From Sphagnum compactum (taxonomy: Eukaryota): DNA of 64,000 bases. The notes under the pieces were generated by a model. It was not told the origin of the DNA. It saw only the letters and a list, made by a program, of their open reading frames with translations, and did not search any database. How positions within the stretch are numbered: position 1 is the first letter of the stretch; every line of letters starts with the position of its first letter. The DNA is taken from the NCBI GenBank assembly GCA_965153455.1, contig OZ234494.1:5456001-5520000 (forward strand), given 5' to 3'. Positions 1 through 64,000 of this stretch are shown here, in pieces. The translations under genes and the position numbers were made by a program.

Positions 1-1689
1 TCCAAAATATTCCGGAAATTTTCGAAAAAATTCGAAAATTTTAGTGCAAAAATAATTTGGAAACTTGTCAGCAAATTTCTTTGGGGCTCGACTCAAGTGC
101 AAAATTTAGTGCTGTAATTTACAATCATCATATCGAAAGTGCACGCTTTGCGCAATACGTCCATTTCATTTGGTAGCCATTCGCAGCAGTAGGCGGCAGT
201 AGGCGCAAGCTACGAACGTGCTGATAACAGGTTAAACTATCTGTACACCGTGACATCTGTTCGCTACGGACGCACGGACGATTGGGTCGATGATACCACA
301 ACAATAGATTGTGGTAACGCACGTTGCACCTGTGGCAGTACGTAGATGGTAACGAGGATATCTAGAATTGTTACGATTGAATTCGATTGATAAATACGTG
401 GGTGCGCGTGACCTTATTTACCGACAGATGCAGAACTTACTACAAAATTGGAACCCCGTCAGTATTAGTACTAATGAGTAGATATTAGTGGACAAGGTTT
501 AAATTGCTGAATCTACACGTGCACTGATTATGCCGGATATAGCTTGCAAATTGATTAGCCAATTGAAAACCCGCACACGAGCTGTCGTCCAAGGTTTGTG
601 CATTATCTATGCTACAAAAACAGCTGACGTACACGCTTTGACGGACAGCACAATATGCATTTGTGGGGCTGCAGTTCAACGACTTTCCGTTTGTAACAAA
701 GAACGAGCACTATCCTCAACCTCCTGCGGCTGCATTTGGATTTTGCGTTGGCGTAAAAACGGAGCACGAAGTAGCCTAATTAACTGCATCATGATTCCTA
801 CTGCATTGGATTTTCCGTTGGCGACATAAGAGTCGCTCTGATCGACATCACATTGTCAAATTTGTTTTTCTCTTTTGCAGTTGGACTCCAGGAAATGTGC
901 CCAGGGATCGTGCAATTATTATTTAGTAGCCATGGACTACAACCACGTGTTATTTATCATATCATTGCCTAATTTTAGGGTCGTACATAGGAAAAAATTC
1001 TTTTCAAACTTGCATTTTAGGATCAATCAGAGGATACTGAAAAGTTAGCCTCAGCGTTTCATTTGAAGGCAAATTTACGCCAAATTTCAACCTGAAAAAT
1101 AATATTGCGACCTAAGCAAAGAAAATTTCAAGGACAAAATGGCCCAAATTCTCCAGACCAAATTTTTTTTGGATGATGGCCAATTTAACTACATCACAAA
1201 ATCCTTAAAAGAAAACCTGGTTAGCCTCATCAGGCAAGCTGAGTCTTTTTTTGGGGGACCAAAACTCATCAGAAGGCGACACAGTTTTCTCAAAATGGAA
1301 TATTTGGTCACAAGTTTCCTTTTTGAAGAAAATAAATTCACCGACAAGGGTCAGAAAACTGTTTTTTCAGGGACGGTTTTGCAACATTTATGCTTACTGG
1401 CTACAGTTTCAGGGGTTCCTTGAAATAAAGTCGGAAGTTAAGTCAATTTCTGCCTATGGATGCTTGCCACCTGGCTACAAAAGTGAGAAATAGAAAACAC
1501 TGATCAGTCGCTAACAGTGCTCTTATAATTCCGCGTGCAGCAGCAGCAGCGCTCATGATTGATGACAAAAATTCAATTAAACATCACCAGCTTTGCATAG
1601 ATCTAGTATGGCTTTTCAAATCACCTCATGCGTTACGTCCCCAATAGATAATCAATTGAGTTTGAACTTTGAAATCTGAAGATGGAATG

Positions 1690-1880
1690 TGATAATCTTT
1701 GTAGCTTCTGCACGTGTGCGAATATGAGATCATCACACGAGAGCTCAAATTCTCCTAATTTCTTCTAAAGATGGAATATCTTTGCAGCAGCATGTGAGAG
1801 AGATCACACGAGAGTTCAAATTCTCCTAATTTCTTCTAAATATGCACTATCTTTGCAGCAGCATGTTAGAGAGATCACAC
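1690..1880. repeat. Short tandem repeat (~67-70 bp unit, ~2.5-3 copies)
   Basis: Repeated ATCTTTGCAGCAGCATGTGAGAGAGATCACACGAGAGTTCAAATTCTCCTAATTTCTTCTAA; a single copy in duplicate B (~18280-18340). Confidence 0.8.
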
Positions 1881-2734
1881 TAGTGTGCAAATAAATTTAT
1901 CGATTAGGGACCTTAATCACGTGTGGCTAGAGGCCAGACCTGAGTAGCTCATGATATGTATGTACAGAAAAAAATGCATTCTACCCTTTCAAAACGAGTT
2001 TCCAACAATATGAACTCCAACAACTATTGCACACAAAGACGTCCACTAGTATGATATAATTGTAAGGCTTGTCACCTCTTTTTATCACAAGGAGACCATT
2101 CATGTAATTAGTTAGTGGGTTGTCAAAAACCACACTTAGATCTTGCAAAATCTTCACAACATGCAGTCCATCTATCTATTCATTCATACAGCAGCTCCAT
2201 AGCTGTCTCTTGTATGTGGATTATAAATAAAATGGATCAAACTTTTGAATAGATTGAAGGGAGTCTGATTAAATGGGTCATCTGCACTTTCATCTCAAAG
2301 TTCTCTGTGTACGTTCTTAATGTTCACCCTTCAAATCCTCATTCCTACTTATAACTGCAGCTAGGTCATTGGTACTCTTGTTGTTACTGGGACTCAATAT
2401 GCCTATCTTGTGATAAAATTGATCCCCCAGCTGGAGCAATTCTACAAGTCTATATAAATGCATACTCGGAGTCTGGGACACAAATATATGCATGTTATGT
2501 GTTCTGCTGCAACTTTTTGTTTTCATGATAATCTTAAAGTGCATCAGTGCCCTGAGGTTCAGAACTTGAGAAAGAGAGAGCCAGAGATGCTGGAGACTAA
2601 CTAATTTAGCTGCCGGTTCAATGTTCTGGATTGATCAAGCAGCTGCAGCTTGGACTTCATTACCCGCGGGCCGGGAGAGAATTCAGAGACCTCAGAATTC
2701 ACATGATCAGACAGTTTCTAAGTTCTGATAGAAC

Positions 2735-3440
2735 CATTTTGAATGGAACTGAGATCTGTGTACCTAGCTAGCTATATCAGAATCATGGCCAGAGACAAAG
2801 TTCAACATCACGATCTGCATTTCACATTGCAAAATTCAAAAACTGTATAGCTGTGGGGGCTTGCATGACAGCTGCAGTCATGAGTCATGTGTCTTCTTGA
2901 GTTTCTTCTGCACATAAGGAAGATGAAGAAACTGGAAAGCTACTGTGCGAGAGGCATGATCAATCATCTCAGAGCTGTTGCAAAGTCTGATCACTAGTCT
3001 CTTAGCTGCAAACCAAGTCGAAGCAGAACTGTCCAAGACAAATGTCAATCATCTTCTAGCTAGCTAGATAGACAAAGATCTAATGAACAATTCATTTCTC
3101 AGCTGCCTGACTCTTTGAATCTAGTACAAAATTGCCGTCACTAGTATAAAAGAGAATGAAACTGAGATCTGCACCTAACTAGATCAGAATCATGGCCAAC
3201 GACAAGTTCAACATCACCATCATTTCACACTGCAAAATTCAAAAAATGTGGAGTGGGGTATTTGCATTACAGCTGCAGTTGTAAGTCATGTGTTTTCTTG
3301 AGTTTCTTCTGCACATAATGAAGATGAAGAAACTGGAAGCCAAGTCAAAGTTTCTGTCCAGAGCAAATGTCAATCATCTTCGAGCTAGTAGGTCGCTAGA
3401 TAAAGGTCTGATGAAACATTCACCTCTCAACTGGTTGACT
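2735..3440. repeat. Local tandem duplication (~300-400 bp, 2 copies) 3' of the truncated AP2 paralogue
   Basis: ACTGAGATCTG...ATCAGAATCATGGCCA...GAAGATGAAGAAACTGGAA...CAAATGTCAATCATCTTC occurs at ~2745-3100 and ~3160-3440; a single copy at ~18975-19340. Confidence 0.8.
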
Positions 3441-3687
3441 CTTCCCTAGCCCTTGGAGATCGTTCTGAAACCGACCTACAGCACTCCCAGGGAACCTACT
3501 TATTGCAAATGTTTTTTCTGTGTTTTCCTTCAGATTTTCCAATTTTTTGATTTTCCAACCTGCATCAGTCATGACACAAAATTCCTCAAGATATGGACCT
3601 GTCCAGAGCCCACTTCCCGAAATCCAGCATTGCAGCGGATGGGTACTTCTTCGCATCATGAACTATAGCATACACTTTCGGGTGGAG

Positions 3688-4741
3688 TCACGCATTCCCG
3701 TTGTTGTTGGGACCATCTTCATGTGGGCGCAGAGTTTCGCAATCTTCCAGCTGAATACACAAACCACAGACATGAATCATCAGCTTATGATCCCGAAAAC
3801 CCGAAAGACATGAAGAGGAGAATCATGAATTGAATCGTGAGCATTCACACCTGGAATATTGCATCTGCAATTCCAGCTTCAACAACAGTGCCATCTGCTC
3901 CTTCTGCAACGTTTGCAGTTTGCGCATGGTATTCTGTCCACACCAAAACACAGAATATGTGAGCGAAAGAAGTTGCTAATCATCTGCACTCAGTCGCACA
4001 CCTATGATTCTGACATTTTAAGTTGCTGGCCGTGTTTTACATAGAGAATCTCATCATGGGACCACCCACAACCTGAAGACAAGCATGAATATCTGGAAAG
4101 GCCTCCTGCACTAGGAGTTGCAGCTTGTACATACAATACACCCACTGGGATTTGAAGGAAGAAATGTATTTACCAAGGGCAGCTTGCTGTGTAATAGTGG
4201 CCAGCAGATGCAGAATATGAACATCTACAGCCAGACGCATGTTGTATTCCTCTATAGATTCCCTGTGTAACGCACTGCAGCACAAATCATTCCATCCAGA
4301 AATGAAGCATCTTGGAACTCCAGCTGAAGCTCAGAGATTCAGATTCCCAGAACATGAGTGTGAGTTCACAACCAAAATTCTCAAAGAATCTGATGATGAG
4401 CAGCAACATGGGTGATGGGATCTTAGATTCTTATACCTGACTACCAAGCGCCACCCCGGCAAGTTCCTGCGTGTGTAATGATGCAGAAGTGGTGGAGGAG
4501 GAAGAGGAGGCATTGACACCAATGCGTGGACAATGTCAAGCCAAAACAGGTCAGGCGGCGGCGGCGGCATCTGACCCATCAGTGGTTGCGGCGTCCCGGG
4601 GATTGCGGGGATTGGAACCCTGGTGGGAGTCTCTGCAGCTGCTGAGAGCACTGGAGGAGGATTCTGGTCCTCTGCGGCTTCTACTTGCATACCCTCATCA
4701 GCTGACCCTGCAGGAAGCTTGTTGAGGTTGGAGTGAGCCAT
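3688..4741 (-). CDS. Truncated paralogue of the euAP2-like gene lacking the AP2 DNA-binding cores; exons 4741-4437, 4274-4174, 3933-3851, 3750-3688 (552 nt, 183 aa)
   Basis: N-terminus MAHSNLNKLPAGSADEGMQVEAAEDQNPPP matches MAHFNLNKLPLAAAADEEVQVEAAEDQNPPP. Exon 1 ends at AG|GTATAAGAATCTAAGATCCCATC, homologous to the intron-6 donor of the full gene (AG|GTATACGAATCTAAGATCCCATC). The downstream exons keep splice sites, phase and the same stop (GNA*). It could be a young pseudogene. Confidence 0.7.
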
Positions 4742-7700
4742 CTTGTTTCTTTCTTGTTTGGGAGCAACTTGACAGCGATGAGATGAGCACGAAAGCTTAC
4801 GGATATTCCAGCGAGACTACTAGAGAAGCAAGCTGCAAATCGTGTAGAAGCGAACTTGTCTATCTATCTGTGAGAAACCAAAAGAAAGTACTAGCTCAAG
4901 AAACTTTGCGAAATACGAAACCCTGAACGATCAGAAAGGATGATAGGGAAACACAAGCAAAGGAGGTAAGTCTAGCGAAAGACTTGTAAGGAAAGAAAGA
5001 AGATCGGGAAACAAACAAAAGAGTCGAAAGAGAAAGAGAAATGAAGCACAAGCAAAGGAGGCAAGAGCGAAAGACGAGCGAAGAAGGAAGGACGATCGGG
5101 AAAAGAAACGAAGGAGTGCAGAGCGAGAGCGAGAGAGACAATGGAAGTTCCGGATGTACAAAGGAAACAAGAGGAAACATGAGGAAACAAAGAGGTTTGT
5201 GTTTCCCATATAAATAGGTAAAGTGTACAAGCCATTTGGTTTTACTGCTGGTGAACAGGGGTTTCTATTGCTCAATTTTGTCATATAAAAAACTTTGCCC
5301 AATTTTTTCGAAAAAAATTTAGCAAAATTTGTTGAATTTACTCTTTTAAAGAAACAACAAGATTTCCAAAATGTTCCCAATTCCTTTGTCTAAAAATCAT
5401 CAAATTTTTCGAACATAAAAGCATTGTTGCAATTTACCCTTTATTCTAAAAAAGTTTTCAAAGTTTTCAAGATTTTTTTTTTTCGTCCCGAAAAAGTTTC
5501 ACCACATTTTCACTGACTCTTTAGTGCATTAGGACATTTCATAAATTTTCTACTGTTTGATCAATTTTGTAAAACCTCTTGCCAATATACTTTAAATCTT
5601 TTGTGGGATGCACACTAAGAACTAGTGTTTTTTTTTCTCTTTTTTCCACTTTGTGATGGTGCCACATTGGCCATCATCCACAACTTAGGAGATTTAGCCA
5701 CATTTGGATATAGACCAACCACCAAAGTAGAAAATGTATGAAAATATTTTTATATACTGGTTATTCAAGCTGATCAGCATTTATTTTTGGTTTGTTAATT
5801 TTTTTCATCCTGATCATGTCAAAAGGTAAAATCATTGGGCATATATGCATTTCCATGTTTTGCAATGTACATGGTCATGATTAACCTATAAAATTTTATA
5901 GTGACTAATGGTTGAACATGTTTTTGTTTGGCATATTTTAATGTTCATAACATTAACTGTCTTGAACAATTTATTTTACCACTTCTTCTTGAAATACCTT
6001 TAGATTTAATGGTGAATTGCCATCGTAAGCATGCTTTGAATATTTTGTAACAGCTCTCGATTGGTTTAATGCTATCTTTATTAACTTTCTTTTGTAGGTT
6101 GTTTGAAAATGTTTGGGTGCATGGTTTGCAATGTGAATTGCTCAAGTAATTGTCTTTCTCCACTTTGAAATGTATCCCAGTTGTGTAAGTATTTTCATTT
6201 ACCCTACATTTACCTAATTATACCCATGCATGGCGTGGATACTGTAAATAATGAAATTTTTTTTTAACTTGTCTTATTTTTTGAAATAGTAAACATCCTT
6301 CATTTACCTTTCTTGCTACTTGAATTGATCATTTTGCAAAGCTTAATATTATTCTTACCTTAATTACTCAGCTTGGAAAATTGAAGTTTAAATAAACTTT
6401 TATCCATTTTCATCTACTTCTCATCAATTTTGTAAAAGTTAAACATTTATGCAAGTAGATCCAATTGAAATACATATTAAAGATGTGGTTCTTCAATTTT
6501 ACTATAATAAAATACATTTTATTCGTATATTAATCATTGCACTATATAATATTTTCTACTTTCAATTCACCGCCATTTCATTATGACTATTTGTCAGTTT
6601 TTGGGACAACGAACAAAAACTATTTACTTTACCATGTTTTTTGCCTTTGCCAATTTTCAACCTGGTGAATATTAAATAATCTTAATCAATTATTGACTTT
6701 TGACCTGGTTATCAAGTTGGTTATCAATTTTTAAACACTTATACAAAATAAATAAACAAACATAAATAATAATATTTTAATTTAATTTTTTTTAAAACCT
6801 TGTAACCAGCTAATAATTGACATGATAACAAATGGTTGTTGATAGGTTATTGTATAATTTACCCTTATGCATAATTGACAACTGTTATTTGTTTGAAAAA
6901 TATTATTATTGATAACCTGTGTGGTTTTAATTATTTTTAAAAAAAAATTGTACGTGGTGGTTTTAAAAAAACAAAAACTCACCAACATTCATATTAACAT
7001 TCTAAAAATTGGAAAAAAAAAGTTTTAGAGGGTTTAATCACCAAATTTCACCCAAAAACTTAATGAAGTCATCTGATTTTGGGAAAATGAAAATAAAAAT
7101 AAAAATAAAAATTTCAAGATTTCTATGTCAGGTTCCAATAGGTACTGTAACATAGAAGGATGCTTTAAAAAAAAACTTTGGCTAAATCTTTTCATGGAAG
7201 AATGCCACTTCAATATGTCACAAACAAAAAAAGGCAAACCTTGAATATTAATGTCACATTAGGAGTTCGATTGTTTTGCTAACTAAATAAAAGCAGATCC
7301 ACCCGCACCCAATACGATTTTGAGCCTCTACCTGTATCTAGTGTTGGGTTGCTATAATAATTTTAACACATCAGTCAGGCCAGGGTGAAATTCAAAAAAT
7401 GTATGAGGTGGGTGACGGTATATAAATTTCAACAAATTTCCAAACTATGAATAAGGGCATGTAACCTTTCCAAAATTATTGTTTTGAATAAGCTAAAAAA
7501 GATGAAAAATATTTACCCTATTCACATGGTATTGGTTGTAAATATTTTTTTCATTTACCCTAGGTTTAGCATTTGGGTATAAATGAATCGATTTAAGCGA
7601 AATCAAAATATATACACAACTATGGCATATTGCTAAAAGGAAAAAGATAGCCCCTATTGCAATTGGCATTGCAAATTACAAATTACTCTCCCTTGGGAAA

Positions 7701-8087
7701 GGTGAACCTAAAATATACATGCCATCAAAATGGTAATAGTGTAAGTCTGAAATGTTTACCAATTGGCTAGGGTAATAAAAAAGGAAGCAAGAAAATTTTA
7801 CAAGGTGCATAGTCTATATATTTACCCTTGTATAAATTGCAACAATATGCAGGTCAAAATAACTTACCTACCCCACAATCATGTCTGTCACATCCAAAAT
7901 AGTGAGCACAAAAAAGAGCTAGTAAATTAATATATGTCCTTTTGATTTGCACCATGTCGAGTCATTGTTAGAACCGTATTAGTGGTAGTGATGGGGATCA
8001 ATTTGCACTCCACAGGTTATGAAAGTTATCTGTAAAATTACCCTCTCTTTCAGTGGTATCTATTAAATCTAAGTATGAAATACTGAG

Positions 8088-8418
8088 ACCCAGCATTCAA
8101 TGCACAAGGTTTGAGAGTATTTATAGTAGTTGCACAAGTAGAAGCAGTGAAAATATATGTAGCAGCAGAATCCCAGCATTTAATGCACAAGGTTTGAGAG
8201 TAATTATAGTAGTTGCACAAGTAGAAGCAGTGAAAATATATGTAGCAGCAGAAACCCAGCATTTAATGCACAAGGTTTGAGAATAATTATAGTAGTTGCA
8301 CAAGTAGAAGCAGTGAAAATATATGTAGCAGCAGAAACCCAGCATTTAATGCACAAGGTTTGAGAGTAATTATAGTAGTTGCACAAGTAGAAGCAGTGAA
8401 AATATATGTAGCAGCAGT
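8088..8418. repeat. Minisatellite, ~83-bp unit x4
   Basis: CCCAGCATTTAATGCACAAGGTTTGAGAGTAATTATAGTAGTTGCACAAGTAGAAGCAGTGAAAATATATGTAGCAGCAGAAA repeated four times, nearly identical. Confidence 0.95.
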
Positions 8419-9479
8419 GAAGGAGCTCAGGAAAAATGAAAGACAGGATGAAACTTAGTTTACCACCAAAATTGATGTAAAAAATTATTTTGGTGAAAAA
8501 TTAGTTTGGGTCCTCATTATTTTGTTTTGTAAAATTTTCATTCCCAATTATACGTTTGATGCCCTGTTATGCCAAAACTTGTTGTTCTCGCCCCATAATC
8601 CTATGACTTTAGGGATAACTCTGATCTTGCGTCTTTTTTGAGTTAAGATTCAACACATTATCAGTGAAGGAGTAAAATTATAGAATATCTTAATAAATAT
8701 CAAGCTTCAATTTGCATTGCACAGTAACCAAGGATTTCTCCCACAATTGCCAAACGATCCAAAGATTTTTTTTCTTTTGCTTCTTTCCCCTCTTCCTGTA
8801 TGTTTACTTGTGGATCTATGGGGTTAGTCCATCAAGGCAACCAAGGTTTTCAATAAATCATGTGTAAATAAGTAATTCAACTTTTTTTTTGGAATGACAT
8901 TGGAATTTGGTAGGTGCCTATCCGAAAACCCCTTTGCACTAACATAGTTGGGCACTTTGTAAAAAGCATGTACACATAAGTACATGATTAAGTTTTAAAA
9001 AAATGAGAATGCAAAACACCAAACCCCCCAAAGCAGTGATTGTTTTCAAATTTCAAATGTTGTGCCATTGGCTTAGCATCCCAAGAGGGATTTAGCATTA
9101 AATGGCGACAAGTTTTTTTGAACCTGTCTAAACATTCAAAACTGCTACCAATTGAAAGCAGGTTTCAAATGTGGCCCAAAAACAATTTTAACTTTTCTTT
9201 TCAAGAAACTGGAACCATTTTATTTCTATTTTTTGCATTTTGGCGAAATTTTGCACCAGAAGAAAAAACTGTCCATAAGGCTTCCTTTATGTATAACATT
9301 TCCCTAACTTTTTCTTTGGTGTCTGCAGGTACCATCCAGTGAAGTTTTTTCCAACAAAAGAAATTTCCGAATTTTTGGAAATAATGTTTTTAAGGTGTAA
9401 ATTTGACTAATTTTACTCAAATTAATCTAAATTGTAGCAAAATTAGTCAATTTTACACTTCAAAAATATTTTTCCAAAA

Positions 9480-9632
9480 ATTTGGCCAAAATATCACAAA
9501 TTTTTTTTTAAATGTGTTTCAAAAAATTTCATGTGTTTCAAAATGTGTTTCAAAAATTTTCATGTGTTTCAAAATATCACAAATTTTTTTTAAAATGTGT
9601 TTCAAAAATTTTCATGTGTTTCAAAATTTCAT
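9480..9632. repeat. Low-complexity tandem repeat (ATGTGTTTCAAAA units)
   Basis: Repeated ATGTGTTTCAAAAATTTTC. Confidence 0.85.
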
Positions 9633-11311
9633 GGCAGAGCCCACTCATGGTGTTTCCTTTGTTGGTGTGTAAAATTGTAGCAAAAGAGCAAATGATACAA
9701 ACCACAAGTATATGTGCATGTAAAAATTTGACACGATGAGAAGTTGATAAGTAGGCTGAATTTTATGGTTAAGGATTAATTTTAATTAGTTGTTGAACTC
9801 CATAGCTTTACAAACACTTGTTTTAATTTAAATTTTAGCATTGAAGAGTGTGTACATGAATTTGGACCTGATTTTTGAACTGGCATGGAGCTTGTTGAAT
9901 TTGAAACAATATGTAACATCCAAAACCAAAGGCTTTAAAATTTGGAAAAACCGTGTTGAAACCCTCAATGTTTAGGAAACCTCCACATAAATTTTGAATG
10001 TCAAAAGTGGGACTGGACATTCTGTTCAAAGAAAGAACCACACAACACTAGACCAAACCCTCACCAGAAGTTAGAATAGATATATTGGCATCTAACTGGT
10101 GAAGGTCAAAATTTGAAAGACCCAGCCCCTGCTTTACTTTTGCAAAAAGTTTAACCAGCAACCAACCAGTTGTTCTTTCATGAAACCCAATGGTTCTTTG
10201 AGGTTTGTGAAATACCTGAAGCAGGCGATTCTTTTGATTTGGATTTTTTCAAATACCCAGAACTGGCCAATTCTTTGATTCTGTTTTCTTAAAAAGGTAC
10301 CCTGAACAGGCAGTTCTTTCAAAAATCAAAGAACCGCCCGACACTGGAAATTATGGTCCACCTTCCATCTGTGTGCTGGTGAGTGTTGGTTCACTGTGGG
10401 TCTTTATCTGCTGGAAGACTCCAGGGAAGAGATGCAATGCTGGAAGAACAGACCAAACCATGAGCACGGACATCAGTGTTATTTCTTCCTGGTGAGATTT
10501 CGCCATTTTTTGACAAATAAATTCTGAAAATTATGTTTTGCAAGTGTGAATTTGATTAGTTTTGCTATTTTTGGGTGAAATTTCGCAAAAATTTTGATAC
10601 CCAAAAAATGAAAAAAAAACACCGAACGACATGCAAAGTGTTGTTGCCAACTCGAGCTCTACCCAGAATAGAGATCTGCTTTGTTTTTTTCCCCTTTTCT
10701 TCTGTTGATACCCATTGTCTGTGATGCCTTGTTTTTTTTGCCCTTTTCTTCTGCTGATACCCATTGGGGATCACAGGCAAAAAAAGAAAAAATTGGGGAA
10801 ATTATTTTAATAATTGGAATGGCTGCTGGAGCAGACATTCTGTTTCTGGAGATTTCCCCTCCCAAACAGCTAGGTAACTTGGGCTCCAAGTACGCTACGA
10901 AAATTGGAGCAGGTCTTTCAATAAAATGCAAATAAATCATAGATAAAGACGAGGACAATTGCCTGTTCTTACAATGATTATCCCCATTTCTAGTTTAGTA
11001 CAGTTTCATAAAAGCTTTAGCATAAGTCTGGAGCTATGATTGTATATTCATCAGTAAAGTACAACAGACCTGTATAGTTGTTATGTTCAAATCCTTCAAA
11101 ATAAGTGATGTTAATCATGATGAAGCATGGCATTCAAATAATTTGGAGCATGGGTATTCTTTTCAATTCTGTGGGTGAATTTTGCAAAAACCCAGAAAGT
11201 TAATGAAAACTGTAGTGCAAAACAGACTTGTCCAGAATTTCCTCCAAAAACATTTGCCAGCTGGTTGCCAAAATTTGCCACAGAAATAAAAATCTGATTG
11301 GGAGTACAAAC

Positions 11312-11592
11312 CATTGTTGGAGGCTCTTAGAATTTTTTAAGAATTGCCGGTTCGGGTTTTTGAAATGTTACAGACTCAAAGAACCACCAGTTCCTCTTCT
11401 TTGAAAAAATTTAAATTAAAGAACCAGTGATTTTCATGAAAGTACTGGCAAAGAACTTGGGATTCTTTTGTCTTGTTCGGTGACTTTTTTCAGATTTGTT
11501 AGGGAATTTTTATATAACTGACAAGTAAATGTCTATATACCCAGGAGTAACTAGTGGGTATTTTTCCTGATTTTAAGAACCACCAAACACTA
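11312..11592. mobile_element. hAT-type MITE
   Basis: Degenerate TIR CATTGTTGGAGGCTCTT / AAGAACCACCAAACACTA; 8-bp TSD GTACAAAC/GTGCAAAC (7/8). Confidence 0.6.
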
Positions 11593-11856
11593 GTGCAAAC
11601 TATCAATTAAAAGAATTTTTGTGCAGAGTGTGAGACCAAACTTTTGTGGCTGTTGAAGGGTGAAAGTAAATAGGAATAACTTGGGTCAATAAAAAGTCGT
11701 CTCCAGACCAAAGGAAAATTTGTTATCCCTCTCGCAGGCACAGTGACATTCATAACATTGTAAATCATGCAGCATATTGTGTTGTGTAGGGTAAAGCTCT
11801 AAGTTGGGGTATTCCTAAAATAATGGGCATATGACCAGTGCTAGCCTGTTTTCATC

Positions 11857-12647
11857 CAGTGTTGGGCGGTTCTCAAACTGGCTCTCAGGCCGGTTTTTGA
11901 AATGAGAATCGGTTGAGACTTGTACATGTGAGAACTGGATAGAGAACCGAATCCAAGTTATGAGATGCACAATAAACGGTCATGAGAATCGCCTCCCACG
12001 TTGTTTTCAAAAAGTTGGAGAACGGAACAGGTTCCCTGCTGGAACCTAAATTCTCTCAAAGGTATGGATACACTTAAGTCTCTTAAACGAGAGTTGGTGT
12101 AAACAGGCAGGGCCTGACAGACGGCGCAAGTAAAGTATCATTCATGACAGCTACTGCTGCCCGACCTCATTAATACAACACTTTTCCTCATTAAATTCTC
12201 CCTCTCCTTCGCTCCATTACTCCCCTGGGTTCATACTGTTCATTGTACCCAGTTCCCAGCAACCTTCTCCTCCAAGCAAAGCAAGCAACCTACAGCACTC
12301 ACCCATAAGACTTCCCCTCCACCTCCTCCCCCGCCCCCAAACACACAACTCTCCTTCACTCTAATTGGGAATTATAATTTGGAAAGGAAAGAAAATGAAA
12401 GAAAAAAAAAAAAAATCAAATTCGTCACATTTTTACTTCCTTGCATTTTGCATTAGATAACTGGATTGGGAGAACCGGGTTTAAAACCTGGTTGTTATTT
12501 TATTTGTGAGAACCGGTATGTCTAAGAATCAAACAAAATGAAAATGTTAAAAAATTTGATATGGTCCAGTCCAGTTCTCACTGACTGGTAAAATAAAATA
12601 AAATTCAAGAACCATTCTCAAAATTTGGTGAGAACCGCCCAACACTG
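11857..12647. mobile_element. hAT-type non-autonomous element
   Basis: Perfect 19-bp TIR CAGTGTTGGGCGGTTCTCA / TGAGAACCGCCCAACACTG; subterminal GAGAACC repeats; TSD degenerate. Confidence 0.8.
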
Positions 12648-13568
12648 GTTGGATCCTGAACTTTTATAACCCATGGGTTTTAACCCTTCAATGTGCACCA
12701 GGCAAATGTTATAAAATATATATAGATCACAAGTTGTAGGAGAGTGACCTTCTTACTCTGTAAGATCTCTCCTCTTTTATTAAGAGAGATATTCATGATC
12801 AAAGATGACTGCCAATTACACTACAAATTATCTCCAACTGCTTTTCACTTATTGCCACTCAGCCCGCTCAGGGTCCTCTTTTCAATTTTGTGACATAAAG
12901 AATTTATGAATCTTTCCAAAATCTAGCAAAATTAGTTGAGTTTACACTATTAGAAAAAGACAATCCCAATCTTTGTGTCGACATGGCAACAAAACATTTG
13001 GAAAAAAACACTTATTCCAATGAAGTTGCACAAGCAACAATAAGACTATCTCGAAGAAACAGGTATCTAATGGTCTGGCTGTTGAGGCAGTTTAGAGGGG
13101 TGGAAGTGGGAGGTGGGCAAAACTTCAGATGATTCCACAGTACAAATTGTCCCTGCATTCATTGTCATTATACAGGGAACTTTTGATGAGGTCGTTTAAT
13201 GTACATTGTAACTCATGTTATGTCACCCCTCACCTAACTACTTCAATGCCAACATTGGAAACTCTTAGGTTTGTTACAGAGTACATGTCTTATGGATTAT
13301 TGAGAGTTTAGGATGCCCCAGCCATGATGGCCTGACCAAGAACAATTTTTGTCAGTTCTGGGTTCTAATCCAGTTTCCAAGACAAGTTTTGGGGAACTTG
13401 GAAATTGCAACCTTTTACATTCTAGATAGTAGAGAATTGTCACTAGAACAGAGCAAAAGAATTGGCCACTGGTTAAAACCAGTGTGGGGAGGGTATTTCT
13501 TTTTCCATGGGGTATTAATTGGGTATCAGATCGAATATATATGCATATATGCCTGTCAGATTTAACAC

Positions 13569-14284
13569 CAGTGTTAGGCGGGTATCAAAACTTATACACC
13601 AGGTCAGGGTATCAATATTTTTATTAAAAAAGTTTAGTAGGTTCTCATGATGTTGATTCTAATAATTTAAGAACAGCCAATTATCGTTTGGTGGTTCTCA
13701 CTCACTAGTTATTATTTTTTACAAATAGAAACCAAAATTACAAACAAATTATTGATTTTATTTTTATTTTTAAAAAATTTTAAATCATCTTTATCAGTAA
13801 AGTAATGAAAACACAGCACCCGAACCCAGAGTTTGGTTATACATGAGGTGAGATTCTTAAAAAACTTGCAAAGATTAGCATTAAGGGGGGTTTGAAACTC
13901 ACTAAACTGAGTTTCATCCTATCTTTCATTTTTCTTGAGCGCCTCCACTGCTGCTACATGTATTTTCACTGCTCCTACCAGTACAACTACTATAATTAGT
14001 TTGAACCTTGTGCATTAAATGCACAACCTTGTTTAATGATTGTGCATTAAACCTTGTACGCTTTATCCTGAGAACCTGACCCGGGTAGAAAGTTTTTTCT
14101 CACCCGGGTCTCAGTATTTAATTTTTTCAGAATCCGGTTCTCAAATTCTCATGCAAGTGAGAACCAGTGATCAAGCGTTCAGTGACCATATCACAGAAAG
14201 CAATACCTTAAAGGTTTCAAATAAAGATAAACAGATGATAACCGAGTGATATTCAAAAGCATTTTTGATACCCACTCAACATTG
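13569..14284. mobile_element. hAT-type non-autonomous element
   Basis: TIR CAGTGTTAGGCGGGTATCAAAA / TTTTGATACCCACTCAACATTG; perfect 8-bp TSD TTTAACAC. Confidence 0.85.
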
Positions 14285-16252
14285 TTTAACACTTGCCCTC
14301 ACCTCATAATCAGTGATTTTAAATCATTTTTGTAACCAAACCCAACCTTGGTAGAATAACAATGCAAGGTGTTTTTCAAAAACTTGGATCGATAACCTTT
14401 TCATCCCTAAAAATATCACTATTGTGTTACTCAATAGTTGGATTGTAATTTTCTTTTAGCTTCAATGACAACTATGACAATCACCTTTTTAAAGTTTTGT
14501 TTTGCACTCTGCCTTCAAAATTTGTAATTGTATTATCTTTAAATTGCAAAGAAAAAAACTCTTTCTTGTTAGCTAAAAAGACTTAAGATTATTTGTCAAA
14601 GCCTAAAAGACCTGACTTTGTAGGACATTGTGAAATTCTCAACATGTGTTTTGAAAGGGGTCTTTTAAAAACCTTGATACAAAAACCTGTTTGTACTCGT
14701 CTGAATTTTGGTTAAAGAATTGAGCTTTTTACCTAGTTAATCACATGTGCTAACCCTTGCCCACACCTCATAATTTATTTATTTTGAGTTTCTAAGACTT
14801 AGACCCAAATGATTTTTTTAATCTCCTAAAAATTAAAAAAACAGACCCAGGCAAGTCTTTGAATTTTGTATTTTCAAATACCCAAACCCAACTATTTTCT
14901 CAAAAAAGAAAACTCGTCCAATTCTTACTTATCAAAGAAACCTTGGATTCTAAGAGTTTTTTAATTTCAAAGAAGCTCTAGTCCACTTCAAAACATAAAT
15001 GAATAAATCTTTTTGTAAGAACCTTGAGTCTAGTCGTGGCTCTCCACATTCCGAGACTCTTGGTTCTTCAAAAACTAGTTATGTTTGCCCATACATGCTT
15101 GATAAAAGCTAAAAATCATGTATGCATGTCTACTATCTTAAGGTAAAAACAAAATTTTACAATATAAAAGCCAACAACAATGCAAGCAAATTAATCAATT
15201 AAAAATTAATTTCATTATGATTTTTGTTATCAAATCTTCATCAAAACCTTATTGAATTTTCTAAATAACATCAAATTAATTCAAAACATTTATCTCAAAA
15301 AATAATTTTATATTAAATTTTAATTTATTTTTATATTGACATGTTCTATTTTAATCAATTCTTGCATAATCTTTCAAATCAATTTTTTAAGAATCTCATT
15401 TGAGTAAGATTTAAAGGAATTTTGTGGTAATTATTTTTATGTTTATCAAACAAATTTCATTTAAAAGTTTTGTCACATGAAATTTACATTTCATAATGAT
15501 ATGAACCTCGTGATAGAAAAAGGCAAATGACAACCCAAACATTCATATTTTGAGAAGAAACCCAACAAGTAGATGACTAGACTACCAAACAACCCATCAA
15601 ATGGATGGGTGTGGATGTATGCATCCAAAATCTACACATGCTCATCCATTAGCTTGATATAATTTTGATATAAGAAGGAACAAATCCCCAATTGTTTTCC
15701 AAAATATAGTTGTATTTCAACCTGGTACTTTTAGGTCTTCTCTTATGTCACAATATCCTTTGGACTAATTTTATGTGCATGGAGAGTGGCAGCTGCAAAC
15801 GCAACCCTTTAGATCCTAATTAAGTTCACAAAATTATCAACTCCATGATGTTTTCAGAAAATTTTCCAGAAGAATTTCAAATGAATTTTTTTTTAATCAT
15901 TTTATTCAAAGAAATATTTATTTTTAATTTATTTCCTCAAAAAAAATCAAAAAATTCTTCAAAAGATTGCTCTGCACAAAGTTTATGTAAGCTGAGAACT
16001 CTATTATTCTTATACAAAACAATTGACTACACTTGAAAAAATGAGAAAGAAAGAATGTCCATAAATTAATTCCATGTGAATGAGAAGCTGCAGCACATAT
16101 TGGGATCTGCAAATCATAAGAGACCCCAGTGTGAAGCCTGGGTCCCAAAATTTGACAAACCCAATCTTCAAAATATCTAAAGATCATGATTCTGGTAAAT
16201 TCAAAAGGGTTACTTAGATTCATGATCTTGCAGGAAGGAAATGAATTCAGAC

Positions 16253-16539
16253 CCGCGTTTTTTTTACTGGCGAATTTCGCCAAATCCCTACCTGAAAAAT
16301 ATGATTTTGACCTATAGGAAGGATTTTCCATGAAAAAAATGGCTCAAATTCGCCAGATCTCGAAAAAAATTTCTACCAATCGCCAGATTTTTATTATTAG
16401 TTCCAGTAAGTAACCCAAAATATAGAAAGATTTTGATTTTTTCCTACTTCCATATTAGTACATGTGACCAAATTTGGCTAAATCACTTTGGAGATGAAGC
16501 CACCTTGGCTGCATCACAAAATTGGAAAAAGAAACCGTG
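16253..16539. mobile_element. Dispersed MITE-like repeat (related copies near 1030-1500, 57000-57230, 58640-58940, 61320-61460)
   Basis: Shared core CCAAATTTGGCTAAATC..., T-rich/A-rich termini, degenerate 8-bp flank ATTCAGAC/ATTCGGAT. Confidence 0.55.
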
Positions 16540-17099
16540 ATTCGGATTACACATAATATAAGATCTTGATTCTCTGTGTTTACATTTAAGTACTTTTTTC
16601 ACTGACTTAATTTACAGGGAAACACCAATCGAGATAATGAGCTGCAGCACTTGGGAATACTGTTCTTTATCATCCCTTCATGCGTGAAGGTAGAATTGTG
16701 GTTCACGTGTAATGAGGAAAAATGATTGGCAGCTTCAGGAGCGGACCAGAAAGAAAGAAAGTGGTCATTCTTCTACTCACTCAGGTTTTCTCCAATAATT
16801 TCATGCATCAAGACGTCTGTAACGTCATTTTTGAAATGGTCACATGGATGCAGGGTTTTTTTTTCCAATTTTCTGATAATTTCGTAAATTTGGCAAAGTT
16901 TTTCACAACATGTGTAAATTTAGTTTCAAATTTTTACAGCACAAAAAATATATATATCCAAAACTTCCCCCAGTTTTTGGTCAAAAACTCTTCAAAATTT
17001 GTCGGCAGAGGGGAAAAAAAAAAGGCACAAAATTTGTAAGCAGAAATTAATGCACTAAATAATTTGCAAAAATCGTCATCATTATGAGTGTGCACGGTT

Positions 17100-17900
17100 T
17101 GTGGAATCCGTACATTTGGTAGCCTTTCGTGGCAGGCGGCGACAAAAGGCGCAAGATGCCAGCTTGGCGATAACAGGTAAATACGACAATATTCCGTTCT
17201 GCCACGCAAGCAAGTGGGGAAATCAAGTGTCACATCTGTTCGTTACCGCGCGGCACAGACGCACGAACGGCGCACGAACGGCGGCGCACGGCTTTTGTAC
17301 GATGATGATACGACAACAATCGATTTCGGAAGTGTGACCGTACGTACTCAGACGCCAGGCAATCCAAAATTGTCACAATGGAGATCGATTGAGAGATTCG
17401 TGGATGCGCCTGATCTACCGACACCTGCAAAATTCGACCATCTGTATTAATACTAATAAGTATATCATTAATGTACTAGGATTAAATTGATTAATCGGCA
17501 CGTGCAATAATTAGAAGGGATGTACCTTTCAATTGATTAGCCAATTGAACACCCGCAACCAACAAACGACCGGGCAGACGCACAGTTGGATGTTGCATTG
17601 ACGGCGACAACAAGAGCTGTCGTCAAGCTTTGACTGATGTCACCGTCCGCCGTATGCATTTGTGCGTGCGGAGCTAGATTTGACTTGCTTCCGTTGGCGA
17701 CAAAAACGAGGACTAGCGTCGCCGCCACTGGCAGCTTTTGGGACTTTGCGTTGGCGACAAAAAGGGGCACTATGGAATCTATATAGCCTCATCTGCACCC
17801 GCACGTAATGAATGATTCCAACTGCCTACTTGGATTTTGCGTTGGCGACAAAAGAGTAGAGCAATAGCCGGGCATCCTCTGAACGATGTCAAATTCAAAT
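17100..17900. promoter_or_regulatory. CpG-rich island with repeated CGTTGGCGACAAAA motifs, G-box and CCAAT; homologue at ~130-850
   Basis: Much higher CpG density than the surroundings. Three exact 14-mers at 17692, 17749 and 17840; CACGTG at ~17499; CTATATATAG at ~17779. Confidence 0.5.
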
Positions 17901-19577
17901 TTATTTATTTTTAATTGACTCCAGGAAATGGGTGTTAATTATTTTTTAATACGAGTGCCTAATTTTATCATCATGATCTCGTACGTTGTAGAAAACAAAT
18001 TCTCTTGACACTGAGTGTTAGAATTAAGATTAATCAGAGGACATGCAAAAAGTTTGCTCATCAGACGGCTCAGTAACAGTATCAGAATGCTCAATATTCC
18101 ACGTCCAGTTGCAGCCTAACGTTCTCCTCTTGATGACAAAAAAATTTCAGTTCCAAAATATCACTCACTAGCTCTGCATATCTAGGATTGCATGTATGCC
18201 TTTTCAGATCACCTGTGCTACGTCCCCATAGATAATCAATTGGGTTTGAACCTTGAAATCAGAAGGTGGAATGTGATGATCTGTACAGCTGCACAGGTGA
18301 GTGAGAGCCATCACACAAGGCTGCAAATTCTCCTGCAAATTTCATCAGATTGATTGATTAGGGGACCTTAATCACGTGTGCACAGCAGCTGAGAAGCTCA
18401 TCATATCTGGAAAGTGCATGCACAGCAAAATGCACGTACAAACGCTTTCCACACGAGTTTCCAAGATAACTCCCAACAATTACTGCACACAAACTTCAAA
18501 AACGTCTTTGGACGTACTTGAAAGTTGAACTAGGAAGTTGAATCCATCAAATCGTGAATCCTATAACTTGTAACTACAGCTTCGAGTGCTGCAGGAGCTA
18601 GGAGTCATGGGTATTGTGATAAAATTGATGCCCCAGGTGGACGGACTTCTGCAAATCTAAACAATGCATGTAGTGGAACACAACTATAAGCATTTTATAT
18701 ATGTTCTTCTACACTCTACTAGTGTTGATGATGATAGCACAGTGCATTAGTGCCCTGGGGTTCAGAACATAAGAGACAGAGCCAGAGATGGTTCAGACCT
18801 GGTGGTTTTAATATTGTTCTGGATTGAAGTAGCTGCAGTTTCTTCATTACCCGGAAGAGAATTCAGAAATTTCAGATTCACGTGATGATACAGTTTCTCT
18901 AAGTTCTGAGCCTTTTGCAACCGTGACTGTGCAGTAAGCATCTCCATAATTAATTGCAGTCACTAGTAGAAAAGAGAATGGAATTGAGATCTGCATCTAG
19001 CTAGACCAGAATCATGACCAACGACAAGTTCAATATCACCATCATTTCACACGGCAAAATTCAAAAACTATAGAGTCGGGGATTTGCATTACACCTGCAG
19101 TTGTAAGTCATGTGCTTTCTTGAGTTTCTTCTGCACATACTGAAGATGAAGAAACTGGAAAGCTACTGTGGTGCGAGAGTCAAGATGAATCAGCTGCTGC
19201 TGGGAACTCTGATCACACACTTATTACAAATTCCTGAGCTGCAGACCCAAGTCAAAGTTTCTGTCCAGAGCAAATGTCAATCATCTTCTAGCTAGTAGCT
19301 AGCTAGATAAAGGTCTGATGAAACATTCACCTCTCAGCTGGTTAACTCTTCCCTAGCCCTTGGAGATCGTTCTGAAACCGACCCACAGCACTCCCAGGGA
19401 ACCTACTTATTGCAAATGTTTTTTCTGTGTTTTTCTTCAGATTTTCCAACCGGCATTAGTCATGACACGAATTCCTCAAGATATGGATCTTTCCAGAACC
19501 CACTTCCGGAAATCCATCATTGCAGCGAATGGGTACTTCTTCGCATCATGAACTATGGCATACACTTTGGGGTTGGA

Positions 19578-22500
19578 TCACGCATTCCCGTTGTTGCTGG
19601 GACCATCTCCATGTGGGCGCAGAGCTTCTCGATCTTGCAGCTGAATACACAGACCATAGACATGAATCATCAGCTCATGATCCCGAAACTTGAAAGACAT
19701 GAAGTGGAGAATCATGAATTGAAGCATGAGCATTCAGACCTGCAATATTGCATCAGCAATTCCAGCTTCAACAGCGCCATTTGCTCCTTGTGCAACGCCC
19801 AGAGTTTCCGCATCTGTCCACACCAAAACACATAGAAGATGTGAGCAAAAGAAGTTCCTGATCATCTGCACTCAGTTGCACAGCTGTGAATCTGACATGT
19901 TTAGCTGCTGGTGTATTACATAGAGAAGCTCATCATGGAACCACCCACAAGCTGAAGACATGATTGTCATCTGCAAGGGCCTCCTGCGCTAGGAGCTGCA
20001 GCTTGAACATACAATACAACCACTGGGGTTTGAAGGAAGAAATGTAGTTACCAATGGCAGTTTGCTGTGCAGTAGTGGGCAGCATACGCACAACACGAGT
20101 GTCAAGGATATCTTGAGCTACATGCACGTTGTTTTCAGCCATAGCCTTGTGGTAAACCGCACTGCACAAATCAATAAATCCAGAAATTGAAGCATCAAGA
20201 AGCTGCAGCATCTGGCTTAATACTACTAGGGTTTGAATCTGAGAGATTCAGATTCCACAGAAAATGCATGTGAGTTCACAACAAAGGTTCTCAAAGATTC
20301 TCATGAGGAAAATGATTGATGGGATCTTAGATTCGTATACCTGGCTGCTTCTTCTTCTGTGGCATACATGCCAGTGTACTGAACGTAGGGACTGCAAAAA
20401 AAGATGGAGATCAAGCTGAGACTTAGTCGTGACAGTACTCATTGGACTTTGCACAGCAGCAAGCTTGCAGCTTGCAGCATGCATTTGTGTGACCATGGAG
20501 ATCAGCATTTAATGATGATCAATAGTTCAGGGATGGAGTTGTTGGAATTATTCTTACCAATAGCCTCCAATTCCCCAACGATAACCCTTTTTGTAATGGG
20601 CTGCAAAGGTCCCATTTTCCATCTTTGTCACAAACGGGTATTTCAACACCGCACCAGCTGGTCCATCACTGTCTCGCTGCAGGAACTTCAGCATCTGGTT
20701 CTTGGTGAGATGCCTCAGCTGCAAAAAAACATTGTGCAAACCATTACCACGCAGAAACCTCAATCACAAAGCACCCATCTTCTTACAACCCCTAGAAAAC
20801 TCCAGACGCAGCATAACTTATGACATCTAGGGATCAATCGGAGAGAATGGTGGAGGATGGGTCTGACTTACCCTTGCAAGTCCAGCTTCGTACTGCTCGG
20901 CGGGTTTGAAATTGATTTTGTGCAGAAACTCTTGCACATTCAGCGCAAGAACTGCTCGATCAAAAGTCCTACAATGAATATCACCCAAGAATTCAGAAAT
21001 CACTCCAGACTTCAACTGCATTTTCAGTAATCATCAGGTGATGCTGCAACTTCCAGGTTTTGAACGAAGACCGTAGTCAAGCAGAAACAAGTACATAATA
21101 CATTCCAGCTTGAGCACATCAGGATGCATGCAGCAGCAACAGACCTATACTAAAAGAACCTGGACATTGCAAACATATAGAGCTCAGGGGTATACCTTGC
21201 AGCCTCTTCTTGAGTAGGGTATGAACCTATGTTCCAAGACAAAGCACAAAAGTCAACAGAGGATTTCACAGACAGTTAGACTTGCATTGTAGTGCAAGAA
21301 AATGTCCGGCCTCATGCATACTCAAATAGAACTCTCAATTGCAAAACATAGTTTTCTATGGCATTCTCAAACTGGAGTGAAGCAAGTCTTGAGCATGTAA
21401 GGGTGGATGGAGTATAAGAACAACTACCGAAATGCCGTTCAACTCCGCAATCCCTGCAACCACAAAACACACATGGGATTAGGTTTGGAATCATAATAGA
21501 ATCATGGTTACAGCTTCTCTACTGCATTATGAATGTCATGCAAGAAAACAAACTGTTCAGCAACACAGGATTGGAGAGTCTGTGGAGAGCTCACCAGAAA
21601 CGGGTTTCCCACCGACCAGTGTGCCGGTTGTAGACAACCCCTTGATATTGAGAGGTTACTGGCGGAAAACGTCGACGTCTCCTTGACTGCGATCTGCCGG
21701 CTTCGGCCGAATGTGCTCTGTTGATTGGGTTGATGACATTCCCAGCGACTCCTTGGGGGCATCGTCGTCGTCGTCTCCTTGCGTGTCTGCCGGTCGCGGG
21801 AGCTGCTCTGTTTGGGTGGTTGACATTAGTACCTGCAATGGCGACGGCTTCTGCAAGAACCGGCAGAACTGCTTCTTCCTCGTTCATGATCTCCTCCATG
21901 GGCGCATCGTCTAGGTCGTTATCCGGCAACTGCTGTTGCTGCTCCTCAGAGGCATTTTCAACAAGAGGCAACTGCACATCATGAGTACTCTGATCGACTC
22001 CATCACCTTTTTCTTCTTCTTGCACCGTGATGGTCAGGTGGAGCTGAAGTGCCAGAGTTTCATCAATATCGCCACCAGGTTTAGCTCTGTCAAGAACTTT
22101 TTCACAAGTTGCTGCTGCCATTGCAACTCGAGTTGGATGCACTTCAGGAGCGGGGACTAGATCGACATTGCCGGGGCTTGCAAGCTTGTACCTCGGAACG
22201 TGGAATCTCGACTTCTTGGAGGCAGGAGGATAGTGCTCCTTCTCATGTGGAGAGCTTGGCACCCAGTGCATGGGTACGCCCCATGCAAAACTCGGCAGCT
22301 CGTTGCTTCCAGGAAGATGCAGAAAAGTTCCATGAGGAGGAGGAGGAGGTAGTGCCGCCAATGCTTGGACAATATGAAGCCATCCGAGCTCCGCCGGCAG
22401 CTCTGGCCTCTCTACTGGGACCTCGCCCATGGGTGGCGGTGGCAGGGGGATGTAGATTTCTACCGGCGGAATTGCAAGAGTCCGAGCTGCTGCTGAGACC

Positions 22501-22598
22501 ACTGGAGGAGGAGGGTTCTGGTCCTCTGCGGCTTCTACCTGCACCTCCTCATCAGCGGCTGCTGCTAAAGGAAGCTTGTTCAGGTTGAAGTGAGCCAT
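19578..22598 (-). CDS. Divergent euAP2-lineage (APETALA2-like) double-AP2-domain transcription factor, 9 coding exons: 22598-21595, 21453-21428, 21226-21196, 20968-20872, 20718-20558, 20391-20341, 20161-20052, 19813-19740, 19640-19578 (1617 nt, 538 aa)
   Basis: All introns are GT..AG and phases join in frame. R1 reads SQYQGVVYNRHTGRWETRFW|DCGVERHFG|SYPTQEEAAR|TFDRAVLALNVQEFLHKINF, against recalled AP2 [57 protein letters not shown]. Exon sizes of 26 and 31 nt match euAP2 genes. Linker LRHLTKNQMLKFLQRDSDG resembles MTNLTKEEFVHVLRRQSTG. The last two exons are less certain but are conserved in frame in the paralogue. Confidence 0.88.
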
Positions 22599-25500
22599 CT
22601 TTTTTCTTGTTGGATAGGAACTTGACAACGATGAGATGAGCACGAAAATCCACGGATAAAACTAGTAGAGAAGGAAGCTGCAAATCGTTCAGAAGCGAAG
22701 TTGGATATCTATCTTGTGAAAACCCAAAGAAAGTACAAGCTCGAGAGAAACTTTGCAAAGCTATGAACGATCAGAAACTGATGCTCATGAAACCAAAAGA
22801 AAATTCTAGCTTGACAAACTTTGCAAAAATACTAAACCAAGAACGATCAGAAAGGAAGATTGGGAAACACAAGCAAAGGAGGTAAGTCTAGCGTCTAGAG
22901 TTGTAAGGAAAGAAATAAGATCTGCGAACAATAAACAAACAAAAGGAGTAAAGAGCGAAAGAGAGAGAGAGAGAGAGACAGAGGAAGCACAAGCAAAGGA
23001 GGCAAGAGCGAAAGACAAGGAGGGAAGGAAGAAAGATCGGCAAACAAACGAAGGAGTGAAGAGCGCGAGAGAGAGAGAGAGAGAAAAGGAAGTTAAGGAA
23101 GCACAATAGCAAGGAAACGAAGAACCCTGTGTTTCCTAAATAATTAGGTGATGAACAACATTTCCAAAATGTTCCCAATTTCTTTGTCCAAAAATGACAA
23201 AATTTGTCAAACCATAAAAGCACTGCTCATCAGCATTCTTTTTTTGGTTTTTTTTGTTTTTTTTGTATCCTGCTGATGTCAACAGGAAACATGGGATTTT
23301 ATTTTTTTGGTCAACTTTCTGAGGTTTTTTTTTTTTCTGAAAATTTTTCACCACATTTTGACTGAGTCTTTAATGAATTGGGGAATTTCGATCATCAATT
23401 TTTACTATTTTGGTTCTAAATCTTTTGTGAGATGTGCACTAGTAAGTGATGCTAGTAGTGTTTTTTATTTTCAAGTTTGTGATCCACAAGGAGATTTAAC
23501 CACATTTGGATATAAACCAACTATCAGACTTGTAGAAAATGTATTAAAAAAAATTTATATACTAGCTACTCAAGCTTGAACAATGTGTAGATTCAACATG
23601 GCAATTTTTTAGAATCTTTTTTTATTTCTGGATTTTTTTAAAAGAGAATATTCAACAAAACAAATTTGCCAAATGATGAAAAGTCTCACGAAAAAAAACA
23701 TTGGATGCTACACCATAAGTCTGAAATGAAAAAACATTTTTCATCAGAGTGTGTAATCAGCATAACCATTTTGGCAAATGGATTTATAACCACCAACTAA
23801 ATCTTTAAACCACAAAGTTAATCTTGAAACTTAAACCCTAATGTCAAAACCTAAATGACAAGGACTAGAATAAAAGATTTTTTATCTATGAAACTTCTAA
23901 TGCCATGAAAATAGGAAGCAAGGTCCATGGAAGTGAATAGAGTTGGATTATGATTGCATATATTTCTAACAATTTAGTATTGGAACAATTTCTTTGATTT
24001 TTAATTCTCAAACATTCTAATTATCATCAAGATCACATTTAAAAGGTTTGATTTCATACTAATCATATATCACTGTCCATCATAAACCAAAATTTCAAAA
24101 CTCACACAAGATCCTTTTTATGGATACTTTAATGTCGTCACTATAAGAATGAACCAATCTTGGGTGGGTAATTGTTTTACCTACGTATACCCATGAATAT
24201 ATTGTGGAAAATACATATTACCCTGCCCAGCTGGTAATTTTTTGTTACCCTTTTAATCAACCTATCCAACTCCTAAACGTTTCAAAATTGATTAAACCTT
24301 TTCTTTTTAGTATATATTTGAGGTTTAGCCCTAAATTCCAAGGGAGGGTAATTGTTTTGAAGTGGGTAAAAGGATGGTATATGCCAAAATCATTCTACAA
24401 CATATTGTATGCATTTCCATGTTTTGCAATGCATGTGACTATGATAGACCTCTAAAATTATGCTGAATAATGGTTGAACATGTTTTTTTTTTGACCTTTT
24501 ATTTATGTTTGTAACATTAATTACCATGAACAATTTTTTTTACCATATGCTCTTGAAATACCTTTAGATTTTATTGTGTGATTTTCCATCATAAGCATTC
24601 TTTTAATGTATTCTTGAGGCTATTGACTAGTTTGATGTTATTTTTTTAATTTTCTGTTATTATAAAATGTTTGAAATTTCAGAGGTCCCTGGTTGTCGAG
24701 GAAATTGCTAAAGTAATTGTCTTTCTCCACTTCAAAAATGTGCCAGAATTTTGTAAATAGTTTCATTTACCCTACATATTTTACACACTTATATCCACAT
24801 CAGATGTAAAGGGTAAATGATGAATATTTTTCCTTCCTCTGCCCTTGTGAAAAGGGTAAATGATCTTCATTTACTATTGACACTATCTGAAACAACAATT
24901 TTGCAAAGCTTAATACCCTCACCTTTACCCAGTTTGGAAAATTCAAGCCTACATGTGCCTTCATAAAGTTGATATTAAAAATTTTATATTTACCCTTACC
25001 TAGCTAATATACTAAAATATACCCACCCAAGACTAGAGCTAACCTTCTAAGTGAGTTTTAGAGTTGGATTGGGATTGGATAGATTTTTAATTAACAAACT
25101 AGCACTCTAACATTTATCTTCTTACAGTTTGTCTCAAAAAAAATTTGTTGTTTTCTTTTTAACTTTCTAAATTATGATCATGGTCACATTTAAAGGAGTT
25201 GGATTGTGAAGCAATCACATCCCACCCTCTCATCTAGACCTAAATCACAATGCTCACACAAGATTTTCTCTGGTGCCTATTTTAATTTTATCACTATGGC
25301 AATTAACATTGTAAGTGAAGTTTGATTAGATTAGAGTTGGATAGATTTCTAGGAAACCTGCACTCTTACATCTCTCTTTTCTTATATTTCTTGGTTGTTC
25401 TTCTTGAGAAACTTTTGTAATGGTTAACAATAGACTTTTTTCATGGGGACCATTTTGACCTAGTTTGCAACTTGGTGAGTATTAGCATTAGTAAAACAAT

Positions 25501-28500
25501 TGTTTTCTGAGGTTTTCAATGACCAGTTTTCACCCCAAAACATGATGAATTCATCTGATTTTGATAAAAATAACCAAAAAAATTCCAGATTTCTATGTTA
25601 GGTCCCAACAGATAGTCAGCAATATAATAGGATGCTTTCACCTAAATCTTTTGATGGAAGACTACCACTTTGGTACATCACAAACTGAAAAAGCAAACCC
25701 TGATTATCAATGTGATTACCTAGAGTTGGATTGTGTAGTGATGAGTGTTGGTCAGTTAAAGAGTTTTGACCCAGTTATCAACCTGAGTATTGATAACCTA
25801 TCGATCAATTTTTGATAACCGGTTAATAACCTAATTGTTCGGTATTGAATTTTTGAATCTTAATAACCTACCCAGATGATTTAGTTATCATCTAGGTGAA
25901 TTATAAATCTTACAATGCTAGGCATGTTTATGATACAAAGTAGAAATATAGAAGAAAAAAATAATTTAACCCTATATCTTGCTAATAACTAGCAAGATAA
26001 ATGACATTTATTGACCAATTATTTGCTAACCTATCCTTATACATAATCAATCAACAATGGTTATTAGCCAAGAAATATTGATAACCTAGTTGACGATTTG
26101 AATTGATATTGGAAACCTAACCAACACTCAACTTTTTATAAATAGGGTACCCAATTATTATGAAAAAGTAAATAACCAGCAAACACTGGTAGTAACTCCA
26201 CCCACACCAAAAATGTGAGCCTTTACCAATGTCTAGTGTTGGGTGGGTATATTGATATTTAATATATCAGTCAAGTTAGGGTGAATTCCAAAATTCAAAA
26301 AATGTATTGGGTGAGTTAAGGCATATGTAAGCTTCAACTAACCAAGGCTAAGGGTGTGTAGGCTTTGCAAAATTATTGTTTTCAGTAAAGGTGAAAATAA
26401 ATGACAAACATTTACCCTTTTCATTAGAGGTAAATATTTTCCTCATTTACCCTAGATTTGGCATTTGGATATAAATGGATAAATGTCATTAAAATCAAAA
26501 TTACACAAGTATGGCACATCGCGAAGTGGAAAACAACAATTGATTATGCAATTGGCATTGGAAACTACAAATTCTTTTGCCTTGGTGAAGATAAACCTAA
26601 AATACATATTAGGCTGGCAAAATAGCAACAGGGAAAGTCTGAAATTTACCAGTTGGCTAGGGTAATCAAAAGAGTAGCCAAAACAAATTATGCAGTGAGT
26701 AGGGTATATATTTACCCTGATATATACTTGCAGATGTATCCGAGCAAAAGACTTACCTGCCCAACCACTGAAGTCTATCACATCCAAAATAGTAAGTACA
26801 AGAAACAGCTAGTGAAGTAGTACATGTCCTTTTGATTTGCACCATTTGTGGTCATTATTAGAATGGCAAGTGGTGGTGGTGGTGGGGACCAGTTTACACT
26901 CACAACAGTTATTGCTTGTGTCTCTTTTGAGTTAAAGACATTAAGACCTTGCAAGTTTTTTCAAGTGGAGGAGTATCATCATATACAATGCTAATAAAAC
27001 TTCATTTACAAGCTTCAATGCATGGGTTCCTCCCACAATGGCCAAACCATCCAAAGACTTTCCTTTTTCTTCTTTTTATTTTTTTTCCTCATGTGTATAC
27101 TTGTAGATCCATGGTGTTGGTTCATCAAGGCAGCCAATGTTTCTGATAAATCATGTGTGAATAAGTAAGTCAGCTGTTTTGTTTTTGTTTTTTGGACCAC
27201 ACTGGCATTTGGCAGATATCCAAAAAACCTTCTGCATTTACATAGTTGGGCACTTTGTGAAAAGTACTTACACATAAGTACATGATTAACTTCCAAAGAA
27301 TGAGAAGGCAAAAGACCAGTGACTCATAAGTTTGTGTTTGTATCTTGCAATGATATTTTTTCAAATAAAATTAATTAGGAAAAAAATTAAATTAGTGTAA
27401 ATTCAAAAAAAAATTGCTAACTTTTTTGGAATTTTTTTCAGGGTGAGCTTTTGGGTGTTTATTCAATGTTTATCTCCATTTGGCTGAGATTATTACCCAA
27501 TTATTTTTACATCAGTTTCGCTTAACAATTTTCGAGAGTCCAAAAACCTCACTAATTGATGTGAACTTGTGAAATAATGTTATGGAAAGCACCAACCCCA
27601 GCTGGCGGTTATTTTCCAAAAATAAACAATAACCAGCCAACACTACCTAGTCTGGACTCCAGACCACAAATTATTATTATTTCAATGCTAGATTATTTCA
27701 GCAAAAAGTGCTGATTATCAGTAGTAAGACAGTGCATCTTGGCATTTTTGGGCACTCATGGCACTTCCTTTGTTGGTGTGTAAAAAATTTAGCAAAAAGG
27801 AAAGTGATACAAACCACAGATACCACAGTATACATGCTTGTAAAGATTTGAAGCAATACAACTAGATAACCCTTAGAATTTGCTTTCTAAATCAAAGGCA
27901 TTTTGCCGTGTTCCATTCCTATTTGTTGCATGATGCAATACATTCTTCATCAAAGTAATTTCTCTTTTTTTGAAAAGTATATTTCATTCAATTTTGTTCT
28001 ATAACAACTTGTCACATGTCTCTTTCTGAGATTAGGGTGAGAGGTATTATTGTTGTAGGTAAAGCCTGAGGTCATGGAGTTTACGGGAACAAGTAACCAT
28101 GCAAGGCAAAGCCAAACATAGACATGTATTTCAATAAAGCCCATCCCCTAAAGCTTGTGGCCAAGGGCTTTACCATGGGTAAAGACCATAGCTGCAAGGC
28201 AGTGTGGTAGCAAGAAGACAAGCAAGCTTTACAATCTTCGTAAAGCTTGTGGAGAGGGTAGGTGGGTTTTCCAATTCAAGAAATGGAAGAAACTTTTCAT
28301 CCTGTAACATGGTGTCCCGATACACGGTTTTTAAGAAAGCTAGGTCTCTATGTTCCTTTCTTTTGGCTTCCAAAACTTGTACCCCAAATTGAATTTCTAA
28401 GGAGGAACAAAGGATCATTGGACCAATGTTGGTCTGGTACATAGGCATGTGCCTGGTACCAATACTGGTATCAAGGGCCCTTTCAATGTCATATGACCTG

Positions 28501-29144
28501 AGGCCATACTAGGTCTTGTACAGATCCCAACAAATTTGAGTTGTTAAACCAAATCTAAAATTGTTCAAAATCTCTAAGTTGCATTGTATTGAATCCAAGT
28601 CTTTGAGGTATTCAAGAATCATATCTCTAACAAGGGGATGGGTGAGGAACGTCTCAAATGTTTCTTGTTGTAGACCATTGTCTAGACCCTTCATTTGTTC
28701 CATGACGAACAAGGCCATATTCCTTGAAATTTCTGTAATTATCTTTTGAGGTTGTCTTTGATACTGTCGCAAGTTTTTGGGGGCTACACTTGATAGTACT
28801 TCAAGAGCAACAACCTCTTCTACTTTAGTGCATCAACTGTTACTTTTTTCGAGTTTTACACCTCCTAACACATTCTTGAGTGTCATCCTTTCTCTTTTGT
28901 GCATACCAAGCTTCATGCTCGATAATTTGTCCAATTTGCTAAAACTTTTCAAATCCTTCTTTGTTTCTTGGTTCTCTAAACAAAGGTGCCATGATAACAC
29001 CTAGCCAAAACCTGCAATCAAGACACAATGCAAATAACTTCTTCAGTGGTCACTACTAGGTGTAGAATGGAACATTCAATAGGAGTTATAGTAACTATTT
29101 TCCTAGTTTTTTCAAATGGTTAAGATTCACCTAAGGTCCAATGG

Positions 29145-29756
29145 GGTGAAAGCACACTAAGGTGGAGTACTTTTCAGCATATGTGAAGTCCGTACTAGTG
29201 TTAAAATAAAAGTCCATTTTACATTATAGTAGAATAAATTATATTACACAAGCCATATGGCAAGACTAAACAATTTTTTTACTTTTAAACTTTATCAATT
29301 ATAGATTAATTGTTTCAAAAATCTACGTTTAAAAAATGAGAAGTTGAATTATGTATTCAAATGAATAAAGGACTTTATGAAAAAATCCATATTTCATAAT
29401 ATATCTTAATTTATGATTTTAAAAATCTTTAAAAATTGTCTTCCTTTGTATCAATGGCATCACATTACTTTCTATGTTAAGAAAAATCATTCAACTAAGC
29501 ATTTTAGTAGATATAATGAGTCCATAATCATATGATACGGACTGTGACATTGGGTTTCTGGCACTTCAAAAGTCCAATATGTTATGGTAATTCAAAATCT
29601 ATTCATGAAATTCATACAATGTGATTATATCACATGTAATATTATTTTTTTGAGTCCTTTTCACATATTATTCATTTATATTTGCTCCATGGCCCATGAT
29701 TGACAATCCAACAAAGTGTGATAGGATTATGTACTCCACCTTAGTGTGTTTTCACC
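29145..29756. mobile_element. MITE with ~26-bp TIRs
   Basis: GGTGAAAGCACACTAAGGTGGAGTAC / GTACTCCACCTTAGTGTGTTTTCACC; flanked by direct repeat CAATGG; very AT-rich interior. Confidence 0.85.
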
Positions 29757-30766
29757 CAATGGTCACTTCCAGATATAAAATTAAAACATTCAATAGGAGC
29801 AACAGTAACAAATTTGCATGCACTTTGTTGAATTGAAGTTTCAACACATATAAAAAGATAGTGTTCGAGACTCATAGAGGTGTTATGAAGAGCATCGACG
29901 TTTCATTGTCATCTCCATCGTCATTCTCCTCCACAAGATAGTTTACTATCATAAAGGTTTGTCATACCAAATCACTAACCCTATTCCCTTTAGGACTAAC
30001 ACTTGGTAGTTAGCAACATTACATGTTCACAAACTGTAAGCTTTTAAACACCTTCAACGTCCTTCTTGCAAAATTCCTGCGTATGTTTCTAAAACTAGGT
30101 TGAGTTCTACAAAGCTCCCACCTACAAATTTCAAAACCCCCCATGCCTCAAGTCCATTTTCCCAACACCCTCAAACCTCTTGATGCTTATGCAACTCAAA
30201 ACTCTAACCTCTACACCTCTATAAACCTCCCAATGACGATGTAAAACATGCTCAATCCATTTCCAAGCATCCTGAAAGCTCAAAGCTCCCGCGCACCTTC
30301 ACGATGGGCAATGGCAAGGAGCTCATTAAACCCTATCCCCTACCACGAATGGTTACGATTCTTTAGGTCAATATATAAGACTCATGAACCATTGATTTTA
30401 CAATGGACGTTGATTCAAGTTCGTGCATAAATATTCATTCAATTGTTGTGTTTTTCATCCAAAAATAAATAGATTAAACACTCAAAGCATTGGTTACTAT
30501 GTTTAATGAATGATTTTGGGACCTTTGCCATGTATGGTTTAATTTCATCTTTTGCAAGGAATTATTATGATATATTTGTACTATATTTGTGAAAACAAAA
30601 TCAATATATCTAATTAGTTTAAGTGTAAACCCAAAAAATGTAAAGTATCAAACATTGGTTACACTTCTTGTGGTACATGTTACCTTGACTGCACCCTTGT
30701 ACTTCGAGATTTGTTGAGGTTGTCACCAAGGTAAAGATGTGGAAACCAAGGAGGAAGAAGGACCTA

Positions 30767-32900
30767 AACTACAAGAAATCACAACTTTTTTAAAATGTTA
30801 ATTTGACCGAAGTGTTCATTTTGATTAGAAATGATGTCCATCTTGATTAATGGGTGGGGCATGATACACACATGTTATATTTTACTAATATATTCAACTA
30901 AAGTGACCTTTTTGATAGGTTTTAATTGGACATTTAGTCAAAAGGGATAAACAAAATAATAAGGTTCATCAAGATGACCATGGTTTAGTCAAATTGGACA
31001 TATTAATTTAATATTAGTTAGGTAGGCTTAGGCCAAGGCTACCTACATACCTAGCATACCTAATTAACTGGCCTATTATAACTAACTTACTAATCTATTA
31101 ATTAAGTCTAGGTTACCTATTTAGATAATTAATAGTCTATTAATAAGACCTAGGTACCTACTACCCACCTAACTTAATAAGTTATAGCTAGGTAGCCAAG
31201 TTGAATCTCTTTACAAGGTATGTAATTTTCTAAAGGCTAGTTAGCTCTAGTTTAGTTAACTAGGTCTAATCTACCTAACTTATCAACCTACTTGCCTACC
31301 TACCCATTCTCCCTACCCTACTTACCTAAGATTTACCTATTGGGTCAAAGCATGAATGGGGTACCCCCTCAAGAACACGAAGGACTCACTCTTAAGTATT
31401 CAAATTCACCTTTTTTCTTTTTTTTCTTATGACCTATTTTAGATTTTCCCTATTTTTTTCATGTCAAATTAAATAATTTTGTTCCAAATTTTACATAAAC
31501 ATCTAGAATATCTATTGTTTTCACTCATGAAAGTAAGAATAGTAAAATTTATCCAATGTGGGCCATGTTCTATCAATGGTCCAAAATTCTCAAAATTTTC
31601 ATTGTTTGAAACTTTTTGCATTGCAATAAGGCACTTGGTTTTTATTACACATACATTTTATGTACATTAGTACCTAAGGTGTTTGTGGTAAGAATCTTGG
31701 CCAAAAGAATTGTTTAAACATTCCTTATGAGCCTTTGAACCTTTTTTTTTTCTCTTGAAACAAAGTTTTGGATATTTTCCAAAACTTGGTAGGAATCTGG
31801 AAACATGTTCAAATTTGACATGTTATGCATATATCAATACCTTAGTAATGTATCTATCCATTAAAAAAAAATCAAACTTTCAATACGAATGTGCCATTAA
31901 GTTACAACATGTTTCAAGTGAAGGGGTCCACTCGATATGAAAGAAGACAGTCCTTTTTGGTACCCTAATCGTGCTTTGACCCTACTTACTTTACTTACAT
32001 ACCTACTTTAACAACTAGCCAACCTACCTACCTACTTACCTATCTATACCTACTAAATTAATTTAACAACCTCCCTATTTCCCTACTTACATACCCTAAC
32101 AATCTATTTACATACCTACCTACATACCTACCCACCTATTTACTTACCCTACCTATCTACCTACCTACCTACAACTACCTTGATTTGTTTAATCACATGA
32201 TGAATGAAATTGGAATTAGAAGACTCATTATTTTCATTATTTAAATTTTGTTTTAAGAACTTTATTTTAGCATTTATAAAATATATTGATTTCATTCAAT
32301 AAATTTTTGAATAAAATTCAACATTATGTTTTTATTTGCTTCATTTGACCAAGATTTGAAACAAAAAAAAATGTCAACTTTGGGATTTTTTGACGACTTC
32401 ATAGTTAAGAAAATAAAACAAAAACTTACCAAACCTTTACCAACAAAAGGTGGTGTTGCTTGATGGCAAGGGCATTGGGATGCCTCCATGAGGTCTTGGG
32501 TTTAAATTTGAGCAAATCATGTGTATGAAATTTGTATGTGGTCATGTAATATACATTGTACATGTACATTGTAGATGTATGGTTGTAGATAGGGTATAAG
32601 TAAATATATGCCTATTTACCTTTTGCAACATATGATGCCACATCACTCTCAAAGATGTAATATAATGATGACACATGGCATAAATCAAACCATAAATAAT
32701 GATGACTCAATTGACTAATGATCAAATTGACAATTAGTCATTTTGACTAGTCAAAATGTCCCATAACCCCATGGTCAAAAAGATTTTGTCAAAATCAACT
32801 TGTCCAAAATAGCAATTTGATCAAATTGGACAAAGGGGTAAACATTAGAAGGAATTTGCAAATAAACAACTAGATTTACAACTAATTTTTAGTCGTAATT
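30767..32900. mobile_element. Degenerate non-autonomous CACTA-like element, related to 33626-35817 in inverted orientation
   Basis: Starts AACTACAAGAAAT (CACTA-like TIR). CCTAC/TAGG low-complexity interior. 32790-32850 is the reverse complement of ~33690-33745. Right end unclear. Confidence 0.55.
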
Positions 32901-32919
32901 ACCATATGCAACTTACTAA

Positions 32920-35900
32920 AAGGCCTAGTCACCTTGGACAAGTCATATAAATAAGCAAAATCAGGCCTTGTGCACACCATAACATGCATGATGATTCCAA
33001 CAATAGTTTTGATTAGAATGTCCTTCATGGCAATTTCATCTTCAATAGTAATTGGGGCCATACTTTTGTTCAGTTTAAAACTTGCTTGAAATGGAGGAGT
33101 CACAAGATGGCACGAATCATTTTAAATCGGGCCAATATGTCATTGAAATATTTTTCTTGGGACAAATGGATCTTCTTAAATTTTTTTGTTTAACTTGGAT
33201 ACCAAGACAATAGGCAATTTCACCACTATTAGTCATCTCAAATTCCTTAGACAATAATTCTTTGGTGTAAACTAATAAGGCTAAATGATTGTTCATTAGG
33301 ATAGTGTCATCAACATACAACCCTATGATAATTATCATAAAATGCCATTGTTAAATTTGAAGATGTACCCCCTAGTATTATTTGTTGGACATTTTTTAGC
33401 ATTACATAATTGATCAAAAATCAAATTAGGTTGATTACCCGCTGAACTTATAAAACCTCTATATGATTTTGGTAAGGGACATAATAATTGAAGTGTGATT
33501 TCTTTAATGGAATATATAACTTCTGCTTCTATTAATTGATTTCTTAAAATTAAAAAAATCCAAGAAAGATGTGATATTTTCATCATCTTTCATTTCCAAC
33601 TTGGAAACTTTTTTTTAAGATAACACACTACAAAAAATCCTGGCTTTTTTGACTAGGAATTTCAGTAAAAAAACCCTCCCTATGGTCTTTTTGCCCCCAT
33701 GTCCAACTTGAACAAAGTGCCATTTTGGACAAGTTGATTTCAACCCAACCATTTTGACTTGGTCTTTTTAATCAAGTTTTTTTTTACTAGGTTTTTTTTA
33801 CTAAACCATTGTGACAATAATATAACTTGGGCAGCAATTAAAAATATATATTATTTAAATTATTTTACTTAAAATTAATATGAAAATATTAATTAATTAC
33901 CTTACCCTACCCTACATACCAACTTAATTAATAAACCTGATAATTAATGCCAAAAATAATTTATTATTTACCTACCAACCCTATGTTTTAGGCTTAGGCT
34001 AGGACACCTAACCTAGCCACCTAGGTTTGACCAAGCCCCTTAAACTAGGCCAAGCCCCCTAAGCTAAGCCAAGTCACCCAGGCTAGGTGGTTTAGTAGGC
34101 TTTGCAATTTAGGCTACTTAATTAGGTCACTTAAGTAGCCAATGTCACGTAGGTTGTATGTGTGGGGACTTGAATTCTTCACCTCCACATTGAGGAATCA
34201 AGTCCTTAACCATTGCACCACCACCCCATAGTGTGATTTGTTTTTGACAACATATTGTAATCAACTTCCATGAATTTTTTTTCAACATATTGCATTACAT
34301 GAACTTGAACTTTTACACTACTTACATAAATAGGTAGGTTATAAACAGGTTAGCAGGTAGGTAGGAGGTATTTATTAATAAATGCATGTACTTAAGTAAC
34401 ATGTAGGTTATAGTTTATTCAACTTCATAGGTACTTACTAGGTCTATGTTTATACCTACCTACGCTTATGTTATTTAATAGGTTATGTAGGGTTTAGGGT
34501 TTAGGCCTATAATTAATAGATCTAGCCTAGGCATACTAGGTAGGTAGCCTAGCCTATTAAGTAGGTCTAGTCTTAAGTTATCGACTTAATACTAGGTTAG
34601 GCTACTTATCTAGCAGCCTAAGTGGCCTTGCCTAGGTTAGCTACATACCTACTTAATAAGCTTACGTGGCCTCAGTAACTTAAGTTAGGCTACGTAGTTA
34701 CTTAGTAGGCCTATGTTAGGCTACCTAGGTAGCCTAGGTTAGGTTACATACTTATTTCATAGGCCTAGGTTAAGCTAACCTAGGTTATCTAGGTTAGGCT
34801 ACATACCTATCTAATAGGTTTAAGTAGCCTACGTTAAGTTATGTACCTACTTAGGTAGTCTAGGTTAGGCTATGTACCTATCTAGGTAGCCAAGGTTAGG
34901 CTATGTACCTACCTAATAAGCCTAGGTGGCTAAAGTTAAGCATAGGTGGCTTAAGCTAGGCTACATACATACTTAGTAGGCCTGAATGGCCTAAGCTGAG
35001 CTACCTACCTTGTAGGCCTAGGTGGCCTACGCTATATAGTAGCTACTAGTAAACTTCGATAACCTAGGTTAAGTTACCTTATACTTAGTAAACCTAGGTG
35101 GTTTAACTACTTACCTAGCTAGTAGGATAAACTACCTACCTACTAAACCTAGGTGGCCTATGTTATTCACCTAGTGGGCCTAGGCTAATAGGCTACCTAC
35201 ATGGGTAATAGGTCTACCTAATAAGCCTAGGTCACCTAAGATACCTACCTAGAAAACTTACACTACTTAGTTATAGGCTACTTAGTAGTCCTAGGCTATG
35301 TCCTAGGTAACCTACTAGATACGTCTAAGCTAAGCTATTTAGCTAGGCTACTAGTTAGGTTAATACTTAACAAATATCCTACTAATTTATTAAATATGTT
35401 AGGTTAGATGGATAGTCTAGGCCTAACCTAACCTACTAATTATGTTAGGTTAGGTAGGTAGCCTAGGCTTAACAAATAGGCTAAATCAGCAAATGAATAT
35501 GGTTCATTTGACTAAATGTTAAATCATAATGGTCAATTAAGTTAAGGGTCAAATCAAGATGGTCAATTTGACTAAACCCTATCCATTCAATAGGGCCAAT
35601 TTGACTAAGCCACGGCCATTTTGATGGACATTTGTCCATTTTGACCAAATCTTCGGCTTGACGCTTGGTTAAAATGGTCACTTTAGTCAAATGTTCTAAT
35701 CAAATGTAGCATGTGTTTTTCATGCCCCAAACCTTTAGTCAAAATGGACATACCTTTTGGTCAATGTGGACATTTCGGTTAGGTTGGCCTTTTGAAAAGT
35801 TGCATTTTCTTGTAGTGACAATTGTTACTTTGTCCAAATGTTCATACATTAACATTAATTTAAGGACATCCCACACTACCTTAACAATTTTATGTGGTTT

Positions 35901-36100
35901 GATTGCCTTTATCTAAGCATCCCCTAAATTGAAAAAACTATTGAAAACGTAGCCTTATTATCTCTTAACTTCCATGGCTTTTGTGTGGCAGGACCTGTAG
36001 CACTAAAATCAAGTTTTGTGCCATCAATTAAAGGTATTACATCAATCCTCATTAAAATCATTTTTAATACTTGAAATTGAGTAAGTACTCCCAATCAATT
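32920..36100 (-). mobile_element. Decayed, internally deleted Ty1/Copia element (gag fragment plus RT fragment), interrupted by a CACTA insertion
   Basis: RT motifs IIGLYVDD...KEFEMTNSGEIAYCLGIQV and VMVCTRPDFAY (32920-33340). Gag-like VVWDVLK..YEH..LEMKDDENITSFL is split across 33625/35818. Frameshifts and stops present. Confidence 0.8.
33626..35817. mobile_element. Non-autonomous CACTA (En/Spm) element
   Basis: TIR CACTACAAAAAAT / ATTTTCTTGTAGTG; 3-bp TSD ACA on both sides; interior of CCTAGG/TAGGCTA low-complexity repeats. Confidence 0.9.
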
Positions 36101-37127
36101 TTTCAATTTTGTAATCACTTTGATTGATTTGTGATAATATTGACATTGTTGCTCTTAACTTGAATATCAATTAGATTTCTCCTCTTTTTAATATCATCAA
36201 AGATTTATCAACAACATGTTCAATGTGACAAGAAATTGTTTCTTTCAACATTGTTATCAATTTTCTATTGTGTCAAATTTATAATTGATTTTGATTTTTG
36301 ACATTGAATCATGTATGAATTCAAGAAAATCACTATGCTAGAATTTAACAAAAGAGATTTTCTTTTTTTACATACTTCTTCTCTTTGAACTTTTTTTTAA
36401 TGATTAACTAGGTTCTAAAACCATATTAAGATATTATTCAACCTGATCAAACCAAAAAGTTACAATAACACAATTGAATGTTATAGACTTATGTTTTCAA
36501 AAGTGAGGATTTAAAAGTCAAGGAACCAAATATCAGAATTAGTGACAACTTTGTGAATATAGGAGGGGATGAAATAATGAAGTGAAGCTTCATCCATCTA
36601 ATTTTCCTACACAAATATTGAAAATTTTCAAACAATTGTAGGTTCATTGATTTTTAATTTTTGAAGAACCACCCAACATTTGCCCCCAAACACACCCACA
36701 AATTTAGAGAGATGGAAGGGTGGTGGATAGGAAATACCATTTCATCAAGTTGCAATGCCCTTGCTAACTATGGTGGTTAGGTTCAATTTTTAATTTCATT
36801 ACCTATCATGCAAAAACGTTGTGAAAATCTTTCATAATAATGACATGGCTGAAGTTCAAACATGGGACCTCTAAAAATAGTATAATGTGACAACAATTTT
36901 GGCCCCCCCCCCCCATAGTATGCTTTCACTTGTTAATAATCCATTAGTCCTTACTAGTGTTGGTTTGGTATATAGGGATTTGGTGGGTATGTAACTGGGT
37001 ATTGCACATCCTAGTATGTAAAACCAAAACTAGCTAGTATTAGTTGATGGAAAACCTAGGAGATACCTAATTCACCTATTTTCCTTCACCAAACTACCAT
37101 TGCACATAATCATACCCAAAGTTTTCC

Positions 37128-37281
37128 CACTACAACAAAAGGTGTCCCTATATGCCAAGTGATTTCACTGGATTTTGAGTGAATTCATTGGTTCTAATGA
37201 ACGAGGACCAGTGAAGAAGCAACGAATTCATTGGTCTAGTGAACGAGGACTAGTGAACTACACCCACATTTTGTAGTAGTG
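37128..37281. mobile_element. Miniature CACTA element (154 bp)
   Basis: TIR CACTACAACAAAA / TTTTGTAGTAGTG; 3-bp TSD TCC; internal repeat GAATTCATTGGT..TGAACGAGGAC.AGTGAA x2. Confidence 0.85.
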
Positions 37282-38199
37282 TCCTCTCTTATAAACTCCT
37301 ATTCATATATCATCTATGAATGTTTTTGGAGCTTTTGGGCATACATATGTCAAGTTTATTAAAGTTTACATGTTGTGTTTAGGGTTTTGTAGTTGTGCAA
37401 AGATTTGAAAATAAATGTCATGCATTTTACAACAAAACAATATTTCCAAGATTGATGTTTTTTATATTAACTTTGTTTTTTTGCTTCAATGGTAGTGTTC
37501 TTTCAAGTGTAATTCCAATGTAACTTGCAAGGCCTAGAGGTAATGTGTATTGTGTTTCCTTCTTTTATTACTATTGTAATTAATTTGATCTATTACTTGA
37601 AGTTTGATCGTTTTGTTTGAAGTGTGTGAACAAATTCAATTGAACTTGCTTGTGTGGTGAGAACATTGGAATATTGGCCTTCAATCCTTTGTAATTGTTA
37701 TATAATCACTTGAATCTTGGTAGGTCAAGTATGTTGTTGTAATGTTAGAAATTACGAACTTTGATATTGTGTAAGAAGAGGTATTAGACGTAGGGGAAGA
37801 TTCTATTTTGAAATCTAGAAAAATTATAGTCGATGACCTTGAGGTTGAATAACAAGCTTTATGGAAGCAAATATTGGTGTTGTTTTATGATATCCGAATT
37901 TGTTGGTTCCTACACCATCACAAGTCAACTACTTGGGTTTTTTTTGTCATGAAAGATCTTGGAGTTGATCTGCAAGTTATTAGAGACATGTGGTGTGCCA
38001 TACACCATCGAGATGGAGGAGCTCAAAGTTATGAAAGTTCTGGTGACACAAGAGATTTTTAAAAATTCATTACTTAAACAACCTAGAGCATGGCATCAAC
38101 ATCATGATGGAACTTGTGGTTGAAAATGAGCATGGACCTAATTTAGCAAAATAAAAATTAAAGAAGTTGCAAAAGGGTGCGTGGGTGCTCATACAAAAG

Positions 38200-39990
38200 C
38201 CAATAAATGAAACATAATTCTTCCATTAGCCATCATAACCTTTTTTGGTTTTCACAAACCCTTTTATAAAAATTACCTAAACTAAGAAAGATTTATGGAG
38301 GATCTTGTTTTGATGATAACAAAAGGATACATGTCTTTATTTATAACCATTTTATGTGTTGCTTGGTGACACATTGTGATTGTAGACATGTTTTTCCATC
38401 TTGGAAGCGATTAGTGAATAACAAAACATGGTAATTACAACATGACCTTTTGGACTAGACTGACATCCATGATTTTAAAAATGACTAAAATAGTCATTTT
38501 TTTAGTCATGGATGTTAATTCAATTCAAAAGGCCAAATCATATTTACCATGTTTTGGTGTAGGTACCAACAATGTTCATAATGATTATGGCGAGGTGTGT
38601 GTTGCCAACTATTGCAAAATTTGCCACGGCCCACAACTGCATGTTCTTTTGATTTATGGGTGTCTAGGTATGGATTAGACACTTTTGAATTAATCAATTT
38701 CATTAGTGAAGAATAGGTCCTCTACCATGTTATTTTAAGCATGTTTTAAAGCACAAGATACATTGGGTGTTGTTTTAGCCTTATAGGTGAAGGCATTATT
38801 AGCAAAACTCAACTTCACAAATAAAATCATTGCATGTGTTAAGGGTGAAAGAGGGCATTTGACTACATTGGCTATTACAATAACATCTGTTGTGAGTTTG
38901 TGCTCCATTGCAAATTGACACCTTTATTTTGGAACATGTTTTGAACAATGTGTTATGTCAAATGCATGTTAGTATGTCATTAACCATGACCCTGTTTGTT
39001 TTGGTATGAAAAAGATCAATTTAACAAAGTGTACAAGATCCTTTTTTCAAAGTACTATAATTTGACTTGAAAAATTAGTGAAGGGGTTGTTAGAGTGGGA
39101 AAAGGGAATGTGGAAGCTTCTTTTTCAAAGAAAGAATTGAAAATTCTTGTTAAAACTAGATTTGCATTCAAGGTGGTGTTGTTTCAAAAGACCCTTACAT
39201 GTACCAATGCAATTAACATTTACTATTCATGGTAGACTTGAGGTTTGTAGGCTAGGGTTCCAAGCGGTTACACTTGGGTTGTGATAGGAATAATTTGTGG
39301 ATGTTTTACCTTATGCATCAATGCATTATAAACTAGTCATGTGGGTATTGGCTTTTGTCAAATGTTTTGGAGGTTGCCATGATAATAATTGTGCACATGC
39401 CAGAGGGATACATTAAAAGAGATGACATTCAGCCACCATTGTAATGTGGTACATTTGAACAAGAATTAATTATTTTGTATGGTTGCATGGTTGTTGAAGT
39501 ACACTACAAGTGTTACAACCTTTTCTTTCATTTGTCACCACTGTCTCATAAGAGAAAGCTCACAATATGCTTGCTTTGATGTTTGATCCAAATTTTAAGG
39601 GGATGTAGATTGTCATTAAATTTCTTAATAATCCAAAGTTGGCTTTGGAGTTGGTGGTTACGTATGATCAAAAGGTCCTCCTTATTCTCTTGACCAAGGC
39701 TTACAAAGAGGTGCATCTTGAGATGCCCCAGCCCCTTCCACACAATGGGCTATTTCATTGGAAGATTCAATGTTTGGTTTTATTACAAACACTGCAAAAA
39801 CAAGTGAGAGTTTGCTAGCTTTTGAACTCTCTTTCTCATCATACTTCTTTCACAATTGTTAAGATTTCAAAGCCATTACCATGGTGAAAAGTTCATGCAA
39901 TTCAATTTCCACATGTTGGGTATGTGGCCTGATAATTTCTTGGTATTCCAAGCTTTCAATTTGAGTGTGAAAGAATATTTAACATTATGG
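38200..39990 (+). mobile_element. Decayed hAT transposase
   Basis: Fragmentary translations VKTRFAFKVVLFQKTL (xTRW-like) and FLGIPSFQFECERIFNI (hAT C-terminal dimerisation motif); many stops and frameshifts. Confidence 0.7.
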
Positions 39991-41182
39991 GTACCCCTAC
40001 TAGCACCACAAGAAATGTGTCCTGTGTTCACCAATTGTTTTTACTACAGGAAAACAGGGATGAATGATTGGAACCTTAAATTCCTTGAAGTTTGATGTGG
40101 GTTCTCAATGTATTAGGAGCAATTATTTTTGTGGAGTTATTAATGATGGAAAGTAAAGAAATGATGATTGTTACTAGCTGGGGATGCAACATTCATTGAA
40201 ATTGTGGTCTTTTTGTTATTTGTAAAAATTAGATTTAGGAAGAGATGGGGCTCTATGGAGGGTGTGGAAGAAGACAATAGGTGCTTGGCATTGGTATACA
40301 TATGTGGACATAAAATAACATGTATTAGCAACATTTGCTAGTTGAGATTTTGTTGCACACATACCTATGGTAGTTATAGCAAAAACCTAAACTAATGCAC
40401 ATAAAATTTAATTAGGCATGCATTGCTTTAAGATGATGATGAGTGAGTGAGATGGTCATGTTCATCTTCTTTTTCCAAAATTTCTGAAAAAAAACTCCTG
40501 ATTTTGAAATTGATGTGATTTTAAAAACATTTGTCAATGACATTTTTAGACATAATACAATGTAGATTGAATTTGTAATACTATATGATGCAAAGTTTGT
40601 TTTGAGATTATTTACTAATTTGGATTAATCTTCCGCTTTTTTATCATACCTTGTCTTGTGTTTGATGTCTCTTTTCATTGGTTCTGTTTTTCATTTAAGA
40701 TAGAATCTTATGTGAATATTCATATGAGGATGCATTTAATACTGACTGGTATGAGATCATTGTTTATTCATGTTCATACCCCCAAAACATGTAAGTTGTT
40801 ATATGGGGTTTAGGGTTTAGGGTTTAACCTTATATATCCATTCCATAAACATTTCAATTTTCATGTCATACCCAGGGCTGAATTTGGGAAAAAAATTTAC
40901 CAATACTCAATTGGTATATTGAAACAAAAATACCCACCCAAAACTGGTCCTTCCTTACCTATGTACTGGCCATCTACATGCATCTTCTTAGTTAGTAGTC
41001 ACCAATTATTCTACCAATCTCCCTACAGGACCTATTCTGTACGGGACAGGTTAAACAAGGCGAAATCCAACAACAACTCAGTTGGGGTTTATGTGCAATA
41101 GACTCATAACAGGCTTCCAATGGATGGTGCACTGAGGCTTATTGGTTCACTCTGGCCGAACAAAGTTGACCCACGTACATTC

Positions 41183-41566
41183 TAGCTGTGGTTGGGTACC
41201 TGGTTTGGAGGGTAAAATTGAAGGTTCCGGTTCCAGTTAGTAAAAATTGAACTGGAATTGGGTCTGATATTTGGAACCAGGTTTGGACATAGAATCAGGG
41301 CTTCTTGTTTTTCAAAGAATCGAAACCAAACTGGAATTGGGATCCCAATTTTTTAATAACTAGAACCAAAACCAGATCTGGGATTTTGGAAAATAACTAA
41401 ACAAAAAAGAAGAGACTAGAACTGGGGGCCAACTGGGAATTAATCATTGATTTTGGTCTAGGGTTTAGGACTAAGTACTAGACCCAGAACTGGAACTGCT
41501 TTGATATATATTTTCTAGAACTGGAATCGGAGGTCTTTCACAGAAGGCAAGAACCACCCAACACTG
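41183..41566. mobile_element. hAT-type MITE
   Basis: Perfect 8-bp TSD GTACATTC; right end AAGAACCACCCAACACTG as in the other local hAT MITEs; GAAC(C/T)GG subterminal repeats. Confidence 0.75.
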
Positions 41567-42450
41567 GTACATTCCACTACTTAGGCAGAATCTGAGAAAG
41601 GTAAGATTTGATCCTGGGAAGATACCTAGTGGAAAGTTCTAGAGGTAAGGATGCTCACACAATACTTGACAACTTGCATGCAACGTCTCCTTCTTGAGTA
41701 CAACTAATGAGAGAGAAAGAGAGAGAGGGAGAGAGAGAACCACACACTGTTGTTGTGTACCCAAGAAAGCACTCATTGAATGTCGTGCATTGAAGAAAGA
41801 TCTCACACAATTGATCATGGGGCCAATGAGAAAAGGGCCAGTCTGAATTCACAACGCCTACACTTGTACCTTCTACTTTCTGGAATGAGACCTCTTACTG
41901 GCTATGTTTAACCTGCGAAATGTTCCATTTGAAATTTGAATACTGATTTTTTGAGGTGGTAATTTTTTTGAGTTTTTTTGTTTTTTTTTTTTTTTTGGGG
42001 GGGGGGCAGAGAAGCTTGGAAAAATGTGTTTTTTTTCAATTGAACAATTTTTAAATCACCACTATTTCTAAATATAGAGTTTGAAAAATATGTGCTCCTT
42101 GGAAGCCCTGGTTTGGATGGAATATTTACAATGTTTAGAAGCAACCGAAAATTGTGAGCAAAACTCTAACAAATGCTCATTATTTGTAAGTCCCATTCTT
42201 ATCCCAGTTGGAGGAGGTTCTTTCATGATACCCCACCTTCACTCTTCCGTACTTTGACAACTTCATCCCATTGGAAACCTGTTATGCCTCAGTTTTGGAT
42301 GAACCACAACTGAGTTAACCATAACTGAGTAACCAAGGCTCCACCTCAATGATCTATCTTGTTAACCCTCCTACTTCCCCCTTCATCTAACTAGGTAAGT
42401 ATGTAGGGAATATATGAGGTTACTATGTAGGCAGGTAAGTAAGGCACTTG

Positions 42451-42822
42451 GGCCACAGTGAACCAGCACCCACCAGTGAACCATCCACCGGATGCCCCTT
42501 ATTACTCAGTTGTGGATGAACCTCAACTGAGTTGATATTTGATTTCACCTTGGTAATCAATTTTGTAAGAAATAGGTCTCATATATAGGTAGATAGGTAG
42601 GAAAATGGGTAATAACTAGGTAAGTAGATGGGTTATACTTAGGTAAGGACTGTTTTTATTATTTACCTACTAATAAACCACTTGTGGGTTGTTAGTAGAT
42701 GGGTAGTAAAAAAAAGATACTGAGTTATGGTTAGCTGGGCAACTGGAACCCAACAGAAAACTGTTTCTTGACCATTACCATCCATCCATCATGGTGCACT
42801 GGTGGGTGCGGGTTCACTGGCC
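42451..42822. mobile_element. Mutator-like MITE
   Basis: ~40-bp imperfect TIR GGCCACAGTGAACCAGCACCCACCAGTGAACCAT / ATGGTGCACTGGTGGGTGCGGGTTCACTGGCC; perfect 9-bp TSD AGGCACTTG. Confidence 0.85.
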
Positions 42823-44149
42823 AGGCACTTGGTGACTATTAGGCATGTGCATGGTTAGTACTTATGAGAGAGGAAGAAAACAGAAAAGTGTTTCCTCTCT
42901 TCACACCATCTGTCCTGCATAGTGGGCCCAGTCACTCTAGCTTGGGGACAGAGCGGTCCAATGTCTTGTTGGTTTGGTATTGCCTTTTGAACATACCAGC
43001 CTTGTCCTGTTATTGAGTATTTTAAAAAATAATTAGACTAGGGTAAATAGGCTAATAAGTGAACACTGAAGCTTTTAGAGACCATGCATTCATTCTTTCA
43101 TCACTTTTAGCCTTGGAAGTTTGAAGTGTCTATGTAACCTTTCATCAGGCTTCCTTTAGTTGTTTCCAAACCTCCACTTGGGTTTGAAATGAGCAAGATA
43201 AAACCTCCCATAGTACAAGGGTTTGAAAAATATGGTAGGACCTTGTGTGAACCCTTACTCTGAGAAGTTTTATCTTGCTCACCAATGTGCACCTTATTAC
43301 CAAACATGCTCCCATGTGTGATCAATGTGTATCCTATTACCAAACATGCTAAACTGAAAGTGAACACAAGAAAGCTCATCACCAAACAAAGGTAGAGGCC
43401 ATGGGTGTTCACTTTTTGCTTCAAGTTTTACACCTCACATTTATGACCAAGTTGTTTAGGGACAAATGTGAACAACTTTCTTGTGTGCAGAGAAAACCCC
43501 ATCAGATAGGGGCGACTCATTTTACAAATCCAGGCACATCATTGATCATGGAAAATATATCCCAAACCTGCATTAATTATGTCAAATAGTCTAGCACCTT
43601 TGTAGTAGGGTTTTTTAAAATAAATCTTAAAATGTAAGCGAGTGGCATCACTCCTATCCTTTTGTTTGCCAAAGTGCCTTCTCTAAAAATTTTGGCATAG
43701 GAATAGGAGGCCCCATGATCACTTGGTAAGTCTATTTTTGGCATACATAATTGTTTCAAAAGAAGTTGAAAGTGACAAATCCAATTTTTTCTACCTAAGT
43801 CCAATTGGCAGTCATAACACAACACAAGTTACTTCATTCAACACCAAGGACTAATATGGCCACACAAATGACATAATAATAGCATCCTTTCTAATTTGAT
43901 CATAACACACCAAAATTTTGAATGGGAGTTGAAGCCCAATCTGGTAACAAACTTTGCCCAATGCAATTCAAAGTCCCACCCACTACACCCAAATATTAGT
44001 AAATATCATGATCAAGTTCAGACACAACATCACCATGCTTGACTAGATTGTGGAAACATTAAAGCATTAAAAAACATAAAAAAACTAGTCAAGGCCCAAC
44101 ACCCATTTTAAAGTGGTAGCACCGATTCACATTTTTTACTCTTTTCAAT

Positions 44150-46250
44150 TGGTAATGGCCTCATGACAAGGAAAGTTCTTTTGAATAAAAAACTCTTGTG
44201 CAAACATGTGAATAGTTGTATCCAAATGTGGCCCCAATCGATTGCGCAATTTGTCTTTCATGAATGCAAGAGTGGAGAAAGTCTTTTTATCTTCCATTGA
44301 GCCATACATAGAAACAATTGCTATTTTTGCTAATCATATACTCACTTAAATGTTGACAGAACAATGGATTGTTGGTAATTGTCACCAACAACAAGTTTGT
44401 AATTGTAAATTTGTATCAAATGGCTTAGCCATAGCCTTTGTTGCTTGTGTTTTCATAGTGAGCTTAAACATGGACTATTGCATGTCAAGGAGATTAGCAT
44501 TCAAAGGTTTAGCAACTTGATCCAGTGAAGGTTTCACTTGTTTTAATTCACAATTGTGTTTCTTGATGACATTGAGAAGAAGAGAAAAAGAAACATTTGC
44601 ATTTGGTTACATCCAAAATTGAAGATACAGAATGTTGAGGGCATTCATTTATTTTAATCCACAAAACGCATTTTTAATTCTGTCAAAAACATTTTGTCTA
44701 CAACAACACATTAACATTTCACTTTGTGCAATGGATGTAAAAAAAACATCATTACACATAAGTTGATTTACCCCAATAATTACATTAAAAATGTGAGCTT
44801 GATAGGAATGACCAACAATATGAAAATATAAGGTTTCCAGACCATTGTTGAAGTCAATAACCTAATCGTGGGTGATGTGGCAAAATTGTTGTCCACTATG
44901 TCACAAAAAACTTGGAAATGTTCATGTTGGTAGCTTGTGAATGGATTAGAATACATCATGAAAAGGTCAGCTTGACAAATTTTGACTATTGTTACAAAAT
45001 CACAGATGAAAACATCCCTTCCTTGAAAAAAATTGATCAAAACATTAATTGCTTCCAATAATGACAATAAACATGACAAGCCTAACAATGTGTGAAGATC
45101 ACAGAGGAGCTTGGAATTCAACCTTGCTTGACCAACACTTTAATGTTGTTTTGTGACATCTTCACAATCAACATGTTCTATTTTGCTAGAACACGCTCAA
45201 AGGTTCCAACATTGAAATCCACCGTGTTTTAACATTTATCAAAATTTTAAATTTTTTTGTTTCCATGATCTCAACAAGTGTAGTGAATTCCAAATGACAT
45301 TTAGGGGAACTCAAAAAATAAGCATCCAAGGACAAGAACAAATCCTCCAACTTGGACACCATTCATAGGTTTAACAAAGCTTGCACTGAAAAGATTGGTT
45401 ATATGGGCCATACAATGTGCCATCATGGAAGGATAATGCTTCTCCTTTAGCTAAGATGTCATTCCAATGTGGCATCCTTCAAAAAAAGAAGTTCCATCTG
45501 CACTAAAGCAAATGAACCTTTCAATGACCTCCTTTTTATTTAACCCTCCTTGTTGTAGCAAGGATTGCATAATGACAATGGTTACATTGTATGCAATACC
45601 CCCTTCAACAACATGTTGAGGTGTGAAGAGGACAAGCACCCTTCTCCATGCTTGCATCACATACACATGGACAAAAATCCGAGACTAGTTACTGATAGTA
45701 ATAACTTCATCTACACTTAAAGAAAGAAACCTTCCAACAACCAAAAACATTTGATTTTTTTAAAATTTTGGTCGCACATAAAATTTGTCATCTCTTAACC
45801 TACCCCATTCGACCAATGTTTCATTGGATTATCAAGAACATTCAACTAAACAAACAATTTCTACATTGATGTGTAATCTGTCATGGGACAACCATCACTA
45901 AACAAATGGAAAATCAAAGCAAATTACACAAATTTTTTTTCTTGTCAACTTGAATTGCACCATACATTATTTGTTGCAACACTATTTCAAAACCCTTAGA
46001 AAAGTACAAATTTTCATTAACCACATGATAATTTGTTTTCAAGAAATAATGATCCCCCACTTATACTCCTAGCATGGCTACCAAAGCCTTACAACAACCA
46101 ACATGTTTCCACAGAAAATTTGACTTTGGAACCAAAAGTATAGTTTTGGTCTTAATTCGTGTGCAAATCTTGTAGATGTCACACTTGAACAACTTTCCCA
46201 TTAGAATTTAATATAGATTTAGCCCACAGAACTTCATTGCCTAAATATTT
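44150..46250 (-). mobile_element. Decayed hAT-superfamily transposase (ZNF862-like type)
   Basis: Fragments FICFSADGTSFFEGCHIG, LLEAINVLINFFQGRDVFICDF and the C-terminal GSMEDKKTFSTLAFMKDKLRNRL; broken by stops and frameshifts. Confidence 0.75.
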
Positions 46251-47029
46251 TGCAAGTGCCTATTCAAGGCATAGGCCTTTTTTTCTTTTTTTTTTGCAAT
46301 TTCAATGTTCGTAGTTGCCACTACTAGATCCACAATCATGCATTCAGACTCCCCAATATCAATTGCTTGCTATCATCAAGAAGCACTTTAAGTACTTTCT
46401 AGATGTAGAAAAAGATATGAATTATTTAACATTTTTTGAAATTGTTTATAGGCATTCAATGAGGATGAGGAATAGAACCATGGTGTGTTAATGAATAGAA
46501 GCACTCTTGCTACAATAGTTTCAAATGGGACAGTGAAAGTGACTACAAGTGCTACTATTGCAACAATAATTAAGGTAGAATCGTCATTAAATGATTCTTC
46601 TTTACATTCACATGATGAAAAAGAGATCATGAACCCTGTTGTAGTGGTTTCAAAAGCAAAAGCATCAATTGTTTCGAAGGAGGAAGACTCAAATGAAAAG
46701 CCTTCTAAATCTAAAAATGAGGCAGCAAAGGAGTTGCAAGTACAATAGTTTGAAACAAAGACAAAAAATTGTTTTGTCTACCAAAAGGAAAGATGGGTTT
46801 TTTTATGAATCATCAAATTCAGAAGAGGAGTCAATTCCAACCACACATGTGACACTGGTTCTAGCTATGAAGGTGGCAGCAAAAGTGGAGCATTCTAATG
46901 AATTGTCATCAAACTCTTTTCTTAACATTTACTATTTACATTCAAGCACAATGCACTTTCCAAGAAGTCCCAATATCTTGCAAGCATATGAATGGATCCA
47001 TTCCAAGCTTGAATGCCAATAAACCAACC

Positions 47030-47770
47030 CACACGTAGTGGGTGTTTTCTAAGTAAACCTAGTAACCACCAATTACAATAGGTGTTTTCTAAGCACACCC
47101 AGTAACCACCAATTATAGTAGTTGTTTTTTAAGCACACCCAGTAACCATTAAGCATATCAAGTGCTTTCAAAGCACACCTAATAACTAATAAGTGCAATC
47201 AATGCTTTTTAAGTACACCCAGTGACCACCCATCACAATCAATGCTAACTAAACACACCCAGTACCCATGACCAAACATAATCAGTGTTTTGTAAGCACA
47301 CCCAATACCCACCAAGCATAGTGAGTGTTTTCCAAGCACAACCTCTTTCCAAGCACAGCGAGTGTTTTCCAAGCACAACAATTTTCTTTCCAAGCATAAT
47401 GAGTGCTTTCCAAGCACAACTTTTTTCCAAGCACAACAATTTCTTCCCAAGCATAATGAGTGTTTTCCAAGCACAATCAGTAAGGTTAGTAAGGACAGTA
47501 AATGTTTTCCAAGCATTTTTAGTAATTAACAAACATGATTGGTACTTCCCAATAATAAGTCAAAAACATTATGGGTGTTTTTTAAACACACTTGGTGCTT
47601 TCCAAACATTCCTAGCAATTAACAAGCAAAATAGGTGTTTTCCAAGCACTCCAAGTAACCAATAAGCACAAGTGATGTTTTCCACGCACTTCCAATAACC
47701 TGCAAACACAATGGGTATTCTACCAACATTCCCATCAACCTCCAAGCATAATGGGTACATTTTGAGCACT
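47030..47770. repeat. Degenerate minisatellite (GTGTTTTCCAAGCAC.. units)
   Basis: Many copies of TTCCAAGCA(C/T)A; this explains the repetitive ORFs in all frames. Confidence 0.9.
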
Positions 47771-48199
47771 ACCAATTTACTTTAAATAATTATTGCCACA
47801 ACAAAATTTTCATTACATAAGCCTTAGTTCAATTTCTCCATCTAGAATGAAACACTTTTGGGCCAAATCCCTTATTAGTAGCCTCTCTTAAATTAAACAT
47901 TCAATACATGACCATTGACCACTCTATCTCAATTAGGTCAAGTATGTAGACATGTCCTTCCACCACTAATTACTAACAACAACCATTTAAAACTCCATTT
48001 TCCATAAAATCAAGCAACAAATAAAACCATAAAATGAAACTTTGTCAATAGGTTTTAATTTAATTAAAATTTAGAAGAATTCAAGAAAAGTGAACAAACT
48101 TGTGGAAAAAACTCACTTGACATAATTGGTTCTGAAAATGCATGTAACAAGTTCTCCGCCATCAACATCCATACTTCACTTAAGCCCAAATCACATGTT

Positions 48200-49320
48200 A
48201 AATTCTTCATGTCCTCATCTTCAGCATGGAACCCCCATCTAATACACCAATCACAGTAAGTTCACCACAAATCAAACATTTGTTGTTATCTCTTACAACT
48301 TTAGCCAAACAGAAAGGATGGTAAGTGTGATTGTAGGAAGTGATAATAACGTCACCACAATGGTAGCCTCTGCCACAAAATTCACAAAGCTTCACAACAA
48401 TGAAACTAACACTTTTAAATTATGTTGATGAATTTGGATGCAATATGGGCTTAGGCCAAAATGACACACCCCCTCCACTCTCCATTTGCCCTAATTGAAC
48501 TTGAAAAACTTTTATTTCCCTCTCCAACAAAGATCTTCGTTTCTTAATGTCCCCGAGAACACGATCAAGGTTTTGGTGCTCAACCTGACAATTTTCAAAT
48601 AATTTTTCATCTTGTACAACACGTTTGATTATATCCTCCAAACCTTTTTTTGAATACTCTAGATCATTATCATTAACATGATGGTTCTGATGAACTACAT
48701 CGCATTGACCCACTAAATCTTTCAAAATTTCCTCTTGTTCCATGTATGCTTTTACAGTAGTATCGCTCTCTATCTGTATGCGTTACAATTTTATCTGCAC
48801 CCAAATAAACACAAGTCAAATTTGATGCTTAAATGGCATGGCATGAAATTGCTAAGGAATAACCCATAGAAGAATACAACAGTGCCAGATCAAATGTAAA
48901 ATCATTACAAAACATATAACCTTTTCTTCAAGTTTGGGTCTTTGTTGCAAAATCGCCTTCAGTTCTTGTTTTGTTGTAGTTATGGAATCTTGCGCCTCCA
49001 CTGCAATAGCCTTTCAATCCTCCATGGTAAACCTAAATCCTATCGATTTTTCCTCCAACTTTTTATTTTCAACCTTTGCATCACTTATCTTTGCACATGC
49101 ACGCTTCTCCAACTCGCACAACAAAACATGAAAATCTGCAACCCTTTTGATTTCTAATGGCAAGATGTCATATGGACATAGTACCCATTCCTTCAAGTCC
49201 CATTTTTCATCTCTAATGTGGGCTTAATATCAAATCATGTAGACGCTTTTGCTACATTCAAATTTGACAGTTCCATACTTCCACTTTTGATTCTCCCCAC
49301 ATTTCTCCTTTGAGCCTTCT
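48200..49320 (-). pseudogene. Degraded coiled-coil plus RING-finger gene fragment
   Basis: CEFCGRGYHCGDVIITSYNHTYHPFCLAKVVRDNNKCLICGE is RING-H2-like with one ligand lost. It is preceded by charged heptad-rich ORFs. There is an intron-like GT..AG at ~48920-48796, an in-frame stop and a frameshift. A Copia LTR abuts at 49328. Confidence 0.6.
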
Positions 49321-49327
49321 CTCTAGC

Positions 49328-50526
49328 TGTTGATGTTTGTTAACAAATAGGAGGTCTACTCAAGTGCAAACATAAATATTTATTGAAAAGAAACTAAAAC
49401 ACGATGCTCACAACACGGAACATAATATCAAGAACACCTCAAGGTTCCTATCACATGAAATACGCATACTTATGTAATGAAGAAAAAAGAGCCAAACCAT
49501 CAACACCAAGGTATTTAACTAAAAGACTAAACCACAAATAACCAAACTAATATAAGTAAAGAAAGTAATTCAACCTTGTGAAAGTAACCTAATTACTTTC
49601 TTACTCTAGTAACTAATGAAGCCTAACAAGTTGAGCTTGAATTCTCAACATTCCCCCTCAAGCTCAAATCCACTTATAGTACACCAAACATTTTTCTAAA
49701 CTTCCTTAGCTTGTCTGTACCCAAAGCCTTTGTGAAAATGTCAGCAACTTGATCTTCAGTACTGACATGAATAAGGTCAATTTCTTTTGCTAGATCTTTT
49801 TCTCTAATAAAGTGGTAGTGCACTTCAATGTGTTTTGTCCTAGCATGATAGACCGAGTTGTTAGCAAGTAATATGCTACTGATGTTATCACAATAAATGA
49901 CAACAGGAACATCCACTGACTGTCCCAAATCTGAGAGTAGTTTTTGTAACCAAACTACTTCACATGCAACAATTGTTGCACCTCTGTATTTTGCCTCCGT
50001 GCTTAATAGTGTAACTGTTGGTTGTTTCTTATTGCTCCAACTAAAAGCACCACTTCCAAAAGAAAACATGAAACCACTGGTTGATCTTTTATCTGAAACA
50101 TTGTCAGCCCAATCAGCATCCGTGTATCCATGTACTTGTAACTGGCTCTTGGCTTCATAAAGAATTCCACACTGCAGAGTATGTTTTATGTACCTCAGTA
50201 TGCGCCTCAATGCATCCAAATGTGGCTTTCGTGGTGTTTGCATGAATTGACTCACCACTCCAACTGCATAACTCAAATCTGGCCATGTGATGGTCATGTA
50301 AATCAAACTCCCCACTATGCGCCTATACATAGTGGTATCCTCCACAAGGTCTCCTTCATCTGCATTTAACTTCACATTTTGCTCCAATGGAATTGAAATG
50401 GGTTTGTAACCCGTCATCCCATATTCAGACAATTTGATCAAGGCATATTGCCTTTGTAGTAACCATATCCCTTTAGGGGACTAGATTACCTCAATGCCGA
50501 GGAAGTAACGCAACTCTCCCAAATCC
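49328..50526 (-). mobile_element. 5'-truncated Ty1/Copia retrotransposon: RT C-terminus and RNase H (50526-49674), PPT (~49651-49660), 3' LTR (49650-49328)
   Basis: DLGELRYFLGIEV, YRRIVGSLIY, GYTDADWA, IYCDN, HARTKHIEVHYHFIRE, DQVADIFTKAL. PPT TGAGGGGGAA. LTR bounded by TGTTGA..TCAACA. In-frame TAG at ~50482. Confidence 0.95.
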
Positions 50527-50529
50527 TGT

Positions 50530-52010
50530 ATTCCATCCTTTTCCTAATAAATAAAACTTAAGGTATTCCATAATGACAAGTTATTTCTACCTCCAAGAAT
50601 TCAACATCAATGAATGTGGTATGATCTAGAACATCTTTCACCTCAAACAACTTTGAGTAAGGTCAATAGCCACCAAAACATATTTATTGCCTACTGTAGT
50701 TTATAGCAATGGTCCGTCTATATATATCCATGGCAATTTTGAAAAATAGATTCGACATAAGAATTGAGCTTTTCCTAATTAGACTTAAAATTGTTAGTCT
50801 ACTTTACCATCTAACACATATAACATGACCTTACCACCAAAGACATAAAATTGGTACAATCATGCCAAAAAGCCTTTTGCCAATTCAACCAACATTTGTT
50901 GTTCCCTAAAGTGTTTGATTTTTTCATTTAAATCTCAAACAATCATTTTTTCTTTTCCAATTGTGGTACCATTAGATTCTTGTAGTAGAATTGATCTTCA
51001 TGTTAGTAATAATTCAACAATTGCTTCTTAATTTTGTTGAGCTCTTCTACAAAATATTTTATGGACACAAATTCATTTTACAATAAGGCCAACCATTCCT
51101 TTTCCTTCCAAATGTCTATCATTCTACCGATATCTTCCTCTTCCTCTTTGTTAAAAACTTCCTAGTCATAAACCCTTCAATCATTATTTGTGTTGCCATT
51201 ATCAAATCCATTTCTTCCTTCATGCTTATCATCTTAAGGTAAGTATGTTTCACCTTTTCATGATGGTTTTTTCTTGTTTATAACAATAATCTATATATCG
51301 ATTAATATTTTTTCCTTTCCTACTTCATTATTACCAAAAGTTGAACCTCCTTTATCCATTTGGTAAAAACTCAGACAACTAAGTTTTCATTCCCATAAGT
51401 AATTTCTAGGGTGAAAACATAATGAGGTGAGTTCTCAAAACATAAACCTTCCCATTGTATACTCGTGATTGGTGTTGCAAAAGCGACAACTTGAACATCC
51501 TAGATTTCATTTTTGAAATCTTCATTTTCATCTACTTGATCCACCAAGTTTATATTAAGTGCTTCTACATTTGTATGTTGAGATCTTGGCAATGTACAAT
51601 CTTGAATGATAAATCTTGCAACATATCAATCCAACATTTTCATCTTCCATGTGTGTCAAAAATAGTATCCAATCATTCCAATGGTTTATGGTCAATTTTC
51701 AACAAAAACTATGTTTGATGTAGATATTGTCAAAAATGTAGTTCACTCCCCATACCACTTCATAGCATTCTCCCTCCATAGGATGAAACCTCTTTTGAAC
51801 ATCAAATAAGTTTTTGCTTGCATATACAACCACCATTTCTATTCTTCCATTTTTCTGTGATAGGAGGCACTAACTCCTTTTACATACCAATCTACATCCA
51901 ATATAGGCCTTGAAAAGTCAAACTTGGACAAGATTGGTGCTTCCACTAAACATTTCTTTAGTTTATCAAATGCCTCCAAACATGCATAACTTTATAAAGC
52001 AAAATCACAT
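50530..52010 (-). mobile_element. Decayed Ty3/Gypsy pol fragment (RNase H and probable integrase remnants)
   Basis: Translated fragments CLEAFDKLKKCLVEAPIL, DFSRPILDVDW and VVVYASKNLFDVQKRFHPMEGECY; frameshifted. Confidence 0.8.
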
Positions 52011-55000
52011 TGGTGTAGGGGACTTTTAGTATTGCAATATGTCTAGAATTGCAATGCCTTAACATGTTTTCACCCATTTGGCCTCAAATTTGATATTCAG
52101 TTAAACAAATTGTGTGAAAAATGTAATATAAACCAATAGAAAACTGCCACATGGAAACTGTAGTCCTTGGAAAGGACTTTAACCTTGACGTGACTAGCTC
52201 CTTTTTTCATGCTTTCACCCACGTAAATATCATCCAACTCCAAACCCTAACCTTAGAAGTTCTGACACCAATAAATGTTCCATTAAACCTCATTGCAACT
52301 TCAAGGAATTCAAAGTAATTATTCTAAATAGTGTTACATTGGCAACATTTTAGATCCAAACTTCTTTTAGAGTTCCCATCAACATAGGTCTCACTTTTCA
52401 TTAGTCAACCATTCAACCTTTGAAACATAAAACTGCAATTTCCCAAGTATACCAAACTTAAAACAAGGAAAATAATCAGATAAGTTCATAACACCCTAAA
52501 GATTATCATCACTTCTAACCATGCCTCTATCTTGAAACATCTAAAGGTATTCTGACATTTTGCCTTAATTTTTCAGTGGCAATGAAACCAATTTGCAAAA
52601 CCCCTAGTTCTACAATCATCATTCAATGCATAGCCCACCAATGTTGAAATTGGATGTGCTTCCATAAGCATACATTCATCATATTTTAAATGTGTGAAAG
52701 CCTTAATTTATGACAACAATGTTTTGTTTCAACAAATACTTAACATCATTGCCTTCTTTTCGATGACTATTGCATGATTTTCTTCATGCATCCACCTTGT
52801 AGACTTGTGTTCTATACTAGGGTAAAACCACAATTGATGGAATTTCAAAATACTTTTGGTAATGTCTTCACAAGAAGGTCATTTATTTTAGGAATGCTTG
52901 CACCCATGAGCCGTAACGGGCCCCACATTTGAAGGATATTGTCACAACGAGGCCCAATTATTTTGGGAAATGTTTTCACTCTCATAAAACACTTCAAGGT
53001 TTTTTCTTTGTATTTGAAAACACCTCCCCCACACAAAACATTTGTTGGAATAAAAAAAACCTTTCATGTTGTACATTAAGGAAAGCCTACTCTAAAGCCT
53101 CGCCTAATTATTTGGCCTACCACTCAAACTACCCACCTTTTAGGCTACAACCTTCAAAATAGGGGAGGCCTTGGGGAACATGCCTTCCCTAATATTTTGT
53201 CACTAGGTTAAACAACTATAACAATTGTTCCAGAGTGGGACTCAATAGCTAGTATTTACAATTTGAGTTGAAGACATGAAAAGGATTTCTAAAAACAATG
53301 GTGCATTTGCAATGCCTTGATAAAGGCTATGTCACAAGGATGTGAATACCTGGGTAACATATGTTGGATCTTTTCTTGCATGCCCCAAGAGCATTGGACC
53401 TTGTAGAAATGATCCACACAAAAGTGGGGGAACACAAAGTCAAAAGATGTCAAGGTAGTGCTCAAGGAAATCAAATATTACGGCTAGATTTTATGTAACA
53501 TATGGGAAAAATTCGTATGTTAGAACAACTCTAATGATAGGGTGTTGAATTGCAATGCCATAGTTTTTTCAACACATTGAATTTAATGCTTTCAAAGACA
53601 AAATGTGATTGTGAAATAACTTTATTCATCGATTTCACATAAGTAGTTCCATTACAAGTACATAAAAAATAAAAACCAATCAAGCTCAATAAAAGTGAGC
53701 AAATGAGTTCACATCAAAAGTTTAATCTCCATAAGAAAATATTCGAGCTTCTTGTTTAAGACAAAAAACTTTCAAAAGCTTAGAAGTCCAACTTTTTGTG
53801 TTTATAGGTTCTTTTTTGAAAAACTCCCTTCACAATTACATAGGACAACAAGACAATACAAGACAAGGAACACTTAAAAGAAGAAAAAAAGAAATGAAGA
53901 ACAAAGTCTTGAGGTTTAATAGAAAGATAAGAAAAACAAAGGAAAAGTGAACAACATTGTGCAAAGTTGAACTCATACCAACAGCAAAATGCATTAAGAA
54001 TAAATAAATAAATAAAACCAGAAGGAGCTTGGTGAATCAACTCTTGTTGATACGATCATAATGAAATTAAATGAAGAGATAAAGTCAAGCTCCTTATGGC
54101 AATGAGACAAGACACAAGACAATGATCACAAATATGATAAAACAATTGACAAATACACCACAAGGCACATTTGTAGCATGGGATGGGAAATAATCCCAAG
54201 GTTGTAACTACTAAAACATTAACATGATTGTCATTGGGGCAAGAATGAAGGCTTAAAGTGAACTTCTTTGCCAAAGTTACAATAATTGAGTGTGTGGTGA
54301 ACCTTACTAAGGTTGTTTGTACAATATTATGCTTGCACTAGAGGAAAGAGATTGTCTAGACCAATATTGTGCAATTATTTGACTTTAAAAAGAATCCTTG
54401 GTTTTAGTTTTACCAATATTCCAAGATTAAGAAACTATAGTTCTAGTTTTTTAAGAAAAATCAAAATTGGAAAACTATTAGTTTCAATTATTTCAAAATC
54501 TCAAAGAATTAGTGGTTTTCATGAAATTTTTTTTGGTTTTATTGGTGGTTGTTTGACTTTTCTCAAAATTTAAAAATGCATTTATATATTAGAAAAAATT
54601 CTTTGGTTTTTTTGAAAACCACAAATATGAACATTAAGACCACCATCATAATTGTCAAAAGAACTTGGTCCTTTTTTTATAATTGCCCAAAAATGGTGTA
54701 GACATGATTTCATACTTGCAAGAAACAACAACACAAATTTGTAGACCATAGTCTTTTGTGTATTCAAACATACTTTTTTAAGCATTGTATAGAGAGTCCA
54801 ACATTCATGGAAGGTAGTAGCCAACTTTTAGGAGAAATTTGCAAAGATTAACAAAAAAAATGTAAGAACAGACCCCCAATGTCAAAGCAATTCTTATGGT
54901 TCATAACCTTAGTTTTCAAAAACATTTAATAGCTAATTTTGATATATAATCAAGGTTTTCAAACAAATTTGAAGAAATTTTTATAAAACTATCAATGATC

Positions 55001-57307
55001 TACTAGTTCTTTTATGACAACCATAGGTTATTTGAAGTTTTTGAAACAAACCAAATTAATTGTTCTTTGACTTTAATCTTTTCGGGAAAGTGGAGTTAAC
55101 AATTCTTTGATTTTGAAATATTGAAGAATTGGAACTAGAAGCTATTAATAAAATTAAATATCCATCCGACATTGACGATTACCTATACATTATTAACTCT
55201 TGGCATTTGTATGATATCCATGACTTTTGCAAGAAACATGTCATCTAATTTGTTGCCATAGCCTTCTTTTGGGACTATAACTTGATATTGTTATAATATA
55301 CATATTATCCAAAAAAAATTGAAAATTTCTTCAATTGTATAGATGGAAGTTGACTTCACAAAATATGCAAAAATGATATTAACATACATAATTGTTGTCA
55401 CTACTTGTGATATAATGGGTCCTAGAATTTAGATTGCAATATAAAAGAAATTTGGTGAAGATGATGAAAATATATAACTTACAATAAAGTTATTTGCAAA
55501 AGCAAGGGAACTTAGTGCCAATAGTCACAATTTTCTTATTAAAAGAGGTAAGCTTAAGGTGAGATAGAAACCTAACACTAAAAGAATACACTAGCATTAG
55601 ACAAGGTCTAAAATTCCATTTCCTCCAATGTTGATGGTAAAACAAATTTGATCATGAGTTTAAAGTTTCCTTTCACTACTATTGTCATTGTTGTAAATAT
55701 TTAGCATATATTTTAATTCATGTGCAATAATTGCTCAAATTCAGCATTTGAAAATGAATTTCAATGAAATTTGCTCACTTTGCAAATAACTAACACATAG
55801 GAGTGAAAAAGGTTTCAAGGTGAAAAAAGGGTCCAAATGCAAGGTTGTGTTAAAGATAACTTTAATAAGATTAAGAGTCTAAACAGATAGCTACATGAAG
55901 CATGACTTGATTGGTTGAAGTTGCAATGTGATGAGTAGCTCAAGTATTTCAAATATTTGGATATGTTCGGGTGTCAAGCACATTGTCAACCATTTTGATG
56001 TATAAAGTAAGGAATTTTTCTGGGGATCTTGTTGGGTGTGAAGGCCCAGTTGAATGTGGTAGGAAGCCCAAGGCTAGACTTGAAAACTCCGGAAGATCCT
56101 TACCTTATGTAAAGAAGTTTTAAAATTTTGAAATTTAATGTTTTTTGAAAATTGAATTGATGTCTTCTATGAAGAGAAGGTTTGTTTGTGGTTTAAAAGG
56201 GAAATTATGTCAAAGGAGGTGACTCAAAATGAACTAGGAAAGTTATAAAAGTTCTTTATGAATTTCCCTAAGGCAAGAGCCAGGAATTATATTTACACAT
56301 ATCTCTATGGAAACTGAGATACTATACATAATTTGCAGTAGGATTCAGATGTGTATTGTTATGAATATGCAATCATGCATATTACTGCACACAAGGTACA
56401 CTATATTCAAAACTGAAAAGACACTTGAAGGTCTGAGCTATGGAAAAGCAATACCAATTGCCAACAAAGGCACATGGATCTTGATTAGTATTGTTGGAGC
56501 CCATCCACACCATCAACAGCTAAAGGTAAGGCCATCTTTCCATCTCACTCCGTTTGGAACATAAGGATTGATGGTCTTACAATCTTACAAGCTCCCTCAC
56601 CTTGATTGTTTGTTGCCAATCAAACATCAATCCAATAACTCAATTTGTTGTGGATCCATAAAAACATCATGTTGTTTCACCTCTGTTCTGAGTTTGCACC
56701 TTTAATTATGAAACTGAGTTTGAACCTGTAAATATGCATTGTGGGTTCTGGTGGATCTCTCTTACCCTATAGCACTACACCATGCTTCATGCTACTGGCT
56801 TTCTTATAGCCAACTTAGCTTTAGTAGGGGATTAGTAGTGCAATTTTAGAGCTGTACTCAATCATGTGGTACTTGAGGGAGGACTGTGCAATCCAGAGTG
56901 CCCCCAATTGCAATGGTTGGATAGGATTTGAAATTTGAGGCAATGGCTGTCTAAGTGGATGAGCTACTCTGGCACACTGAAGTTGGCAAACTACAATCAT
57001 GAAATCAGACCCCTTGTGTTATTTTGGAGGTCTTCAGTTGCCAGAAGTGAGGAGAATGTCTTTTGTAAAAATCATCATATTCGCGTATTTGGTTTTCAAT
57101 GTGTAGCCAAAAATATAAAAGGATGGATATTTATACTTTATTTCTGGTTTATAGCCAGATTTGGCTAAATCTTCCTAGGCATGATTGCCACTTTGGCCAG
57201 AAACCAAAAAATGCTTCAAAAAACACACTGGCACTACATTAGCCTGTTAGGGCAAGCTAAGGTGACACACCCAACATAATGGGCAAGGCCAAGATTTGAG
57301 ACCATTC

Positions 57308-57480
57308 CATGACATTAAGGTCTGGGGCATAAGAAGATTCAACAATTTATAAAAAAAACAAGTCATGTTCAACAGAGATTTTGGTCACTATTGTGAGTGT
57401 ATGATGATCACTGGAAGATTATGTCATATAATAGGGTAAAGCAAATGACATAATCTGTCACCCCAGACCTTGATGTTTTA
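57308..57480. mobile_element. Small inverted-repeat element (MITE-like)
   Basis: ACATTAAGGTCTGGGG / CCCCAGACCTTGATGT inverted pair ~150 bp apart. Confidence 0.5.
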
Positions 57481-58146
57481 TGAACAACCCCAGGTCCTGT
57501 GCTTTAAAGTCTGTGGATTCCAAGCTCATTGTTGGGTGGGATAGGTATAACAACTACCTTCCAGTATGCTGAAAATACTGGGAATGTGAGGTACGTTGTG
57601 TACGTAAAACCAGAACATTGCCGTGAGGAAGGTGGCCATTCACCCACAACCACGTCAGAAATGAATGTGGGTACCGTAATCCCCAAATGCACCCACCCCT
57701 TCAAAGAGCTCACAAGAAATTCAATCCTAGAGGGTAAGGGGGGGGTAAGGAGTCAAGATCATAACACTTGTGTCAATCCTTTTGCTTTTAGAATCAGGAT
57801 GCATTTGTGCATTCTAGGCCTCAAGTTATGTGTGTCACTGCCTGGTTTCATCATGCATAAATTGTTGGCTTCTTGTGCAAAAATTGTTGGATTATTTTGT
57901 GACGTGCTTGAAATTTCACAAAACATCCTTGAAGGTATTATTATTATATCATGCCTCACATGAGGGAATGAGTTTTGTTCACACATCAAGTGTGACCATT
58001 GTCATGGGTAGAAAATGTTAATCCCTTGATTGCGACTAGCAATAGTGAGTAAAGGGCCCTTTAAGGAAACCTCAAACCCCAACCATTCCAACTGTAGCAG
58101 TAAAATGGCCTGTATACTACATTCTAGATGAAGGATAAAAGTCTAA

Positions 58147-58478
58147 GAACATCTCCAGCGTTGCTCGGTATGTGATCCTGCACAGTAAAATTGGATGAAG
58201 ACAATCGAAAGTATGTCGGTTTGGCTCAGGAAAATGGTTTTGGCTACACATAATTGGGCACGTTGCCGAGGCCGGTAAATGGCGCAGCAGCGCTGTGCAC
58301 CTGGAGAAAAGAGTGTAATAAATATGATCTAACTCTTGCTCAGTGTTTCTGATTGGCCCATCATAATGATTCGTCCAAGTGGTTTGCTATTAGTAGTCCC
58401 CCACCTATTTGCTGTCCCAATTTCAGTTGTGAAAAATATTTTCGCAGGGTCACATACTGAGCACCGCTGAAGATGCTC
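58147..58478. mobile_element. Tourist-type (PIF/Harbinger) MITE
   Basis: ~35-bp TIR GAACATCTCCAGCGTTGCTCGGTATGTGATCCTGC / GCAGGGTCACATACTGAGCACCGCTGAAGATGCTC; TAA TSD on both sides; ~1.1 kb upstream of the SPH gene. Confidence 0.88.
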
Positions 58479-59099
58479 TAATAACGTGAAACTCCCAGTC
58501 TGGGAATATAGATATACCCTAAACCTCTAAATATGTACAGCATACAGTGACCTCCAAGTCATTGCCCCAAGTGGTGACATTTAAATAGTCTCTCACTTTG
58601 TAATGTTCACTTTGTTCATGTTTATCAGTAGGGAAGGGCCAATGTTCTGTTTTGTGGCAAAAAATCACCACTTGGTAATTAAAAAAACATGGGGCTTGCC
58701 AAAAAAGCCCAAAGATTTTTTTTGGAAAAAAATCACACAAAGTGTTGCCATATTTTGAAGAGAAAAAAGTTCTCAAATTCCCATATTTATGACACATTAG
58801 TTCCTAGCTTGTCACCGGAACACAGCAAGTTTCCTAACATTTTCTACTTTTCCTTTCTAGCATGTAGTCAAATTTGGCTGAGACCTCTTGTGAAGGATCG
58901 CCAACCCACCTACTCAACAAAACTGAGAAAAAATCATTGGGGAGGACCAAACATTTCACACTAAATTTGAAAGTTTAATACCGCAAGTATGGAATCACAC
59001 AAGCATTCAAGGAAAGTTGAAATTCCAGCTTATGAGTTGGCTGATTAGTAATAAGTTAAGTTTGTTCTATCTACACTTTGTATTATTCACATCTGGGCA

Positions 59100-59154
59100 C
59101 TTCCTTGACTTCCGCCTCTTGCAGAGGCAGAGGAAGAGGCAGAAGTCAAGGAAG
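59100..59154. other. 21-bp inverted repeat (hairpin, 13-nt loop)
   Basis: CTTCCTTGACTTCCGCCTCTT-GCAGAGGCAGAGG-AAGAGGCAGAAGTCAAGGAAG; one mismatch, which is a G:U pair on the minus strand. Confidence 0.85.
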
Positions 59155-59555
59155 GGGTGGATGTAGGCAACCAACCAGCCACAGTATTGTACACACCTTC
59201 TTTTTCCAGTAACTTATTTGGGCTGTTTGAACATGAGATTCAGAAGCCACAACAAACATACTTGAGGGGTGTATATCTTATATCAACTCATGTCAAGATT
59301 AATAAGAGTGTCAAGATTTTGACGGATTGTTCAAGTGGGTCTGAGATAAATGAACTCAAATTGAACAACATATTTTGCTCTCAAGTGGTCAGCTCATATT
59401 TCCCAGATTTTGAGACATTGAGACTAGCTGAATTCACCAAGTCCTCTGACAGGCATTGATCATCTCTCTCTCTCTCTCTCTGTGTCCCTGTGGTCAGACT
59501 GTCTGTGTATGCATACAAGGCTTGAGCATTGAGCCCATTCAGTTAGTTGCTCTTC

Positions 59556-60077
59556 ATGGCTGCTGCTGGTCACCTGTTTCGTTATGCACAGAAGAAGAGG
59601 AGAATATTAAACTTGGATAGAACAAGACTATGGTATGCACTTATGGTGACAATTTTTGTACTGGGAACAGCTGGGCGAGTGACATCCGAAGCGATGGTGG
59701 ACATCATCAACTACTGTGGAGAGCCGATTTCTGTGCACTGCAAATCTCACGACTCAGATCTGGGTAGGATCATGATCGATATAAGCGAGGATTTCATGTT
59801 CAAGTTCACATCCAACATCTTTGGAACGACATTGTTCTGGTGTTCATTCGAGTGGGGAATCGAGACACAGTACTTCCCTGTATGGGAAGGTTCCAACTAC
59901 GTCGATCGTCCCCCTTGCGCACCAACGGGCACTTGTCTCTATAAAGTTGCTCCTGATGGATTCTATTGGGCAACTTCTCAAAAAGCCCAAGGCAATTCGT
60001 TTTGGACATTTTACAAAAAATGGTCAACGTATGTACATGTGGAACAAATTTGGAATTCCCCGCCTCCCCCAATTTGA
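59556..60077 (+). CDS. Plant self-incompatibility S1 family / S-protein homologue (SPH), secreted or signal-anchored Cys-containing protein, 173 aa
   Basis: VDIINYCGEPISVHCKSHDSDLG...FMFKFTSNIFGTTLFWCSFEW...C..C.YKVAPDGFY matches the SPH consensus (HCKSxDxDLG, FxF..N.FGTTLFWC, DGxY). Hydrophobic segment LWYALMVTIFVLGTAG precedes the domain. ATG is at 59556; the ORF-track start at 59547 is TTG. Confidence 0.9.
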   Translation: MAAAGHLFRYAQKKRRILNLDRTRLWYALMVTIFVLGTAGRVTSEAMVDIINYCGEPISVHCKSHDSDLGRIMIDISEDFMFKFTSNIFGTTLFWCSFEWGIETQYFPVWEGSNYVDRPPCAPTGTCLYKVAPDGFYWATSQKAQGNSFWTFYKKWSTYVHVEQIWNSPPPPI

Positions 60078-63000
60078 TAATTTGCATGCTCTAATTTTCA
60101 ATACTTTTTGCACTTCATTGTTTTACACTTCTGTAGAAGGTAAGGAACTTTTCTGTGGCTCTACCATGGGTTTGAGGACCTGAAAAACCCTAAAACCCTA
60201 GGAAGAGCCCGGGCCGACGTAGGGTTTTTTGCAGAATCGATGTAGAGCCTCAGCATCCTCAGCTGGGTCTGGAAACCAGGAAGAGTCTGGGGAAAGTTAT
60301 TTACGTTTAAGTGCATAATGTTTGAAAATTTGAACCTTACAAAATGGAAAGTTCTCTCAAAATCAATTTGACATGGAATTTCCGTGAATGGAAAGGTTCT
60401 TTCAAAATCAAGTTGAAAACTTCCATGAATGGAAGGTTCATCATGTGTGGTTGAAAAGGGAAATTCTACAGGGGAGGTGAGTGCAAATGAATGGAGAACT
60501 TTTTTTACAGTTCGTTCTTTATGTGCAAAGCATATTAGGTCCATGTGCTGCAAGGTGGTGTTCTTAGGATGGATGACCATTGGAATGTGCAGGTACACTT
60601 TCAAATACAATTTATCGATTCATGTGTGATGTTGCAGTTTGGTAACTTGTGAAATTTAATGTCAATTGCAGGGTCACAAAGCACTCTCCAAATTCGACTA
60701 CGAAGCACGATGTACATCAAGAATTACCAGCAAATTAGAAGCCAACTTGTTCAGAGCATGTACTTTGGGGAGAAAGGTTTAAAGGGACCTCCCACATTCT
60801 CAAAATCATGTTTCCTGCAGCAGCATCAGCTCCTCTTTATTTGAAGATCGAACGAACAACTTGATTGAACAACTTTGCAGCAGCATGATGAGTCTAAAGG
60901 AAGGTCAGCTCAATTGAGAGAAACTTCAATAAAAATTAGGGTTCATTTGGCAAAGTTTTAGGGGACCCAAATTGCAACATGTAAAACTATTTATGAACTT
61001 ATTAGGTACACTTTGCAACATCAATTTGTGCCAGCTTCATGTACAAGGTCTACATCCATCTGGTGTGTAGACATAGATGAAATTAACAAACTATTTGCCA
61101 CACATTTCTTTGATCAACAAGCTTCTTCATTCAGACTATGTATTACCAAGCAATATTGTTTCAAACACAAACTGCCCATCAAGAGTGCAACTGCTAGTCC
61201 TATTTTAGCTGGATGCCTCCAGTAGGCATGTAGCAGATTTCTGTAATTACCCACCCACATAGGTATCAATAAGCCACCAAGTTGGTGGTCTGACTTTTGC
61301 CATTCCATTTTTGCACATATTTACTTCTTGTTCAAGCTTGTAGCCAAAATATAAAGGGATTCTTAAATTTCTCTACTTTCACATCTGGTCTATAGCCAAA
61401 TTTAGCTAAATCTTCTTGGGGAGGATCACCATTTTGGCTACATCATAAAACTGAATAATAAATGAATAATTTGTTTAAAAGTAATTTTAAAAATAAAAAA
61501 AAGAAAAACAGCAACAATGCTGCTCCTTACTTGCAAACCAGCAAAATATTTTGATGCATTGCTTGTTGGTCGATGATTTGTGATAGAATATCTAGATTAC
61601 TGTTTTTGATGCCAAAATGATTTTATATTTTTCTACATTACTGTATGTAATGGTCAGATTCAACACCCAAGTACTGAAATGAATTAATGTACATTTCGGT
61701 GCATTAAAAATTTGCTAAATGATCATTACAAAATATCTAGATTACCATATCAGATGGTCAGATTCAAACACCTAGGTGCTGAAATGGGTTAAGTTTTCTA
61801 CAATAGGAAAGAAGCATTTATCACCTCAAATTCAAGTTTTCTAAATTTTTGACACATTTTTCTCTCCGCCTATGCCCATTATTTTTGAGCCTTTATTTGT
61901 TCATCACATCAAAGATAGTGTACTCAAACTATTTCCCAATCCCCACCCACAAACATTAAAAATGGAATGATATAAGATCCATAAACATGCAAAAAATGGG
62001 ATAAATTAAGATGAGAGACTATTTGAATCCAATCACCAATGATTATAGCCAGCCAACCAAGAGCAACCATTTTGGTGCGCAATGTCCATTGGATCTTGTG
62101 CAAATTTATTAGCCTTTGTTATTTTTCATCCAAAATATATCATAAGGGCTAATTGAGCTACTCTAATATTTTTACCTTTTTATATTTTGTTGTTAGCATT
62201 TTACAATATTGTATCTTGAAAATTCTCAACTACCCTATGTTCTTTTCAGATTTTTCAAATCCAATGTAATCTGACAATTTTTGAAATTTCATGTGAACAT
62301 TAGTATTGTGTGGTCTCATTTAGTGAAGTCTAGATGCATAAATTTGTTGCACTTTCATATAGTTTTTTTTTTAAAATTCTAGAAAATTATTCAGCGTGGT
62401 TTGGAATTTTATGCACTTTCAACACTTCACCCTTAGAATTTCTCAAAAAATTAACATCTCATTTCTTAAATTAATTTAAGAAATGGCAAGAGCGTTGGGT
62501 AGTAAGGATGTGAGTTTTGGTCACATCCACTGCCAATCACGTGGATCTTAGTATGGGGTGATCCTCAATGCATTGGATGTTGTTACGGGTATCTATAGGG
62601 TCTCTATTTCCTCCTTCTTTAATCCCTAAACACCAATAAATCATATATGGTTTTTTAAAGAAATTTAAACAAGTCTTGATAGCGCATATTTAAGTGTTCA
62701 TATTTTTTTCTTTATTGATTGGTTGCACAAGAAGAAAATCTCTCCAATTCGGTGTGCTAATGAGCCTCCAACTAACTAGCACCCACACTAGTACCATGGA
62801 ACAAACCCAAAATCCATTTAAATTGCTTTAAAATATTACAAATCTCTTTTGTTTAGACTATAATAGGGTCTCTAAGTCTAATGTAAAAACAATTGGGCTT
62901 AATATGGTCACAAAAAGGCCTTATCCAAAAAGGGGTAGTTACTAAAGTGAGTGTAGGTTCATCCTAGCATGCCAACCAAGCACATCAATGTAGATTTAAG

Positions 63001-64000
63001 AAGGGGGGGAGAGGTTTTGTAAAAAAAAAATCCCACACAACCATTTCCCCCACATGTGAAAAAGGTTGCCCAACAGCACCTAATCAATCTTCTCATCTTA
63101 ACCCCCCCCTAATGTTGTGTAGTAGGTGATGTTTAAACAATCCCACTTGTTGGAAAATAATGAACTAAGTGCTATTAATGAGCAACTATAGCCCAACATG
63201 ATTTATTTTTTCAAGGACCAAATTATGTGAATGTGCATTCATTGGAAATGTTCAATCCAATTCATTCAAACCAACCCCACATGAATTGAAATTTAAACAT
63301 GGGATAACTAAGATATATTCCTTTGTTCTGACATTTCATATATAAATATGTCACCATAAAAATGAAAATTATTTCAAAATGTGAAAAGACAATAAGTTTA
63401 GCTTTCACAAAAGAACACAACATGGTGATTGGATGAAACCCACAATTAATAAAGGGGGTCAATTTGAACAGTTTCATGACATGTGTGTAAAGTATACACC
63501 TCCAAAATGTGTTGCATTTAATTTTGTGTTTTATATTTTGATTTTCACAAATTTAATGTTATATAATCTATGAAAAATTAATTAAAAATATTAAATTCAA
63601 GGAATAATGGGTATATCTATGGTATATGTAGTACAATAAAAACTTATTTCAAGTTATCTTAAGTTTTGGTTTGAATTAGTCAACCAACAAACATTTCAAA
63701 TGAAAATTTTAAAAATGGCCCATTTCATAATTTTTGTCATCTTTCATTTAAAAATGATTGTTGTCAAAATTTTAATTTACCAAATATTTAAGGTCATTGC
63801 CCTAGAAAAAATCTATTTGTGATATGATAATAATCATTTTTTCCACATGGTTCACAAACTTATTTCAATCATACAACATCGCAATGTAAGTATATATTGC
63901 AAATTTCATAAAAATTAAAAAACATTTCAATCATTTTTTGCATTTTTTAAAACATTGTGATGTACATTTTCTTTGTGCATATAAATTTTAACATCACATC

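Follow-up and report, generated by a model that had tools for sequence, protein, structure and literature searches.

A domain-loss paralogue of a divergent double-AP2 gene in a Sphagnum tandem array

The window, by which we mean the whole 64-kb stretch of DNA analysed here, carries two related genes on the reverse strand. The shorter, at positions 3688–4741, is an intact four-exon open reading frame of 183 residues (a script-built gene model); the longer, at 19578–22598, is a nine-exon, full-length paralogue of 538 residues encoding a divergent double-AP2-like protein. The exons of the short gene measure 305, 101, 83 and 63 nt, 552 nt in all, and are joined by three introns, each of the GT..AG type, with all six splice sites intact. 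Exon 1 (4437–4741, reverse strand, 305 nt, ATG at 4741–4739) encodes a conserved N-terminal module (MAHSNLNKLP..QVEAAEDQNPPP) in which NLNKLP occupies residues 5–10 of the protein, followed by a Pro-rich stretch, a W-L-x-I-V-x-A-L stretch and a variable end. Exon 2 (4174–4274, reverse strand, 101 nt) is a hypervariable remnant of the C-terminal helix region of R2, the second AP2 repeat. It is 110 nt long in every related locus, so that the window copy has suffered a private, in-frame loss of 9 nt. Exon 3 (3851–3933, reverse strand, 83 nt, compared with 74 nt for its full-copy counterpart) and exon 4 (3688–3750, reverse strand, 63 nt, with the stop TGA at 3690–3688) together encode a conserved tail, ..EAGIADAI.QLED.ETLRPHEDGPNNNGNA. 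A previous reading of the locus, made from the sequence only, had held that the three downstream exons keep their splice sites and stop, with short/full lengths of 101/110, 83/74 and 63/63 nt, and that the 183-residue product retains NLNKLP, the W-L-x-I-V-x-A-L stretch and the C-terminal tail; the gene models agree with it on each of these points.

The predicted short protein is rich in Pro, Ala and Leu (24 Pro, 23 Ala), has a net charge of about −14 and is without a basic run. Pfam, structure and search runs were carried out on spliced proteins, with annotated orthologues standing in for the proteins of the window. Neither AP2 (PF00847) nor any other Pfam family was found in the short-type proteins P0012 and P0013 (E up to 10) or P0014, P0017 and P0022 (E up to 1), and exon 1 of the window short gene gave no Pfam family either. 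The AF2 model of a short type has a mean pLDDT of 42.9 and indicates, at low confidence, helical propensity at residues 67–76, 97–116, 120–144 and 158–172. Look-alikes of the short-type P0017 in the ESM Atlas reached a best score of 0.77 and were unrelated. Antisense open reading frames over both genes (3469–3813, 19311–19835, 20389–20823 and 22085–22588, forward strand) showed no Pfam family, and Rfam and tRNA scans of the window found none.

The full-length gene starts with the ATG at 22598 and its exons, all on the reverse strand, lie at 22598–21595, 21453–21428, 21226–21196, 20968–20872, 20718–20558, 20391–20341, 20161–20052, 19813–19740 and 19640–19578, with lengths of 1004, 26, 31, 97, 161, 51, 110, 74 and 63 nt, respectively. 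The model is identical to the annotated S. compactum protein P0035 over residues 1–354 and a further 86. The exons of 26 and 31 nt lie inside R1, the first repeat, and micro-exons in this position are typical of the AP2 lineage. Annotations place the donor of exon 3 36 nt further on, which adds 12 residues to the R1 helix (a 67-nt rather than a 31-nt exon); the 31-nt form of the present model restores the usual R1 helix.

This neighbour had been described as a euAP2 gene, and in that respect the description has to be relaxed, as the gene is not a canonical member. By sequence only R1 and the linker are recognisable: the tail of its exon 1 matches positions 1–18 of the AP2 profile (E 0.021) and WRI1 (E 0.0018), and the annotated full-type orthologue P0036 matches WRI1 (7wq5) over R1 and linker (query 314–424, E 1.5e-7), while R2 of the full type gave no match either by Pfam, which finds a single stretch, or by phmmer against WRI1. 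The Pfam AP2 score is below threshold in all five annotated full-type orthologues (13.6–18.1 bits against a cutoff of 33.3, in one stretch). YRG- and RWE-type residues belong to the AP2 repeat consensus; they are missing from R2 of the full protein, and R1 of an orthologous metagenome locus (L016) has WWD where RWE is expected. The 21-nt miR172 target consensus had 0 matches at up to 3 mismatches anywhere in the 64-kb window; miR172 is not known from mosses. A comparison of the full copy with L016 gives ω = 1.0 overall, 0.38 for residues 1–105, 0.35 for the last 45 residues and about 1 or more for the part deleted from the short gene, R1 included. In these two full-type sequences the regions of the parent with signs of constraint coincide with those kept by the short gene, which is suggestive only. 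The AF2 model of the full type (mean pLDDT 32.6) contains sheet-plus-helix units at 316–352 and 426–476, and a Foldseek search with this low-confidence model placed WRI1 first (E 2.6e-5, 176 columns spanning both repeats).

Relative to the full copy the short copy lacks about 1.9 kb, in phase. The stretch without a counterpart, which the sequence-only reading put at about 22283–20345, was found at roughly 22282–20350 (reverse strand, residues ~106–456). With it are lost an acidic stretch, an LxLxL motif at residues 182–188, Arg runs at 274–279 and 306–310, R1, the linker and most of R2; the proposed loss of the acidic region, nuclear localisation signal, R1 and most of R2 is borne out, in that the two NLS-like Arg runs are both deleted. 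The same reading had exon 1 joined in phase straight to the donor of intron 6. The fusion is indeed in phase, since short exon 1 and full exons 1–6 each leave 2 nt for the next codon, but the join is not a direct one. Short exon 1 finishes with ~9 nt (4437–4445, reverse strand; ..AGTCAG) that correspond to the terminal bases of full exon 6 (AGCAGCCAG), and the intron-6-type donor GT at 4436–4435 comes directly after them. We can therefore define the event as an in-frame fusion of exon 1 to exon 6 in which ~9 nt of the latter survive. The two gene models and the phase thus support the origin originally suggested for the short gene, a domain-loss paralogue arising by in-phase internal deletion.

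Both genes sit within a tandem segmental duplication, 360–9000 (with the short gene) being collinear with about 17360–27290 (with the full gene), and the resemblance of the two copies is therefore not a matter of chance. A tblastn search within the 64-kb window found these two copies only. The likeness is uneven: a block at 3130–4442 (reverse strand) is 82–93% identical between the copies, against 72–77% in the flanks and leader. Within the genes, exon 1 is 68% and exon 2 70% alike, compared with 85–91% for the introns and 93% for the 3′ UTR. The 5′ leader of the short gene is only 76–77% identical to that of the full gene, and the idea of shared regulation through a conserved leader was dropped on this account. 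The low leader identity and the high dS of the whole of exon 1 between short and full types (0.57–0.73), set against the 82–93% of the block, indicate that the 3′ part probably underwent homogenisation with the full copy at some time after the duplication itself; the non-coding parts of the block may instead be constrained. We had considered a conversion tract beginning exactly at the junction; this has been softened, as identity climbs gradually from 85% in intron 1 through 88% and 91% to 93%.

Relatives of both genes were found in peat mosses only. The translation of short exon 1 returned nine matches, of which S. fallax BDL97_02G035800 was one and an S. jensenii protein another, and that of long exon 1 four, all from peat moss in both searches. 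HMMER with long exon 1 against 1.84 billion representatives gave five proteins, one full-type and four short-type clusters, and no relative outside Sphagnum-type data; longer proteins sought with exon 5 were not found. A cluster look-up places annotated short types in S. fallax, S. jensenii, S. troendelagicum and S. balticum. The two S. fallax genes have adjacent locus tags, 02G035700 (186 residues) and 02G035800 (169 residues), and in S. jensenii consecutive accessions hold proteins of 186 (A type), 169 (B type) and 533 residues (full type), the last named ‘AP2/ERF domain-containing’ in UniRef. Annotated full-type proteins range from 480 to 551 residues. Of 282 pattern matches in metagenome contigs, 17 were confirmed as loci, 15 of short type, collinear with window positions 1–11000 at 86–92% identity, and two of full type, collinear with 15759–28521 at 93%. 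The 15 short-type loci represent 10 distinct sequences as judged by their first 600 nt. In each of the 11 complete ones the four-exon frame is open, all introns are bounded by GT-AG and the exons measure 305 (299 or 302 in two), 110, 83 and 63 nt, so that frame-breaking copies, which had been suggested as something to look for, are absent from this set. Three of the 15 end at a contig edge after exon 3 with the frame open, and another (L015), truncated within exon 1, reads GTG at its first codon. The exon 1/exon 6 junction is identical in all 11 short-type sequences aligned; with annotated members in four species, the deletion is not private to this assembly or haplotype.

Trees split the short types into an A clade and a B clade. 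The short copy of the window groups with B (support 91 with all sites, 44 with non-coding sites only) and adjoins the full copy, as the B type does. This position and the tree identify it, as far as sequence comparison goes, as the B-type member of a Sphagnum-restricted tandem array in which the full gene is followed by B and then by A. On one 74.6-kb metagenome contig two short copies (L009 and L001) lie 18.5 kb apart, and in S. compactum an A-type copy would be expected about 13–14 kb beyond the start of the window. Non-coding distances are 0.13–0.16 between full and short types; within a type they are 0.04–0.07 for the short sequences and 0.03 for the two full ones. As judged from the aligned sequences, the deletion predates both the A/B split and the sampled species.

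Selection on the short genes was analysed in eight short types, the window copy and L009, L008, L006, L001, L003, L013 and L014, leaving out exact duplicates (L002, L004, L007, L010) and incomplete loci (L005, L011, L012, L015). Changes were counted by parsimony on the tree and ω was estimated by maximum likelihood (GY+F1X4, seven sequences), the p values for 2ΔlnL being taken from the chi-square distribution. Exon 1a (codons 1–58) has a ratio of replacement to synonymous changes of 14:5 (count ω 0.9, ML ω 1.32, 2ΔlnL 0.29) and exon 1b (codons 59–103) one of 45.5:9.5 (count ω 1.7, ML ω 2.23, 2ΔlnL 5.4, p about 0.02 against ω = 1). Exon 2 stands out with 38:2 (count ω 5.7, p = 0.002; ML ω 14.9, 2ΔlnL 14.4, p about 1e-4), and the tail encoded by exons 3 and 4 shows the opposite tendency with 7:7 (count ω 0.31, p = 0.03; ML ω 0.38, 2ΔlnL 2.95, p about 0.09); exon 2 and tail differ in this ratio with a Fisher p of 0.0005. 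For the whole short gene the ratio is 104.5:23.5 (count ω 1.45, ML ω 1.79, 2ΔlnL 6.7, p about 0.01). These values come from a sample of 7–8 sequences from about six lineages, some of them metagenome contigs, and gene conversion among copies could distort the substitution counts. A dN/dS near 1, together with frame-breaking alleles, had been named in advance as an argument against the decoy idea; dN/dS is not uniformly 1, being about 15 in exon 2 and about 0.3–0.4 in the tail.

The replacement rate in exons 1b and 2 is 0.43–0.46 per site, three-fold the 0.15 of the introns (p about 1e-8 to 1e-10). Thus the central ~80 residues, from the end of exon 1 through exon 2, change faster than the introns in the sequences compared, and nearly all of these changes are replacements; this also explains why exons 1 and 2 of the two window copies are less alike than their introns and 3′ UTR. 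Coding indels are multiples of three in four out of four cases, against 4 of 26 in non-coding sequence (3/15 in introns, 1/11 in flanks; hypergeometric p about 0.003), and no stop has arisen in 128 inferred substitutions where 3.7 would be expected. Over the first 34 codons, the N-terminal module, ω between short and full types is 0.2–0.3 at a dS of about 0.6. The pattern of substitution indicates that selection maintains the frame, the splice sites and the C-terminal tail; by the likelihood ratio test, purifying selection on the last of these is marginal (p about 0.09). A pseudogene reading for the whole family was rejected on the frame, the indels, the splice sites and the heterogeneity of ω, and we consider it very probable that the family is a real protein-coding one under selection.

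Four RNA runs were compared with positions 3300–23200 of the window, and no run contained half or more of the sampled words. A polyA run with the same species label gave 19 reads out of 11.9 million records; all fell in repeats, and none was 99% or more alike to the window. One 151-nt RNA-library contig covers 4633–4782 with five mismatches. It was found in two metatranscriptome runs that look like duplicate deposits of a single data set, and may reflect DNA carry-over. Splice-junction reads were not seen in these four runs, which has no bearing either way on expression. The JGI pipeline used for two Sphagnum genomes keeps models with homology support or transcript coverage, as the annotation section of PMC9946827 describes; because either suffices, the S. 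fallax short-type models are at best a weak and indirect pointer to expression.

On these comparisons the short gene is a genuine domain-loss paralogue of its divergent double-AP2 neighbour, conserved and specific to its lineage. Our overall explanation, which we hold with a probability of about 0.6, is that it is an AP2-less tandem paralogue made by one fusion and acting as a modulator or competitor through end modules shared with its parent. A tandem duplicate of the double-AP2 gene became the short gene through a single in-frame exon 1/exon 6 fusion, leaving a product presumably unable to bind DNA as an AP2 protein. This product would act most likely via the two peptide modules that it shares with the full protein, the N-terminal ~30 and the C-terminal ~30 residues, and would thereby engage, as a modulator or competitor, one or more partners of its full-length relative; the variable middle may have gained a role of its own. 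That the copy in the window is itself functional seems probable. A more specific form of the proposal, that the short protein competes with or binds the full-length protein itself, we put forward only tentatively.

Another possibility is that the family functions elsewhere, perhaps, and that the copy in S. compactum is an unexpressed or decaying relic with a frame left open by chance. The short protein of the window is indeed missing from the annotated proteins found, its best match being 83% identical, whereas the full copy of S. compactum is annotated; there were 0 polyA reads on it, as on the neighbour; and it carries, besides the 9-nt deletion, three private replacements (E>Q, L>F and R>C) in an otherwise conserved tail. 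We nevertheless think a relic unlikely, as neither the frame nor any of the six splice sites is broken and the private deletion is in frame. The private changes in the tail, three replacements to two synonymous, give no clear sign of relaxation, and the others follow the family pattern, with 13:2 in exon 1b and 8:1 in exon 2. Even less credible, and indeed very unlikely, is that selection played no part in the elevated exon divergence and that gene conversion, or an error in the frame or exon model, produced it artificially. Conversion has probably occurred, given that the paralogues resemble each other much more closely in the 3′ block than in the flanks. The gene models, too, are projected by homology and not based on RNA. 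However, synonymous changes, 23.5 over 138 sites or 0.17 per site, match the intron rate of 0.15, so that the excess lies in replacements only, and conversion from a diverged copy would have brought synonymous changes too. The same four short-gene exons are, moreover, used in independent public annotations of four species.

Other alternatives concern what the protein does. The sequence-only reading pictured a decoy that still has a repression motif and sequesters TOPLESS-type co-repressors at the expense of the full-length euAP2 protein. NLNKLP is conserved in those short- and full-type proteins that start at Met1 and is one residue off DLNxxP, and a microProtein carrying a TOPLESS-interaction motif is known in miP1a/b (parts of PMC9303315 and PMC4807768). 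The EAR consensus given in passages of PMC6283911 and PMC9956375 is, however, LxLxL or DLNx(x)P, and in a regular-expression scan none of six short-type proteins matched either form, NLNKLP alone being present. All four full-type proteins scanned have LxLxL at 182–188 (LALQLHL), their only match, and this lies inside the deleted part. The short protein resembles the EAR repressors that recruit TOPLESS in its NLNKLP and conforms to neither consensus. Annotated B-type models begin at Met18 and so are without NLNKLP, and the neighbour is without euAP2 hallmarks. A decoy or antagonist is a reasonable idea as a hypothesis, weakened in its EAR/TOPLESS form, which we judge quite unlikely. A positively selected middle and fixed differences in the tail would fit a diverged function better than a faithful mimic. 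Such a function could be unrelated to the full protein, the hypervariable, helical middle being a surface that co-evolves with some other partner. This is consistent with ω of about 6–15 in exon 2 and about 2 in exon 1b, with the retention in tandem of a second short paralogue, the A type, with the helices predicted at low confidence at 97–116 and 120–144, and with a tail that is conserved within short types yet has 10–16 replacements to 3 synonymous changes fixed between short and full types (dS about 0.1). It is doubtful all the same, since the N- and C-terminal modules are still recognisably common to short and full types and the substitution counts are small.

LITTLE ZIPPER, which acts against HD-ZIPIII, is an example of a small interfering peptide derived from a transcription factor. 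By origin and architecture the proposed modulator comes closest, by analogy, to the trans-microProteins. These are defined, with miP1a/b (against CONSTANS) and LITTLE NINJA among the examples, in part of PMC9303315. Like them, the short gene is separate from, and related in sequence to, a larger multi-domain regulator and is without its DNA-binding part (183 against 538 residues), here in tandem with the parent. Unlike the classical ones, which keep one defined interaction domain, its protein keeps two modules of ~30 residues and no recognised domain, is rather long at 183 residues and has a middle under positive selection. The AP2 subfamily (WRI1, 7wq5; euAP2/TOE) is matched by the parent over R1 and linker by sequence, and by fold in a low-confidence model; the short gene differs in having no AP2 repeat at all, and the parent itself is atypical, with its sub-threshold Pfam score and no miR172-type site. 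A tandem array in one genus with ω above 1 in part of the protein also recalls lineage-specific, fast-evolving duplicates, except that the fast part here is flanked on either side by a conserved peptide module of transcription factor origin. Among the matches listed in literature searches, none dealt with these genes or with an AP2-derived microProtein in Sphagnum, and there was no AP2-derived case among the microProtein matches listed.

Sphagnum matters ecologically, and hardly any of its lineage-specific genes have been characterised. Were the short proteins to modulate the full-length AP2-like protein, they would provide a natural microProtein-type regulator from the AP2 lineage, in a bryophyte. 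The locus also offers a dated example, seen in several species, of a transcription factor duplicate that one in-frame deletion made into a new small gene, which was then duplicated again and pushed by positive selection. If the modulator reading is wrong, what is left is an annotated hypothetical gene family without an assigned role, and no more.

A bolder suggestion, and an improbable one on present sequence evidence, is that the AP2-less A and B types are an adaptively evolving pair and not passive decoys, the middle of the protein being a recognition surface in an evolutionary chase. Peat mosses would then have a regulator of their own that derives from a transcription factor, is without its domain and is positively selected. 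The two inherited end modules would plug the short protein into the regulatory complex of the parent, and the partner in the chase could be the fast-evolving full-length protein, a factor from a microbe or parasite, or a reproductive partner. In such a chase the helical middle would be built partly from the remnant of the helix of the second AP2 repeat.

Along the block 3130–4442 versus 18952–20346, identity between the short AP2-less gene and its full-length, double-AP2-like tandem paralogue rises from 76–77% in the leader through 85%, 88% and 91% to 93% along the introns and 3′ UTR, and then falls to ~73%. The block of high identity would represent a tract of gene conversion or, alternatively, non-coding sequence under constraint. 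In the flank 3′ to the short gene there are also a ~200-bp local direct duplication (2741–2937 versus 3154–3338, 84%) and, further down, a 71-bp tandem repeat of 2.3 copies (1732–1892, 91%).

The exon 3 donor region of the full gene (21196–21160, minus strand) was compared with public annotations. In the annotated models of all five full-type orthologues, the donor lies 36 nt downstream of that at 21196 used in the window model, and its use would insert YTPELYMFAMSR within the first AP2 repeat. The annotated S. compactum full-type model skips exons 6–8 and ends in a different frame. The full-type orthologue found on metagenome contigs (L016/L017) has WWD in place of RWE in the first AP2 repeat and a 12-nt in-frame insertion (RDSV) in the linker.

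Two short-type genes, L009 and L001, are found on a single 74.6-kb metagenome contig, 18.5 kb apart and in identical orientation, the order being B type (the clade with which the short gene of the window groups) and then A type. An A-type copy in the genome of the window would be expected outside the window, beyond coordinate 1. The partial short-type locus L015 has GTG rather than ATG as codon 1 (L015:1522) and retains Met18, the residue at which the annotated B-type models start.

An 83-bp tandem repeat of 4.0 copies (97% identity) lies at 8088–8417, with a partial, inverted copy at 13948–14022. In a DNA-like run of a relative, contig depth over the bins of this repeat is ~20,000–25,000 as against ~100–400 elsewhere, and the 83-bp unit is therefore assigned to a high-copy repeat family.

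Elsewhere in the window, a 176-aa open frame (59547–60077, plus strand) matches Pfam Self-incomp_S1, the plant S1 self-incompatibility protein homologue family (E 4.3e-20). At 48420–48782 on the minus strand, similarity to PEARLI-4 (phospholipase-like) stays below the cutoff, with 22.1 bits versus 29.9 (E 1.3e-4), and a 268-aa open frame lies at 49674–50480 on the same strand. Just upstream, tandem repeats of 20–78 bp are present at 47041–47711.

Follow-up and report, generated by a model that had tools for sequence, protein, structure and literature searches.

A transcribed AP2-like gene in Sphagnum with a putative euAP2-type build and rewritten contact motifs

Gene structure, transcripts and public models

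The window analyzed here, a stretch of 64,000 nucleotides from Sphagnum compactum, harbors a nine-exon gene on the minus strand with a coding sequence at positions 19578-22598 and a product of 538 amino acids. An earlier note had placed an AP2-like gene at 20052-21660 without naming the (minus) strand. This interval is only part of the gene, which is confirmed as real and transcribed. Its parts are the following.

22599..22948, minus strand: 5′-UTR, minimum extent; the X18 RNA contig reaches 22948 upstream of the ATG
21595..22598, minus strand: exon 1, 1004 nt, ATG at 22598; junction 21595 to 21453 in RNA contigs
21428..21453, minus strand: exon 2, 26-nt microexon (DCGVERHF); both junctions in X18 and X19 RNA contigs
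21196..21226, minus strand: exon 3, 31-nt microexon (GSYPTQEEAA); both junctions in X18 and X19 RNA contigs
20872..20968, minus strand: exon 4, 97 nt, R1 helix and linker start; in RNA contigs
20558..20718, minus strand: exon 5, 161 nt, linker, R2 strands 1-2 and inserted aromatic/glycine loop; in RNA contigs
20341..20391, minus strand: exon 6, 51 nt, R2 third strand and helix start; in RNA contigs
20052..20161, minus strand: exon 7, 110 nt, R2 helix and the residues after it; in RNA contigs
19740..19813, minus strand: exon 8, 74 nt, beyond the interval of the earlier note, in frame; junctions 20052 to 19813 and 19740 to 19640 in RNA contigs
19578..19640, minus strand: coding part of exon 9 with the TGA stop; from the spliced reading frame
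19075..19577, minus strand: 3′-UTR, minimum extent; the X18 RNA contig continues to 19075

All introns are of the GT-AG type, and every exon border is AG/GT and in frame in the spliced gene, so that the frame is maintained as had been proposed. Exon 1 encodes a proline/alanine-rich N-terminal region, two arginine runs and residues 1-20 of the first AP2 repeat (R1), and it ends in phase 2 within a Trp codon. All eight junctions were found exactly in RNA contigs of the metatranscriptome runs X18 and X19, and one of them in X20. X18 yielded a single contig of 2512 nt with a depth of 20, and the depths of the RNA contigs lie between 20 and 33. The contigs, approximately 96-97% identical to the window, derive from a relative and not from the species of the window itself. 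The 26- and 31-nt microexons and the other exons named in the earlier note, which had proposed RNA as a check of the microexon junctions, are accordingly all spliced into transcripts of this close relative. In a polyA run of the same species (X22), 0 reads were obtained from the roughly 12% of the run that was sampled, which is too little for a test.

According to the earlier note, canonical euAP2 genes would comprise exons of 88, 146 and 104 nt where the Sphagnum gene has 97, 161 and 110 nt, and the 26- and 31-nt exons would be canonical as well. A literature search for AP2 exons of 26 bp or 31 bp found no paper. The 45-nt counterpart of the 51-nt exon 6 could be verified, since the cited passage of Wang 2016 gives 45 bases for exon 6 of AtAP2, and exon 6 aligns to exactly 15 residues that are missing from 31 of 116 euAP2 entries, corresponding to a skippable 45-nt exon. 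The exon sizes '51 bp/9 bp/74 bp' led in the literature only to the 9-bp exon of WRI1.

Public Sphagnum annotations already carry the gene as 'unnamed protein product' (P0147, P0148, P0150, P0153 and P0154; S. jensenii, S. balticum, S. compactum and S. troendelagicum), and one public protein has been automatically named 'AP2/ERF domain-containing protein' in UniRef. P0153 equals the window protein over residues 1-354 and 355-440, and P0154, once 12 extra residues are removed, shows 10 differences from the L001 model over 538 positions. The public models extend exon 3 by the following segment.

21160..21195, minus strand: 36 nt of intron 3 read as coding in five of five public models, up to a downstream GT

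This extension adds 12 residues to R1; in the RNA contigs, splicing occurs at the upstream donor instead. Later exons are mis-joined in two of the five models as well: P0147 lacks exon 6, and P0153 runs from exon 5 straight into exon 9 in the wrong frame. The expectation that automated annotation would miss the microexons therefore holds only for the 31-nt exon, which is wrong in all five, whereas the 26-nt exon is correct in each of them; for users of these models this is the practical consequence.

Searching the protein collection with exon 1 returned only four unspliced ORFs, and an exon 5 profile matched none of its longer proteins at E<=10, a null result of little weight. Within the reach of these searches, the gene is lineage-specific, in line with the earlier note. 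No second AP2 gene emerged when all six frames of the window were scanned with the R1 and R2 HMMs, no Pfam domain was found in the flanking ORFs, and neither tRNA nor Rfam matches were found in the window.

Two repeats, the linker and the N-terminal region

The spliced protein contains two repeats that are separated by a linker.

20908..21653, minus strand: R1, residues 316-374, exons 1-4; found with our own euAP2 R1 HMM
20644..20907, minus strand: linker, residues 375-411, spanning intron 4; aligns to WRI1 and euAP2 linkers
20095..20643, minus strand: R2, residues 412-479, exons 5-7, degenerate; placed by the collinear euAP2 model

Judged by its sequence, R1 is clearly an AP2 repeat. With our HMM, built from 116 euAP2 proteins, it scores 50.6 bits, compared with a best score of 7.9 in 5000 shuffles and 143 bits for a canonical euAP2 R1, and it agrees with the euAP2 consensus at 27 of 57 positions. 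Relative to euAP2, R1 contains a two-residue insertion. It has kept the WDCG motif; VYL and the euANT1-4 motifs are absent from the protein. The tail of exon 1 matches WRI1 (7wq5, E=0.0011), and 14 of its 17 library matches contain PF00847 at E<=0.001, 13 of these 14 exceeding the cut-off. No AP2 match was found by Pfam in single-exon translations. On the five annotated Sphagnum proteins PF00847 scores 13.6-18.1 bits (E 0.003-0.08), below the gathering score of 33.3, the values referring to annotated forms with the mis-annotated 12-residue insertion and not to the RNA-supported protein. This match is a single stretch in the R1 sheet, with none in R2, and it probably stays below the threshold because the public models are wrong at the 31-nt microexon. 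The residue changes reported in the earlier note are all present in the spliced translation, both in R1 (YQG, VERHFG, RTFD) and in R2 (YPF, GTFAAH, the loop GYRWGIGGYCPY and AASAVY).

As had likewise been claimed, R2 is altered more strongly than R1. On its own it scores 5.6 bits, which lies inside the shuffle range, compared with approximately 141 bits for a canonical euAP2 R2; it agrees with the euAP2 consensus at 20 of 50 positions, and the hairpin contains about seven extra residues. For exon 5, neither a Pfam match nor, at E<=10, a sequence match in the PDB was found. The homology of R1, linker and R2 is evident from a collinear R1-linker-R2 HMM, which gives the complete spliced protein 74.8 bits and its 5000 shuffles at most 10.8 bits, R2 contributing about 13 bits. 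When R2, the linker or both were shuffled, 0 of 1000 sequences reached the real collinear score of 79.1 bits; shuffling of the linker lowered this score to a mean of 54.2. The protein thus has the arrangement of double-AP2 proteins, in which a conserved linker of about 25-35 residues connects two AP2 repeats, with R2 strongly degenerate. The collinear score of 74.8 bits and the spliced translation bear out the earlier description of a double-AP2 subfamily gene with a euAP2-like exon layout and rewritten contact motifs. Among protein-atlas look-alikes of R2, 33% of the members of the top cluster contain PF00847 (score 0.91), a result within the range of shuffled proteins.

When guided by a euAP2 alignment, both repeats were modelled as three strands and a helix with a pLDDT of about 75-93. 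An alignment of the Sphagnum sequences alone gave the same topology with a pLDDT of only about 43-56; the confident R2 fold thus depends on the euAP2 sequences that dominate the guiding alignment. The best Foldseek match of the model is the WRI1-DNA structure (E=1.1e-6, 175 columns), and superposition on WRI1 gave Z 7.1 and rmsd 10.4 with 112 residues aligned. Superposition of the R2 model on the AP2 domains of TEM1 and AtERF1 gave Z 7.4 (rmsd 3.9, 64 residues aligned) and Z 6.7 (rmsd 3.2, 63/63 aligned), respectively. In R1, the sites that vary among Sphagnum copies coincide with the strands that should contact DNA.

Three motifs were located upstream of R1.

22569..22586, minus strand: EAR-like motif NLNKLP, residues 5-10, fits [D/N]LNxxP; in seven of seven copies
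21762..21779, minus strand: first arginine run, residues 274-279, NLS-like; from the sequence
21669..21683, minus strand: second arginine run, residues 306-310, adjoins R1; aligned to the Acorus AP2 basic stretch

The shuffle frequency of the EAR-like motif is 0.00045 (20000 shuffles). In euAP2 proteins the EAR motif is defined, in the cited section of PMC8136505, as an N-terminal MW[D/N]LNxxP. NLNKLP lacks the MW start; the fetched euAP2 proteins begin with M[LF]DLNLN, and 1 of 119 fits the strict pattern. At the first arginine run the copies differ in length by 3 nt in frame. The second run occupies the position of the euAP2 basic stretch. A LxLxL motif at residue 182 was dropped, as it is missing in the copies L003-L006.

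Evolutionary rate, constraint and interpretation

Amino-acid change among the Sphagnum copies is near neutral, with dN/dS of about 1 in every region (0.7-2.0 by four methods) and a divergence of 3.8% in exons compared with 4.5% in introns. Moreover, in a small tree of euAP2, the Sphagnum sequences and one alga (P0017), the root-to-tip length is 2.1-2.3, compared with 0.94-1.02 for angiosperm euAP2. Both observations agree with the proposal of a fast-evolving gene. They also raise the question of whether the gene is a relic under relaxed constraint, which is transcribed and spliced while its protein is unselected, and whose frame would be open because the copies are very close. Neutral rates in every region and by every method, similar exon and intron divergence, the loss of the canonical contact residues and the continuing change of R1 β-sheet residues among species are all consistent with a relic, and at a total divergence of only about 4-5% few disabling mutations are to be expected. 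The reading frame, however, is protected. Seven of seven copies have an intact ORF and retain all 16 splice sites, three of three exon indels are multiples of three, compared with two of ten in introns, and frameshifting indels number 0 in 1632 exon columns and 8 in 1413 intron columns. At the intron rate 9.2 frameshifting exon indels would be expected, none of which was observed (Poisson P ~1e-4), although the intron indel rate may overstate the neutral rate for exons. Likewise, the probability of finding no premature stop under neutrality is 0.03, GC content is 53% in exons and 42% in introns, and the depth of the RNA contigs also speaks against a relic, which we therefore regard as unlikely. 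No adjoining segment is clearly more conserved, so that the window offers no control gene for normal constraint.

A different source of the elevated rate would be diversifying selection on a functional regulator, in which turnover of the R1 sheet reflects repeated changes of DNA or partner specificity and not drift. Between the window and L003, the R1-R2 region shows 20 non-synonymous and 4 synonymous differences (omega 1.4-2.3), and seven of nine variable R1 positions fall into strands 2 and 3, with the R1 helix invariant and the frame protected. However, the numbers of changes are too low to show a departure from neutrality, and the other two pairs gave omega values of 0.6-1.0 for R1-R2; we consider this explanation quite improbable.

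Taken together, we favor, with a probability of roughly 0.6, that the gene is a transcribed nine-exon double-AP2 descendant of euAP2-type build, which encodes a nuclear regulator without the usual two-repeat DNA recognition. The build would have been kept, comprising the EAR-like start, a long disordered region, the arginine runs, R1, the conserved linker and R2, while the protein would have given up reading DNA with both repeats. R1 appears to have preserved its fold along with part of its contact residues; it may still contact DNA, though with a different preference. In R2 an AP2-like shape is predicted to be kept, with every canonical Arg, Trp and Glu of the sheet replaced and a longer hairpin inserted; R2 most likely no longer reads DNA because of these two changes, and might serve as a scaffold or protein-contact module. 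In agreement with the earlier note, the residue changes suggest that DNA specificity may be altered or lost. The EAR-like start suggests a repressor or a recruiter of co-repressors. The gene may thus represent a natural experiment on the decay or repurposing of a two-repeat DNA-binding module, in which one repeat keeps its identity and the other, R2, is modelled to retain its shape with every canonical contact residue gone.

Lineage and comparison with known AP2 proteins

Assignment of the gene to the AP2-like (double-AP2) subfamily with a euAP2-type build is supported by its sequence. The euAP2/TOE proteins of vascular plants (AP2-group; 119 angiosperm proteins, P0022-P0140) show the same order of parts, namely an EAR-like start, a basic run, R1, a linker and R2, and share with the Sphagnum gene the WDCG in R1 and the lack of a 10-residue insertion. 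Their exon junctions coincide with the Sphagnum junctions E2/E3, E4/E5, E5/E6 and E6/E7, all four positions being backed by indels in fetched protein entries, and the sixth exon is short in both. In contrast, the N-terminal region of the Sphagnum protein is unrelated to that of euAP2, and nine exons compare with ten in AtAP2 according to the cited passage of Wang 2016. By BLASTP the protein matches P0080, 'Floral homeotic protein APETALA 2 [Acorus calamus]', with E=1e-15 in a collinear alignment of 173 residues that extends from the basic run as far as the R2 helix. With the same query, phmmer gave a median of 52.2 bits to the 119 euAP2 proteins and 33.9 bits to WRI1, which is a crude proxy for placement.

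WRI1, a member of the basalANT lineage that has been solved with DNA, is the best fold match across both repeats, and sequence comparison retrieved no solved structure other than that of WRI1 (PDB 7wq5, E=1.5e-7, R1 and linker aligned). The start of its linker and of its helices resembles that of the Sphagnum protein. However, WRI1 contains extra R1 residues and a 9-bp VYL exon, both of which the Sphagnum gene lacks. Excerpts of PMC8831610 and PMC9002759 describe the 9-nt VYL exon for WRI1/ANT genes; in Sphagnum, the residues equivalent to VYL are encoded within the 26-nt exon. The gene shows none of the R1 insertion, the euANT1-4 motifs and VYL that mark the ANT lineage, and the one-residue R2 insertion of that lineage would be masked by the larger insertion in the Sphagnum R2.

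We also considered that the gene belongs to a lineage other than euAP2, either a bryophyte or pre-duplication AP2-like lineage of its own or an ANT/WRI type that has lost the insertion, its euAP2 traits being ancestral or convergent. The lack of the 10-residue R1 insertion is a euAP2 trait in the cited parts of PMC6361745 and PMC9880897, and no such insertion is seen when the Sphagnum R1 is aligned to the euAP2 R1 model. Yet the algal AP2-like protein P0017 lacks this insertion too, for which reason the trait may be ancestral and not euAP2-specific; insertion-free R1 and exon positions may both be ancestral to the whole subfamily. In the alignments, moreover, the Sphagnum protein resembles WRI1 more than euAP2 where the helices (T-Q/E-EEAA) and the linker (PAEQY) begin. 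A miR172 target site after the domains is likewise a euAP2 trait in the cited part of PMC6361745. The whole window contains 0 matches to it at <=3 mismatches, and AASSGF, the footprint of this site carried by 108 of 119 fetched euAP2 proteins, is not found in the Sphagnum protein. However, lycophyte euAP2 genes also lack the site in the cited section of PMC8136505, and a miR172 gene is reported to be missing from moss in the relevant passage of PMC6676641. Furthermore, WDCG is present in all 82 aligned euAP2 proteins and not in WRI1 or the alga, and the VYL-equivalent within the 26-nt exon without any 9-nt exon, the EAR-like start and the higher phmmer bits to euAP2 argue against a different lineage as well, leaving it doubtful.

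In the passages cited, Wang 2016 and Zumajo-Cardona 2021 found no AP2-group/euAP2 gene in mosses, which favors the non-euAP2 origin, and targeted searches, as far as their excerpts go, gave none outside vascular plants. In an excerpt of a third paper, moss AP2-type sequences merely form a clade of their own and are left unclassified, and a survey of bryophyte transcription factors does not mention AP2 or Sphagnum. The ANT phylogeny nevertheless implies that the euAP2 lineage predates the split of mosses and vascular plants. Tentatively, the gene could be the missing bryophyte euAP2 member, which would have survived in Sphagnum and diverged past search and Pfam thresholds, with no miR172 site, R1 rewired and R2 repurposed. 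A transcribed moss gene of euAP2 build would make it possible to test when the euAP2 lineage originated and what role euAP2 had before miR172 control and flowers.

A damaged or partly missing R2 is also known from Arabidopsis TOE2, SMZ and SNZ and from euAP2 isoforms that skip exon 6. According to the cited passage of Wang 2016, AtTOE2 has lost the 45-nt exon 6, and R2 is changed in SMZ and SNZ. In these cases R2 is shortened, whereas the Sphagnum R2 is of full length, even longer, with its contact residues replaced.

Structure and splicing of the gene

The gene lies on the minus strand, its surrounding window is plant-like (about 29-46% G+C), and it comprises the following exons.

Exons of the double-AP2 gene (window positions)
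E1: 22598-21595, minus strand, 1004 nt, ATG at 22598
E2: 21453-21428, minus strand, 26 nt
E3: 21226-21196, minus strand, 31 nt
E4: 20968-20872, minus strand, 97 nt
E5: 20718-20558, minus strand, 161 nt
E6: 20391-20341, minus strand, 51 nt
E7: 20161-20052, minus strand, 110 nt
E8: 19813-19740, minus strand, additional to the exons of the earlier note
E9: 19640-19578, minus strand, likewise additional; ends the protein

When the exons of the earlier note were joined by their coordinates, canonical AG/GT borders and a single open frame were obtained, and every residue change listed there was found in the spliced translation. Addition of E8 and E9 completes a protein of 538 residues; therefore, the interval 20052..21660, which had been given as the gene, holds the two-repeat core, whereas the remainder of a longer gene lies outside it. 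Antisense to the gene, stop-free frames are present on the plus strand at 19311-19835 (174 residues), 20389-20823 (144) and 22085-22588 (167), probably as a by-product of coding-strand composition. About 37 kb away, an S1/SPH-like gene was observed, a 176-residue open frame at 59547-60074 (plus strand) that scores 72.6 bits (cut-off 24; E=4.3e-20) with PF05938, 'Plant self-incompatibility protein S1'.

The public sequencing runs containing the gene stretch are moss samples. Four RNA runs were mapped on window positions 19000-23000, leaving out as a repeat 22949-23000; a GA/AG-rich simple repeat is located there (about 22949-23000), directly upstream of the mapped 5′ end. Contigs from the metatranscriptomes X18 and X19 covered all eight junctions (one contig of 2512 nt, depth 20), and at every RNA junction the plus-strand ends read CT..AC, corresponding to GT..AG in gene orientation. 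Sequence differences of about 3-4% to the window show that the source of these contigs is a close relative rather than the organism of the window itself. In this relative the gene is spliced, and the 26-nt and 31-nt microexons, for which the earlier note had proposed an RNA check, are both retained. Run X20 yielded one junction and unspliced fragments, and X22 (polyA, labelled as the same species), of which 12% was read, contributed 0 reads, which does not amount to a test.

A cluster look-up revealed annotated proteins for this gene, two from S. jensenii and one each from S. balticum, S. compactum and S. troendelagicum. The public name of these proteins is 'unnamed protein product', and UniRef automatically names one of them 'AP2/ERF domain-containing protein'. 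The S. compactum protein P0153 is identical to the window protein across residues 1-354 and 355-440, which makes S. compactum the most likely source of the window. In all five models (P0147, P0148, P0150, P0153, P0154), the 31-nt exon is lengthened by 36 nt (window 21160-21195, minus strand) via a GT downstream of the donor used in the RNA contigs, which adds 12 residues within the first repeat, R1. Moreover, exon 6 is left out of P0147, and in P0153 exon 5 runs out of frame into exon 9.

Homology and predicted fold of the two repeats

The 34-residue exon 1 tail matches WRI1 (7wq5; E=0.0011), and its last 30 residues retrieved 18 proteins at E<=0.001 from a library of 1.84 billion. With the gene itself set aside, 14 of the 17 exon 1 tail matches contain PF00847 at E<=0.001, 13 of them above the cut-off. 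Exon 5 alone gave no Pfam match and no PDB sequence match. Through one tail match, P0013, a set of 119 named euAP2 proteins from angiosperms was reached, 116 of which were used to build HMMs for R1, the linker, the second repeat (R2) and the collinear arrangement.

R1 scored 50.6 bits (top of 5000 shuffles, 7.9), the linker 6.1 (shuffle maximum 6.3) and the R2 region alone just 5.6 (shuffle maximum 11.3), while the collinear model reached 74.8 bits. In a partial-shuffle test with an unshuffled collinear score of 79.1, the mean fell to 66.2 upon shuffling of R2 (maximum 74.1), to 54.2 upon shuffling of the linker and to 48.8 when both were shuffled; under each scheme, none of 1000 shuffles reached the real score. 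Thus, linker and R2 are genuine parts of the collinear match. On the same scale, about 141-143 bits are reached by canonical euAP2 repeats and 18-64 bits by AP2 domains of algae or protists; judged by these scores, R1 is a distant but otherwise ordinary AP2 domain, and R2 is more degraded than every AP2 domain in the comparison set. With the annotated Sphagnum proteins, PF00847 gave just 13.6-18.1 bits (cut-off 33.3), on the R1 sheet alone. WRI1 aligned to R1 and linker of an annotated protein (E=1.5e-7), and BLASTP against an Acorus AP2 protein gave 173 collinear residues (E=1e-15).

The fold was modelled on P0154, whose R2 differs from that of the window at 3 residues (read by eye). AlphaFold2, guided by 5 Sphagnum sequences aligned with 82 euAP2 proteins, predicted three strands and a helix in both repeats (pLDDT 75-93 in R1; 76-91 in R2, about 51 at the inserted hairpin). 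The top Foldseek match was WRI1 with DNA (E=1.1e-6, 175 columns), and superposition of the R2 region gave Z 7.4 on the AP2 domain of TEM1 (64 aligned, rmsd 3.9) and Z 6.7 on AtERF1 (63/63 aligned, rmsd 3.2). Since canonical sequences dominate the alignment, this fold is not independent evidence; the 5 Sphagnum sequences on their own gave the identical topology in both repeats at pLDDT of about 43-56.

Frame protection, replacement rates and possible function

The gene is present in six metagenome loci with about 95% DNA identity across 4 kb, which form two groups (L001/L002 and L003-L006). Including the window, the open frame, 538 or 542 residues long, is intact in all seven copies, as is each of the 16 splice sites. 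The frame is protected: all three exon indels (3, 12 and 3 nt) are in frame versus 2 of 10 in introns, and 9.2 frameshifting exon indels were expected at the intron rate with 0 observed (P about 1e-4). The chance of about 91 neutral substitutions without a premature stop is 0.03. In exon 5 of L003 (7880-8052; also in L004-L006), a 12-nt in-frame insertion duplicates the adjoining RDS codons (RDSVRDSD), suggestive of a short tandem duplication within the linker.

Amino-acid replacement proceeds at near-neutral rates. Window and L001 diverge by about 3.8% in exons and about 4.5% in introns, and whole-CDS dN/dS is 0.70-1.06 by counting methods and 0.98-2.03 by YN00/ML. A relic that is still transcribed but whose protein has no selected function, to which such rates could point, is improbable given the frame protection. 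For R1-R2, dN/dS is 0.63-2.29, from few sites, and 7 of the 9 variable R1 positions fall in strands 2 and 3, the R1 helix being invariant. Diversifying selection as the cause of this turnover is more improbable still. In a small alga-rooted tree that took in Sphagnum, one alga and 20 of the 119 euAP2 proteins, chosen for taxonomic spread, Sphagnum tips lie at 2.14-2.29 substitutions/site versus 0.94-1.02 for angiosperm euAP2.

We favor, with a probability of roughly 0.6, a nuclear regulator in which R1 may have a changed DNA preference and R2 would be a scaffold or a surface for partners. Arginine runs (274-279, 306-310) together with an EAR-like start would fit such a protein, and R1 may still touch DNA. 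In the AtERF1-DNA structure, Arg, Trp and Glu residues of the sheet reportedly contact DNA. Compared with the euAP2 consensus, the sheet-lining Arg, Trp and Glu are missing from R2, which probably acts as the scaffold or partner surface.

Placement among AP2 lineages

Zumajo-Cardona 2021 (PMC8136505, in excerpt), searching Physcomitrella, OneKP bryophytes and Phytozome, reports euAP2/TOE3 homologues in vascular plants only, and an excerpt of Wang 2016 states that no AP2-group orthologue was found in alga, moss or fern. As far as excerpts of a 2019 Brassica paper (PMC6676641) go, unclassified moss AP2-type sequences form their own clade in an unrooted tree that contains no ANT genes, and a miR172 gene was not found in moss. 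Literature searches on euAP2 with bryophytes, Marchantia, moss or Sphagnum gave no description of the Sphagnum gene. In the moss Bryum argenteum, five genes in which just one AP2 domain is detectable group with the Arabidopsis AP2 family (PMC6275083, in excerpt); by analogy, they could represent additional moss genes whose second repeat escapes detection.

According to excerpts of PMC6361745 and PMC9880897, a miR172 site downstream of the domains defines the euAP2 lineage, and in the ANT lineage R1 and R2 are lengthened by insertions of 10 residues and 1 residue, respectively. No miR172 site was found in the 64-kb window (<=3 mismatches), and the AASSGF footprint is absent from the Sphagnum protein. 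In the alignment to euAP2, the ANT-type insertion was not found in R1. A position elsewhere in the AP2 subfamily, outside euAP2, is nearly as probable as one within it. Against a plain euAP2 label, the alga likewise lacks this insertion, and the helix starts and linker start read closer to WRI1. Phmmer with the same query gave a median of 52.2 bits for euAP2 (range 43.3-61.4, n=119) versus 33.9 for WRI1.

A true early euAP2 branch is a tentative assignment, held at less than even odds. Exon junctions were compared with euAP2 indirectly, via indels in protein entries. Exactly the 15 residues aligned with exon 6 are missing in 31 of 116 euAP2 entries, many labelled isoform X2; therefore, skipping of this 45-nt exon, which disrupts R2, is widely annotated in the family. 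The sixth exon of AtAP2 has 45 bases (Wang 2016, in excerpt), and insertions in three other entries coincide with the E2|E3 and E4|E5 junctions. An N-terminal EAR start motif also belongs to euAP2 (PMC8136505, in excerpt). In all seven copies, NLNKLP (residues 5-10) matches [D/N]LNxxP (shuffle frequency 0.00045); however, the retrieved euAP2 proteins begin M[LF]DLNLN; hence, the two starts resemble each other without being identical. A scan of the Sphagnum protein revealed neither VYL nor a euANT motif. WRI1/ANT genes contain a 9-nt exon encoding VYL (PMC8831610, PMC9002759, in excerpt). Like euAP2, the Sphagnum protein keeps WDCG, and, unlike in WRI1/ANT, its VYL-equivalent residues sit in the 26-nt exon and not in a 9-nt exon.
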